Below, in pieces: positions 1-64,000 of a DNA stretch of 64,000 bases. Position 1 is the stretch's first letter. Each line of letters begins with the position of its first letter. Source of the DNA: Scyliorhinus canicula (lineage: Eukaryota); NCBI RefSeq assembly GCF_902713615.1, contig NC_052163.1, forward strand, positions 110,735,093-110,799,092. Reading direction: 5' to 3'. The notes under the pieces are model-generated. The model worked only from the letters and a program-made list of their open reading frames with translations. It was not told the DNA's origin and did no database searches. The position numbers were made by a program, and so were the translations under genes.

Positions 1-640
1 GGAATATCTCCTGATCCAACAGTGACAGGAATATCTCCTGATCCAACAGCGACAGGAATATCTCCTGATCCAACAGTGGCAGGAATATCTCCTGCTCCAA
101 CAACAGGAATATCTCCTGATCCAACAGTGACAGGAATATCTCCTGATCCAACAGTGACAGGAATATCTCCTGATCCAACAGCGACAGGAATATCTCCTGA
201 TCCAACAGTGGCAGGAATATCTCCTGCTCCAACAACAGGAATATCTCCTGATCCAACAACAGGAATATCTCCTGATCGAACAACAGCAAGACTATCTCCT
301 GATCCAACAGCAACAGGAATATCTCAGGATGCAGGACTGACAAGAACATCTCCAGGTACAGCAATGTCAGGAGGATCTACAGATCTAACAGTGAGAGAAA
401 TGTCCACTGATTAAGCAGCGTCAGGAAGATCTTCTGATCTAGCAGTGATGAGATGATCTCCTGATCTAGCAGTGATGAGATGATCTCCTGATCTAGCAGT
501 GATGAGAAGATCTCCTGATCTAGCAGTGATGAGAAGGTCTCCTGAACCAACAATGACTAGAAGATCTCCTGATCCACAGCAACAGGAACAGGTCAAGATC
601 CAGCAGTGACAGGATGTCCTCCAGATACAGCTGTAACAGA
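1..640. repeat. 27-bp minisatellite (ggaatatctcctgatccaacagtgaca and variants), continuing off the left edge
   Basis: Direct tandem copies with some 24-bp deletion variants and a local variant block gatgagatgatctcctgatctagcagt at about 440-540. Confidence 0.95.
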
Positions 641-642
641 AA

Positions 643-823
643 GGCGGCATTGTGGCGCAGTGATCATCCCTGCAGCCTCACGGCGCTGAGTACCCGGGTT
701 CGATCCCAGCCCTGGGTCACTGGCCATGTGGAGTTTGTACATTCTCCTCCACAAACCAAAGATGTGCCAGGAAGGTAGATTGGCCATGATAAATTGCCCC
801 CTAAATGGAAGCATTACAAAAAA
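643..823 (+). mobile_element. tRNA-derived V-SINE (HE1-like), A-tailed form, internally deleted
   Basis: A-box-like tggcgcagtg, B-box ggttcgatccc and V-domain remnant aaagatgtgc..ggtagattggccatgataaattgccc; inserted in the 27-bp array. Confidence 0.8.
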
Positions 824-824
824 C

Positions 825-1409
825 CAAGAAGATCTCCAAATCGAATAGCGACAGGAATATCTCCTGAACCAACAGTGACAGGAATATCTCCTGATCCAAC
901 AGTGACAGCAAGATCTCTAGATCCATCAGTCAGATGAAGATCTCCTTATGCAACATTGACAGGAGTATCTCCTGATCCAATAGTAACATAAAGATCTCCA
1001 AATACAACAGTGACATAAAGATCTGAGACATGAGTGATAGGGAGATCTTCTGATCCAACAGTGACAGCAAGGTCTGCAGATCCCACCGTGACAGGAAGAT
1101 ATCCTGGTTCAACAGCGATGGGAAGATTGTCTGATCCAGCAGTGACAGGACGTTCTCCTGATCCAAATCTGACAGGGTTATCTCCTCATGCAACAAAGAC
1201 AGGAAGATCTCCATATTCAAAAGCAACAGCAGAGTCTCCTGATCCAACAGTGACTGAAAGATCTCCTGGTCCAACAGTGACAGGAATATCATTAGATCCA
1301 ACAGTGACAGGAAACTCTCCTGATTCAACATTGGTGGAATCACACCAGTTCCAACAGTGACATAAAGTTTTCCTGATCCAATAGTGACAGGGAGATCTCC
1401 CGAATTAGC
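825..1409. repeat. 27-bp minisatellite, degenerate part
   Basis: Diverged copies of ggaagatctcctgatccaacagtgaca. Confidence 0.85.
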
Positions 1410-1721
1410 AACAAAGAACAAAGAAAAGTACAGCACAGGAACAGGCCCTTCGGTCCTCTAGGCCTGTGCCGACCATGCTGCCCTCCTAAACTAAAATCTT
1501 CCACACTTCCTGGGTCCGTATCCCTCTATTCCCAAACTTTTCATGTATTTGTCAAGATGCCCCTTAAATGTCTGCTTCCAAGACCTCCTCCGCAGTGAGT
1601 TCCAGGCACCCACCACCCTCTGTGTAAAAAACTTGCCTTGTACATCTCCTCTAAACCTTGCCCCTCGCACCTTAAATCTATGCCCCTGAGTAATTGACCC
1701 CACTACCCTGGGAAAAAGCCT
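1410..1721 (-). mobile_element. CR1 LINE 3' fragment
   Basis: ORF 1491-1703 (GHRFKVRGARFRGDVQGKFFTQRVVGAWNSL) resembles the CR1 ORF2 C-terminus; the 3' tail reads gcctgttcctgtgctgtacttttctttgttctttgt on the minus strand. Confidence 0.9.
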
Positions 1722-2350
1722 GTGACAAGAAGTTCTCCAGATTTAGCAGTGACAGGAAGTTCTCCAGATTTAGCAGTGACAGGAAGTTCTCCAGATCTAG
1801 CAGTGGCAGGAAGTTCTCCAGATCTAGCAGTGACAGGACGTTCTCCAGATCTAGCAGTGACAGGAAGCTCTCCAGATCTAGCAGTGACAGGAAGTTCTCC
1901 AGATCTAGCAGTGACAGGAAGTTCTCCAGATCTAGCAGGGACAGGAAGTTCTCCAGATCTAGCAGTGACAGGAAGTTCTCCAGATCTAGCAGTGACAGGA
2001 AGTTCTCTAGATCTAGCAGTGACAGGAAGTTCTCCAGATCTAGCAGTGACAGGAAGTTCTCCAGATCTAGCAGTGACAGGAAGTTCTCCAGATCTAGCGG
2101 TGACAGGAAGTTCTCTAGATCTAGCGGTGACAGGAAGTTCTCCAGATCTAGCAGTGACAGGAAGTTCTCCAGATCTAGCAGTGACAGGAAGTTCTCCAGA
2201 TCTAGCGGTGACAGGAAGTTCTCTAGATCTAGCAGTGACAGGAAGTTCTCCAGATCTAGTAGTGACAGGAAGCTCTCCAGATTGAACAATGACAGGAAGA
2301 TCTCTGATCCAGCAGTGATAGGAAGATCCCCAGGCGCAACTGTGGCAGGA
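1722..2350. repeat. 27-bp minisatellite, homogeneous variant (gtgacaggaagttctccagatctagca), about 21 copies
   Basis: Near-perfect tandem copies; the 9-aa periodic ORFs on both strands are by-products. Confidence 0.95.
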
Positions 2351-2488
2351 GGTCCCCCCCATCCCTCATGCTCACTCAACAAAAGATTTGGAGGTCACAT
2401 TCTCTGCAGAGGATTGTTGGATTTCCACCGATGGGAGGTAAAGAGCTACGATACTTGTTACCCCCAATGGCGTATTTTTTTTAACGGA

Positions 2489-2676
2489 AGTCCAAAGATG
2501 TGCAAGTTAGGTGGATTGGACATGATAAATTGCCCGTAGTGTAAGGTTAATGGGGGGATTGTTGGGTTACGGGTATACGGGTTACGTGGGTTTAAGTGGG
2601 GTGGTCATTGTTCGGCACAACGTCGGGGGCCGAAGGGCCTGTTCTGTGCTGTACTGTTCTATGTTCTATGTTCTAA
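2489..2676 (+). mobile_element. HE1-like V-SINE, 3' half with CR1-type tail
   Basis: gtccaaagatgtgcaagttaggtggattgg ... gggccgaagggcctgttctgtgctgtactg(ttctatg)n. Confidence 0.85.
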
Positions 2677-3031
2677 GAATATTAAGGAAAGGATGTTTGA
2701 ATGTGGCCAATCACCTTACGCCGGACCAGAGGGCACGAATTCTCAGACTAATGCAATTGGTCCGTGTGAGCCTGAGCTGAGAGAATGAGTGAGGTGTAGC
2801 GAGGAGCAGGATGATGTTTGATGGGGTCACACAGAAGAGGATTGGAATGATAGTACTACCTGGCTTGACCCATCCACTTCAAGACATGAGCCCGTGACCT
2901 TCCCTGGCTACTTCTGCCCTCCTTAACCTCTAACGGCCAACTTTGACTGTCGGATTTCCTCTCAATGCAGGCACTTCTCAGAAAATGTCATGGGGCAGAT
3001 AATTTTCGACTAATGAAAATGGTTCAGACCC

Positions 3032-3870
3032 ATACACCCTGCTGGAGCGATTGCTGCTCCCGGATGTGGAAGGGGAGGGAAGAATTGGGGATATATACAA
3101 GTGGCTGGGGGAGTAAGCAGGCGAGCGGGTGGTGAAGATCAAGGGGAAATGGGAAGTGGAGTTGGGAGGGGAGATCAGTTGGGGAGTATGGAATGAAGCA
3201 CTGCGAAGGATAAACGGGACCTCCTCTTTTGCGAGGCTGAGCCTGATACAGTTTAAGGTGGTGCACAGGGTGCATGTGACTCGGGCGAGAATGAGTGGGT
3301 TCTTTCAGGGGGTAGCAGATGAGTGTGAGAGGTGTGGGCGGGGGCCAGCGAATCATGGGCACATGTTTTGGGGTTGCGAAAATTGGGAAGATTCTGGGCG
3401 GGGGTGTTCGTGGTCTTAGCCAGGAGAGTGGAGGAGGAGGTGGACCCGGACCCTTTGGTGGCGATATTTGGGGTCTCAGAGAAGCCGGAGCTCATGGAGA
3501 AGAGGAAGGCTGATGTCTTGGCCTTCGCCTCTCTGATTTCATGGCGGCGAATTTTGCTGGAGTGGCGCTCAGCCTCGCCACTGGGGTAGTGGCATGGTTG
3601 GGTGACCTGTATGACTTCCTGCGGTTAGAGAAGATAAAGTATGAGTTAAGGGGCTCTTCAGAGGGGTTTGAGGAAAGGTGGTGGATGTTAGTGACTGTGT
3701 TTGAGGGGCTGTTTGTCGCAGGGAAGGGGGAGGGGGGGGGAGGTGAAACAGAGGAAACATCTGTACAGACTGTATAGTTGATTGTAGGAAAGCATGTTTC
3801 CCGGGGTGTTTGTTCGCTGTAACGTGTTTTGATGCATGTTTTTAATAAAATACATTTGAAAAAAAAAGAG
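3032..3870 (+). mobile_element. 5'-truncated L1-clade LINE with poly(A) tail and target-site duplication
   Basis: zf-RVT-like peptide (LIQFKVVHR...CERCGRGPANHGHMFWGC), aataaa at 3844, A-tail about 3859-3867, and TSD aatggttcagaccc at 3018-3031 and 3871-3884. Confidence 0.92.
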
Positions 3871-4288
3871 AATGGTTCAGACCCCTAGCTGCACTGATGG
3901 GAGCTCTGTTGCCCACATATTAACAGCAGCTCATTAAAACTCCACATAGAAGGTTTGAACACAGTTACGTTCTAAAACTTGCCGAAATGAAAACAAAATT
4001 TTCTGAAACCAGCCTGGCAAAACTGAGCAGGAAGAAACAAAACAGGATTTGAGTTCCATCGAGTAAAGTTACACGGAGAAGGCATAATGAGCAAATTTAT
4101 TTTAATATATCAAATTATAAATCATCTGTCCGATTAATAGCAACAATACTGTAAATACAATCGTAAAAATATAATGCTAGCAGAATACTGGTGACAAAGT
4201 AACTAACCAGTTCGATAAATTATTTGAGCTGTGATTTAAACTCAGCCATTTTTCAGGCGCCTTAGAAATCTCAGTTTCTTCTCTTGGG

Positions 4289-4649
4289 ATTACGATATAG
4301 ACAAGGGATTAACTCTGATGCACAAGAAGTTGCTTTGTCATTGCTGACGTCAAGGACTACATTCCATCTAACCAGGTGTGGTGATCGTAGATTTGACTAG
4401 ATGCAATACAACTGAGCAAACACTAGAGGGAGCACGGGAGAGCTATAAGTACACCGGGACAGGAAGTGAGGACACACTTCACGGAAGGCAGAACTCGTAG
4501 CAGGACACGGACACACAAGCAGCCAGCATTAGAGGTAGCCGTAAGTTAAGCTCTGAAGAGAGAACGAGTTCACAATAAAGCATCTTCTCCACATTTGAGA
4601 CTACGAACTTTATTAAGACACGAGGAACAACACATGGTACCAGGAGTGG
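4289..4649 (+). mobile_element. Orphan 5' LTR followed by a tRNA-Leu(UAA)-type primer-binding site
   Basis: TATA-like ctataag (about 4444), aataaa (about 4574), end ...aacaaca, then tggtaccaggagtgg (4635-4649), complementary to the vertebrate tRNA-Leu(UAA) 3' end as I recall it. Left boundary approximate. Confidence 0.7.
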
Positions 4650-5141
4650 CTTCAGAAGCTTACTACAGGACAACTCCAGGGTTCCCTGAAACCTTCCAAT
4701 AGAGGAATTCCCATGGGAATTTACCCTCTAATATTTAGCAGAAGCGAGGAGGCTGAATGGGGTTTAGATGTTCTTGGTGGTGACACTTGGAGTAATAACC
4801 CTAGTTTTAGCAGTAGAGAGTGAGTCTGAGATGTGACTGAAGTGAATGGAGGCTCCAGCAGTTTGGGGATCCTCTGCTAGATGTAGAATCCGGTTTACTG
4901 ATGCATGTGTCTCTCTCTGAAGTGTCAGGGAAGGTGAGATATTGACCTCAGATCACCACCTGGGGGAAACCAAAAATTATTCCAGAAAGCATTTTGAAAT
5001 ATTAGGAAGAATAATTTCTTCCACAGTAACTGAGTGACCAGATTCTGGAGTAATTTCATCACAGAGTTACACAGAAATTTATCAATATAAATGTTGGAAC
5101 TATAAATCATCACAGCACAAATGTAGGCAAATCCCAAATCC

Positions 5142-5810
5142 TCAAACTAATCCCACTGTCCCACTCTCTCCTCATAAACTCTGTATCAATCCCAAACTAA
5201 TCCCACTGCCCCACTCTCTCCACATAGCCCTGTATCAATTCCAAACTAATCCCACTGCCCCACTCTCTACACATAGCCCTGTATCAATCCCAAACTAATC
5301 CCACTGCCCCACTCTCCACACAGCCCTGTATCAATCCCAAACTAATCCCGCTGCCCCAATGTCTCCTCATAAACTCTGTATCAATCCCAAATTAATCTCA
5401 ATGGCCCAACCCTCTACCCATAGCCTGTATCAATCCAAAACTAATCTCACTGGCCCACTCTCTCCCCATAGCCCTGTATCAATCCCAAACTAATCCCACT
5501 GCCCCACTCTCTCTCCCCATAGCCCTGTATTAATCCCAAACTAATCCCTCTGCCCACTCTCTCTCCCCAGCCCTATATCAATCCCAAACTAATCCCACTG
5601 CCCCAGTCTCTCCACATAGCCCTGTATCAATCCCAAACTCATCCCACTGCCCCACTCTCTCTCCCCAGCCCTGTATCAATCCCAAACTAATCCCACTGCC
5701 CCACTCTCTACCCATAGCCCTGTAATAATACCAGATTAATCCCACTGCTCCAACTCTCTCCACATAGCCCTGTATCAATCCCAAACTAATCTGCCCCGCC
5801 CTCTCTCCTA
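5142..5810. repeat. About 50-bp minisatellite (ctgtatcaatcccaaactaatcccactgccccactctctccccatagcc), about 13 copies
   Basis: Direct tandem copies; the minus strand reads QGYGERVGQWD-like, as at a CR1 ORF2 end. Confidence 0.9.
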
Positions 5811-5819
5811 GTCCTCCGA

Positions 5820-6100
5820 TCCAAATATTTCTGTTTGCAGGTGGGATGGTTTCTGCTTCACCATTTCCTGCAGCAGGATTTTGCTCCGACAACTAACGAC
5901 ATTCCTCCTATTGCCTTTGTGGTCATTTTAAGGCAATCCCTTGTCACTTATTCCCCATCCAGAGAAAATGGTCTTTCCCAATCTGCCTCTCAAAACCTTT
6001 CTTAATATTGAGAACTCTGTTAAATCCCCTCCTGATAAAGCCTCCTCCCCCGCCAATGTGTAATATTGGCTAGTTTGCATTGACCACACTCTGTGCCCAG
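5820..6100 (-). mobile_element. Decayed CR1 LINE fragment
   Basis: ORF 5928-6122 contains GGDLTEFSILRKVL, resembling CR1 RGDLIEVFKIMKG. Confidence 0.5.
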
Positions 6101-6323
6101 TCCCAAACTGGACACAGCTCACAATCTGTCACTTCACCGGACCCTCGATAATTCTTTCCTTACTCATGCATTCTGTCTCTCCATTTATTCAGCTCAGAAT
6201 TGGGTTTGCCCTACTTTGATGGATTATCTTCCTGTATTTGGCTCTCAGGAAATTCCTGCTCTGAATCCCTCGGTTTCTCCTGATCCAAACCTTTCCACAC
6301 ATTTCCGTTCACTCCCATTCCAT

Positions 6324-7387
6324 TTAAACACGCTTTGCGGGTGCCATGGCCTTGGATACTGATGAGCTGTCTGTGTGAATAAGTGTTTTCTTGGACCCTG
6401 CGCCCTTTGTAACCTTACTAAGCCATCTTATACTTCTCACCTTGTCCCTGAACTCATCCGAGATGTAATAGTAAATGAAGGGGTCGATGCAGTTATTGAA
6501 GGTGCTCAGCACCAGGCAGAGCATGTAGAATAAATACAGCTCACTGCTATCCCACAGCCGATACTCGGAGTGATGGATGAGCAGGATTATGTTACTGGGA
6601 GTGAAACAGACCAAATACACGATCAGCACCAATACCATGGCTCTTATGGCTTTCGCATATTTGTCATCATTGATCATCAGCTTTTTGATTATGGACACAT
6701 AGCAGAATATAGTAACAAAACAAGGAATAAGGAACTCGAACACAACTAAACACACAAAGTAGTAAAAGAAATAACCGGACTGCAATTCTCTTGGCAAAAC
6801 GTCGTGGCAGGTGGTGACGTTCAGGTCCTGGATCAGGTATGTCTGCTGCTGGGTGAGAAACGGTATCATGGAGGCTGTGACAATCAACCAGATCAACAAA
6901 CAACAACAAACAGCAAACCCATTGTCCCTGAAGCGCCTGGAGAGGAATGGACGCACCAGAGCGAAGTATCTGTCGATGCTGATGAAGGTGAGCAGCAGGA
7001 TGGAGCAGTACATGTTCCCATAGAAGAAGGCGGTCATCGCCCGACAGAGACCCTCGCCAAAGAGCCAGTCGTTGCCCAGGAGGTGGTAGGAGATCTTGAA
7101 CGGCAGCACCAGGATCAGCAGAAGGTCGGCGGCAGCCAGGTTGATCAGGAAGATGGTGGATGGCAACCGCTGGACCTTAGTGATGAGATTGTACACAGCC
7201 ATCCCATTGGTTGGAAGGCCAATGACAAAGATGATGATATAAAGGGCAGGGGTCAGGGCTGTGGTGATGCTGCTGGTTAGGTGATACTTTCCTGATTCGT
7301 TTAAAACGTACTTTTGATTGTTTGACACCTTTGTTGGAATAGGATCAAGGGCTAAACCTCTTCCAAGTTCAATTTGTCCTGAGAACT
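6324..7387 (-). CDS. F2RL3: Proteinase-activated receptor 4-like GPCR, gene A, exon 2 (spliced product 381 aa)
   Basis: 7TM with RLPSTIFLINLAAADLL, DRY, ECL2 TCHDVLP, DPFIYYY and EFRDKVR, closest to PAR4 among PARs by my recall. Acceptor tttctttttgtctgtatag|AG is phase 1 (alternative AG would start the exon at 7378). Stop at 6324-6326. Orthology needs phylogeny. Confidence 0.9.
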
Positions 7388-7542
7388 CTATACAGACAAA
7401 AAGAAACTGAAACATTAGAATCACCGGTTGCTATGTTTAATACTCCCCAATCTTTTCAATGACAATTTCCTGCTCCGTTCCTTTGCTCAGATCTTTCATA
7501 TGTCTCAAGTCTCTTTCACCATGTGCCCAAGTAGCTAAGGGC

Positions 7543-8350
7543 CTGTAAAGTTAGGCCAGATACAGAATTGGACAATCTAACTTAGGCAGCAGCCAACAGT
7601 TGAGCAGCCAGGCCTGATGGGAATTCGGACAGGCCATGTTTAAACACAGACAGTGGCCAGAGGCAAGCCTGGGCAAGCCTGGACTTGTCCTGGAAGCTGG
7701 GTCTCGACCTTGGTCAAATAAGGACATTGTTTTGTGTATCTGCCAGCATCGTCCAGATTCACTGGCGGCTCAGTTACCACATATGGAAATATGGAAAGGG
7801 CTACAAACACTCTGGGTACCTAAGGATGGACACCCAGGGTGCTCCTGGCATCTTCCATATAAACAATCGGCAATCCTATTGGATGTTGCCCCTGCCCCCC
7901 ACACACACACACAAACACACACATATCCCGGTAGCCTAATTGGCTGGAAGCCAGATAATCTTCCAGAAAGCCCTGAGAAAGAGGGAAGGGTGTATAAGAA
8001 GAGAGACCTGAAGGCCACCCCCAACCAAGACTCCACCAACCTGTAAAGACACGGCGACAGCGGAAGAGGGTATGTGAGGCCAACCCTTGCGAAGAAGACC
8101 CTGAGTTCTGACCCGGAATGGGCAAGCTCAGCAAAGACATGGAGTATCCAGCAAAGGAACCTGGCCAAACTCAACTGCACGGGTAGTATCAGAGTCAGAC
8201 TTGCTGATGAGTGAGATTGGGGCAGAGGCTGAGGTTTCTCTACTGATACAGAGACAGTGCTGAGCTCATCGCCATGGGAAACCCAGCCATGGGTCAGAGT
8301 GGCAAACCACATCTACAGATTCTCCAACAATCATGACTGGGATTGTAGAA
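7543..8350. mobile_element. Possible LTR-like repeat in gene A intron
   Basis: Begins tgtaaagttagg and has TATA-like gtataag at about 7992; no defined right end or TSD. Confidence 0.3.
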
Positions 8351-9469
8351 TCTACACCCACACTCCCTCTACACTGTCCCCATCAAACACTGACAGGAAA
8401 GTACAGCACGGGGTTAAAAATAGAGTAAATCTCCCTTTACACTGTACCCATCAAAGACTCCCAGCACAGATACAGCACAGGGTTAGATACAGAGTAAAGC
8501 TCCCTCTACACTGTCCCCATCAAACACTCCCAGGACAGATACAGCACAGGGTTAGATACAGAGTAAAGCTCCCTCTACGCTGTCCCCATCAAACACTCCC
8601 AGGACAGGTACAGCACGGGGTTAGATACAGAGTAAAGCTCCCTCTACACTGTCCCCATCAAACACTCCCAGGACAGGTACAGCACGGGGTTAGATACAGA
8701 GTAAAGCTCCCTCTACACTGTCCCCATCAAACACTGCCAGGACAGGTACAGCACGGGGTTAGATACAGAGCAAAGCTCCCTACACACTGTCCCCATCAAA
8801 CACTCCCAGGACAGGTACAGCACGGGGTTAGATACAGAGTAAAGCTCCCTCTATACTGTCCACATCAAACACTCCCAGGACAAGTACAGCACGGGGTTAG
8901 AAACAGAGTAAAGCTCCCTCTACACTGTCCCCATCAAACACTCCCAGGACAGGTACAGCACGGGCTTTGATACAGAGTAAAGCTCCCTCCACACTGTCCC
9001 AATCAAACACTCCCAGGACAGGTACTGCACGGGGTTAGAAACAGAGTAAAGCTCCCTCTACACTGTCCCCATCAAACACTCCCAGGACAGGTACAGCACG
9101 GGGTTAGAAACAGAGTAAAGCTCCCTCTACACTGTCCCCATCAAACACTCCCAGGACAGGTACAGCACGGGCTTAGATACAGAGTAAAGCTCCCTCTACA
9201 CTGTCCCAATCAAACACTCCCAGGATAGATACAGCACGGGGTTAGATACAGAGTAAAGCTCCCTCTACACTGTCCCAATCAAACACTCCCAGGACAGGTA
9301 CTGCACGGGGTTAGATACAGAGTAAAGCTCCCTCTACACTGTCCCCATCAAACACTCCCAGGATAGATACAGCACGGGGTTAGATACAGAGTAAAGCTCC
9401 CTACACACTGTCCCCATCAAACACTCCCAGGACAGATACAGCCCGGGGTTAGATACAGAGTAAAGCTAA

Positions 9470-9698
9470 CTTTACAGTCTGGAGCGCATTGCCTGGGAGG
9501 GTGGTAGAGGCGGGTCACCTCACATCCTTTAAAAAGTACCTGAATGAGAACTTGGCATGTCTTAACATTAAGGGCTATGGGCCAAGTGCTGGCAATGGGA
9601 TTAGGAATGGCAGATCAGGTGCATTTCATGTGGCGGTGCAGCAGACTCGATGGGCTGAAGAGCCTTTTCTGCACTGTATTTTTCTTTAATTCTGTGAA
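9470..9698 (+). mobile_element. CR1 LINE 3' fragment inserted in the satellite
   Basis: Peptide LPGRVVEAGHLTSFKKYLNE...KGYG followed by the tail gggctgaagagccttttctgcactgta. Confidence 0.8.
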
Positions 9699-10727
9699 CT
9701 CTACACTGCCCCATCAAACATTCCCAGGACAGGTACAGCACAGGCTTAGATACAGAGTAATGCCAAATATACATGGTCCCGATCAAACACTCCCAGGAAA
9801 GGTACAGCATGGGGTTAGATACAGAGTAAAGCTCCCTCTACACTGTCCCCATCAAACACTCCCAAGACAGGTACAGCACAGGGTTAGATACAGAGTAAAG
9901 CTCCCTCTACACTGTCCCCATCAAACACTCCCAAGACAGTTACAGCACAGGGTTAGATACAGAGTAAAGCTCCCTCTACACTGTCCCCGTCAAACACTCC
10001 CAGGGTAGGTACGGCACGGGGTTAGATACAGAGTAAAGCTCCCTCTACACTGTCCCCATCAAACACTCCCAGGACAGGTACAGCACGGGCTTAGATACAG
10101 AGTAAAGCTCCCTCTACACTGTCCCCATCAAACACTCCCAGGACATGTACAGCACGGGGTTAGATACAGAGTAAAGCTCTCTCTACACTGTCCCCATCAA
10201 ACACTCCCAGGGCAGGTACAGCACGGCTTAGATACAGAGTAAAGCTCCCTCTACACTGTCCCCATCAAACACTCCCAGGACAGGTACAGCACGGGCTTAG
10301 ATACAGAGTAAAGCTCCCTCTACACTGTCCCCATCAAACACTCCCAGGACATGTACAGCACGGGGTTAGATACAAAGTAAAGCTCCCTCTACACTGTCCC
10401 CATCAAACACTCCCAGGACATGTACAGCACGGGGTTAGATACAGAGTAAAGCTCCCTCTACACTGTCCCCATCAAACACTCCCAGGACATGTACAGCACG
10501 GGGTTAGATACAGAGTAAAGCTTCCTCTACACTGTCCCCATCAAACACTCCCAGGACAGGTACAGCACGGGCTTAGATACAGAGTAAAGCTCCCTCTACA
10601 CTGTCCCCATCAAACACTCCCAGGACATGTACAGCACGGGGTTAGATACAGAGTAAAGCTCTCTCTACACTGTCCCCATCAAACACTCCCAGGGCAGGTA
10701 CAGCACGGCTTAGATACAGAGTAAAGC

Positions 10728-11044
10728 CAGCGCCGGCCCTAGGGTTGCTGGTGCCCCGGGCAAGATGAACTTCGGCGCCCTTGGGGGGGGGGGCGGGGCC
10801 GAGGGGGGGGGGCGGACCCGAGGGGGGGGGCGGGAGGGGCGGACCCGAGGGGGGGCGGGGGGGGACCGAGCCGGGGGGGGGGGGGGTGGACCGGGGGGGG
10901 CCGCCCTGGTGGAGGGCGGCCACCGCGCATGCGCTGGTTGGCACCGGCCCAACTGCGCATGCGCGGGACCCGAGTCTCTGGCGCCCCCTAGCACATGGCG
11001 CCCCGGGCGACTGCCCGAGTTGCTGGTGCCTTGAGCCGGCCCTG
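10728..11044. mobile_element. Non-autonomous hAT-type DNA transposon (MITE), 317 bp
   Basis: TIRs cagcgccggc / gccggccctg and exact 8-bp TSD agtaaagc at 10720-10727 and 11045-11052. Confidence 0.9.
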
Positions 11045-11442
11045 AGTAAAGCTCCCTCTGCACTGTCCCCATCAAACATTCACAGGACAGGTACAGCGCG
11101 GGGTTAGATACAGAGTAAAGCTCCCTCTACACTGTCCCCATCAAACACTCCCAGGGAAGATACAACATGGGGTCAGATACAGAGTAACGCCCTCTCTCCA
11201 CTCTATGATTCAGCACTTAGTGGCTGTCCAGTGGTTCGATGCTGTTAAGTTATTTCACAGGTTCAGTGCAGAGTGAGAATAATGTTGAATTGACATCGGT
11301 TACTCTCCATATCTTGCTCACAGACAGTGTTTAAGAAATTCAGAATGCCCAGCGGGAAAGAGCAGAATAAACATTAAGAGAAAGGGTCATTTTTCTTTTC
11401 CACTGCAGTTTGTGCTGCTGGCCTGAAAGTTTGATGTCTTAC

Positions 11443-11524
11443 CTTCCTCTGAGTGACAGAGATCTGCAGATGAGAGCAGGATGGCTGAGACAGCGAGAAC
11501 GTTCAATGTTCGAGTCAGGTCCAT
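11443..11524 (-). CDS. F2RL3: PAR4-like gene A, exon 1 (signal peptide MDLTRTLNVLAVSAILLSSADLCHSEE)
   Basis: ATG in gcaacgATGG context, 27 codons + 1 nt, hydrophobic core, and donor AAG|gtaaga in phase 1 matching exon 2. PAR genes are typically two-exon. Confidence 0.85.
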
Positions 11525-11654
11525 CGTTGCAGAACAAACACAGCTTGTCCTCGGAACATCAGCTGCCTCTGGATTGACTGTTCGGAGCGTCTTTGCTGTC
11601 GTCTCTCCCCTTTTATTTGGGGAGAGATTCTGGGAGGCCTGTCACACTCAGATT

Positions 11655-11760
11655 AGGAGCTTGCGTCACGTTCAGGCACTCATACTGCCCTTTATCAAAA
11701 GGCTCACAGGAACCTCAGGAACCCGCAGTTCCTGCATTGTCCCAATCAGCGATTAGAAGA
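11655..11760 (-). promoter_or_regulatory. Putative proximal promoter of gene A
   Basis: Unique sequence upstream of the ATG with CRE half-site tgcgtca (11662), GATAA (minus, 11692-11696), three GGAA/ETS cores (11707-11734) and CCAAT (11742). Confidence 0.45.
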
Positions 11761-12049
11761 GGTGGGAAAAGTACCTCACAAAAGTCTTGTTTCTTACAGT
11801 TTAGTTTTAAAAATTAATTTACACTATTTTTACAAAAGCAGAAAGGTATTGGTTCAGGACCAAAAAATGAAATAAGCACAGCACCACATTAGCGGGTTAA
11901 ACTCGACCAGACTGGCCTTGCTTCAGAGGGGTTAGTGTTTATGAAGCAGTGAAACATCTGGGCTCCTCCAACAGGAGAACGCTGAGGGGAATCATTGAGA
12001 AGATCCTGTCCTGTATGTCTCAGTACTGGTGGTGTATTAACCATGGAAG

Positions 12050-12235
12050 GCCATGTTACTGGACGGGTAATTCAGAGGCTCAGACTAATGCTTTGAGGAT
12101 ACGGGTTCAAAGCCCAACACTTTAATTCAGTTAATAAAATATGGAATTAAAAGCGAGATTCAGAGAAGGTGACCATGAAACCATTGTCAGTTGTCACAAA
12201 AAGCCATGTGGTTCACTAAAGTCCTTGAGGGAAGA
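12050..12235 (+). mobile_element. tRNA-derived SINE fragment (family 3)
   Basis: B-box-like gggttcaaagccc, then ggtgaccatgaaac..gttcactaa..gaggga; same family as 15150-15285 and 15733-15950. Confidence 0.6.
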
Positions 12236-12312
12236 GTAAGTGTGACTGTGTGCAAACGTTGAGCGTGAGTGTGTGCAAGAGTGTGTAATGGGTAAGTGTG
12301 AGGGTGTGTATT

Positions 12313-13273
12313 ACATAGAACATAGAAAAATACAGCACAGAACAGGCCCTTCGGCCCACGATGTTGTGCCGAACCTTTGTCCTAGATTAAGAACAAATTA
12401 ATCTACACCCAATCATTCTACCGTAATCCATGTACCTATCCAATAGCCGCTTGAAGGTCCCTAATGTTTCCGAGTCAACTACTTCCACAGGCAGTGCATT
12501 CCATGCCCCCACTACATTCTGGTTAAAGAACCTACCTCTGACATCCCCCCCTATATCTTCCACCATTCACCTTAAACTTAAGTCCCCTTGTAATGGTTTG
12601 TTCCACCCGGGAAAAAGTCTCTGACTGTCTACTCTATCTATTCCCCTGATCATCACATAAACCTCTATCAAGGGACAGCACGGTAGCATGGTGGTTAGCA
12701 TAAATGCTTCACAGCTCCAGGGTCCCAGGTTCGATTCCCGGCTGGGTCACTGTCTGTGTGGAGTCTGCACGTCCTCCCCGTGTGTGCGTGGGTTTCCTCC
12801 GGGTGCTCCGGTTTCCTCCCACAGTCCAAAGATGTGCGGGTTAGGTGGATTGGCCATGATAAATTGCCTGTAGTGTCCTAAAAAGTAAGGTTAAGGGGGG
12901 GGGTTGTTGGGTTACGGGTATAGGGTGGATACGTGGGTTTGAGTAGAGTGATCATTGCTCGGCACAACATCGAGGGCCGAAGGGCCTGTTCTGTGCTGTA
13001 CTGTTCTATGTTCTATGTTCTAAGTCACATCACCCTTCATCCTTCTCCATTCTAATGAGAAAAGGCCTCCCACCCTCAACCTTTCCTCGTAAGACCTACT
13101 CTCCATTCCAGGCAACATCCTGGTAAATCAACTTTCCACCTTTTCAAAGCTTCCACATCCTTCCTAAAATGAGACGAGCAGAACTGCACACAGTACTCCA
13201 AATGTGGCCTGACCAAGGTTTTGTACAGCTGTATCATCACCACACAGCTTTTAAATTCAATCCCTCTGCCAAT
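12313..13273 (-). mobile_element. CR1 LINE 3' fragment carrying a nested SINE
   Basis: LYKTLVRPHLEYCVQF..HFRKDVEAL in ORF 13076-13555; tail acatagaacatagaa..cagcacagaacaggcccttcggccc. Confidence 0.9.
12672..13021 (+). mobile_element. Full-length HE1-like V-SINE with CR1-type tail
   Basis: A/B boxes, V-domain gggtttcctccgggtgctccggtttcctcccacagtccaaaga and (ttctatg)n tail. Confidence 0.92.
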
Positions 13274-13274
13274 A

Positions 13275-13605
13275 TGAGTGCGTGTGACGGGTAAGTGTGA
13301 AGTTGTGGAATAGGTAAGTGTGAGGGTATGTAATAGGTAAGTGTGAGAATGTGTTTTGTTCAGCATGAGAGTGTGTAATGGGTAAATATGCGAGTGTGTA
13401 ATAGGTAAGTGCGAGTTGTTTATTTGTTCAGTGTGAGTGCGTATAATGAGTAAGCATGAGATTGTGTTTGATAAGTGTGAGAGTGTGTAATTGTTTAGTG
13501 TGAGACTGTGCATTGCATAAGTGTGAGGCTGTGTAATGCATAAGTGTGAGGGCACACAATGGGTATAAGTGAGTTTATGTAATGGAAAAGTGTGAGGGTG
13601 TGCAA
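13275..13605. repeat. Degenerate short-period repeat (gtgtgtaatgggtaagtgtga); also present at 12240-12312
   Basis: The same motif lies on both sides of the CR1 insertion. Confidence 0.7.
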
Positions 13606-13610
13606 TAAAT

Positions 13611-14028
13611 ACACCGCTTCACTGTGACGCTGACAGTGAGGACACCGTTCCCAGACTGCTTCACTGTGACGTTGACAGCAAGGACACAGTTCCCAGACTG
13701 CTTCACTGTGATGCTGACAGTGAGGACACCGTTCCCAGTCTGCTTCACTGTGACGCTGACAGTGAGGACACCGTTCCCAGACTGCTTCACTGTGACGTTG
13801 ACAGCAAGGACACTGTTCCCAGACTGCTTCACTGTGACACTGACAGCAAGGACACCGTTCCCAGTCTGCTTCACTGTGACACTGACAGCAAGGACACCAT
13901 TCCCAGACTGCTTCACTGTAATGCTGACAGCAAGGACACCATTCCCAGACTGCTTCACTGTAATGCTGACAGCAAGGACACCGTTACCAGACTGCTTCAC
14001 TGTAAAGCGGACAGCGAGGACACCATTC
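13611..14028. repeat. 42-bp minisatellite (ccgttcccagactgcttcactgtgacgctgacagcaaggaca), about 10 copies
   Basis: Direct tandem copies with 14-aa periodic ORFs. Confidence 0.95.
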
Positions 14029-14054
14029 TAAATCCACTTCAGTGTGACATTGAT

Positions 14055-15095
14055 CAGGTCTTGCTGCATTTGGAATGGATTACTTCAGTGTCTGGGGAGT
14101 CGCGGGTGGTGCTGAACTTCTGTGAACATCCCCACTTCTGACCTTACGTTGGAAGGGAGGTCATTGATGAAGTAGCTGAAAATGGCTGGGCCTAGCACAC
14201 AATCCTTAGGAACACCCGCAGTGATATCTTGGAGCTGAAACGATTGACCTCCAACCATCTTCCTTTGTACCAAGTATGATTCCAACCAGCAGAAGGTATT
14301 CCCCCTGGTTCCCATTGCTAGGGCTCGTTGATGCCACACTCTGTCAAATGCTGCCTTGAAGTCAGTGTCAGTCACTCGCACCTCATTCAGCTCTTTTGTC
14401 CCAAGGCTATAATGAGCTAAGTGACCCTGGCCGAACCCAAACTGAGCATCAGTGAGCAAGTTATGGCTCAGCAAGTGCAAGATAACACCACTGATGTCCC
14501 ATTCCATCACTTTGCCAATGATCGAAGGTAGACTGATGGGGCGGTAATTGGCCGGGTTGACTTTGTCCTGCTTTTTGTGTATAGAACATAACTGGACAAT
14601 TTTCCACATTGGTGGATGGCAGTGTTGTCACTGTACTGCGGCAGTTTGGCTGGGCGTGTGGCAAGACCTGGAGCACAAGTCTTCAGTACTATTGCCAGAA
14701 TATTGTCAGGGCCCATAGCCTTTGCAGTATGCAGTGCCTTTAGCCATTCCTTGATATCATGTGGATTGAATCAAATTGCCTGAAGACTGACATCTGTGAT
14801 GCTGCGGACCTCCGGAGGACGAAATGGATCATCCACTCGGCACTTCTAGCTGAAGATTGTTGCAAATATTTCAGCTTGATCTTTTGCGCTGATGTGCTGG
14901 GCTCCTTCATTATTGAGGATGGGGATATTTGTGGAGCCTCCCCGTCCGTTGGGTTGTCTAATTGTTCACCACCATTCATGACTGGCTGAGGCAGGACTGC
15001 AGAGTTTAGGCCTGATCAGTTGGTTGTGGGATCACTTCGCCCTGTCTGTCACCTGCTGCTTACGATTCTTGGCACACAAGGAGCCCTGCCTACCT
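14055..15095 (-). mobile_element. Decayed CR1-type LINE reverse transcriptase fragment
   Basis: Frameshifted motifs GPDNI, NPANYRPISL, QFGF, FKAAFDRVWH and GVP..VLGP..F..FINDLP. Confidence 0.88.
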
Positions 15096-15149
15096 GATGA
15101 CAGGTAGTACGTCCAGTTCCATTCTTTATTGACTTTCTTGCAATCTGAT

Positions 15150-15285
15150 ATAACTCAGTGGCTTTCTGGGCCATTTCAGAGTGAAGTAAAGGGTCAACCC
15201 ATTCCTGTGAGTCTGGAGTCACATGTAGGCCAGACCGGGTAAAGACGGCAGATTTCCTTCCTAAAGGATATTGGTGAACAGAGTT
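15150..15285 (-). mobile_element. SINE family 3 fragment
   Basis: Reverse complement of the ggaaatctgccgtc..tggcctacatgtgactccagac segment seen at 15865-15915. Confidence 0.6.
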
Positions 15286-15732
15286 CTATTGCCAACTTAC
15301 CCTGATGTCGAGACAAGTAGTTGATATGAGGACACAGGCATGGACAAGATCTACTGAGGTACTTAAAACAAAACATTATAGACGGACGGGCCGGGGATAT
15401 GATTCGCATTGTTCCAGAGGTTTGGGGGAACCCAGTTTAACAGATCCAAGTGCAGTTTGTGGTAAAGTTACAGTGGAGACTGAGGGCCACTCCAAGGAGA
15501 TTCTTGGCACCATTGGTCATTGGATGGAAACAAACGGCCGACATTACCAGTGTGTATGGAGCAGAAAAGCCATTTGTGTTCTAACTGCAGATCATTCTGA
15601 TTCGGCTATGGATTCAAGTGTCCCTGTGCCCTGTAACTCTCCAATATGACCACCCTTCTGTGCCACCCAAACTGCGGACAGATAGCCAAACATAAGTCAC
15701 ACCCAACTGAATGAAAGACACTCACTTTTCGC

Positions 15733-15950
15733 TTGGTTTCAAATCCCATCACAGCTGGTGGGATTTAAATTCAACGCTTAAAGTCAGGAATTGAACAGTA
15801 GCCTCAGTGATGGTGACCATGTCAATTGTTGTAAAAACCATTTGGTTCACTAATGTCCCAACAGAAGGAAATCTGCCGTCCTTACCTGGAGAGGCCTAGA
15901 TCTGACTCCAGACTCATTCCTTGACTCTTAAGTGCCCTCTGAAATGGCCC
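15733..15950 (+). mobile_element. SINE family 3 fragment
   Basis: ggtttcaaatccc B-box, then ggtgaccatg, ggttcactaatgtcc and ggaaatctgccgtccttacctgg. Confidence 0.65.
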
Positions 15951-16209
15951 AGTGTTACGATGATGAGGCGTGTGCATGTGTGATCTTCGCTTTAATTCCA
16001 TTGGCTGGACAAATCTATGTTGAACTAGTTTAAAAGGATTTTTAAAAAGCAAGCACAGACACTGACTTAGGATGGCTGCCAGAAGTCACCTGATGTCTGG
16101 TATTACATGTTACCCGGTTTCTGGAAATTTCCAATACGGATTGCAATTGAGACAGGCCAAAGTCACCTCCTATGGAATTTCAAGAATTGCTTCTGGGAAA
16201 TATTGATCA

Positions 16210-16565
16210 TGCACGGTAGCATTGTGGATAGCACAATCGCTTCACAGCTCCAGGGTCCCAGGTTCGATTCTGGCTTGGGTCACTGTCTGTGCGGAGTCTG
16301 CACATCCTCCCCGTGTGTGCGTGGGTTTCCTCCGGGTGCTCCGGTTTCCTCCCACAGTCCAAAGATGTGCAGGTTAGGTGGATTGGCCATGATAAATTGC
16401 CCTTAGTGTCCAAAATTGCCCTTAGTGTTGGGTGGGGTTACTGGGTTATGGGGATAGGGTGGAGGTGTTAACCTTGGGTATGGTGCTCTTTCCAGGAGCC
16501 GGTGCAGATTCGATGGGCCGAATGGCCTCCTTCTGCACTGTAAATTCAATGTCTATGTCTATGCT
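16210..16565 (+). mobile_element. Full-length HE1-like V-SINE with CR1-type tail
   Basis: A/B boxes, V-domain and tail gggccgaatggcctccttctgcactgta..(tctatg)n. Confidence 0.9.
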
Positions 16566-16586
16566 CTGACCCTCACCATTTACAGT

Positions 16587-17001
16587 TGAAATGAAATGAA
16601 AATGAAATTCGCTTATTGTCACAAGTAGGCTTCAAATGAAGTTACTATGAAAAGCCCCAGTCGCCACATTCCGGCGCCTGTTCGGGGAGGCTGGTATGGG
16701 AATTGAACCGGGTGCTCCGGTTTCCTCCCACAGTCCAAAGATGTGCAGGTTAGGTGGATTGGCCATGATAAATTGCCCTTAGTGTCCAAAATTGCCCTTA
16801 GTGTTGGGTGGGGTTACTGGGTTATGGGGATTGGGTGGAGGTGTTAACCTTGGGTATGGTGCTCTTTCCAGGAGCCGGTGCAGACTCGATGGGCCGAATG
16901 GCCTCCTTCTGCACTGTAAATTCAATGTCTATGTCTATGCTGCTGTCCTGCCATGGTCTGCTTTAAAAGCCAGCTACTTAGCCCTGTGCTAAACCAGCCC
17001 C
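16587..17001 (-). mobile_element. tRNA-derived SINE family 2 ((tttca)n tail), split by a 234-bp V-SINE segment at 16708-16941
   Basis: Matches the uninterrupted copies at 19409-19572 and 58151-58343. Confidence 0.85.
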
Positions 17002-17599
17002 TTGACCCTACTTCCTCGGGTTATGGCAGAGGTTGGTACCATGACAGGCTTCTGACAGGCCAAAGAGCCTCTTCCTGTGCTGTGTTGTTTTTTGTTCATA
17101 AAGCTACCCTTCAAACAAAGACAGAATGTCTACTGGGACAATGGATGTATAGTTGTTCTTCCTACCTCATCAAGATGGAGGAGGGATCATTCAGGAGTTA
17201 ATGTCTGGGACAATAATGAAACTAATTATCAGACCATAACAATAACCAAGATCAGTCCAGACTCGAGCTAATCAATTAATTTCTGAAATCACTATGGGCC
17301 AAGAGGTCAAGTGACCAGAATAACCATTTTGAAATGTCTTTCAGTACAACCCACAATCTGAATTAGGAATAAATCTGCCAATGGAGCAATAACACCATCT
17401 CTCCCCCCTTCTCTCTTTCAAACTCAAGGTCCTATACCTGATCCATTTTTAGAAGCCACCACAGAGGTAGAGAAATTACATTGAAAAGAATCTCATGTGC
17501 AATTGCTTCAACTTTTAGAAAAGGCTTAAGAATAAAAATTGACAACCTCCAGAAATTGCTGTTTGCACCAGCCTCAACCCCAATGGCGTTTCGAGGCCG

Positions 17600-18880
17600 C
17601 CATGGAAAGGTTCTGGGTGCAATTTAATGACGGCGTGACCCGCACGCGGCAGTTAAATCATGGGCGAGGCCGAAATCGGGATCCGCACAGGCCGCAAATC
17701 GGTTTGCGATCTAACTGCCCCCCCTTCTCCGTTGGCGGGTTCTGGATCCGGCCCAAACGTGACGAGACTTCAGTTGACACTAATTAAAGACAATCTCCAT
17801 CTCATTAACTGGATGGAAGCCTCTCGGGAACTAATTGGCTCCCCAGCAACAGGTCACATGGGCGCCATTTACGCACCTATTTAAAAACGGGAAACTAACG
17901 CAATGGCTGCTGAAGGGATCAGAGGGGGCGAGTCGCCATTTTTATTTTGGGGGATGCACCCCGGGGCGCTGGAGCTGATTACCTGTGCTCTGCCGCTTTG
18001 TGTGTCCTCAGGACGTACCTCAGAGACGGAGACAGCCGCCTACTTTCCATGCCCTGTGGCCTTTGATGCCCTTGACAGGCGTTCCCTGGAGGGCCTGGAG
18101 CTGGAGAACCCCAGCCGACGTACCAGTATCACTGGCAGTGACATGCCACCCTGTTCTGCTCCCTGCCCCTGAGACATGCCGGTGTCAGGAGGGGGGGGGA
18201 TTCGGAAGAACTGGAGACCATCGCTGTCTCCTTAGTGGAAGGCACCGGGTTGGCCTCCAGCCCTCCCTCCACCCGGATGGTGGCTGTAGGGCCCTGGGGC
18301 CTCAATGGGATGGCGGGGTAGCTGGAGTTCTTTTAGATGGGCAGCATGGTCGGCGCAGGCTTGGAGGGCCCAAGGGCCTGTTCCTGTGCTGTACTGTGTT
18401 CTTTGTTCTTTTATCTAGCTCAGCCAGCCCTGTTGCCTGCACCATGGATGCTCCTCAGTGACTGGAACATGCTCCAGAGTGCCTCAGCAATGTCCACCTG
18501 CGTCTGGGACTGATCCCTCAGTGAGGGGACATGCTGTCGAGGCACCCAGCCATGGTTGACACAGACTGAGCCGTGCCTTGGACACCACCATTCAAGATGC
18601 TAACCTTGTGCTGCAGGCTTTCTACTGCGGTCCCCACTCTAGCGGTGAAGGCCTCAGTGCCACGGATTGCCGGCATCATCTCCTGGGTCCCTAGCCTTTG
18701 GGACTCCCCCAATCGGCTATGGTTTCCGGGAGTGTTGCTGACACCCCCTGCTGAATCTCAGGGCTGTGTCCGAGCATTTGCATTAGCTCTGGGGTAACCT
18801 TACCCAGAGGCTCGACACCTGTCTGGGACTCAGCTGAGTCCTGGGATCCAGCAGTCCTCCAACTGCTGACTCCCTTGGGT
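17600..18880 (-). mobile_element. Decayed GC-rich DNA transposon remnants (probably PIF/Harbinger), with a small CR1 tail at about 18335-18410
   Basis: CpG-rich subterminal-like sequence and coding-like remnants (ORF 18518-18712). Family assigned by resemblance to 22205-23860. Confidence 0.45.
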
Positions 18881-18889
18881 GTTGCTGCA

Positions 18890-19400
18890 ACATGATAGGG
18901 AGACATGAGAAATTGGGGTTCAGAAATGGGGCCCAAAAATGAAGCAGACAATTTAAAGGTTTAAACAGATTGAAGGCAAAGGCTGTTAGCCTGAATTCAA
19001 AAGGATACACCCAGACAGAACAAAAGCAAAAGTTTTCAAAAGAAAAGGTGATTGCTGATGCCCTGTCATCGGTGTGACATGGGAAAAGGCTACAACGGAC
19101 TATATTCATGTGATGTTTGCTTGTTTCAAAACAATATATTTTAAATAACATGTACCGTATAGGATGGTAACTGTATGTAATCGTAAGAAATATTTAGAAT
19201 GGAAAAGGGTTCAGAAAATGAAGCCATCTGTGTATATTGATGGTTCTTTTTTTAGGAAGGGAGGCATCACGATAGGAAGATATCAGAGATCTGGGTTCAG
19301 AAATGGGATCCAAAAATGGAGCAGACAATTTAACGGTTTAAACAGATTGAAGAAAAGTGCTGTTAGCCCAAACTCAAAGGGATACACCCATACGTGGCTG
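18890..19400 (+). mobile_element. Gypsy-type 3' end: LTR fragment, RNase H end, PPT and start of 3' LTR
   Basis: About 95-bp direct repeat (18917-19011 vs 19293-19390), KEKVIADALSSV* at about 19039-19077, and purine tract aggaagggagg at about 19255-19265. Confidence 0.6.
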
Positions 19401-19408
19401 ACTCACAT

Positions 19409-19572
19409 GAAAAATGAAAATTAAAATCGCTTTATTGTCACGAGTAGGCTTCAATGTCGCCACATTCCGGCGCCTGTCCGGGGAGGCTGGTACGGGAATC
19501 GAACCGTGCTGCTGGCCTGCTTAGTCTGCTTTAAAAGACAGCGATTTAGCCCAATGAGCTAAACCAGCCCCT
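19409..19572 (-). mobile_element. SINE family 2
   Basis: Minus strand reads ggggctggtttagctca..ggttcgattcccgtacc..gtgacaataaagcgattt. Confidence 0.85.
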
Positions 19573-20084
19573 ATATGCTCCCATTCAGATTTAAACTCCT
19601 TAGGGATGCATAATGTGATCACCAAAGGCCCATTGGACGCCATCTACCCAAATGGTTACAGAGTCACGCAGCACGCGTGCCGAGAAACGCCACGCTAGTG
19701 AACGGCCGTTCGGGTAGATTGGGGGCCTCAGTGAGGAATGCGTGGCCACGGCCACACTTAGTCCCATTCTCCGCACTGAGGAGCTCCACTCAACCCTCCC
19801 AACGCAACCCATGAACTCCCCCCTAACCCTAACCCTAACCCCCACCCCAATAAGCCCCAACTCACCGATTGGGGATCCACAGGACCCCAGGACCCCCAGG
19901 GTCCGATCTGCAGTGCAGGAAAAATGCCAGCCTGGCACCCTGGGAGTGCCACCAAGCTGGCACCAAGGTGGCACTGCTAGGATGCCAGGCTGGCACTGCC
20001 AAGGTGGCACCAGCAGCACCAGGGTTCTACCTGTCCAGAGTGTACAAGCACCTGTGGGCCTTCACTCCCCTGGGAGACCCATTG

Positions 20085-20417
20085 TTGGCACAATTGTTAG
20101 CACAATTGCTTCACAGCTCCAGGGTCCCAGGTTTGGGCCACTGTCTGTGCGGAGTCTGCACGTTCTCCCCGTGTGTGTGTGGGTTTCCTCCAGGTGCTCC
20201 GGTTTCCTCCCACAGTCCAAAGATGTGCAGGTTAGGTGGATTGGCCATGCTAAATTGCCCTTAGTGTCCAAAATTGCCCTTAGTGTTGGGTGGGGTTACT
20301 GGGTTATGGGGATAGGGTGGAGGTGTGGGCTTGGGTAGGGTGCTCTTTCCAAGGGCCGGTGCAGACTCGATGGGCTGAATGGCTTCCTTCTGCACTGGAA
20401 ATTCTATGATTCTATGT
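20085..20417 (+). mobile_element. HE1-like V-SINE inside a decayed GC-rich repeat (about 19600-20720)
   Basis: V-domain and CR1-type tail. Confidence 0.85.
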
Positions 20418-20759
20418 GTGTCGTTCCATCTGGTTCCTGTTTGTGGAGACTAGCACTGAACAGTACCTGGCAGAGGTCTCCAAGGTGAGGGAGTTAGATC
20501 CCAAGCCTTGGTTAGATCTCGGAAATGCATATTAGAGTGAAATTCGCTGTCTCACTCGAATATGCAGATTTGCCAAAGAGTGATCCCATCCACAATGGGC
20601 GGGATTCATATCACAATGTCTCGCGCGATTGCGTTACATCATGCGATGGATGGCGAGCCGGTTAGATTCCAGAGGAGGGATCACGTGGCATCTATTGGTC
20701 GCATTGCGCCGCGCTACATTTTGGCAGAACACGGCAGGTAGATCTTGCCCATTGTCTTT

Positions 20760-21460
20760 CGGATCATTCCTGTATGACCAGCCATTATCCCATTGACAGA
20801 GTCTAATGATCGATCAATGGAAGGCAGCTGCCTGCGAATGGCATAGCTCTGGTTTTTTGTGTTAATGGGAATGGGCTGCCAGCCAAATAATGAGAAAATA
20901 TCCACGTTTGATCACCTTGGGGGGAGAAGTTTCGTTTGGAAGGCTTGGCGGAGCTTAGAGAGAGAGAAATCCTATTGGGAAGAAAGGCAGAAGCAGATGT
21001 CCAACCAAGAAGACAGGTCAGGAAACCTGGAAGCAGAAAGCTGTGGCGAGCAGCCTGTTGGGTCATGAAGCCCGCTAGCTTAAAGATGTAAGCAGCCATG
21101 GAACAGGTCATGGAAACTTCCACACAGAAAGTAAGCTTTGGAAAAGGATTCTGAAAGAGATGTCCTGACAGAAGAAATAATGCTTCCTGAATGAAAGTTC
21201 TGTGTTTGCTTCAATGGGTAAGTGGAACGAGAGCTGTATTTTAATCCCAAATGTTGTTTATTGGGACCTCTTGTGTCAAAGTTAAGAAACTGCATATAAT
21301 CTGTGAATGTTAGAACTATGAAGTATAAAAGTTTAAATATTGTTTTCTTTTCTTTAGTTTCAATAAAGGTATGTTTATAAAATAAGCAAGCCCCATCTCT
21401 TATATTATCACTCCCGGGATGAATCTATCTTTTCTGCACAGTCTTAAAACTTAAAAAAAT
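20760..21460 (+). mobile_element. Probable LTR remainder (possibly continuing from 19266)
   Basis: LTR-like composition with aataaa at about 21362; boundaries uncertain. Confidence 0.35.
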
Positions 21461-21463
21461 ATC

Positions 21464-22201
21464 GGGCGCGATTCTCTGATCCTGAGGCTAAGTGTTGATG
21501 CGTCGTAAACGCCGTCGCTGTTCTCGACGGCGTCAACATGGCCTCAGGAGCTGTGATTCTGACCCCGACAGGGGGCCAGCACGGCGCTGGAGTGACCCAC
21601 GCCGCTCCAGCAGCCGATACCCGCCGTCAGATGGGCGCCGCGGGTCTGCGCATGCGCAGTGGGACCGGCGCCAATGCGTGCGTGCGCGGTGGGCCCCGTC
21701 TCTGCGCCGGCCCCGAGGCAACATAGTGTAGGGCTACAGGGGCCGGCGCAGAACAAAAGAGGCCCCCAGCCCGAGAGGCCGGCCCGCCGATTGGTGGGCC
21801 CCGATCGCGGGCCAGGCCACAGTGGAGGCCCCCTTGGGGTTGGACCCACCTACCGCCCCCCCCCCCCACTGCCCCCTCCCACCCCCACCCCAACCGGGCC
21901 GCCCCCGGTTGGATCCACGCCGAGTTCCCACCAGGTAAGAGCAGGTGTGAACGGTGCCGGCGGGACTCGGCTATTTTCGCGTGGCCGCTCGGCCCATCCC
22001 AGGCGGAGAATCGCCGGGGAGGGGGAGGGGATGCCACGCAGTGCGGCCCCCGACCGGCACCGCGCCGACCACGCTGGTGCCAACGGTGCCAATTCTCCGC
22101 TCTCCCCGGAGAATCGGCAGACCAGCGTCGGGGCGGCGTGGTGTGATTCACGCCCGTCCGGCGATTCTCCGGCCCAGTCCCGGGGTGAGAGAATCCCGCC
22201 C
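21464..22201. mobile_element. PIF/Harbinger-type MITE
   Basis: TIRs gggcgcgattctc / gagaatcccgccc and 3-bp TSD atc (21461-21463, 22202-22204). Confidence 0.85.
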
Positions 22202-22204
22202 ATC

Positions 22205-23860
22205 AATTTGCCTGGTTCAGTATCTTAGCCCCTGTTGATATCTGCCCAGGTATCTGAAACACCTGCCTCCGCCTGATGTGCATCAGTAACTGTGTGTTGC
22301 TCCCCAGATTGTACCCCAGACTCATGTCCACCATGTCACCCACCGAGGTGAGTGTCTATGCACTGGTGGATTGTGGGGTGACAGCCGTGACGACTCGATG
22401 GTGGTCTCCCCGGAGTTCCCTTCCGATGTGTTCTCTTGTTTGTCGGGGAGGCAGGGGGGTGACCCCAGATGGCGTGGCCCCATCAAATAGAGATCGTACA
22501 AGAGAATGGACAAGTAGTCAGTGGGAAGGAAGGATCATTTTGCTGGCATGAGAATCTCATTTGAGGTGGGGCCCTGCTAGCGTCACGTGGGTGAAGGGGC
22601 GGTGGATCCCCACCTCTGCGGGGCAGGCCCACCTCGCTGTTGGTGACTGCTCTCTCTGCGGCCAACCCCGTGGTCTCCAGGGCCCGTTCCTCATTGAGGG
22701 TGAGGACTCTAATATCCGGAAGCCCACCACGCGTTGAGGCCCTTCCCACCTATTATGGGCTAACTTCTCTCACGGGGACTGAGAAGGGCATTGTGAGTTG
22801 TATGCTTGATGCACCAGGGTGGGTCTATGGCAGGTGGCACGAGTGGGCACCGCTCCTGGGCATGGAGGGGTTGTGTTGGTGGTTGCCTGGGTGTTGCGAA
22901 GCGTTAATATGCTGTGGAGGAGTGCCCCCTGGCATTAGTCCTGCCTGCCAGCTCCCGGCTTGTTGGGGGGGGCTGGCAGTGGTCGGGGGCTGGTAGGCAG
23001 CACCCATGCCAGGGGGCTGCTGTTAACTTGACTTTGTTGCCTGGTGGAGGTTGTTGGTCTTCTTCCTGAGCTGGACTGAGGTCACGTTGCCCCAACTGGC
23101 GGCCGTTGCCACAGCCTCCCAGGCGGCACTGGGGACTGTTATTTGTCCCCCCCAACCCCTCGGGGGAATAGAGGGCGGGATTCGCCGACCCTCTGTGCCG
23201 GAATCGCGCCCGGCGTGGGAGCGTGGAATAGCCGATCCCGCCGGAAATCCGGCGCCGACCTACCTTCCTCCGCGCAGGCCCGCTGTGTGGCTCCGCCATG
23301 TCGGCAGCGCTCGTGCCGAGGTGGGGCGCCGTGCGCATGTGCGGCCACGCAGTCTGGCTAGCAGGGCCCCGCCGGCAGCCAGAGCTTCGGGATGCACGCC
23401 GTGGCTCAGCTAGCCATCTGGAAAACGGAGAATCACCCCGGACCTTCGAGGAAAAAGTCTTCCAGCGGGCGTGGGTACTTAGTCCCCAGAAGGGAGAATC
23501 CCGCCCAGGATGTCCCGTCTCGCATTCACGGCGTCCAGTAGCCTGAACAAGTCGGCATCCAGGAAGCGTGGAGCCATGATCGTGGTGCCTACGAGGTGCC
23601 AATGTCGTGGGCAGCCTGGGAGCTGGTTCAGAGGGGGAGGTCTATGAGCTATTCCCCCTTGTCAGTGCAGAGCTGCCAGGCGCGGCCCAGCGATCCAGCT
23701 GGTGGCACAGCCAGTTCTGCCGGGAAGCTCTTGGGGGATCATTTTTGACACTAAGTGCTGCTCAATATGGCCTCACCGGCTCGACTTCAGGAAGCACCAG
23801 GGAAGTCATGTCTGATATGGACTTAAAATCGAGCCATCTGTCTCTGCCTTGGATCCCAGC
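22205..23860 (-). mobile_element. Decayed Harbinger transposon Myb/SANT-like (trihelix) gene remnant
   Basis: Minus-strand peptides MAPRFLDADLFRLLDAVNARRDIL (about 23578-23507), SAAWEAVATAAS..VQLRKKTNNL (about 23130-23045) and EKLAHNR..GGLPDIRVLTLNEERAL (about 22770-22680). Confidence 0.7.
23173..23506. mobile_element. Harbinger-type MITE inserted in the Myb-like ORF
   Basis: TIRs gggcgggattcgcc / ggagaatcccgccc; flanks aga / agg. Confidence 0.8.
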
Positions 23861-24113
23861 GAAGGACTCATAAACAGTGAACTCCCTTTTATTTTTAGCT
23901 TTCATCATTGAATTTCAATATGGCCAAAGAGTGAGCTCGACTGTAAACTTGTGTTTGTCCATGTGTGTGTGTGTGTGCATCTGTGTGTGCATCTGTGTAT
24001 TTGGGTGTGTGCATCTGCATGTGCGTGTGTGTGCATTTCGGTGTGCATGTGTGTGTGTATTTGCATGCGCATGTATGTGTGTGCATCTGCTTGTGCATGT
24101 GTGTGTGTGTGTG

Positions 24114-24285
24114 TGTGGTGAACACCACTAATGGTCTATTATATGTATTACGGCACTGCCCGTATATTAGAGGTACGTTGGTAAATCCCTGCCTGCTGGT
24201 TCCAGCTGCAGGAGGCACAACATCTTGTTTAATAAAGCCTCGATTGTTCCACCATTCTCGTCTTGTGGTAATTGACGGTGCATCA
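24114..24285 (+). mobile_element. Solo LTR (internally shortened), related to the two Gypsy elements
   Basis: tgtggtgaa...aataaagcc...gtaattgacggtgcatca; 5-bp flanks gtgtg / gtgtg. Confidence 0.8.
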
Positions 24286-24467
24286 GTGTGGTAGCCCCTG
24301 CGTGTGGGTTTGTGCGTATGTGGGGGGGGTGTGCATCTGTGTGCGTGTGTTAATGTGAGTGCGTGCGTGCGTGTGTGTGAGTTTGTGTGTTTGCATTTGT
24401 GTGACTGTCTTTGTGTGAGTTTATGTGTGTATGAATGTCTGTGTGCCTGTCTGTGTGTGTGTGTGCG

Positions 24468-24640
24468 CACTGGGCTAAATCGCTGGCTTTGAAAGCAGGC
24501 CAGCAGCACGGTTCGATTCCCGTAACAGCATCCCCGAACAGGTGCCGGAATGTGGCGACTAGGGGCTTTTCCAGTAACTTCATTGAAATCTACTCATGAC
24601 AATAAGCGATTTTCATTTCATTTAATTTAATTTCATTTCA
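24468..24640 (+). mobile_element. SINE family 2
   Basis: gggctaaatcgctggc..ggttcgattcccgta..gacaataagcgatt(ttcat)n. Confidence 0.85.
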
Positions 24641-24791
24641 TGTGTATGTGCCTTTATATTCATGCATGTATGCGTGTTTGTGCGCATCAGTATATGTGTG
24701 AATATGTGTGCATTTGTCTGTGTGTGTGCATGCAGGCATGAATGTGCACATGCATGTGTGCATGTATGTGTGAGTGTGCATGTGTGAATGT

Positions 24792-25093
24792 GGGTAGCAC
24801 GGTAGCATAGTGGTTAGCACTATGCTTCACAGCGCCAGGGTCCCAGGTTCAATTCCCGGCTTGGGTGACTGTGCAGAGTCTGCACCCTCTCCCCATGTCT
24901 GCGTGGGTTTCCTCCGGGTGCTCCAGTTTCCTCCCTCAAGTCCCGAAACATGTGCTGTTAGGTAATTTGGCCATTTTGAATCCTCCCTCTGTGTACCCGA
25001 ACAGGCGCTGGAATGTTGCGACTGGGAGCTTTTCACAGTAACTTCACTGCAGTGTTAATGTAAGCCTACTTGTGACAATAAAGATTATTATTA
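24792..25093 (+). mobile_element. V-SINE with a family-2-type tail ending (tta)n
   Basis: HE1-like head and V-domain joined to cccgaacaggcgctggaatg..cttttcacagtaacttca..cttgtgacaataaagattatta. Confidence 0.85.
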
Positions 25094-25223
25094 TGTGTGT
25101 GCATGCGAGCTGCTGTGTGCATGCATGTGTGTGTATGTTCTGAAGGTTGGGATGTGGCTTTACCATTTTAACTATCTCTGCCTGGGTGGATTGCTTTGCT
25201 CAGCTTCCGTTGTTTAAACTCGA

Positions 25224-28200
25224 TGTGATGAATGGTATCGGTAACTGCTGTAACTGTACCTTGCCTTTAATACATTGGCCCTTTAAGACCGGGCTTGGAA
25301 CCCTGGGGGACTCCGCCTCTGGCTCCACCCCCAGGAAACAGTATATAAGGTGATGCTCACTGGGCAGCGTGCTGTGACCACACTTCTCGGCAGCTGTCCG
25401 GTTCTCTGGTAATTAAAGCCTTTGAATTACCAATCGTCTCTCCTGTGTCGTAATTGAGGGTATCTCAATTTAATTACCAGACACATCAAGATGGACAGCG
25501 CTCTAAAGCCGGAGAAACTCAACCTAGACGCTCGGTCGCCGGAGGCCCCAGAAATTTTTTTATATTGGCTCCGGTGTTTTGAGGCCTATCTAAACTCCTC
25601 AGAGACTGAAGTCGACGGCGCTCGCAAGCTGAGCTTACTACATGCCCGGGTTGGCCACCGACTCTCCTCTGTGATCGAGAACACTACAACATACGAAACT
25701 GAGGTCGATATACTAAAGAAACGTTTCATAAAGCCGATTAACGAGGTACAAGCCAGACATTTGCTCTCGACCTGCAGCCAGCGCTCCGGGGAAACTAGAC
25801 GAATACGTGGAGAGACTCACTGCGCTCGCGAGGAACTGCAATCATAAAGAAGTGACGGCAGAAGTCCACATGAACTTACATATTCATGATACCTTCGTGT
25901 CCGGTATCAGGTCCTCGTACATCCGGCAGCGGCTCCTAGAAGACGGGGCAAAGGATCTCCAAGGCATGGTAACGCTCGCCTCTTCTCCAGAAACGGCCCA
26001 CCTTAACCTCCGTACGTACTCCGTGCGAACCCCTCTCGATCCCCTCCAGACTCGGCCACGCTACAGGCCTGCACCGCGCGGTGATCCGCTCACTCAGGGG
26101 GTTCCCCATGCTATTTCTGTGGGCAAGGCCAGCACCCACGTCAGCGTTGCCCGGCCCGCTCCGCGATCTGCAACGACTGCGGGAAGAAGGGGCACTTCGC
26201 TAAAGTCTGCCTGGCTAGGCCCAAAGGCCGCAAACAAAAGCCTCACAAAGGCCCAGAAATCAAGCTCCCGGCCTCACAGGCCCTGCAACGTGGCCGCGTG
26301 ACGGCCGGACACGCCTACTTCCGCCGCGTCATCGAGTTATGGGGGTGGCCATCTTGGCAGCGGCCATCTTCGAATCCTGACACGTGTGACCGATGGCGGC
26401 GGCCATTTTGTGACTCCAGGCAGCCATTTTTTAAGTCCGACTTAACCGAGGACTCTGACTACCCGCAACTAGGAGCGATCACGCTCGATCAATCGCGGCC
26501 AAAGCACCTGCGGAACTCAATGATGCGGATACAAATCAACGGCCACGACACTCCCTGCATATTTGACTCCGGGAGCACGGAGAGCTTTATTCATCCAGAC
26601 ACGGTAGTGCTCCCTGCGCACCCACCCCGCCTCCCAAACTATCGCCTTCGCTTCATGGTCCCATTCGGTACAAATCACGGGGTATTGTGTCGCGGACCTC
26701 GCGATTCAAGGCACTGAATACACCCGTTTTAAACTCTACATCCTCCCTTATCTCTGTCCTCCCCTGCTGCTCGGTCTGGACTTTCAGTGCAGCCACCGGA
26801 GCCTGACACTGAAGTTCGGCGGACCCCTGCCCCCACTCACTGTATGTGCCTGGCGACACTCAGTTGCGCCACCCCCCCTCTTCGCGAACCTCACTCCCGA
26901 CTGTAAGCCCGTCTCCACCAGGAGTCGGCGGTACAGTGCCCAAGACATGACTTTTATCAAGTCAGAGGTTCAGCGGCTACTAAAAGAGGGGGTCATAGAG
27001 GCCAGCAACAGCCCTTGGAGGACTCAAGTATTGGTAGTCTGCTCCGGGGAAAAACAACGAATGGTAGTGGATTATAGCCAGACCATAAACCTCTTTACGC
27101 AACTTGATGCTTACCCACTTCCCCGTATAGCAGAAATGGTGACTCCAATCGCCCAGTATAGGGTATTCTCGGTACAACCTGGCTAGCCATCCTCGGCTAC
27201 GTCATGGAAAACGGGGTCCTAGGCCCAGACCCCGACCGCATGCGTCCCCTTAAGGAACTCCCCCTTCCCCGTAGCCTCAAGGCACTCAAACGGTGCTTGG
27301 GGCTTTTCTCCTATTACGCCCAGTGGGTCCCCAGATATGCGGACAAAGCCCGGCCACTCATTAAGACCACGGTTTTTCCCCTGACGGCTGAGGCCCAGTC
27401 GGCTTTCGACCGTATCAAGGCCGGCATCATCAAGGCCGCCATGCACGCGGTGGACGAAGCCATTCCCTTCCAGGTAGAAAGCGACACATCCGATGTCGCC
27501 CTGGCTGCTACCCTCAACCAGGCGGGCAGACCGGTAGCGTTCTTCTCCCGAACCCTCACCGCCTCGGAAATTCGGCACTCTGCAGTCGAGAAGGAAGCAC
27601 AAGCCATAGTGGAAGCCGTGCGACACTGGAGGCACTACCTAGCTGGTAGGAGGTTCACCCTCATCACCGACCAACGGTCGGTCACCTTTATGTTCGATAA
27701 CGCATAACGGGGCAAAATAAAGAACGACAAAATTCTGAGGTGGAGGATAGAGCTCTCCACCTGTACGTACAATATTAAATATCGCCCGGGGAAGCTCAAC
27801 GAGCCCCCGGATGCCCTGTCCCGCGGCACGTGCGCCAACGCGCAAAAAGACCGCCTAAGAGCCATCCACGATGACCTCTGCCACCCAGGGGTCACCCGGC
27901 TTGCCCATTTCATCAAGTCCCGCAACCTACCCTACTTCACAGGAGAGGTCAAGGCTATGACTAAGGCATGCCAGATCTGTGCGGAGTGCAAATATTCACA
28001 GCGACCGGGGTACATCATTCATGAGCGATGAGCTGTGTCGATATCTGCTCAGCAAGGGCATCGCCTCGAGCAGGACGACGAGCTATAACACGCAGGGAAA
28101 TGGTCAGGTGGAGAGGGAGAACGCGACAGTTTGGAAGGCTGTCCTCCTAGCCCTACGATCAAGGAGTCTCCCTATCGCCCGCTGGCAGGAGGTCCTACCC

Positions 28201-29092
28201 AATGCCCTACACTCCATTAGGTCGCTCCTCTGTACGGCCACGAACGAGACCCCTCACAATCGTTTGTTTGTCTTCCCCAGGAAGTCCACCTCTGGGGTCT
28301 TGCTTCCACGTTGGCTGACGACTCCGGGACCAGTCCTACTCCGGAGGCACGTGAGGAGCCATAAAACGGATCCAATAGTCGAGAGGGTCCAATTGCTACA
28401 CGCAAACCCTCAATACGCACACGTCGAGCACCCCGACGGCAGGCAGGATACTGTCTCCCTGCGAGACCTGGCACCCGCCGGCTTCCCCACCGACCCCCCC
28501 CCCCCCACCCCTCCTACCGACGCTCCCCTCCCCACACCAACTGCCGACCCCGACAGCGCCCCCCCCTCCCATAGCGCCCCCTTCCCCCCAGCCGGCGCCA
28601 GCATCAATCACCCTAGTCACCCCGGATACCCCCGCCGCCCCGCTCCAAAGCGGGCAAAGGCTCAATCAACCTTGCTCCCGGATATACCATCACCGAAACC
28701 GACTGTATCCACGGCACCACCACCGGAGCGGAGAAGGTCAGCACGGACGGTCAGACCACCCAAAAGACTGAACTTATAACTCCACTTTCACCCCTGACAG
28801 ACTATGTGTTTTTTTTTAAACAGGGGGTGAATGTGATGAATGGTGAATGTGATGAATGGTATCGGTAACTGCTGTAACTGTACCTTGCCTTTAATACATT
28901 GGCCCTTTAAGACCGGGCTTGGAACCCTGGGGGACTCCACCTCTGGCTCCGCCCCCAGGAAACAGTATATAAGGTGATGCTCACTGGGCAGCGTGCTGTG
29001 ACCACACTTCTCGGCAGCTGTCCAGTTCTCTGGGTGATTAAAGCCTTTGAATTACCAACCTTCCCTCCTGTGTCGTAATTGAGGGTATCTCA
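25224..29092 (+). mobile_element. Gypsy LTR retrotransposon 1, defective (RT core and part of integrase deleted)
   Basis: LTRs 25224-25467 and 28848-29092 (TG..CA), exact 5-bp TSD ctcga, gag from 25491, protease FDSGS, RT start SPW..DAYPLP, RNase H, integrase remnant, and PPT cagggggtga at 28821-28830. Confidence 0.97.
25491..28779 (+). pseudogene. gag-pol pseudogene of Gypsy element 1
   Basis: Frameshifted ORFs 25491-25847, 25807-26301, 26298-26717, 26947-27186, 27204-27707 and 27979-28779, homologous to element 2. Confidence 0.9.
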
Positions 29093-29799
29093 CTCGAGAA
29101 AGACTGTCAGACTGGCTTCCTTTCAATCAGCATGTAAGTGGCTCAGCAAAGACATTGAATTAATACCTTCATGTTTCAAATTACAGAAACACTGTGAACA
29201 ATCAAACGAGGAACGGGAAGGAAAGGACAAGTCCCAACATGTGTCCTCCCCGATCATGTTGCCTGCAAACAATTCAGTACAGGGGCAATTAACGATGAGC
29301 AACAAATTCTGCCCCACCCAGCGACGCTCACATTAAATGAAAGAGTAAAGAATAAGTTTTATTATGAATAAAATAGACAGAATTTCAGAAGGATTTAAAA
29401 TGGATCAGGAGTACGGTCGGAAAAGCGGACCAAGCATTGGTGGGGATTATTCGAGCAACTGAATCAGTTTGGAGGATTAGTTTACCACTGTACCACACCC
29501 TGAGCCATGGCAACGAGACACCCTTTATTAATAAACCTGTATCGGTCTGTACATGTCAAATTCAGCTCTTCCCCACTGTCTTAGCCGGGCCAGGTGACTG
29601 TAAAGCAGGGAGCTGATTTGCTTTCAAGCGACTGCCAAAATTTGACCAAATTGACTCGTGATAACCTCTGACCCACACCCTCCTTCCCCTCCCCCTCTTC
29701 GAAGCATCACTCATTGGAGACCCTCACTCAGCCAGCACAGCACCTACATTGCTTTTCAAATCAACTTTAGTCTCATTTCTAGTCTGAAGAAAATCCATT

Positions 29800-30415
29800 T
29801 TATAAATTGTTCCGTATTATTGTCATACGAAGAGAGACAAAGTCGGTTAGGATCCGATTCATTGGTGTTTAGAAGAGTGAGAGGGGATGTCATAGAAATG
29901 TACAAAATTCTAACAGGATTAGACAGGGTAGATTCAGAATGAATGTTCCGATGGTGGGGGAATTCAGAACTAGGGTGTCATGGTTTTGAGGATAAGGGAT
30001 AAACCTTTTAGAACTGAGGCGAGGAGACATTTCTTCACGTAGAGTGGTGAATCTGTGGAATTCACTGATGTACCATCAATTGGACGCGAGACACGATGAA
30101 GATCCAAACTGTGGCTTTAATCAGCTAGTTGTTAGCCCGGTGGTCGACGACAGAGAAAGGCCGACCGCCGGGAAACCTGGGTACTTATACCCCGCCTCGG
30201 AGGCGGGGTCTACTTGCCTCTCGACCAATTGGTGAGCAGTCACATGACTAGTCCCAGCCAATCAGACGAGAGGCACATGACCAGCCAGAGCCAATGGGAA
30301 ACCAATTCAGGGTATTGAACTTGATGATCAGCTGTGATCCTAATGAATGGCAGAGCACGCTCGAAGGGCCGAATGACCTCCTCCTGCTTCTATTTTCTAT
30401 GTATGCGTCTATGTA
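29800..30415 (+). mobile_element. CR1 LINE 3' fragment interrupted by an LTR
   Basis: LSYEERQSRLG..RRVRGDVIEMYKILTGLDRVD; tail gaagggccgaatgacctcctcctgcttcta. Confidence 0.85.
30066..30304 (-). mobile_element. Truncated LTR of the same Gypsy group
   Basis: Minus strand has a TATA-like gtataagta, gattaaagcc and end aattgatggtacatca. Confidence 0.7.
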
Positions 30416-30727
30416 TTTACAGTGAGAGTCCAGCCCAGGGGTTCTGAATTGGATCAGACATCCATCACCTCCAGTTACAGTCTGGCATCGAATAACAATA
30501 AAGTTAGGTTCACTGACGGAAATAAACAAACAAAGCAATAAGACAAGTTTAATTTGCTGCAGCATGTTTCTGCGGAACCCTCGTAACTACAAACCTCATC
30601 GGAATCTGTGTCTGTCAGAAAATTACATCCTTCATTTGTTTCGGGTTCACAAAGTATCTGGATTGAACTGAGCCATTCATTGACTCCTGGGCCCAAATTA
30701 TTGGCTTCAAACGTTTCCCGTGATGTC

Positions 30728-31737
30728 TCAGGAGGAACAGGTCAGGCCAAACTGCTGCGTTCTTTTTCCTGAATCTCCGTCGTTCTCTGCCGTGCAAAAA
30801 ATCGTGCTCCTCACCTTGTCCCTGAACTCATCCGAGATGTAATAGTAAATGAAGGGGTCGATGCAGTTATTGAAGGTGGTCAGCACCAGGCAGAGCATGT
30901 AGAATAAATACAGCTCACTGCTGTCCCACAGCCGATACTCCGAGTGATGGATGAGCAGGATTATGTTACTGGGAGTGAAACAGACCAAATACACGATCAG
31001 CACCAATACCATGGCTCTTATGGCTTTCGCATATTTGCCATTATTGATCATCAGCTTTTTGATTATGGACACGTAGCAGAATAGAGTAACAAAACACGGA
31101 ATAAGGAACTCAAACACGACTAAACACACAAAGTAGTAAAAGAAATAACCGGACTGCAATTCTCTTGGCAAAACGTCGTGGCAGGTGGTGACGTTCAGGT
31201 CCTGGATCAGGTATGTCTGCTGCTGGGTGACAAACGGTATCATGGAGGCTGTGACAATCAACCAGATCAACAAACAACAACAAACAGCAAACCCATTGTC
31301 CCTGAAGCGCTTGGAGAGGAATGGACGCACCAGAGCGAAGTATCTGTCGATGCTGATGAAGGTGAGCATCAGGATGGAGCAGTACATGTTCCCGTAGAAG
31401 AAGGCGGTCATCGCCCGACAGAGACCCTCGCCAAAGAGCCAGTCGTTGCCCAGGAGATGGTAGGAGATCTTGAACGGCAGCACCAGGATCAGGAGAAGGT
31501 CGGCGACGGCCAGGTTGATCAGGAAGATGGTGGATGGCAACCGCTGGACCTTGGTGGCCAAGACTACAAGAGCCATCCCATTGGCTGGGAGCCCAATGAT
31601 CAGGATGATGCTGTAAATGGCGGGAATCATCACCGTGACAACAGAACTGGTCAGCTGACTCTTTGTTGATTCATTCAGCTGATTATCGGAACCAGTTTTC
31701 AAAAGGGGGAAACTTCTCCCAATGAATTTTGAGGGAT
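30728..31737 (-). CDS. F2RL3: Proteinase-activated receptor 4-like GPCR, gene B, exon 2 (spliced product 362 aa)
   Basis: Intact 7TM ORF with the same PAR4-like motifs as gene A; acceptor ctaatgatctatttttgcacag|AT is phase 1; candidate cleavage site FIGR/SFPLLK. Confidence 0.92.
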
Positions 31738-31891
31738 CTGTGCAAAAATAGATCATTAGTGTTAGCATTTCAGCTCTTAGCTCAATTTGTAAAAATTACA
31801 AGTAGAAGAGTGGAACTCAGAATACTGGTGGTAAATTGATCATTTTAGTAACTACGACAATCGGTTTTTCAATGCTTAAGATGTATGAGCA

Positions 31892-32119
31892 GGGGCAGCA
31901 CGGTGGCGCAGTGGGTTAGCACAGCAGCCTCATGGCAGCGAGGTCCAAGGTTCGATCCTGGCTCTGGGTCACTCTCCGTGTGGAGTTTGCACATTCTCCC
32001 CGTGTGTTTGTGTGGGTTTCACCCCGCCCCAACCCAAAAATGCAGGCTAGGTGGATTGGCCACAATAAATTGCCCCTTAGTTGGAAAAAATGAATTGGGC
32101 CCTCTAAATTTAAAAAAAA
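31892..32119 (+). mobile_element. V-SINE, A-tailed form
   Basis: A/B boxes, A-tail and degenerate TSD atgtatgagcagg / atgtgtgaacagg. Confidence 0.85.
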
Positions 32120-32139
32120 TGTGTGAACAGGCCAGCAGG

Positions 32140-32410
32140 ATTTTATCAAATAGCAACCCCCCACCCCCCCCCCTCCCCACCCCCCGTATACACAAGTAAT
32201 AAATTAACAGAAATAATCAACATATAGGCAAATATACACGGCCAATCAAGAATGACAAACGAACCCCCACACAAGCCCCCCACCCACACCGCGCTCCCCG
32301 CCCCCGCCTCTCTCTCTCTCTCCCCCCCCCCCCGGGTTGCTGCTGTTGCTGACCATCACCTAACGCTCCGCCAGGAAGTCTAAAAACGGTTGCCACCGCC
32401 TGAAGATAGC
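32140..32410 (-). mobile_element. L1 3' end fragment
   Basis: Minus strand ..RWQPFLDF-like end followed by a G-rich 3' UTR, as in the other L1 copies here. Confidence 0.6.
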
Positions 32411-33006
32411 AAAACATTCTTGAGCGACTGACAGATTGAAACATGGTCTGACAAATAAAATTATGTCGTCTGCTGCAAGAAAATAAGCTGATAGTTTCAA
32501 ATAAAAATATCCATTTCATGTTGTGTTTTGAACAGAAGGAGGCCATTCAGCCCCTCGATCCTGTTACATCATTTGGGTAGGACTGCCCCAGCCACATTTG
32601 CCTGACGTTGATTAATATATTTTGATACCCTGACCTAATAAAAACCCGTTTTGGAAGCTCCAGTTTTATGGGCACCCGGTTTCAACAGCTTTTTTGGGGG
32701 GGGGAGAGTTCTGGATTTCCACTCCTGTTTGGGTGAGGGGGCAGTTTATCTTTGTCTTCCACACTCTTCCCCCAACTAACTTTTTATCATCACCAAACCT
32801 GGATGCGTTTGCTCTTGCTTCCATCTTGAAGTCATTAATATAAATTGCAATTTGTGCCTTTCAAACGGACACAATTGGACGGGAATTCCCCCCCCCCCCC
32901 CCCACCCCCCTCCCACCTCCCCACCCCCCCTCCCCCTGCGACCCACCATTGGCTAATGGTGGGATCTCCTGCTCCCCCTGCTGTTAACGGAGTTTCCCAT
33001 TGTATA

Positions 33007-33330
33007 CACCCCCACCCCCATCCCCACCCCACCCCCACCCCACTCCCACCCCCACCCCACTCCCACCCCATCCCCACCCCACCGCCACCCCACTCCCACC
33101 CCCAACCGCACCCCACTCCCACCCCCACCCCACTCCCACCCCACTCCCACCCCCACCCCACTCCCACCCCCACCCCACTCCCACCCCACTCCCACCCGCA
33201 CCCCACTCCCACACCACCCCCACCCGCACCCCACTCCCACTCCCACCCCACTCCCAACCCCATCCCCACCCCACCCGCACCCCACTCCCACCCCCACCCC
33301 ACTCCCACCCCATCCCCACCCCACCCCACT
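33007..33330. repeat. (CCCCA/CCCACT)n low-complexity tract within a MITE-like repeat (about 32875-33411)
   Basis: Direct reading; the G-rich minus strand has G-quadruplex potential. Confidence 0.85.
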
Positions 33331-34029
33331 GCCGGGAAGCTCGCGACGGGGGCTGCCGTTTGCTGAGACCGGAAGATCAAGCTAACCGGGAAAGGCCGGA
33401 AAATTCCGGCCAATTACGTCTGGTCAGAGCTGGACTGTCCTGACCCGGAGAGCAATGAATTAATATTCCCTTCCCCACCTCCCCCCCTGATGCCCCCCCG
33501 CCCCCATAAGGATGTGATCAACCAATGTAGCTAGTGGCGTGTAACTTGGATACTGATCTCCCTAAGCTATGGGTTTGTGAAAAGCAATCTTGTGTGATCA
33601 GTTACCTCATTCCTTTCACTCTATTTGAATAATATAAAAGGATCTTGCGTCTTGCAAATCTTGTGCCATCGTACAATAACAAACCAGCGCACAGATCAAG
33701 CAGGTATCAAACCATCTCAAATTAAACCTGCCTGCGATCATGATGGTGATGATTATGTGTTTGTCCACCACAGAAAACAAACAACTTTAATTTGAGGCCT
33801 TGGCCAGGCCCCTATCTGCAGTCAGTGCCTTCTGGGCACCACTCCGCAGGCAGAGGAACTGGCCTGAGGTGGGGGGGGGGGGGGGGGGGGGGGGTTGGCG
33901 GTTGGGGGGGGGGGGGGGTGGTTGGAGGTTGGGGAGGGGGGGTGGTTGGAGGTTGGGGAGGGTGTGGTTGGAGGTTGGGGAAGGGGGGGAATGGTTGGAG
34001 GTGGTTGGGGGGGGTGGGGTTACAGATGG

Positions 34030-34790
34030 TTGGGGGGGGTGGGCGTACAAATTCACCAGAATAGTCTGGAATAACAGGGTTAAATTGTGAGGAGAGGTTA
34101 AACCAACTAGACTTGTATTCCCTGGAGTTTAAAAGATGAAGGGGTGATCTGATTAAATTGTTTAAAAATTAAAGCGACTAAAGGATTGGATAAGGTTGAT
34201 TGGGTGAAGCAATTTCCTCTGGTGGACGGAGTCCTGGATTAAGGTACTTGTTGAAATTCGAGCCCAATCTTTCAGGGGTGACGTCAGGAAACATTTCCTT
34301 ACACAAAAGTGGGGGGGGGGGGGGGGACCTGCAACTCTCTCTGACCAAAGGCTGTGGAGGCTGAGAGGCAATTGAAATGTTCAAGACTGAGATTGATAGA
34401 GGTTTGCCTGGTAAGGCTATTAAATTACCAAGGAAGCTAGCGGGAGGAAGGTAAAGAGCTATTTTACTATTAACAATAATCTTCCCACAGCGGTAACTAT
34501 CTACAATCACAGTCAACCAACATGCCGGTCCCTCCTCGGGCCGGCTTTTATGTTCAGTTCGAACGAGCCCCAGCCGGAGTTGCCTCCGCCCCCTTACCTG
34601 GCGAGCATGTACTCCACGGGCCCCATGGGGAGATCGATAATGGTTTCCCTGTCTGTCTCGTGGGGGTTACGACGGACTGTGAAGGGGTTGCAGAATGGTG
34701 GGTAAATGGAGTCAAGATATCGGTCAGCCATGGTCTAATTACATTTTGGAAGAGTTTTGATGGGCTGAATGGCCTCCTCCTGCTCTTGTG
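34030..34790 (+). mobile_element. Decayed CR1 3' fragment with an LTR-like insert at about 34445-34680
   Basis: gaggagaggttaaac..ggggtgatctgatt..ttcaagactgagattgataga..gggctgaatggcctcctcctgct. Confidence 0.7.
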
Positions 34791-34797
34791 ATACGGA

Positions 34798-34870
34798 CTT
34801 CAGGTGTTGCCCGATCTACGTCACCAGTGGATGAGTTGCACTGGTGACGTAGGTCGGGCAACACCTGAAG
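34798..34870. other. 32-bp inverted repeat (73-nt hairpin) in gene B intron
   Basis: Arms 34798-34829 and 34839-34870 are complementary at 31 of 32 positions, with a 9-nt loop. Confidence 0.9.
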
Positions 34871-35074
34871 ATTGATCTGACCAAACTGATGGTGTGAGCT
34901 GGGGGTGTGAGCAAGGAATCAAAACCTGTGTGTGTGCAGTGAGGATGTTCCAAATAGAAGCAGTGTGAATGGCTCTAACACGGTCAGGGAGATTCCCTGC
35001 AATGCCACGCAATGTGGACTCAAAATGTTTTCCCGAGTGGCTGACATAAAAACGCCCCGATAACTAAAAGCGTA

Positions 35075-36290
35075 AGATTCAGGAGCAGGGCTAGGCTATT
35101 TCACCCATCGAGCTTGCCCCATGATACAATAGGATCATGGTTGCTCTGCCTGAGATCTTCACTCCTCTTTGCTGCCTGTCCCCCATAATCCTCGACTCCC
35201 TTGTCAATCAGAAATCTGTCTAACTCAGCTTTGCGTGTACTCAATGGCCCGTTCACCACTGTTCTCTGGGGAAGGGAATATCAAACACTAACAGCTTGCA
35301 GACAGAGGAAATTGCTCCTCGTCACTGTCTTAAATGAGAGGCCCTTTATTTTGAAACTGGGTAAGGTCCTCTCAGTACCTATCATGTCACACACCCTCAG
35401 AATCTTTTGCGTTTCGATTAGATCACATGCCACTCTTCTCAACTGCGAAGAATGTAGTCCCTTCCTGTTCAATCTTTTCTCATAAGACAACCCCCTCATC
35501 ACAGGAATGAGCCCAGTGGACTTTCTCAGAACCTCTTCCACTGCAATTATATCCCTCCTGAAATAAGGAGATCAAAACTGTACACAGTGCTCCAGACTCA
35601 GCCTCGTTTATACCCTGTACATTTGTAGCAAGACTTCCTTACTCCATTCCGAACGGAGAGCATTCCTTCCTAATTACTTGCTGTGCCTGCACGTTAATGC
35701 CTGCATGTTAACCTTCTGGGATTCACGTACAGGGACGCCCAGTTCCCTCTGTACCACAGCATTCTTCCATCTCCCTCCATTTCAATAATAGGCTGCTCTT
35801 ATATTCCTCCCACCAAAGTGGACAACCTTACATTTCCCACATTATATTCCATCTGCCAACATTTTTCCCATTTACTTGACCCTTTTATATCCCTTTGCAG
35901 ATTGTTTTACCCTCCCCACAACTCACAAACTATCTTTGTGTCATCAGCAAGTTTGGCTACGATGCACCTTAATGTACATCGTAAATCATTGAGTCCATGG
36001 GAATGATCCCTGTGACACTCCACTGGGCATAGTTTACCAACCCGACCCATTTACCCCGACTTTCTGCTCCCTGTCAGCCAGTCCTCCACCGGTACTGAGC
36101 CATTACCGCACAACACCATAAGCTCTTACCTTGAGCAACAATCTCTCATGTGGTACCCTTGCGAATGCCGTTTGGAAGTCGAAATACACGACTGGTACCC
36201 CTTTATCCACACTGCCTGCTACATCCTCAAAGAACTCTAATAAACGTGTCCAACATGGTTTTCTTTTCACAAAACCACGTTGACTTCTGC
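35075..36290 (-). mobile_element. Decayed CR1 LINE fragment
   Basis: ORF 35281-35541 (GLSYEKRLNRKGLHS..RRVACDLIETQKIL) and RT remnants. Confidence 0.8.
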
Positions 36291-36295
36291 TAAAA

Positions 36296-36529
36296 GGGGG
36301 GCGGCACGGTGCTCAGTGGTTAGCACTGCTGCCTCACGGCGCTGAGGGCCCAGGTTCGATCCCGGCCCTGGGTTGCTGTCCGTGGGAGTTTGCACATCTC
36401 CCCGTGTCTGCGTGGGGCTCTCCCCCTCACAACCCAAAAAGATGTGCAAGGGTAGGTGGATTGGCCACGCTAAATTGCCCCTTAATTGGAGAAAAAAAGA
36501 ATTGGATACTCTAAGTTTATGGAAAAAAA
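36296..36529 (+). mobile_element. V-SINE, A-tailed form, close to the exon 1 donor of gene B
   Basis: A/B boxes, A-rich tail and degenerate TSD gacttctgctaaaagg / gactctgctgaaagg. Confidence 0.85.
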
Positions 36530-36594
36530 GACTCTGCTGAAAGGAGAAACGCATTACAGGAGAAAGGAAGTTAAGAGAACAGATTAATTCTTAC

Positions 36595-36673
36595 CTTGTT
36601 TCAACTGGCAGAGTGCAGTGGTTGAGAATATAAGTGCAAATAAAACAAACCTTTGGCAGTATGTAATGGCCAT
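36595..36673 (-). CDS. F2RL3: PAR4-like gene B, exon 1 (signal peptide MAITYCQRFVLFALIFSTTALCQLKQ)
   Basis: ATG in acagctATGG context, 26 codons + 1 nt, hydrophobic core, and donor AAG|gtaaga in phase 1 matching exon 2. Confidence 0.85.
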
Positions 36674-37249
36674 AGCTGTAGAGATGCCTGTTCTGTCCCC
36701 TAACTGCGTTGTCTGGCTGTTTAATAGCTATCGTGTGTGCTGTTACTGTTACAGAATCTTCCTGTTACTCCGGAAATCCAGCATAAACATTGGGAAGCAT
36801 AATGGCAGGAAACCTCCATCACAGATGGTTAACAGCCGAGGAATGAGCAGCACACCATATATTTGGGATTCCGGGAATTAATTCAGTCTGAGCTCATTGC
36901 AATTCACTTATAGACCTTCAAAACAAAATCATTCCTCCAAGTACCAGCCCAAATATGCAATCCAGATGGAGGACAGAGAGATATTCATCGTCTCTACACA
37001 TTTGTGTCTTTGTGTGACTCACATATTAGTTCTAACTTCTCTCAAAAACTAAAAAACATCAACTGTAAGTGTTTGGCCTGGGGTGACATTGGACAATAAT
37101 ATACCCCAAACAATATTGGATCATTCATTCCGCAATCCTCATCTCCATTGACCTCAATAAGATGATATCAGTTTAACTAGATAGTATTGTCTGGGATCTG
37201 TCATGTTTTCCTAATGATCAGCGGGCACCAATCGCTCGTCAGGAATTGT

Positions 37250-37699
37250 GTAAACATGTTATGGGGTAGTTGTTCAGACTGGGCAGATAATAACTTACAT
37301 TCATCGGTCGAAAATTTGAAGCCGCCAGCAGCAGAGCTGTGTGTGCTGTGTTCTGCTCGTAGGCCAAAGTGAAAATGAGACTGGATCACATGACGCACCT
37401 CCATTCTAATGGTGTCACGCAGCTATCCCTTAAAAACATATTACAACAGCCCCCTTTTTAAACATACACCCCCTTCTAAAAAGTACAACTATTTACAACA
37501 CATGTTGATGTTTAGTTACCATTACATAAATGTACAGGGCTGAAGCATCTATTAGTCTCTAAAGTGTAGAGGTAATCTGCTAGTGCACCCAGATCTTGTC
37601 ATGGTAACCTTGTCTGGAGGTTTCTTTAATTGCCCACAGTGATGTGTGGAGTTGTTATTGCTGGATGCTATTTCTGGTTGCATTTGGGATCTTGCCCTC
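37250..37699 (-). mobile_element. Decayed LTR-element 3' end, probably the host of Gypsy element 2 (continuing at about 42560-43060)
   Basis: Minus strand PPT-like aaaagggggc followed by tgttgtaat at 37448. Confidence 0.4.
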
Positions 37700-38043
37700 T
37701 GATGGAACCATCAATTCACCAGACACGTGTTTCCGATGTGAATCTAGGCTTTAATCGACTTACTTCAGAGCCAGCCTGTTACCTGTCGATGAACTCGTAA
37801 TGACCCAGGCTGACTCTGGACACGGGTATTTATACAGCTGCACTAGGGGGAGGAGTCGTGGGCGGAGCCAAGGGTGGAGCCCAGTACAAGTTCCTGAGTG
37901 CTGCCAGCGCTACTCCTCCTAGTGGTAGGATAGCGCTACTGCGCTTACAAAGACAGTGTGAATTAACATATATACATCTATATTACGTTCACCACAATCA
38001 CCCCCTTCAAAAAAATCAAGTCGGGCGGGAGTGGTGGTCTAGT

Positions 38044-41000
38044 CTATAAAGTCAGTCTGTCCGGCGGTCGAATTGTCCGCTGAGATCTGCAGAGCACCGG
38101 GGTTGCAGCCTCTTGCGGTGGCTGGATGGGTGTTGTGTGCTGGGGTACGATGACGGACTCCAGGGAGGGTTGTATCCGAGCTTCATACTCTCCTGGTTCG
38201 ACCGGGGACTGGGGACGCTGGGGGCTGGCCGGCGCGGGTGCGCGGAACTGGTGGAGCGAGCATGCGGGCTCGGGAGCGTGAGGGGGCGGCAGCATGGGGT
38301 GTAGGGTGAGAGGTCCTTCTGTAGGGGTAGAGGGGGCGCTGGATCCGGCGGGTGCTAGATCCCGGAGGGATACAGTGTCCTGACAGCTGTCAGGGAACTC
38401 GACGAATGCGTACTGGGGGTTGGAGTGGAGCAGGCGCACCTTCTCAACAAGGGGGTCGGTTTTGTGCGCCCTGACGTGTTTTCTCAGGAGTACGGGGCCC
38501 GGCGTCCTCAGCCATGCCAGAAGTGAGACCCCCGTGGTAGTGACCCTGGAAAAAATGAAGAGCCTCTCGTGAGGGGTCTGGTTGGTCGCCGTACACAAAA
38601 GGGACCTAATAGCGTGGAGCGCGTCTGGGAGGACTTCCTGCCACTGGGAGACTTGGAGCTTTCTAGACCGTAGGGTCAGTAGGACGGTCTTCCAGACCGT
38701 CGCGTTCTCCTTTTCCACCTGCCCGTTCCCCCTGGGGTTGTAGCTGGTAGTCCTGCTCAAGGCGATGCCCTTGTCGAGCAGGTACTGACACAGCTCGTCG
38801 CTCATGAAGGACGAACCCCAGTCGCTGTGTACGTAGTTGGGGAAACCAATCAGGGTGAAGATGCTATACAGGGCCCTAATGACTGTGTGGGAGGTCATGT
38901 CGGGGCACGGGATAGCGAATGGAAAACGGGAGAACTCGTCTACGACGTTTAAGAAGTAAACATTCTTGTTAGTTGAGGGGAGTGGCCCTTTGAAATCAAT
39001 CGCGAGGCGTTCAAAGGGCCAAGAAGCCTTGACCAGGTGGGCCCTGTCTGGTCTATAGAAGTGCGCCTTGCACTCCGCACAGATTGGGCAGTCCCTGGTG
39101 ACCGCTTTTACTTCCTCGTTGGAGAAAGGCAGGTTTCGGGCCCTGATGTAGTGGCCGAGCCGGGTGACCCCTGGGTGGCAGAGGTCATTGTGGATGCTTT
39201 TTAATCGGTCGATCTGCACGCTGGCGCATGTCCCGAGGGATAGGGCATCCGGAGGCTCGTTGAGCTTCCCGGGTCGATATTTGATATCGTAATTGTAGAC
39301 GGAGAGTTCGATCCTCCACCTCAGAATTTTATCGTTTTTTATTTTGCCCCTTTGCGAGTTGTCGAACATGAAGGCAACCGATCTTTGGTTTGGTGATGAG
39401 GGTGAACCTCCTACCTGCGAGGTAGTGCCTCCAGTGACGGATAGCCTCCACAATGGCTTGTGCTTCTTTCTCGACTGAAGAGTGTCGGAGTTCTGAAGCG
39501 GATAGGGTACGGGAGAAAAATGCAACGGGTCTCCCTGCCTGATTTAAAGTGGCTGCTAGAGCTACCTCTGAGGCGTCGTTCTCTACCTGAAATGGAGTGG
39601 ATTCATCCACCGCCCGCATGGCCGCTTTGGCAATGTCCTCCTTGATGCCGTCGAAGGCCTGGCGTGCCTCGGCTGACAGGGGAAATCGTGTGGCCCTAAA
39701 GAGTGGGCGGGCTTTGTCCGCATTTTGAGGGACCCACTGGGCGTAGTAGGAAAAAAATCCCAAGCACCGTTTGAGGGCCTTGGGACAATGAGGGGGAGGG
39801 AGTTCTAAGAGGGTCCGGGTCGGGGCTCAGGACTCCGTTTTCCACGACGTAGCCGAGGATGGCTAGTCTGGATGTGCGGAAAACGCATTTTTCCTTGTTG
39901 TACGTGAGGTTCAGTTTCTGTGCCGTCTGGAGAAAACGGTGGAGGTTGGCGTCGTGGTCCTGCTGGTCATAGCCGCAGATGGTGACATTGTCCAAGTACG
40001 GAAACGTAGCCCGCAGCCCGTACTGGTCCACCATTCGGTCCATTGCTCATTGGAACACCGAGACCCCATTAGTGATGCTGAAAGGGACCCGGAGGAAATG
40101 GAAGAGCCGGCCATCGGTCTCGAATGCCGTGTAGTGGCGGTCCTCCGGGCGGATTGGGAGCTGGTGGTATGCAGACTTCAGATCCACTGTGGAAAAGAGC
40201 CGGTATTGGGCGATCTGGTTTACCATGTCTGCAATCCTGGGGAGGGGATATGTGTCGAGGAGCGTAAATCTATTTATTGTCTGACTGTAGTCGACCACCA
40301 TACGGAATTTTTCCCCAGTCTTGACGACCACCACCTGAGCTCTCCAGGGACTATTGCTGGCCTCTATAACCACCTCACTGAGTAGCCTTCGGACCTCTGC
40401 TCTGACAAATACCCTATCCTGCAGGCTGTATCGCCGGCTACGAGTGGCTACGGGTTTACAGTCCTTAGTGAGATTGGCAAAGAGAGGAGGGGGGGGGGGA
40501 ATTCGCAGCGTAGCGAGGCTACAGATCGTGAGTGGGGGCAGGGGCCCTCCGAAGCTGAGGGTGAGGCTCTTGAGGTTGCATTGGAAGTCTAGGCCTAATA
40601 AGAGTGGCGCGCAGAGTTCGGGCAAAACGTAGAGTTTGAACTTCGAGTAACTAGCGCCTCAGATTGTGTGTCGCGGCGGTGCGCCCCTGGATCTGGACCG
40701 AATGGGAGCCTGAAGCGAGCGCGATAGTTTGCTGCGCGGGGAAAACGGGGAGCGAACAGCGTCTTACCAGGTCTGGTTGTATGAAGATCTCTGTGCTCCC
40801 GGAGTTGAAGAGGCGTGGCGTACTGTACCCGTTGATATGGACCTCTGCCATCGGGTTTTGTAGATTCTTTGGTCGTGATTGGTCCAGGGTAACTGCGCTG
40901 AGATGCGGGTAGTCGGCGGCTCGATCAGCTGTGCTGGAGTGGCCCCATGTTGACTGCCCTCTGAGTTCATAGTCTAGTTCGAATTCCTCCGCTGAGTTGT

Positions 41001-42093
41001 CCGAGCGCGGAGGTGCCAATCGGGCCCGTGGATCGCATGTGGTGGGCGGCAAGGAAGCTGGCATCCAAGATGGCGGCCCCCATGAGTCGCACGTGGTGGG
41101 TGGTGAGGAAGATGGCGTCCAAGATGGCGGCCCCCACGAGTCGTACGTGGCCGGCCGCGTGGTGGAGGTTTTCCAAGATGGCGGCCCCCATGGACCGCAC
41201 GTGGCTGGAGGGGGCGGAGTCAGGGCATAGGCCGCAGCGTTTCGGGCCCCGCGGGGCTGCGAGTGAGGGGAGCAATTACTGCGAGTCGCTGGGGAGTTGG
41301 AAGCTGGGGCCCTTTTTGCGAGGCACACTCTTGCGTAATGCCCTTTTCGCCCGCAGCTGCTGCAGGTTGCATTGCGGGCCGGGCAGTGCTACCGCGGGTG
41401 CTGATTCTGGCCGCAGAAATGGCAGGCTGGAGCAGCATAGTGGCTGGCTGGAGCAGCATAGTGGCTGGCTGGGGCAGCATGGTGGCTGGGCGGGCGCGTA
41501 GCACAGGCCTGGGGGAGTCGCTGGTCGGGGGCCCATGATTGGGTTGCGGGGTCCACGGGGAACGAGTTAAGGCTGCAGAAGGAGACCTCCATAGTGGTAG
41601 CAGCTTCCACAGTCGTTTCTAAGTCCTGGGCCCCCTTTTCCAGTAGTCGTTGGCGCACATAGTTAGACCTGAGGCCCGCTACAAAAACATCGCGTACCGC
41701 CAATTCCCTGTGTTCAGCTGCGGTAACCGCTTGGTAATTACAGTCATTGGACAAATTATTAAGTTCTCTTAGGAATTCGGCGAGTCATTCCGTAGGCTGC
41801 TGGCGGCGCGTCGTGAACACATGGCGAGCGTAAACTTCATTAATAGGCCAAACATACATTTTTTCGAGAACTGCTAGCACCGCAGTATATGAACTGGCCG
41901 AGTTTAGTTGAGTAGAGATTCTGTGGCTCACCCTCGCGTGCAGTAGACTTAGCTTCTGATTCTCTGTAGTTTCGGCTGTGCTCGCTTCGGCCAGGTAGGC
42001 CTTGAAGCACCGGATCCAGTGGGAGAAGATTTCTTTAGCCTCTGCATCCTGCGGGTTGTGTTCCAGGTGTCCAGGCTTGAGGGCCGATTCCAT
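38044..42093 (-). pseudogene. gag-pol pseudogene of Gypsy element 2
   Basis: ORFs 41785-42093, 41389-41754, 40651-41328, 40047-40625, 39696-40043, 39329-39763 and 38044-39525; protease motif reads FNSGS against FDSGS in element 1. Confidence 0.9.
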
Positions 42094-42322
42094 AATCGAT
42101 CTTTACTGTTCTTAAGTCGATTAAATTGATGGAACCATCAATTCACCAGACACATGTTTCCGATGTGAATCTAGGCTTTAATCGACTTACTTCAGAGCCA
42201 GCCTGTTACCTGTCGAACACGTAGTGACCCAGGCTGACTCTGGACATGGGTATTTATACAGCTGCACTAGGGGGAGGAGTCGTGGGCGGAGCCAAGGGTG
42301 GAGCCCAGTACAAGTTCCTGAG

Positions 42323-42472
42323 GCATTTAAAAATTTAAAAGTTTATTGGATAAGCATATGGATGATAATGGCATAGTGTAGGTTAGATGGCCTTTAGTTT
42401 TTGACTTCCCATGTCGGTGCAACATCGTGGGCCGAAGGGCCTGTACTGCGCTGTATCGTTCTATGTTCTATG
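42323..42472 (+). mobile_element. CR1 3' tail inserted in the 5' LTR of Gypsy element 2
   Basis: Absent from the 3' LTR; ends gggccgaagggcctgtactgcgctgtatcg(ttctatg)n. Confidence 0.88.
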
Positions 42473-43639
42473 TACTCCCCCTAGTGGTAGGATAGCACTA
42501 CTGCGCTTACAAAGACAGTGTGAATTAACATATATACATCTATATTACATTCACCACAACCTCAATGCATTAGGTGGTTGAGGAGTTGAAATGGATCTGA
42601 TTTGTTCTTGGCTATGCCACACCATTGTGTATTCATGTGTAACGATTTCATAAGGGCTTAGTTCCAAACAAATCCTAGTCCCCTCGCCTGGTTTGTCAGT
42701 CACCTCATATGCATGATTCTGATCGGGCAGTGGATGGTCATTCTTGTTGCTGGAAGGTACCCGATGTGTACGGCCTGTTTGGATCAGAACACGGCTCTTT
42801 GTGGCTGCATCAGCCTTTGCTCTGGTGCCCTGCTGCTGCCAATGGCCCTTTCTGCCACGTGCTTTTCAGACTTGATAGAAAGCTGGTCATTCCCTTGGTG
42901 CATGCAGAAGGCGACATCTTCCACGTATCTTTCTAGGTTTAGGTGTTGTAGTGAGCAAGTCAACAATTGGGGTTGTGCTTAGAACCTTTAGACGTCAGCG
43001 ACCTGCGAGGATCACCTCATACTCACATCACCCTTGAATAGCTCCTCACTGCTGTATGTTTTGGGCTTGCTCGAGGGCGGCACAGTGGCACAGCGATTAG
43101 CACTGATGAAGTGGTCTATGGATTCTGTAGGCTGTTGTCAAAATGACATGAAGTGTAGCTGATGAATAGGGAAATGCAACCTGATTCTGAACCACTTTTC
43201 CAAACAGTCCACGGCCAGAATTTTAAGTTACTGAGGCAGGTGCCTGCCCGACCTGGAAGCAGATGTAATCGCACGAGAAGACATCAGGAATTGTCTCAAT
43301 GTCTTCGCACAATATCCCAGTCAGCGGGCGTAGACGGGAATCAGAAGTGCGCCCGCCGACCATTAAGTGGGCAAATTAAGCTCATTCAGGAGCCAATTGG
43401 TTTTACATGGCCCAACTACTCTTATGGTTAGCTGGCACGTGGATTGGCTAGACGGCCTTTACGTTTTAGCTGCAACCTCGAACCAGGGCAGGATGATATG
43501 TCAGGGCTGAAATAAAATTAAAATAGGCATTGGAGGAGTGAGGTTTATGCTTCATTGAGTTGCCTAGACTCGCGCTGGTTGTCAATGCCATTTCCCATTT
43601 TAGCCACCCCAAACCGCCAAGAAGCCCATGGGCATGAAT

Positions 43640-43753
43640 TGAAACACAACGGCCAGAGAATTCCAAATATTCACAACCCTTTGAGGGAAGAAATTTCTCC
43701 TCATGTCGGCTCGTTATCCTGAGACTGTTCTTGGGATGACTGTGACCACCACC

Positions 43754-43786
<33 letters not shown>

Positions 43787-44530
43787 AAAACTTCCATGTT
43801 TTAGATTCTCACTGCGATTATCCCTCATTCTTCCGATCGCCAGGGAATATGGTGGTGGTATGTTACTATTCACTCGGGGGGGGGGGGGGGGGGGTGGGTG
43901 CGTGTTGCCATGGTAACATGCACCTTTCCATGCATGTTGTAGTCTGGAGCTATGGCCAATGATGGCTTGGGCTCCATCTTTCTCTCCATCGCTTGGATGA
44001 CCAGGAATCTCTCCCACTCTTACCGCCAGCCATTGGTGTGTTGGAAGGATTTTGCAGGGGCCAATCTCGTGAACCTTCACTGTCCCGCCTTCAGTGCAAG
44101 TATATCTTTCCTTAAATGTGGAGACCAAAACTGCACACAGTATTCCAGATGTGGTCTCACCAAAACCCTGCACAGCTGTAGCAAGAATTTTTTATTCTTG
44201 TGCTCCAATGCCCCTTGGAATAAAGACCACCGTGCCGTTTACCTTCCTAATGGCTTGTTGCACCTGCATGCTAACGTCCTGCATTCTTTGTACCAGCACA
44301 CCCAAGTCCCTTTGAACATCAACACTTACAAGTTTATTTTTTTAAATCTTCAGTTTTTCTATCCTTGTGAGCAAAGTGAATAACTTCATACTTCACCAAA
44401 TTCTACTCCTTCTGCCATCTTATTGCCCACTCACTTAACTTGTCTGTATCACTTTGCAGCTTCTCTGTGTTCTCCCCACAGCTTCCCTTTCCAACTAGCT
44501 TGGCATCATCCGCCAACTTAGATACATTTG
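43640..44530 (-). mobile_element. Decayed CR1 fragments
   Basis: VSKLADDAKLVG..EKLQSDTDKLSEWAIRWQ and LVRPHLEYCVQFWSP-like sequence at about 44100-44170. Confidence 0.8.
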
Positions 44531-44680
44531 TCTCTTTGTGATAATGCTCACAAGGACCATGGGGGTCACTAATCAATCTCCCCCGTGGGGCTGATAGAGT
44601 ACACGCCCTCATGTTTGCAGGCGGAGGCTCAAGCCGTTGGAAATCCATGTTGCATATAATAGTCAAGAAGCACGGGTACG

Positions 44681-44905
44681 GGCAGCACGGTGGCCTAGTG
44701 GTGAGCACAACCGCCTCACGGCGCCAAGGTCCCAGGTTCGATCCCGGCTCTGGGTCACTGTCTGTGTGGAGTTTGCACATTCTCCCCGTGTCTGCGTGGG
44801 TTTCGCCCCCACAACCCAAAAATGTGCAGGTTAGGTGGATTGGCCATGCTAAATTGCCCCTTAATTGGAAAAAATAATTGGGTAATCTAAATTTATTTTT
44901 TTTTA
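44681..44905 (+). mobile_element. V-SINE, short-tailed form
   Basis: A/B boxes and TSD-like aagaagcacgggta / aagtagcatgggta. Confidence 0.85.
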
Positions 44906-46014
44906 AAGTAGCATGGGTATGCCTCCTTGTGGTCAAAGGGGTGGGCAGCGTTTGTTCGGGCGGGACTGGCTCAGCAAAATTCCATTGAAGTGGAATGAGC
45001 TCATGAACACGAGAGTGACCAAGAATATTGTCAAGAAGAATCCGGATAGTTAGATGCTTATTTATTACTTAGGGGGGAACGGTTTTCTTCCAACTCTGCG
45101 GGAGGCTTGACGTTCTCAAAACTGGACATGAGTCAGGCATGTCAACAACTCTTGTTCGAGGAAGATTCCAAGGAGTACGTCCCCAACGCTCATAAATAGT
45201 GTTGTTCAAGTACAATCTTTTGGCTTTTGGTGCTTCCTCCAGTCCGGCGATCTTTCAAAGGACGATGGACAAAGTGTCGCAGGGGATTCCTCGGCTGGCA
45301 GTCTACTTAGATGGACATCGTAATTACAGAGAGGACTGATATGGAACACCTCAGCAATCTGGATCAAGTTTTTAAAATGTTTTCAGAGGCAAGTATCTGA
45401 GGCTGAGATACTTGATTTCAGGCACCAAGTGTTGAGTATCTAGGCCACAGAAGCACTGCACACGGTTTACCTCCTGTGGAGGGAAATGTTTGAGTGATTA
45501 AGAAAGCTCTAGAATCCAGCACTGTGCCAGAGCTCAGGTCATTTTTGGGCTTGGTAAACTACTACTGAAAGTTTTTGCCAGACCTGTCGACAGTGTTGGC
45601 TCCACTGTACCTACCTCTGCACAAGGAAACCAGATGGAAGTGGGAGTCTGCACAGATGAAGGTTTAATGTGAAAGTGTTGCTGCAATCATCTAATTTGAT
45701 CCAGAAAGAGAACTTATCCTGTTGTGTGATGCCACGCCCTACGGTTCGGGGTGGTATTTTGTCATGTAATGGAGGTATGGTATGAAAATCCCATTGGTTT
45801 TGTAACTAAGACGCTGACAAAGGCTGAAAAGGGATATTCACAGTTGATCAAAGAGCGTCCACCTATCGTTTTTGTGGCAAAAAGATTCCATCAGTACCTC
45901 TAGGGTCATCACCATATGTACCAACCGCACGCCATTGATGAGTCTTTTCCGTGAGTTAAAATGTATTCCTCCCACGGCCTCACCAGGAGTACAACGCTGG
46001 GCGCTTCCATTATC

Positions 46015-46241
46015 TTTTTTTTAATAAATTTAGATTAGCCAATTATTTTTTCCAATTAAGGGGCAATTTAGCGTGGCCAATCCACCTACTCTGCACATTT
46101 TTGGGTTGTGGGGGCGAAACCCACGCAGACACGGGGAGAACGTGCAAACTCCACACGGACAGTGACCCAGAGCCGGGATCGAACCTGGGACCTCAGCGCC
46201 GTGAAGGCGGTTGTGCTAACCACTAGGCCACCGTGCTGCCC
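46015..46241 (-). mobile_element. V-SINE, A-tailed, with exact 14-bp TSD
   Basis: TSD gcgcttccattatc at 46001-46014 and 46244-46257. Confidence 0.92.
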
Positions 46242-47463
46242 TTGCGCTTCCATTATCAATACAACATCATGTACAGCGCAGGGCAGGACAATGCAAATAT
46301 GGACGCAGTGAGTTGTCTCCCGCTCCCAGATTTGCTTTCCAAGACGTTGTGTCCTCCCATGTCAATTTTCTTACTCAAGGCACTGGCACAGACTCAAGTA
46401 AGTGCAAAGCAGGTTAAGCAATGGATGGACAGAGATCTTAATCTGTCGCAAGTGAAAATATTTCTGATGCCAGGATGGCCAACGACCCTGGACGATGATG
46501 AGTTGAAACTTATGTGAAGGGTAGGGGTGAGTTAAGTGTCCAGGATGTGGGGACAAGATTGGCGATCCATTCCTGGTCATTCACAAGTCATGGAGGAAAT
46601 TAATGAGGTTCATCCAGGTGCTTCCAAAATCTCGCCAGGTCGTATGTTTAGTGGCCTAATATGGATCTGGACTTGGGAAAACAAGGTGAAATCCTGTTTG
46701 GCATGTCATATAAATCAGAGGTTGGCGTCACCAGCGCCGCTTCATCCTTTGGAGTGGCCTAATGGGCTGTGAACAAAATGTGAATTTTGCAGGACCTTTA
46801 ATGAACCACATGTTTTTGATTGTCGCAGATGTGCATTTGAAATGGTTGGAAACACTTATGTTGAGAGTAATATCACAGCTCCTGTGACAATTGAGAAGCT
46901 ACTTCAAATAGTTTCAACTCATGGTCTACCAGATTCGCTTGTGCCAAATAACGGCACTACGTTTACAAGCGAATTATTTCAAGAAATTCATGCCATGTGC
47001 GTTTCATCCAGCTTCGAATTTCTTGGTGGAGCTGGCTGTTCAAACTTTAAGTTGGGATTGAAGAGAAAGCTTTGAGCACAAAGCTCTCAAAAGTTTTATG
47101 CCAGGAGCGCGTCGCGGCACAATCCACACCCGGGCGCTCTTCCTGGGGAATTGTTGTTCAGTTGAAGGCTGAAATCTCGTCTGGATCTGTTTAATCCAGA
47201 TCTCAGGGCAAAAGTGAGGAGGAGACAAGAGAAGCAGAGGGAGGGGCTGGCCTAGCAGGCCAAAGCAAGGCAGCTCAAACCGGATGACCAGGTTGACATG
47301 AGCAACTTTGGTCACAACCAGAGGTGGTTACCAGTTACCGGGAACAATTTTAAATCTTGGATGGTGAGACTGCAACACGGAGGAGTTGTTCACAGACACC
47401 AAGACAGTATTCGTTTACGTTGTGACTCAGTCATGAAACGTTTCAGAGTCAGCAGCCTTTACA

Positions 47464-47722
47464 GATAACATGGCAGAGGGTAATGCTGCCATGATAACAT
47501 GGCAGAGGGTAATGCTGCCATGATAACATGGCAGATGGTAATGCTGCCATGATAACATGGCAGAGGGTAATGCTGCCATGATAACATGGCAGAGGGTAAT
47601 GCTGCCATGATAACATGGCAGATGGTAATGCTGCCATGATAACATGGCAGAGGGTAATGCTGCCATGATAACATGGCAGAGGGTAATGCTGCCATGATAA
47701 CATGGCAGAGGGTAATGCTGCC
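47464..47722. repeat. 29-bp minisatellite (gataacatggcagagggtaatgctgccat) x9 with an internal inverted repeat
   Basis: Near-perfect copies; catggcag/ctgccatg 8-bp stem per unit. Confidence 0.95.
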
Positions 47723-48018
47723 GTGGGTGTTCACCAGGAAGTGGTCCCTGTGTTTCCACGTTTGCTGGCTGACTCTGCTGGTGGAGTGGAAGAGGAACGT
47801 TCACGTTCAGCTTCTCAATCTACCTCTTCACCCAAGATTCCGGATCAACCAATTCTGTGCTGTATTTCTCTATATCTCTATATCTATATCTCTATAACCG
47901 TTACAATTTCACCAGTGGTATTGCGTAGGTCACAATGCAATCACAAAGCTCCTGACAGACCTCTGTATAGTTAAGACAAACCTTTGTTATATTCTGTCCC
48001 GAGGAGATATTGAAATTT

Positions 48019-48264
48019 TTTTTTTTTTTTTAATTTTTTTTTTTTTAAATTTAGATTACCCAATTATTTTTTCTATTAAGGGGCAATTTAGCGTGGCCAA
48101 TCCACCTACTCTGCACATTTTTTTTTGGGTTGTGGGGGCGAAACCCACGCAGACACGGGGAGAATGTGCAAACTCCACACGGACAGTGACCCAGAGCCGG
48201 GATCGAACCTGGGACCTCAGCGCCGTGAGGCGGTTGTGCTAACCACTAGGCCACCGTGCTGCCC
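48019..48264 (-). mobile_element. V-SINE with long A-tail and 14-bp TSD
   Basis: TSD agatattgaaattt at 48005-48018 and 48267-48280. Confidence 0.92.
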
Positions 48265-49414
48265 TAAGATATTGAAATTTAAGGAGAGAGTAGTGTTACA
48301 GAGTGTAATTTTGCTTCCAGAGTGTTCTTATTGGCCTTTCTCCTTTATAAGTGTTTACTGGCGTCTGTTGAAGGTTCTGAACATGTGTGAGCTTGGGCTG
48401 GGCGTTTTCAGTCTGGAAGAGTTGTGTGGCTTGTAAGCAAGACCTGTTGACTAATGCTCCTGTTTCCATAGTTATGACTGCTATTATTGAACTTTGTTGT
48501 CTATTTATATAAAGATGTGCCTTCTTTTAAACAAAGCATTCGACTACCTGCTTTGTGGTCTCAAATTACCACAGTAATCCAGAGCCCATTAGTGTTTCTA
48601 TGGAGAGTTGATTGACGATACTTTATCATGTATGTGTGTCCAGACAACAGCAACACCCATCTCTGCATCTGCCTCATTGGTGATGGAATGCTGATGTGCA
48701 GCTCGAGCATCGTTGTCAGGGGCGATGATCTGTTAGTAAAGTGAATTTCCTTCCATATAGGGATTGGTAAAAACATTTGATCCCGAAAATAATGCCTGGA
48801 GTTTCCTTCTCTATCTGTGCTTATTTTATTTCTGTTGTTCACCAGGAAGTGGTGCTGGCTTCTCTTCACCAATGGGCAATGAGGAACCACTGCTCCCACA
48901 TCTGGTCTCCCTTCAATCTGTAGATTCCTGAGTTACCCCAGGCCTAGGGTCAATCGTCGGGCAAGCGCCGTTCAGTGCTGGTCTCCACAATCGGGGACCA
49001 GACGGAATGGCACTCGTGGGGGTCTCCCAGGGGATCGGAGGCCCCCAGGTGCATGCCCTATGGACAGGGTGGTACCCTGGCACCTGGGTTCCAGCCTGGC
49101 ACTCCCAAGGTGCACTGCCAACATGCCAAGTTGGAATTTTTTATGCGCTGCCAATAGGGTTGCAGGCGCCCTATATATTTACATTTTGGTTCCTTCAGTG
49201 TCTCCTACCTATATTTGGCACCCTCCGGCACCACTTTTGGTGTAGCGAATATTTTAGCTTCTAAATCTTTTTTGGATGTCTGCCCACAGAGCGACAATTT
49301 TTCTGTAGTTGTTTGTACTTTTCTGAGGCTCTGCCAGTGTGGTTCCAACATCCCCGTCGGCGGTTTTCATTTTGGTATATGGAAAGCATAGGCTTGTAGA
49401 CCAGGTGTGGGAAC

Positions 49415-49565
49415 AGGGTTAGAGTTTGGGTTTGATGCGGGGGAAGTTAGTGAGGACAGGGTTAGGGTTAGGGTTAGGGTTAGGGTTTGATGCGGGGGAA
49501 GTGAGTGAGGACAGGGTTAGGGTTAGGGTTCGGTGTGGGGGCAGGGTTAAGGTTAGGGTTAGGCT
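49415..49565 (+). repeat. Short degenerate (TTAGGG)n-like tract
   Basis: Four to five exact units at about 49458-49487 plus degenerate units. Confidence 0.75.
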
Positions 49566-50616
49566 TCGGATCTGGTGCGATACCCTCTACTGATGAAATG
49601 ATTAATATCCTTTTTCATTTAATTTCTCCACCCTTGGTGGCTGTTGCATCTGCTGTCGGAGACACCAAGCTCTGGAATTCTCATCCGAACCCTGACCCAC
49701 TCCTTTTGATCCTCCTGAACGTTCCTTAAAACTATTGACAAATTGTTTTGTGTCCTATCCTCACATTTCCTTATGTGGTTTGCGGTCAAATATTGTTTGA
49801 CAATCATTCCTTTGTGGAGGCTTCAATTAAGGTGCCACTATAAAGGAAATCTCTAAATGCAAGTTAATGTTGTGGGTGTGGCAAAATACATTTAATTATT
49901 TTTCAAGGTGCAGTTCCTGTTGTAATGCTTCACCTGTACTGACCCTTCACCCTTGCCAACCACTTGTTCATGGGGCCCAGGGCTGTTATTCTGATTTTCA
50001 GTTCCAGACTCATCGATCCTCCTCCCCGACATTACTAATTTACACTGACTCTCAGGCTATTAATTGTGCATCATCCTGCAGTAAACTGTCTGAAATTCCT
50101 GTTCTTTGCCATTATCTCTTCCGCTGGAAGTCCTCTCTGCTATTTGCAAGCTGCCAGTACAAACATTCAAGCCCCATTTTGAACTTGTTTTGAATGTGAA
50201 GCTTCAGTTTCCATCTGGAGATGTCAGATACCAGACCTCTTACCAAATATGTGTATCGTCCTCCTCCAGTTAACGCAGCAATAATCAGATTCCTGCAGAT
50301 GCCTCAGGAAGTGCGTTTCCAGCTCTGCTTCCTGTAGACTACAGTGGGCAGCGCAGCTCTTTGAGGTCAGCTTTTAGTCTCAAAGTCATGTGAATCATCA
50401 TGAATTCACTTGTCGATTAGATTGTGAAACTGCATCAGACATCCCTTTCGGCTGTGACCTGTTACCAAGGTAACATTCTTATCTAACTTTATTAACGTTT
50501 ATCGGGAATTTATCAAAACATTCAAAACAAGCCACGGGTATGCCAGCCCCAGTAGGGACTCTGAGACCCATGACGAGAATGTGATCATTAATAATTCCAA
50601 TTTAGAAAGCAACACA

Positions 50617-51255
50617 GGCTGGATTCTCCGAAGTCATGGTCGCTGATCGGGGGGGGGGGGGGGAGAATGGATTTTCGCGGCAGAATCAGGGCCGCCGCCG
50701 GTTTGGCGCCAATCCACCATGCTCCGCCCCCTCCAAACTGGCGTCACCGTTTCAACGGCGTTGGCGCGTCATCGGCTGGCCCACCCGCAATGCTCCATCC
50801 CTGATGGGCCAAGGTCCTGACGGTGTGGCACACGTTTGGTCCCAACCCGTGCAGCAACCCAGCTTGACGGCTGCGGACTGTGTCTACCACACTCAGCCGG
50901 GATCCGTGCCGCTTGCCGGGGGTGGGGGGGGGGGGGTGGGGGGGGGGGGGGGGGGGGGAGGGGGGGGGGAGGTGGGGGGTGGCCAGGGGTTAACGGTTTG
51001 CGGGTTAGGCTACGCGCATGGCCGGCGCCATGTTGTACGGCTGCAGGTCGTCAGCCGTACATGCGTGGCCCGGGACCCGGCCGTTCTCCGGACGTTTTCT
51101 CTGTGTGATCCACGCAAGTTTCACGCTGCGCCGGTGCTAGCCCCTCATTGGTACCGGAATCGGTGAGTGGGTTTGCGCCAATTTGCCGGTCGTGAATCAC
51201 CACGGGTCCCACGCCGCCGTTGGCACTTAGTCGCAGGAGCAGAGAATCTAGTCCC
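50617..51255. mobile_element. Harbinger-type MITE
   Basis: TIR-like ggctggattctcc / gagaatctagtccc; flanks aca / aca. Confidence 0.75.
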
Positions 51256-51686
51256 ACATCTACCGAAGCCGTGAAACTTACCACCGCAAGGAGTTGCTGA
51301 GAGAGTATCAAAACATGAGTGACCTCATTGGAAAGAAAGGGTCGGAGTTCATTCTGCTGCCTATGTCCTAATCCAGGCCAAGGCCTATTCACACATTATA
51401 CTCCTCTGCTGGCTGACCGATATATATATATTTTTTTAATCCATTGAATTCACATTCCACCGGCTGCCATGGTGGGATTTGAACCCTTGTTGGCTAAAGC
51501 CCTGGGTCTGTGGATTACGTGGTTTTGCTGATCTCTTTCAGCACCTAATTGAGCAAACATCTCAATTTTAAAATTTACATCCTTGCTGCCAAATGCTGCA
51601 ATCGCCTCGCTGCTTCCGAACTACATGCAGCTACAGCAAACAAATTGATAAGAAAATGATATGTTCGGTATCATTATGGTATGTTC

Positions 51687-52019
51687 GGGCAGCACGGTAG
51701 CACAAGTGGATAGCACTGTGGCTTCACAGCGCCAGGGTCCCAGGTTCGATTCCCCCGCTGGGTCACTGTCTGTGCGGAGTCTGCACGTTCTCCCCGTGTC
51801 TGCGTGGGTTTCCTCCGGGTGTTCCGGTTTCCTCCCACCGTCCAAAGACATGCAGGTTAGGTGGATTGGCCATGATAAATTGCCCTAAGTGTTCAAAAGG
51901 TTAGGAGGGGTTATTGGGTTACGGGGATAGGGTGGAAGTGAGGGCTTAAGTGGGTCGGTGCAGACTGGATGGGCCGAATGGCCTCCTTCTGCACTGTATG
52001 TTCTATGTTCTATGTTCTA
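51687..52019 (+). mobile_element. Full-length HE1-like V-SINE with CR1-type tail
   Basis: A/B boxes, V-domain and (ttctatg)n tail. Confidence 0.92.
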
Positions 52020-52137
52020 GACTTAGATTGGAGTGTAAGAAATAAGACTTTCTATAATTAACTGGGCCAAAGTGAAACCACACCTAAAGTATGGTGTGCT
52101 GAACCTTAGTGAGGCCGCACCTAGATTACTGTGTACA

Positions 52138-52401
52138 TGTTATACCATCAATTCACTGAGAGACCGTGAGAGCGAGTGAACATTGGGCTTTAATATCCAT
52201 GAACTCGCCTGCCAGAGTCGGCTGTACAAATGAGTGCCACCCACAGGTGGCCGGACTATATATGGCCCCGGTGAGGACGGAGCCAGAGGCGAAGCCCACC
52301 AGGGTTCCAGTACAGTACCTGGAAGTAGCCCGTATCATCACTTCCAGGTCATGGGTCACATCATTATACAGACATGCATTAGGTGAAATACATTCACCAC
52401 A
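52138..52401 (-). mobile_element. Solo LTR of the same Gypsy group
   Basis: Minus strand tgtggtgaatg...attaaagccc...aattgatggtataaca; exact TSD gtaca. Confidence 0.9.
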
Positions 52402-52820
52402 GTACAATTGTACTGGGCTTTAGTAAAACCACACCTAGAGTATGTGTGCTGAACTTTCGTGAGACCAGACTGAGATTACTGTGTCCAGTTGTACTGGGCC
52501 TTGGTGAGACCACACCAAGATCATTGTGTACTGGGTTTTAGTAAGACCACCTCGAGTATATATGCTGAACCTTTGTGAGACAAGACCGAGATTACTGTGT
52601 GCAATTATACTGAGCCTTAGTGAGACCTCACCTCGATTAATGTGTACATTGAACTGGGCCTTAGTAAAACCAGACCTAGATTAATGTGTGCTGGGCTTTA
52701 GCGAGACAACGCCTAGATTATGTGTGCAGGATTTTCATGAGACTAGTCTGAGATTACTGTATACTGGGCCTTAGTGAGACCATATGTAGATTATTGTGTA
52801 CTGGGCCTTACTGAGACCAC

Positions 52821-53228
52821 TGTCATAATATCCACTCATGTATATCATGAGATGCAGACAGGCAGTGATTGGCACACAGGATAACCAATGAACAGACACG
52901 ACACAGAACAACCAATCACCAGACAGGACACCACCACTATAAAGCCCTCAGGGCATTAAGATTCTCCCTCTCTCACAATACACGGCCAAGGAGATAATCG
53001 CAGTGCACAGGCCAATGAACATCATCACCATGTGATAGAGAGCTAGTCTGGTCAAGCCAGTAGGAGGTTATCAGTTAGGTTAATAGAGTGTCAACCCACA
53101 GCAGATTATGTACAGCAATCAACAGGTTCAATAAAACAGTGTTGGACCATCTCCTCTGTCGGAAGCCTGTTTCTCGTTTTACTGCATCGAGTTGCAGTCG
53201 ATGTTAGACCAACACAGATAACACATCA
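52821..53228 (+). mobile_element. Solo LTR (unrelated family)
   Basis: tgtcata...ctataaa...aataaa...acacatca; exact TSD accac. Confidence 0.9.
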
Positions 53229-53270
53229 ACCACACCTAGATTACTGTGTGCTGGACCGTAGTGAGACATG

Positions 53271-53907
53271 GGGCGGGATTCTCCGACATTAATCCAGCCC
53301 CGACGCCGGCTGCCGAATTCTCCGGTGACGGATTTTTGGCGGGGGCGGGAATCACGTCGCGCCAGTTGGGGGCCGTTGCCAGCGGCCCCCCCAGCGATTC
53401 TCCACTACCCGATGTGCCGAGCGGTTGCCTGTTTCTGCCCAGTCCCGCCGGCGTAGATTACACCAGGTCCGTACTGGCAGGATCTGGCTCTGAGGGTGGG
53501 CTGCGGAGTCCTCGGGGGGGGGCACGGTAGCCTGGCCCGCGATCGGGGCCCACCGATCTACAGACGGGCCTGTACCGTGGGGGCACTCTGTCCCTCTGCG
53601 CCGGCCGCTGTAAAGCTACGGCATCACCGGCGCGGAGAAGAAACCCCCTGCACATGCGCAGAAAATACGCCAGTGGTTCTGCGCATGCGCCAGAACACGC
53701 TGGCGATCCTGCGCATGCGCCAACTCATGCCGGCCAGCGGAGGCCTTTCGGGGCTGGTTGGCATGGCGCCAACCCCTCCAGCGCCGGCTTAGCCCCCGAA
53801 GGTGCGGAGGATTCCGCACCTTCCGGGTGTACCGACGCTGGAGTGGTTCACGCCACTCCTTGGCGCCGGTACAGCCCGTCCCGCCGGATAGCGGAGAATC
53901 CCGGCCC
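53271..53907. mobile_element. Harbinger-like MITE
   Basis: TIRs gggcgggattctccg / cggagaatcccggccc; acatg on both flanks. Confidence 0.8.
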
Positions 53908-54009
53908 ACATGTAGATTATTGTGTACTGGGCCTTGGTGAGACCACACCTAGATTACTGTGTTGGACCTTAGTGAGACCACACCCAGATTATTGTGACCA
54001 TATGTTACT

Positions 54010-55650
54010 ATAAATACGCACAGGAGCTTGTATGAGTATACACGGTTGCGTTTTGGCGTGTGCCCTGCCAGTGCTATTTTTCAACGGGTCATGGAGAGCA
54101 TCTTGTGTGGGTTGCCACGTATCACTGTTTATTTAGATAATGTCTTGATTCTGGGAGTTTCGGAGTGAGAACATTTGGATAATTTGGAGTCTGTACTTAA
54201 ACATTTTTCGGAGGTTGGAGTCTGTTTACATCGCGCAGGCGAAGGTCGTGATGTACTGATGTTATCACCTCGGTTTGCACCCCGTCACAGAGAAGGTGTC
54301 CGCAGTCCAACAGACCCCAGCCCCGACAGATGCTTTGGGTCTTCGTTCTTTTCTCGGTCTCGTAAGTTACTAAGGGAAGTTTCTCCCCAATCTGGTGACT
54401 ATGCTGCCCCATTGCACCTTCTGCTGAAGAAGAATCACGTCTGGGTTTGAGGTCGGCCGCAAGAAACCGCTTTTCAGCGGTTAAAGTAGCAGTTGTCTGG
54501 GTTACGAACCCACTATGATCCTGCCTTTGAAAAGCCTTTACTCATCACGTGCGATGCCTCCCCATAAGCCATTGCGGCCGCCCTGTCCTGCAGGATGGAG
54601 ACAGGAGGTGAGCAACCGATAGCTTTCGTCTCCCGCACATTGACTGCAGCGGAAAATAAATTCTCACAGATTGAAAAGAAGGGCCTGGCAGTGGTCTTTG
54701 CATGAAACCCTTCCACCAATACGTTTATGGCCGCCACTTCACTATCGTGACCGATCATATGCCGCTGCTGGGACTTTTCAGAGAGGATAAGCCCATTTCA
54801 CCCATTGCTTCCGCTCAGATCCAGCGCTGGGCTTTGCCACTCGCTGCCTGCGAGTCTGCTCGAGAGCGTTAACCAGGGACCCAGATAGCGAATGACCATG
54901 CACTGAGCAGATTGCCTTTGTCGAACGGCCCCTGTCGACCCCCACTACAGGTGAGGTGGTTGAGACCATGAATTTTATGTCACGGCCCTGCGGATCTGTG
55001 AGTGGGCCCAGACAGAGCCGGTCCTATCCAAGGTTTGGTATGTAGTCCTGTACGGTGGGCAGCATAGACAGCTCCCAGGCGAGTTGCAGGCATTTTCCTC
55101 CAAGCTGTCTGAATTCAGCATTGAAGGTGACATCCTCTTGTGGGTCTCGCGCGTGGCCGTCCCGGATAAAGGGCAGGAGCTGATACCAAAGAACCTCCAC
55201 AATGGTCACCCGAGCGTGACCAAAATGAATACGTTGCCGTGAAGTTGTGTCCGGAGGCCAGGCCTTGACACCGACATCAAAAAGATGGCCCAACACTGCT
55301 CCGTTTGCCAAGAGCATCAGAAGCTTCCACCGGCGACATCCCTGCATCACCTGCAATGGCCAGGGTGGCCTTAGCCGCGTTTACATACCAACTGCGCTGA
55401 CCCTTTCCATGGATCCATGTTCCACTTATTGATTGATGCACAATCAAAATGGCTCAAGGTCCATAGGATGGCAAGAACGCAAATGTCCCGTGCAAGCATA
55501 GAGAAGATGCGGTTATCTTTTAGCACGCATGACCTCCCCGGGGTGCTGGTCATTGACAATGGCACTCCTTTCACAAGTGAGGAGTTTGCAGGGTTCATGA
55601 AGGTGAATGGTATGTGGCTTATTCGCACCGCTCCGTACCACCCAGAGGTG
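54010..55650 (+). mobile_element. Decayed Gypsy pol fragment (RT-RNase H-integrase)
   Basis: SAIFQRVME, ITCDASP, SQIEKKGLA and LLIDAQSKWL..THDLPGVLVIDNGTPFTSEEF. Confidence 0.85.
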
Positions 55651-56229
55651 TAACAGGGTACGCAGAGCAAACTATGTACGAACATGTGTACACAAAAGCA
55701 ATTAGCCATATAACAGTGCACAATGGTTTGTGTGAACAGTGAAACACAGAATGGGCTCTTGCAACTTGGTAAATAGCCCATTATGTGAACTTCTCCCTCT
55801 TCTATAACATGTGGTATGAGGGAACAACACAAAGACAAAACCAAAGAAAACTATGTTTGCCAGTCCAGTCTATGCCATGTGGAAACCCCAATATTGTGTG
55901 CTGGGCCTGCTCAGACGCCCAGAACGTGTAATATAACCAACAGGTGTAAAGGAGACTGTTCTCGGGCCCAATACCCTTTTGCTGGGCTCATCAGACCCAT
56001 TGGACTGGAGTCTCCATCAGCTGGATCCTCCATTTCGCCGGCAGCGCTCTCACGCCCGTGAATTTCCTGACGACGTTGGGGTGTCCACAATAGGAAACCC
56101 CATTGGCCGGATGCCCGGATGGAGGATCCCACTGCCGGTTGGGGCACGCCGTGCCAGAAAACGGGTGCGCCGGGGCGGAGAAGCCCGCCCATTGTGTGTG
56201 TGTTGTACGGACATGGGACGAAATGAGAC

Positions 56230-57200
56230 GCTAATGGGGTCTGCATGAACGTGGGTGTGGGAGCCTGCAGTCAGGGCAAGACGGTTGAGTTGTAGCATCA
56301 GCTGTCGGTGATGGTTCTGATCCTCGTAAGAGGTGACGCCGTTTGCGTACGTACCAATTGACGTTCGAAGCTACCACGTAGATGTTGGTTTGCTGGATCT
56401 TGCGGTTGACCACCTCCACCTGGTCATGGCCATGTATGGTCTGGATACAGACCGTTTGGCCTGGTGCTAAGGCTGTGAACATGTCGATTGTAATGTGCAT
56501 CGTTGCGCAGTCTGTGTTGTATCAGAGCACCTTGTACGTTGGATCCAATTTCAGGCTGCAACAGAGCCTTGGCAGTGAGAATCATGGTCCTAGTGCGTCT
56601 GGAAAAAAAGCTGTTGTGCTGACGAGGGCAGACCCGGTCATGGAGGATTCCGTAGGCTACGTCAGGCAGCAGAATCGGTGTGGTCCTGTGCACATTTTTC
56701 CAAGAGCTGTTAGCAGAGGGTACCGCTCTTTCTGCAAGCCCGTTTGACAGGGGGTGGAGGGGGCTACTTGTGATGTTCTCGAAGTCCCAGGAGCAAAATT
56801 CTGAAAGGCCCCAGAGACAAACTGTCGAATATTGTCTGTCATGATTCTCTGCCGGATCCCATGTGTAGAAAAGTGTTTCTTGAGCTTTATGATGACCAAA
56901 CCTCTGACTGTGTTCAGAAGGTAGTTGAGATCGAACCACCTGCAATCTGAATCAACAAGGACGAAATGCTGTTTATTATTCCACTGAAAAATATCAGTCA
57001 TTGTGAACGGTCACGGGAGGTCTGGGACCTTGTGCAGATATAGCGGTTACTTTGTATGGTGCAGTGTGGTGCATTACAAAATGCGCAACTTCAGACATCC
57101 CTGTCTATATCAGCGTGTATAGAGGTACAATACAACAATTCCTTTGCCCTGGCTTTAGTTACGTCCAACCCAGCATGCCCTGTTGGGTGTAGTACCACTG
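56230..57200 (-). mobile_element. Decayed Gypsy integrase fragment
   Basis: TDIFQWNNKQHFVLVD..FSTHGI..MTDN, HITSSP-like ..SNGLAERAV and YVRKRRHL. Confidence 0.85.
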
Positions 57201-57244
57201 GAGGGCAGGCGGATTGACAGGCAGGATTGGGCCATTTTGAGTGG

Positions 57245-58460
57245 TCAGTTCTTCTCCATACGCACGTAAAAAATCAAAAGAACAACCAAACAACTCAATA
57301 AACAACTACAACCCCCTACCTCCCCCTCCCGACACCAACATCCCACCACACCTCGCCTTCCCCATTTTAACCCCCTTACCCCTCCCGCACACCCCCAACC
57401 CCTTGCTGAACCATCTGGGTGAACCACTCTGCCCAGTCCCCCCCCCCCCCCCCCAGAGCGAACTGGACCTTTCCCAGCCTCAGGAATTCTGCCAGATCGC
57501 TCATCCATACTCCCGCTTTCGGCGGCTCCGAATCCCCCCGAGCAATATCCTTCTTCGGGCTGTCAGGGAGGCAAAGGCCAAGACATTGACCTCTCTCACC
57601 CCCTGGACTCCGGGTCTTCCGACACCCCAAATATCGCCACCTCGGGACTCGGTGCCACCTCCACACCCAACACCTCGGACATCACGTCTGAGAACTCCTG
57701 CCAGAACTCTCTCAGTCTTGGACACACCCAGAATATGTGGACAGGTTCCCCACACATCACCCACACCTATCCGCTACCCCTGTAAAGAACCTACTCATCC
57801 TCGCCAACCTCATGTGAGCCCTATGCACCACCTTAAACTGGATGAGGCTGAACCTCGCACACGACGAGGGCGCGTTCACCCTCCGCAAGGTCTCCGCCCA
57901 CATCTCAGCTCCCACCTCCCCTCCCAACTCCTCGTCCTACTTACGCTTAGTGTCCCCAACCAGGTCTCCCCCCGCCACCCCCACCCCCACCCCACCCCCG
58001 CCACCAACGCCTTGTCCATCACAACAAATTCAATCTGGGTGTACACCCACTGCATTTGGGATGAGTATGAAAACTCCTCACCCTCAGCTCCCAAATCTCC
58101 ACTGGTCCACGTCCGTTTAACCAGCCCATTCAACCCCCTCAGGGGGTTGAGGGGCTGGTTTAGCTCACTCGGCTAAATCGCTGGCTTTTAAAGCAGACTA
58201 AGCAGGCCAGCAGCACGGTTCGATTCCCGTACCAGCCTCCCCGGACAGGTGCCGGAATGTGGCGACTAGGGGCTTTTCACAGTAACTTCATTGAAGCCCA
58301 CTCGTGACAATAAGCGATTTTCATTTCATTTCATTTCATTTCATGTTCCACGTGACCAACCTGGTCGGGGGGCACCCCGCCCCTTCCCCTGCCGATCAGC
58401 TGTACCCCTCATTGCCGGGTATAATATCCCAAACTGGCCTGGTCTAGCCGAAACACAGAC
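57245..58460 (-). mobile_element. L1 ORF2 3' fragment
   Basis: Homologous to 3032-3870 (VLAFASLTARRRILL; IQFKVVHR region at about 57820-57850). Confidence 0.85.
58151..58343 (+). mobile_element. SINE family 2 nested in L1
   Basis: ggggctggtttagctcac A-box, ggttcgattccc B-box and (tttca)n tail. Confidence 0.9.
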
Positions 58461-58879
58461 TGCAGCAAGGACTGTGGTAACTGTAAATTTATTTTAGTCA
58501 TTCTGCAGCTATAAGAAAGAATTGTGACCCTCCTGAGGTCCCGGGGTACTCTGGCACGCTCCCGTCACGTGACAACGTGCCGCCTGGCGTGATCGAATGG
58601 TCACGTGCCAGCCTGGTCTACACCAGGGCCCACAAAATCGGGACCGCAAAAAACTAACTGCATTTGGAAATTTGTTCAAGGCAGCAAATCTGCTGAGGGA
58701 GAATATCCAGGCTAAGGCCCTCTGAGCTTCCAGAATTAAGGCTAAATATTCGCTCCCACCATCTCTTCCAAGCTCAAGACACTTGCAACCTCTCCCCATC
58801 TCCATACCCACATTAATTAATGTTCGTTTCATGATATCTCCCCATCAATCAGCTTGCCAAACAATGGGATGCTATTTCG

Positions 58880-59427
58880 AGGGCAATACGGTCTCCTTAA
58901 CTGAGAAAGGACGTACTGGTGCTGGAGGGTGTGCAGAGGAGATTCACTAGGTTCATCCCAGAACTGAAGGGGTTGGATTACGAGGAGAGGTTGAGTTGAC
59001 TGGGACTGTACTCGTTGGAATTTAGAAGGATGAGGGGGGGATCTTATAGAAACATTTAAAATTATGAAGGGAATAGATAGGATAGATGCGGGCAGGTTGT
59101 TTCCACTGGCGGGTGAAAGCAGAACTAGGGGACATAGCCTCAAAATAAGGGGAAGTAGATTTAGGACTGAGTTTAGGAGGAACTTCTTCACCTAAAGGGC
59201 TGTGAATCTATGGAATTCCTTGCCCAGTGAAGGCTCCTTCATTAAATGTTTTTAAGGTAAAGATAGATAGTTTTTTGAAGAATAAAGGGATTAAGGGTTA
59301 TGGTGTTCGGGCCGGAAAGTGGAGCTGAGTCCACAAGAGATCAGCCATGATCTCATTGAATGGCGGAGCAGGCTCGAGGGGCCAGATGGCCTACTCCTGC
59401 TCCTAATTCTTATGTTCTTATGTTCTA
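58880..59427 (+). mobile_element. CR1 LINE 3' fragment
   Basis: LEGVQRRFTRFIPELKGLDYEERL..DLIETFKIMKGIDRID; tail (ttcttatg)n. Confidence 0.93.
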
Positions 59428-59454
59428 AGGTCCATCAAGTATCTGACAATGTAC

Positions 59455-60743
59455 ATCGCTGTCAGAGGGTCAGGACTGAGGGAGTGCCGCACTGTCAGAG
59501 GGTCAGTACTGAGGGAGTGCCGCACTGTCAGAGGGTCAGTACTGAGGGAGTGCTGCACGGTCAGAGGGTCAGTACTAAGGGAGTGATGCACTGTCAGAGG
59601 GTCAGTACTGAGTGAGTGATGCACTGTCAGAAGGTCAGTACTGAGAGAGTGCTGCACTGTCAGAGGGTCAGTACTGAAGGAGCGCTGCACTGTCAGAGGG
59701 TCAGTACTGAGGGAGTGCAGCACTGTCAGAGGGTCAGTACTGAGGGAGTGCTACACTGTTAGAGGGTCAGTACTGAGGGAGTGCTGCACTGTAAGAGGGT
59801 CAGTACTGAGGGTGTGCTGCACTGACAGAGGGTCAGTACTGAGGGAGTGCTGCACTGTCAGAGGGTCAGTACTAAGGGAGTGCTGCACTGTCAGAGGGTC
59901 AGTACTAAGGGAGTGCTGCACTGCCAGAGGGTCAGTACTGAGGGAGTGCCGCACTGTCAGAGGGTCAGTACTGAGAGAGTGCTGCACTGTCAGAGGGTCA
60001 GTACTAAGGGAGTGCTGCACTGCCAGAGGGTCAGTACTGAGGGAGTGCCGCACTGTCAGAGGGTCAGTACTGAGAGAGTGCTGCACTGTCAGAGGGTCAG
60101 TACTAAGGGAGTGCCGCACTGTCAGAGGGTCAGTACTGAGGGAGTGCTGCACTGTCAGAGGGTCAGTACTGAGGGTGTGCTGCACTGTCAGAGGGTCAGT
60201 ACTGAGGGTGTGCTGCACTGTCAGAGGGTCAGTACTGAGAGAGTGCTGCACTGTCAGAGGGTCAGTACTGAGGGAGTGCCGCACTGTCAGAGGGTCAGTA
60301 CTGAGGGAGTGCTGCACTGTCAGAGGGTCAGCACTGAGGGAGTGCTGCACTGTCAGAGGGTCAGTACTGAGGGAGTGCTGCACTATCAGAGGGTCAGTAC
60401 TGAGAGAGTGCTGCACTGTCAGAGGGTCAGTACTGAGAGAGTGATGCACTGTCAGGGGGTCAGTACTGAGAGAGTGCTGCACTGTCAGAGGGTCAGTACT
60501 GAGAGAGTGATGCACTGTCAGAGGGTCAGTACTGAGAGAGTGCTGCACTGTCAGAGGGTCAGTACTGAGAGAGTGATGCACTGTCAGAGGGTCAGTACTG
60601 AGAGAGTGCTGCACTGTCAGAGGGTCAGTACTGAGTGAGTGATGCACTGTCAGAGGGTCAGTACTGAGAGAGTGCTGCGCTGTCAGAGGGTCAGTACTGA
60701 AGGAGCGCTGCACTGTCAGAGGGTCAGTACCGAGAGAGTGCTG
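59455..60743. repeat. 33-bp minisatellite (cagtactgagggagtgctgcactgtcagagggt), about 39 copies
   Basis: Regular tandem copies with 11-aa periodic ORFs. Confidence 0.97.
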
Positions 60744-60759
60744 TTAGAATTGCAATTGT

Positions 60760-60897
60760 CCAATGGCACTATTTCAAAGAGGAACAGGAGGCCAGTTTTT
60801 CCTCTGAATCCTGCAGCCAATGTTGATTCCAAAACCAACATCACTGAAGAATTATCTGGTCATTATCACATATCTGTTTGCGGGATCTTTTGGGATG
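60760..60897 (+). mobile_element. Deu-domain SINE (SacSINE1/AmnSINE-like) remnant
   Basis: atggcactatttcaaagag..ccaacatcactg..attatctggtcattatcacat..tgtttgcggga matches the Deu-SINE body as I recall it. Confidence 0.65.
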
Positions 60898-62276
60898 TTG
60901 GGTGATAACACAGTTTGGTTGTACTGAGAGTGTGTGAATGGTTCTCCCCATTGTGCATAACTTATTCATTTATATTGTTGACAATCAAAAGCCGGTCAAG
61001 GACCTGAAATCAAGAACAAATGGACCCGAGATAGAAATTAGCCCCCATCTAATTGTGGAACAGACCCGAGGGGCTGAATGGCCTCCTCCTGTTCCGATGG
61101 TCCATTGGTTTTTAACGTGTCGATCAACGATACGTAACTGCTTAAAAATCAAAACAGGGTGGGGAGTTTTCTAAAAACTTTGACAAATATCTTTCTCTGA
61201 AAGTCACTTGGGGTGGAATTCTCCCCTGGTCTCCACCAGTGGGTTCGTTGGAAGGCGCGGGGGGGGGGGGGGGGGTTGGTGGGGGGTGGGAGGGGGGGGG
61301 GGGTGGGGGGGGGTGGATTTGGTGGGACCCCAAGTATCAGTTTTGCGCCAGTGTGAATTTCCCACGGGATTTGCCCTGACGCCCATCGTAGCGGATCGGG
61401 AAACCCGATGGAGGCCACCATGAAACTCGTTTGCATCCCGCTAATGGGATTGAGATGAAGGTCCAGCCACCCACACCAGATTCCCACGGCACCAGCAGAA
61501 AAACACATCTGGAACATTGCGGCAAGCAGATGTCAGGACTCATCTGAACAATGCTTGGGGCTGCCTCGGGAGATCAGGATGGAGGCCACCCACAACCCTG
61601 GGCCCCCAGACAACCACAGCAGTGGGTGTGGGGGGCAGATGGGGCATCTATCGATGAATCTTCCAGATTCAGTGCCTTGGTGGGCGTCCATCCTCTGGCC
61701 TCAGAATGTTCCAGGAGATCCATCTTATTTCTTCAATCGTGGGTCAGTGATATTGGCCGCCTTTTCAATATGGTTCTCGTATAGTTCCTGTGACTGATCG
61801 ATCAAGAGTAAGGATTTCAGTGAGAGCCTGTTGGTTCATTTTGAAATATCCTTTGTTGTAAGAGGTTGTTGAGTTTGTCGTTGTCTGAATAAACTCAGAA
61901 TGAACAAAATCCATCAGGAAGACAAAGCCACAGAATAACACGGAGCAGAAACTGGATTAATAATGGGCTGTGACTGGACCCACCCAGAACACTATCAATA
62001 ACGGCAGCGACACAGAGAATTCATTCAGCTGCTTCATTTGCCTGATGCAAAAGTATTTGTTTAAATGAGATCATGTCAGCCCTGCAGTTTGTTTTCAAAT
62101 TCTCAACATGATCTATAAAGGCTGCAACACAAAAACTGGAAAATCCGGTTTAAAACACCCGACAAACTGAGAATCCCGCCCACAGTCCATTGTCCGCACC
62201 TCGCCTGTGGCCTTCTTGCGGTGGGTGGGGTGGAAAATTCCAGCCCAACGTCTTCAAACATATGAAAAGACTTTCA

Positions 62277-62508
62277 TTTATTTTTTTATTATAAATTTAG
62301 ATTACCCAATTATTTTTTCCAATTAAGGGGCAATTTTAGCGTGGCCAATCCACCTACTGTGCACATTTTTGGGTTGTGGGGGCGAAACCCACGCAGACAC
62401 GGGGAGAATGTGCAAACTCCTCACGGACAGTGACCCAGAGCCGGGATCGAACCTGGGACCTCAGCGCCGTGAGGCGGTTGTGCTAACCACTAGGCCACCG
62501 TGCTGCCC
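62277..62508 (-). mobile_element. V-SINE, A-tailed form
   Basis: Near-identical to 46015-46241 and 48019-48264; TSD aagactttca. Confidence 0.9.
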
Positions 62509-62779
62509 CAAGACTTTCAGTTATGTAGCAATTTCACAACCTCAGGACATCTGGTAGGAAGTGGAGGAGGCCATTCAGCCCCTTGAATCCATTGAACCAT
62601 TCAATTGGCTGATGATTGATCTGTAACACCATCCACCTGCCTGGGTAACTCTTCACCCCTTTTAAGTTCCATTGGCAAATTCCTTTCTGTTTCAGGCAGT
62701 GCCCCTTTAAGGGGCCGCCCCTTTAATTTGTCCCTCAGTTTATTTGATTTATTTTAATTGGTTGAATGATTTGCCACTG

Positions 62780-63775
62780 TTTGTAGGGGATAGGTTTGCG
62801 GGCTTGAAGAAACGTACCAGTTACCTGAGGGAAATGGGTTCAGGTGAGGGACTTTGTGAGGAGAGAGATGCCGTCCTTCCTGGGGCTGCCACTGCTGGGG
62901 CTACAAGATAAGCTGCTGTCCAAAGGTGACATTGGGGAGGGGAAAGGGTCAGACATTTATAGAGAGCTGATGGAGAGGGAGGGCGCTCCGGTGGAGGAGG
63001 AGTTGGGTGAGGAGGTGAGCGCCAGGCTGTGAAAGGAAGCCCTGCGGAGGGTGAACGCGTCCTCGCCGTGTGCGAGGTGAAGCCTCCTCCAGTTTAATGT
63101 GGCGCACAGGGCCCACATGACGGTGGCGAGGATGAGCCGGTTCTTTGCAGAGGTGGAGGATAGGGGTGGGCGATGTGCTGGGTGGGGGGAGGGGGGAGGG
63201 AATCACGTCCACATGTTCCGCCACCAAAGCTGTCCAGAGCTGAGGGGAGCCGGCGTTCCCGGATGTTATATCCGAGATTATGGGCCTGGGGTGGCCCCGG
63301 GTTCGGAGGTGCCGATATTCAGAGTGTTGGAAGAGCCGGGGGGGTCTACGTGGGGAGAGAGGTCAATGTCCTGGCCTTTGCCTCCCTGATAGCCTGGCGA
63401 TGGATCTTGTTGAGTTGGCAGGACTCAGGGCCACCAAAGGCGGGGTGGGGGGGGGGGGTCAGTGACCCACCAGAATTCCTGCACTGAATTCCACCACTGG
63501 CCTTACGGGGAGTGGAGGCGGAGTTCACTCGAAGGTGGAAGCCACTTGTCGACTTCCTTAAAGTGAATGAAGGCGTCAGCAGGGGTGGGGGTGTTCGGGT
63601 TTTTTTGTCTTTGCTTCAGGAGGGGGGGGGGAAGCTAAGGGGAGAAACTAAGGGGGCGGGGTGAGTATGGGCTTGTTATCAATGGTCACAGTTGACTTCG
63701 GGTTCTGTGTCTGGTTTTCTGATATTTTTCTGTTTAGACGCAAAACGTGTTCAATAAAAATATTTTTAAAAATAA
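62780..63775 (+). mobile_element. L1 ORF2 3' fragment
   Basis: AHRAHMTVARMSRFF, NHVHMF and VLAFASLIAWRWILL; aataaa at about 63753. Confidence 0.85.
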
Positions 63776-63867
63776 ATGATTTGCCACAAAATAGGGTCAT
63801 TGGTAATCCCTTCTGCCATGAGACTGTCACTTTAAGAAATGTTTGGCTGCTCATGTTACTGCCGTGA

Positions 63868-64000
63868 TGTCAGAGTGTGGGTGGAGCTGACCTCTGGCTC
63901 TGCTTTTTAGTTTCGCTTTGAGGAAAAGCTTGGGTGGGTCTGTGTGTTTTTTAGTTTCATTTTCAGTGTTGGAGCTGAAGCCAGACAGAGCAGGTGCACT
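63868..64000 (+). mobile_element. Possible LTR-like repeat running off the right edge
   Basis: Abrupt change to tgtcagagtgtgggtggagctg..; truncated by the window. Confidence 0.3.

What the first reader, a model, noticed from the sequence alone, without database searches (positions are those of the whole stretch)
6436..7178. Tandem PAR4-like paralogs share a sharply bounded, near-identical core: probable gene conversion
Seen: 6436-7178 aligns ungapped to 30810-31552 (offset 24374) with 18 mismatches in 743 bp by hand count (about 97.6%), including synonymous sites. Identity drops abruptly in TM1 and just after EFRDKVR. Exon 1, the N-terminal ectodomain, C-tails, introns and flanks show little or no similarity. 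Inference: an old duplication whose TM2-TM7 core is homogenised by interlocus conversion, while the protease-sensing N-terminus and regulatory C-tail stay distinct. This would give one signalling core with two inputs.
Basis: partly seen in the sequence, partly recalled or inferred. Interest (0 to 1): 0.8.

Follow-up and report, generated by a model that had tools for sequence, protein, structure and literature searches.

The report
Gene conversion between shark PAR paralogs
Two neighbouring protease-activated receptor genes of the small-spotted catshark keep copying their seven-helix signalling core onto each other while their protease-sensing heads and regulatory tails stay different, and the same has happened independently in several other shark lineages.

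Summary
Window 6436-7178 and 30810-31552 differ at 18 of 743 bases. Maximum-likelihood breakpoints fall at 6433-6437 and 7174-7182. Nothing else in the two gene regions aligns except dispersed repeats.

The genes are two intact, two-exon, minus-strand PAR4-like receptors of Scyliorhinus canicula: A (XP_038634194.1) and B (XP_038634147.1).

- **dS:** 0.063 in the core, against 0.85-1.26 in the flanking coding sequence of the same exon.
- **Trees (37 elasmobranch proteins):** the core (ICL1 to helix 8) clusters by species in sharks. The termini cluster by paralog, with an A-type clade that includes rays. AU tests reject the opposite grouping in both partitions.
- **Direction:** ICL3 and ECL2 motifs indicate A→B in Scyliorhinus and B→A in Carcharodon.
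- **Extent:** rays, and a third shark paralog, share only a smaller TM2-TM3 block.
- **GC3:** it rises with homogenisation, from about 0.5 to 0.67 to 0.86.
- **Assembly:** independent RNA and DNA runs reproduce the flank-core junctions, show both genes in spliced-RNA runs, and give about twofold DNA depth on the core.

It is a new, unusually long-lived example of a known process.

The parts
6436..7178 (-). Homogenised core in gene A (residues 98-345 of XP_038634194.1: ICL1, TM2-TM7, helix 8 up to EFRDKVR)
   Evidence: 18/743 mismatches to 30810-31552. ML breakpoints 6433-6437 and 7174-7182. dS 0.063, dN 0.014.
30810..31552 (-). Homogenised core in gene B (XP_038634147.1), the partner copy
   Evidence: The B tail sequence 30780-30809 is found joined to the core in contigs from runs X1 and X7, and a one-base variant of it in X19.
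6945..7178 (-). Nested TM2-TM3 block (residues 98-175) that is also homogenised with at least one further paralog outside the window, and among ray paralogs
   Evidence: DNA depth is 11-31 here, against 8.3 for the rest of the core and about 5 for unique flanks. Loose ends at 7164, 6899 and 6454 translate to C-type paralog peptides. The ray block tree loses paralog structure. GC3 is 0.86-0.87.
7179..7250 (-). TM1 of gene A: still alignable to B (31553-31624) but at old divergence
   Evidence: Identity 0.58-0.8 in 50-bp windows. dS 0.85, dN 0.31.
6324..7387 (-). Gene A exon 2 (coding, stop included): ectodomain with LGR|GLALDP site, 7TM, 36-residue Ser-rich tail
   Evidence: ORF. The GT..AG splice model translates exactly to P0001. 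The exon1-exon2 junction is seen in spliced contigs of X1, X7 and X19.
11443..11524 (-). Gene A exon 1 coding part (signal peptide)
   Evidence: tblastn 100 %. Splice model. The loose end at 7389 equals 11445-11474.
30728..31737 (-). Gene B exon 2 (coding, stop included): ectodomain with IGR|SFPLLK site, 7TM, short Cys-containing tail
   Evidence: ORF. The GT..AG splice model translates exactly to P0004.
36595..36673 (-). Gene B exon 1 coding part (signal peptide)
   Evidence: tblastn 100 %. Splice model.
6324..6435 (-). Gene A C-tail, paralog-specific (B counterpart 30728-30809)
   Evidence: Mismatch rate 0.68 at the same offset. The tail is 81 % identical to the S. torazame A tail but only 26 % to the S. 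canicula B tail.

Best explanation
Genes A and B are ancient tandem paralogs of a PAR4-like protease-activated receptor. The duplication predates the shark-ray split. Their ICL1-to-helix-8 core is repeatedly overwritten by non-crossover interlocus (ectopic) gene conversion, that is, homology-directed repair that uses the neighbouring copy 24.4 kb away as template. Tracts start and end inside the stretch that is still similar. The diverged ectodomain/TM1 on one side and the C-tail on the other therefore act as self-reinforcing barriers, possibly helped by selection for distinct cleavage sites, tethered ligands and tails. The present 743-bp block in S. canicula is the sum of several tracts of different age: about 2.4 % divergence overall, runs of up to 112 identical bases, and a cluster of 8 differences in 6664-6744. 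At ECL2 and ICL3 the catshark B gene now carries A-type sequence. Shown: the mosaic, the dS drop, the incongruent trees, the recurrence in other sharks, and the transcription of both genes. Inferred: the repair mechanism, the cause of the boundaries, and any functional benefit.
For: 18/743 mismatches with sharp ML breakpoints. No other homology between the loci. Core dS 0.063 against 0.85-1.26 in the flanking codons of the same exon, Fisher p 3e-12. Core tree: the four Scyliorhinus rows cluster at 100/99, the Carcharodon pair at 99/85, the Stegostoma pair at 100/96, Chiloscyllium plus Hemiscyllium at 100/100, and the Heptranchias pair at 91/78. Termini tree: an A-type clade at 96/92 containing shark A genes, a ray clade and a chimaera gene. 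AU tests: an A-type clade on core data is rejected (p 1e-6; sharks only 1e-85). Species pairs on termini data are rejected (5e-6, 9e-74, 2e-57, 0.002). Within-species A/B identity in sharks is 32-56 % for the N-terminus, 92-98 % for the core and 23-43 % for the tail; in rays the core is only 69-74 %. Between S. canicula and S. torazame, 3 core sites group by species, 2 by paralog and 0 crosswise, against 55 by paralog and 0 by species in the termini. ICL3/ECL2 motifs show A→B in Scyliorhinus, B→A in Carcharodon, and both kept in Heptranchias. GC3 is 0.86 in the TM2-TM3 block, 0.67 in the rest of the core and 0.45-0.56 in non-core coding, as GC-biased conversion predicts. Independent runs reproduce the junctions, and DNA depth is about 2x in the core.
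Against: DNA of other species could not be fetched. The cross-species evidence is therefore protein-level only and rests on Gnomon models, although ectodomain, core and tail lie in one exon, so model chimeras are unlikely. Logan contigs collapse A and B in the core, so the phase of the 18 differences in other individuals is unknown. At 7020 and 7134 all four runs read the B letter. Higher GC3 could partly reflect the codon usage of helices. Tandem adjacency in other species is known only as 'same chromosome-scale contig'.
Confidence: 0.88

Rival explanations
1. A single, fairly recent replacement event in the Scyliorhinus lineage only (one conversion or one patch duplication), not a long-running process.
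For: The window alone shows one block with about 2.4 % divergence. That is similar to the roughly 2 % divergence of A-specific sequence between S. canicula and the related species in run X19 (16 substitutions in about 750 bases).
Against: The same core-by-species pattern is present in Carcharodon, Heptranchias, Stegostoma and the hemiscylliids, with different tract limits and opposite direction. Three core sites group by species between the two Scyliorhinus species. The mismatch spacing is heterogeneous.
Confidence: 0.06
2. Extreme purifying selection (or convergent evolution) on the core, with no sequence exchange.
For: The TM2-TM3 block is very conserved across the whole family.
Against: Synonymous sites are homogenised as well (dS 0.063). 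Orthologous cores differ by 17-29 % between shark species while the paralogs within a species differ by 2-8 %. Species-specific residues are shared by both paralogs.
Confidence: 0.02
3. Assembly, collapse or polishing artefact that copied one core onto the other.
For: Near-identical paralogs 24 kb apart are a known risk for consensus polishing. Short-read contigs do collapse them.
Against: 18 differences remain. Contigs from runs of four different studies join A's tail and A's ectodomain to the core, and three of them (the RNA-type runs) join B's tail to it; the DNA run X5 showed no piece over 7173-7306. DNA depth in an independent 2024 run is 8.3 on the core against 4.6-5.7 on the flanks. The S. 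torazame gene models, from a separate assembly, show the same mosaic.
Confidence: 0.02
4. Unequal crossing-over and birth-and-death: repeated loss and re-duplication with chimeric genes, rather than non-crossover conversion.
For: Tandem same-strand paralogs can recombine unequally. The family is expanded in cartilaginous fishes.
Against: A single crossover yields one breakpoint and changes copy number. Here both flanks of both genes are retained, with an internal patch replaced, in every species examined. Introns and intergenic DNA are unrelated.
Confidence: 0.02

Closest known systems
CCR2/CCR5 gene conversion in mammals (e.g. bats, PMC8877049)
   Same: Both are tandem class-A GPCR paralogs. 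Both show multiple independent conversion events in different lineages and in either direction. In both, converted segments cluster by species, and the N-terminus is never part of a tract.
   Different: Here the tract covers nearly the whole 7TM bundle with the same two boundaries in most sharks, and the C-tail is also spared. The receptor's 'ligand' is part of its own unconverted N-terminus. The paralogs predate the shark-ray split, so they are much older than the mammalian cases.
Long-lived concerted evolution of gene pairs BMP8A/B, DDX19A/B, TUBG1/2 (PMC2720389)
   Same: Exactly two old paralogs, with specific segments homogenised for very long periods in multiple distant lineages.
   Different: Those pairs were defined with intron homogenisation as a criterion. 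In the shark PAR pair only coding sequence inside one exon is homogenised and the introns are unrelated. The time depth is probably greater (general knowledge of elasmobranch divergence times, not tested here).
Vertebrate protease-activated receptors PAR1-4 (F2R, F2RL1-3; PMC4771116)
   Same: Two-exon genes with the signal peptide in exon 1, an N-terminal Arg cleavage site followed by a tethered ligand, and the CHD motif in ECL2. The best solved-structure matches are PAR2, PAR4 and PAR1. The nearest named non-chondrichthyan proteins are PAR4.
   Different: NCBI names the two genes 'PAR3-like' and 'PAR2-like'. Cartilaginous fishes carry a multi-gene PAR4-like expansion that the 2016 family survey did not sample. 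That paper does not mention conversion.

Membership tests
Protease-activated receptor (PAR) family | Rhodopsin-type 7TM receptor | tested here: met
   Pfam 7tm_1, E 3e-49 (A) and 3e-50 (B).
Protease-activated receptor (PAR) family | Closest characterised or solved relatives are PARs, clearly ahead of other GPCR families | tested here: met
   PDB: PAR2 8e-81, PAR4 1e-76, PAR1 1e-70; the next family is P2Y8 at 4e-55.
Protease-activated receptor (PAR) family | Signal peptide, then an exodomain with a basic P1 cleavage site that unmasks a tethered ligand | tested here: inconclusive
   A conserved G-R column precedes variable hexapeptides in all A/B orthologs: LGR|GLALDP in A, IGR|SFPLLK in B, NPR|GYPL in Pristiophorus. 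Cleavage and self-activation cannot be tested in silico.
Protease-activated receptor (PAR) family | Two-exon gene with the signal peptide in exon 1 and the rest in exon 2 | tested here: met
   GT..AG models reproduce both RefSeq proteins exactly. The spliced junction is seen for A. PMC4771116 states that most PAR genes have 2 exons.
PAR4 (F2RL3) orthology group | Nearest named relatives outside cartilaginous fishes are PAR4 | tested here: met
   All non-chondrichthyan hits in the top 120 that carry a PAR subtype name are PAR4 or PAR4-like, at 48-56 % identity. The top named Atlas clusters are PAR4-like and PAR4, with F2RL1 only at rank 7.
PAR4 (F2RL3) orthology group | Monophyly with PAR4 in a tree that includes PAR1-3, and conserved synteny | not tested
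   No PAR1-3 sequences were retrieved. Against human structures, PAR2 (275 bits) and PAR4 (262 bits) score similarly.
Interlocus gene conversion / concerted evolution | Within the tract, paralogs are more alike within a species than orthologs are between species | tested here: met
   Core tree and AU tests. Identities are 92-98 % within a species against 71-84 % between orthologs of different genera; the congeneric S. canicula/S. torazame orthologs are 96-97 %, no lower than the paralogs.
Interlocus gene conversion / concerted evolution | Flanking parts of the same genes keep the paralog phylogeny (an old duplication) | tested here: met
   Termini tree with an A-type clade at 96/92 that includes rays. 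AU tests reject species pairs.
Interlocus gene conversion / concerted evolution | Synonymous divergence collapses inside the tract, with sharp breakpoints | tested here: met
   dS 0.063 against 0.85-1.26. Breakpoints 6433-6437 and 7174-7182.
Interlocus gene conversion / concerted evolution | Non-reciprocal patch replacement with both loci and both flanks retained | tested here: met
   Both genes are intact. Introns, exon 1, tails and intergenic DNA are unrelated.
Interlocus gene conversion / concerted evolution | GC-biased signature in the converted sequence | tested here: inconclusive
   The GC3 gradient of 0.86, 0.67 and 0.45-0.56 fits. A control with unconverted ray orthologs at DNA level was not possible.

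The most novel reading that the evidence does not exclude
Homogenisation of the core is not just tolerated but maintained by selection across elasmobranchs for hundreds of millions of years. The two receptors would be kept with one identical ligand pocket and G-protein interface, for example because they act as heterodimers or co-receptors, or must share one downstream coupling. Selection would meanwhile keep distinct cleavage sites, tethered ligands and tails. That would make a modular 'two sensors, one engine' receptor system, with a nested TM2-TM3 module shared family-wide.
Probability: 0.25. Interest if true: 0.7.

Novelty: new member of a known kind. Interest (0 to 1): 0.55.

Why it matters
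**Concerted evolution.** Pairs that stay in concerted evolution for over 100 My are considered rare: three human pairs in PMC2720389. This pair appears to have been exchanging sequence in many shark lineages since before the crown sharks split. It has clean module boundaries, both directions of transfer, and a graded GC3 signature. That makes it a good natural system for studying tract limits, GC-biased conversion and the balance between homogenisation and subfunctionalisation.

**PAR biology.** The pair is a natural chimera experiment. Two different cleavage sites and tethered ligands (GLALDP... and SFPLLK...) and two different tails are attached to an almost identical 7TM core. ECL2, which in mammalian PARs is a main determinant of agonist specificity (general knowledge), is identical in A and B, and 8 residue differences remain elsewhere in the core.

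**Practical warning.** Whole-protein trees and automatic names ('PAR3-like', 'PAR2-like') for these shark genes are misleading, because different parts of the gene have different histories.

Tried and rejected
- **DNA from other species.** Fetching genomic DNA of the S. torazame A and B genes and an older S. torazame scaffold failed ('sample's file too large'). No nucleotide-level GENECONV, dS or tract mapping could therefore be done outside the window.
- **Polarising conversion along the whole core.** Using columns diagnostic for ray A against ray B paralogs gave only 2 usable columns. Direction was instead read from the ICL3 and ECL2 motifs.
- **Phasing the 18 A/B differences in other individuals.** Logan contigs are not reliable for this. 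With k=31 the two copies collapse, and single contigs mix A and B letters. I do not claim polymorphic tracts.
- **A splice donor at the 3' boundary.** I considered that AAG|GTGAGA after EFRDK might be a splice donor, which would make the boundary an exon edge. I rejected this: the read-through tail is in the RefSeq models and is conserved by paralog across species.
- **Literature.** Searches for PAR gene conversion or shark PARs found nothing specific.
- **Earlier scan notes.** They had nothing on this family elsewhere in the genome.
- **First run search.** The first attempt at look-up of sequencing runs failed because the machine was busy, and it was repeated.

Full report
**1. The observation**

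At a fixed offset of 24374 bases, window 6436-7178 and 30810-31552 differ at 18 of 743 positions (97.6 %). Identity in 50-bp windows is 0.92-1.0 inside the block. On the 3' side it reaches background (0.2-0.38) within 50 bp. On the TM1 side it passes through 0.74-0.8 and 0.58 before reaching background at about 7300.

A three-segment likelihood model places the breakpoints at exactly these coordinates. The 2-lnL support intervals are 6433-6437 and 7174-7182, and the likelihood ratio is 329 against one uniform rate.

Gapped blastn adds only the TM1 stretch up to 7250, at lower identity. Over about 10 kb around each gene the only other matches are about 200-bp dispersed repeats at about 71 %.

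**2. What the two sequences are**

Both lie on the minus strand inside long ORFs, 6324-7424 and 30728-31768. Both ORFs are rhodopsin-type receptors (Pfam 7tm_1).

The database search identifies them letter for letter as two RefSeq proteins of the small-spotted catshark, Scyliorhinus canicula:
- A = XP_038634194.1, 381 aa, named 'PAR3-like'.
- B = XP_038634147.1, 362 aa, named 'PAR2-like'.

Each gene has two coding exons with GT..AG introns in the same phase, and the models reproduce the RefSeq proteins exactly:
- A: 11524-11443 and 7387-6324.
- B: 36673-36595 and 31737-30728.

The best solved-structure matches are PAR2, PAR4 and PAR1 (E 8e-81 to 1e-70), far ahead of the next family, P2Y8, at 4e-55. 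All non-chondrichthyan proteins in the top 120 hits that carry a PAR subtype name are PAR4 or PAR4-like, at 48-56 % identity. The nearest named Atlas clusters are PAR4-like and PAR4. 'PAR4-like' is therefore the best label. Formal orthology, meaning a tree with PAR1-3 and synteny, was not tested.

Both proteins keep these features:
- a signal peptide;
- a conserved Gly-Arg site followed by different hexapeptides (A: LGR|GLALDP; B: IGR|SFPLLK);
- the TM3-ECL2 cysteines, the ECL2 CHD motif, DRY and DPxxY.

Assigning these as PAR hallmarks rests on general knowledge of the family.

**3. Synonymous divergence**

Nei-Gojobori estimates on the codon alignment of the single large exon:

| Segment | dS | dN |
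|---|---|---|
| Core (247 codons) | 0.063 | 0.014 |
| TM1 | 0.85 | 0.31 |
| Aligned ectodomain + TM1 | 1.26 | 0.35 |
| C-tail | saturated | 1.2 |

Synonymous differences are depleted in the core relative to the N-terminal flank, with Fisher p 3e-12. Amino-acid constraint therefore cannot explain the block.

**4. Cross-species test**

I aligned 33 elasmobranch and chimaera members of the A/B clade plus four outgroup paralogs. The alignment was split at the catshark breakpoints.

The core tree groups by species or lineage in sharks:
- the four Scyliorhinus sequences (two species, two paralogs each): 100/99;
- the Carcharodon pair: 99/85;
- the Stegostoma pair: 100/96;
- Chiloscyllium A with Hemiscyllium B: 100/100;
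- the Heptranchias pair: 91/78.

The termini tree groups by paralog. An A-type clade (96/92) holds all shark A genes, a six-species ray clade and a Callorhinchus gene. The B genes fall elsewhere.

AU tests reject the opposite grouping in both partitions:
- On core data, an A-type clade is rejected (p 1e-6; shark A genes only, 1e-85).
- On termini data, species groupings are rejected (Scyliorhinus 5e-6, Carcharodon 9e-74, Stegostoma 2e-57, Heptranchias 0.002).

Within-species A/B identity:

| Group | N-terminus | Core | Tail |
|---|---|---|---|
| Sharks | 32-56 % | 92-98 % | 23-43 % |
| Rays | 26-47 % | 69-74 % | 13-33 % |

Orthologous cores of different shark genera are only 71-84 % identical.

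Ectodomain, core and tail are all in one exon, so chimeric gene models are an unlikely source of this pattern. The duplication is therefore older than the shark-ray split. The core has been homogenised independently in at least five shark lineages.

**5. Recurrence, direction and mosaicism**

Between S. canicula and S. torazame, three core sites group by species (residues 176, 191, 303) and two by paralog (159 L/M, 178 R/K). None groups crosswise. The termini give 55 sites by paralog and none by species. Exchange has therefore continued around or after that speciation, without erasing every difference.

Motifs in ICL3 and ECL2 polarise events:
- Heptranchias keeps an A-type (KYAKA; LQSG) and a B-type (QFGQA; VDSG) version, matching ray A and ray B2.
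- Both Scyliorhinus genes carry the A-type at both places, indicating A→B.
- Both Carcharodon genes carry the B-type ICL3, indicating B→A, but keep distinct ECL2.

Block limits differ by lineage. In Heptranchias the block runs from residue 83 to 261. In the other sharks it runs from about 97-104 to 341-346.

Inside the catshark block the spacing of the 18 differences is uneven. There are 8 within 6664-6744, and runs of up to 112 identical bases. That is what overlapping tracts of different ages would leave.

**6. A nested, family-wide block**

In rays the segment for residues 97-175 (TM2-TM3) loses paralog structure. The three Narcine paralogs cluster, the two Pristis B genes cluster, and an A clade is rejected at p 0.0025. 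Residues 176-345 still sort by paralog.

In Scyliorhinus a third, more distant paralog (S. torazame P0030) shares the genus-specific CRAM and LVRPF residues of A and B.

The read data fit this:
- On window 6905-7172, DNA depth in an independent run is 11-31. It is 8.3 on the rest of the core and about 5 on unique flanks.
- Contigs that leave the alignment at 7164, 6899 and 6454 translate to third-paralog peptides (LWIMAAKSK, VIWVFAVLL, FRFKVRQVI).

The evidence for rays is weaker, because this block is highly conserved and has few variable sites.

**7. GC bias**

GC3 by segment:

| Segment | GC3 |
|---|---|
| TM2-TM3 block | 0.86-0.87 |
| Rest of the core | 0.66-0.68 |
| Non-core coding sequence of the same exon | 0.45-0.56 |

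Core against non-core gives Fisher p 2e-6 for A and 0.003 for B. The gradient follows the inferred frequency of conversion, as GC-biased gene conversion predicts. Without DNA of unconverted ray orthologs I cannot exclude a contribution from helix codon usage.

**8. Is it an assembly artefact?**

I laid Logan contigs of four runs from four studies on 5900-7900. X1, X7 and X19 contain spliced RNA. X5 is DNA from 2024. X19 is a close relative that matches S. torazame peptides.

- All four runs have contigs joining A's tail and 3' flank to the core (5900-6465).
- X1, X7 and X19 also join A's ectodomain to the core.
- The loose end at 7389 is exactly A's exon 1 (window 11445-11474).
- The loose end at 6436 in X1 and X7 is exactly B's tail (window 30780-30809).

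In these spliced-RNA runs A shows its splice junction and B's tail is joined to the core, so both genes appear to be transcribed; the run types are themselves guesses. The flank-core junctions exist in independent samples. The core has about twice the DNA depth of its flanks.

There is one limit. With k=31 the two cores collapse into single contigs that mix A and B letters, so phase cannot be read. At 7020 and 7134 all four runs show the B letter.

**9. Mechanism**

The pattern is an internal patch replaced, both flanks of both genes retained, copy number stable, and tracts of hundreds of bases. This is the signature of non-crossover ectopic gene conversion during homology-directed repair between same-strand neighbours 24.4 kb apart. 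It is not the signature of unequal crossing-over.

The boundaries coincide with the points where similarity collapses. Because conversion needs homology at both ends, diverged flanks are self-reinforcing barriers. Selection to keep different cleavage sites, tethered ligands and tails may sharpen them.

All of this paragraph is inference from established knowledge of recombination. It was not shown here.

**10. Function (inference)**

The homogenised part contains the whole ligand pocket (ECL2 and TM3/5/6/7) and the G-protein surface (ICL2, ICL3 and helix 8).

The unconverted parts are:
- the signal peptide;
- the cleavage site and tethered ligand;
- TM1;
- the tail. In A it is long and Ser-rich (TDSSSVS). 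In B it is short and contains Cys.

P2 is Gly in both catshark sites, as in PAR2-type trypsin or factor Xa sites, rather than Pro as in thrombin sites (general knowledge). The activating protease is unknown.

**11. Comparison with what is known, and novelty**

The closest analogue is CCR2/CCR5. That pair shows multiple independent conversions in either direction, species-wise clustering of converted segments, and an N-terminus that is never converted (PMC8877049).

Pairs homogenised for over 100 My are regarded as rare (PMC2720389). The 2016 survey of vertebrate PAR evolution contains neither sharks nor gene conversion (PMC4771116). My other searches found nothing on this.

This is therefore a new, well-resolved and unusually long-lived member of a known kind of process, not a new kind of system.

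**12. Verdict**

- Observation: confirmed.
- Confidence in recurrent interlocus conversion: 0.88.
- Interest: 0.55.

Noticed in passing
window 6905-7172 (and a paralog outside the window): A third PAR4-like paralog (ortholog of S. torazame P0030) shares the TM2-TM3 block with A and B. DNA depth is raised here, and contigs branch off at 7164, 6899 and 6454 into third-paralog sequence. It also carries the Scyliorhinus-specific residues CRAM and LVRPF.
   Followed up: partly
proteins P0007-P0040 (rays and skates), residues 97-175 in P0001 numbering: In rays only the TM2-TM3 block shows species-specific residues shared among the three paralogs, for example IFLTNLA in all three Narcine genes and NNWIFGE in the stingrays. 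Residues 176-345 sort by paralog.
   Followed up: partly
window 7020 and 7134: The reference A copy has A at both sites, but all four independent runs read G, the letter of copy B. This is either polymorphism, a recent micro-conversion, or a result of contig collapse.
   Followed up: no
window 8332-10790: A 69-bp minisatellite, more than 30 copies at 90-97 % identity in three blocks, fills much of intron 1 of gene A. Other arrays: 27-bp units at 1-2400, 42-bp at 13529-14116, 29-bp at 47406-47782, 33-bp at 59311-60900.
   Followed up: no
window 27255-28502 and 38324-39805: Inverted copies (73-79 %) of a retroelement flank gene B. The ORF at 38044-39525(-) has an integrase core domain (rve, E 6e-14). 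First-stage notes call these Gypsy elements. Short direct repeats lie at 25223-25409/28847-29033 and 37791-37898/42215-42322.
   Followed up: partly
protein P0013 (Pristiophorus japonicus B-type): Its predicted cleavage site is NPR|GYPL, with P2 Pro and a GYP tethered ligand, as in mammalian PAR4. The catshark genes have Gly at P2 (LGR|G, IGR|S). The head evolves freely between lineages.
   Followed up: no
window 6750-7000: In this roughly 250-bp stretch the two copies show no synonymous difference but three amino-acid differences (L/V at 6857, R/K at 6937, L/M at 6995). R/K and L/M are paralog-specific in both Scyliorhinus species. They may be differences kept by selection, but there are too few sites for a test.
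   Followed up: partly
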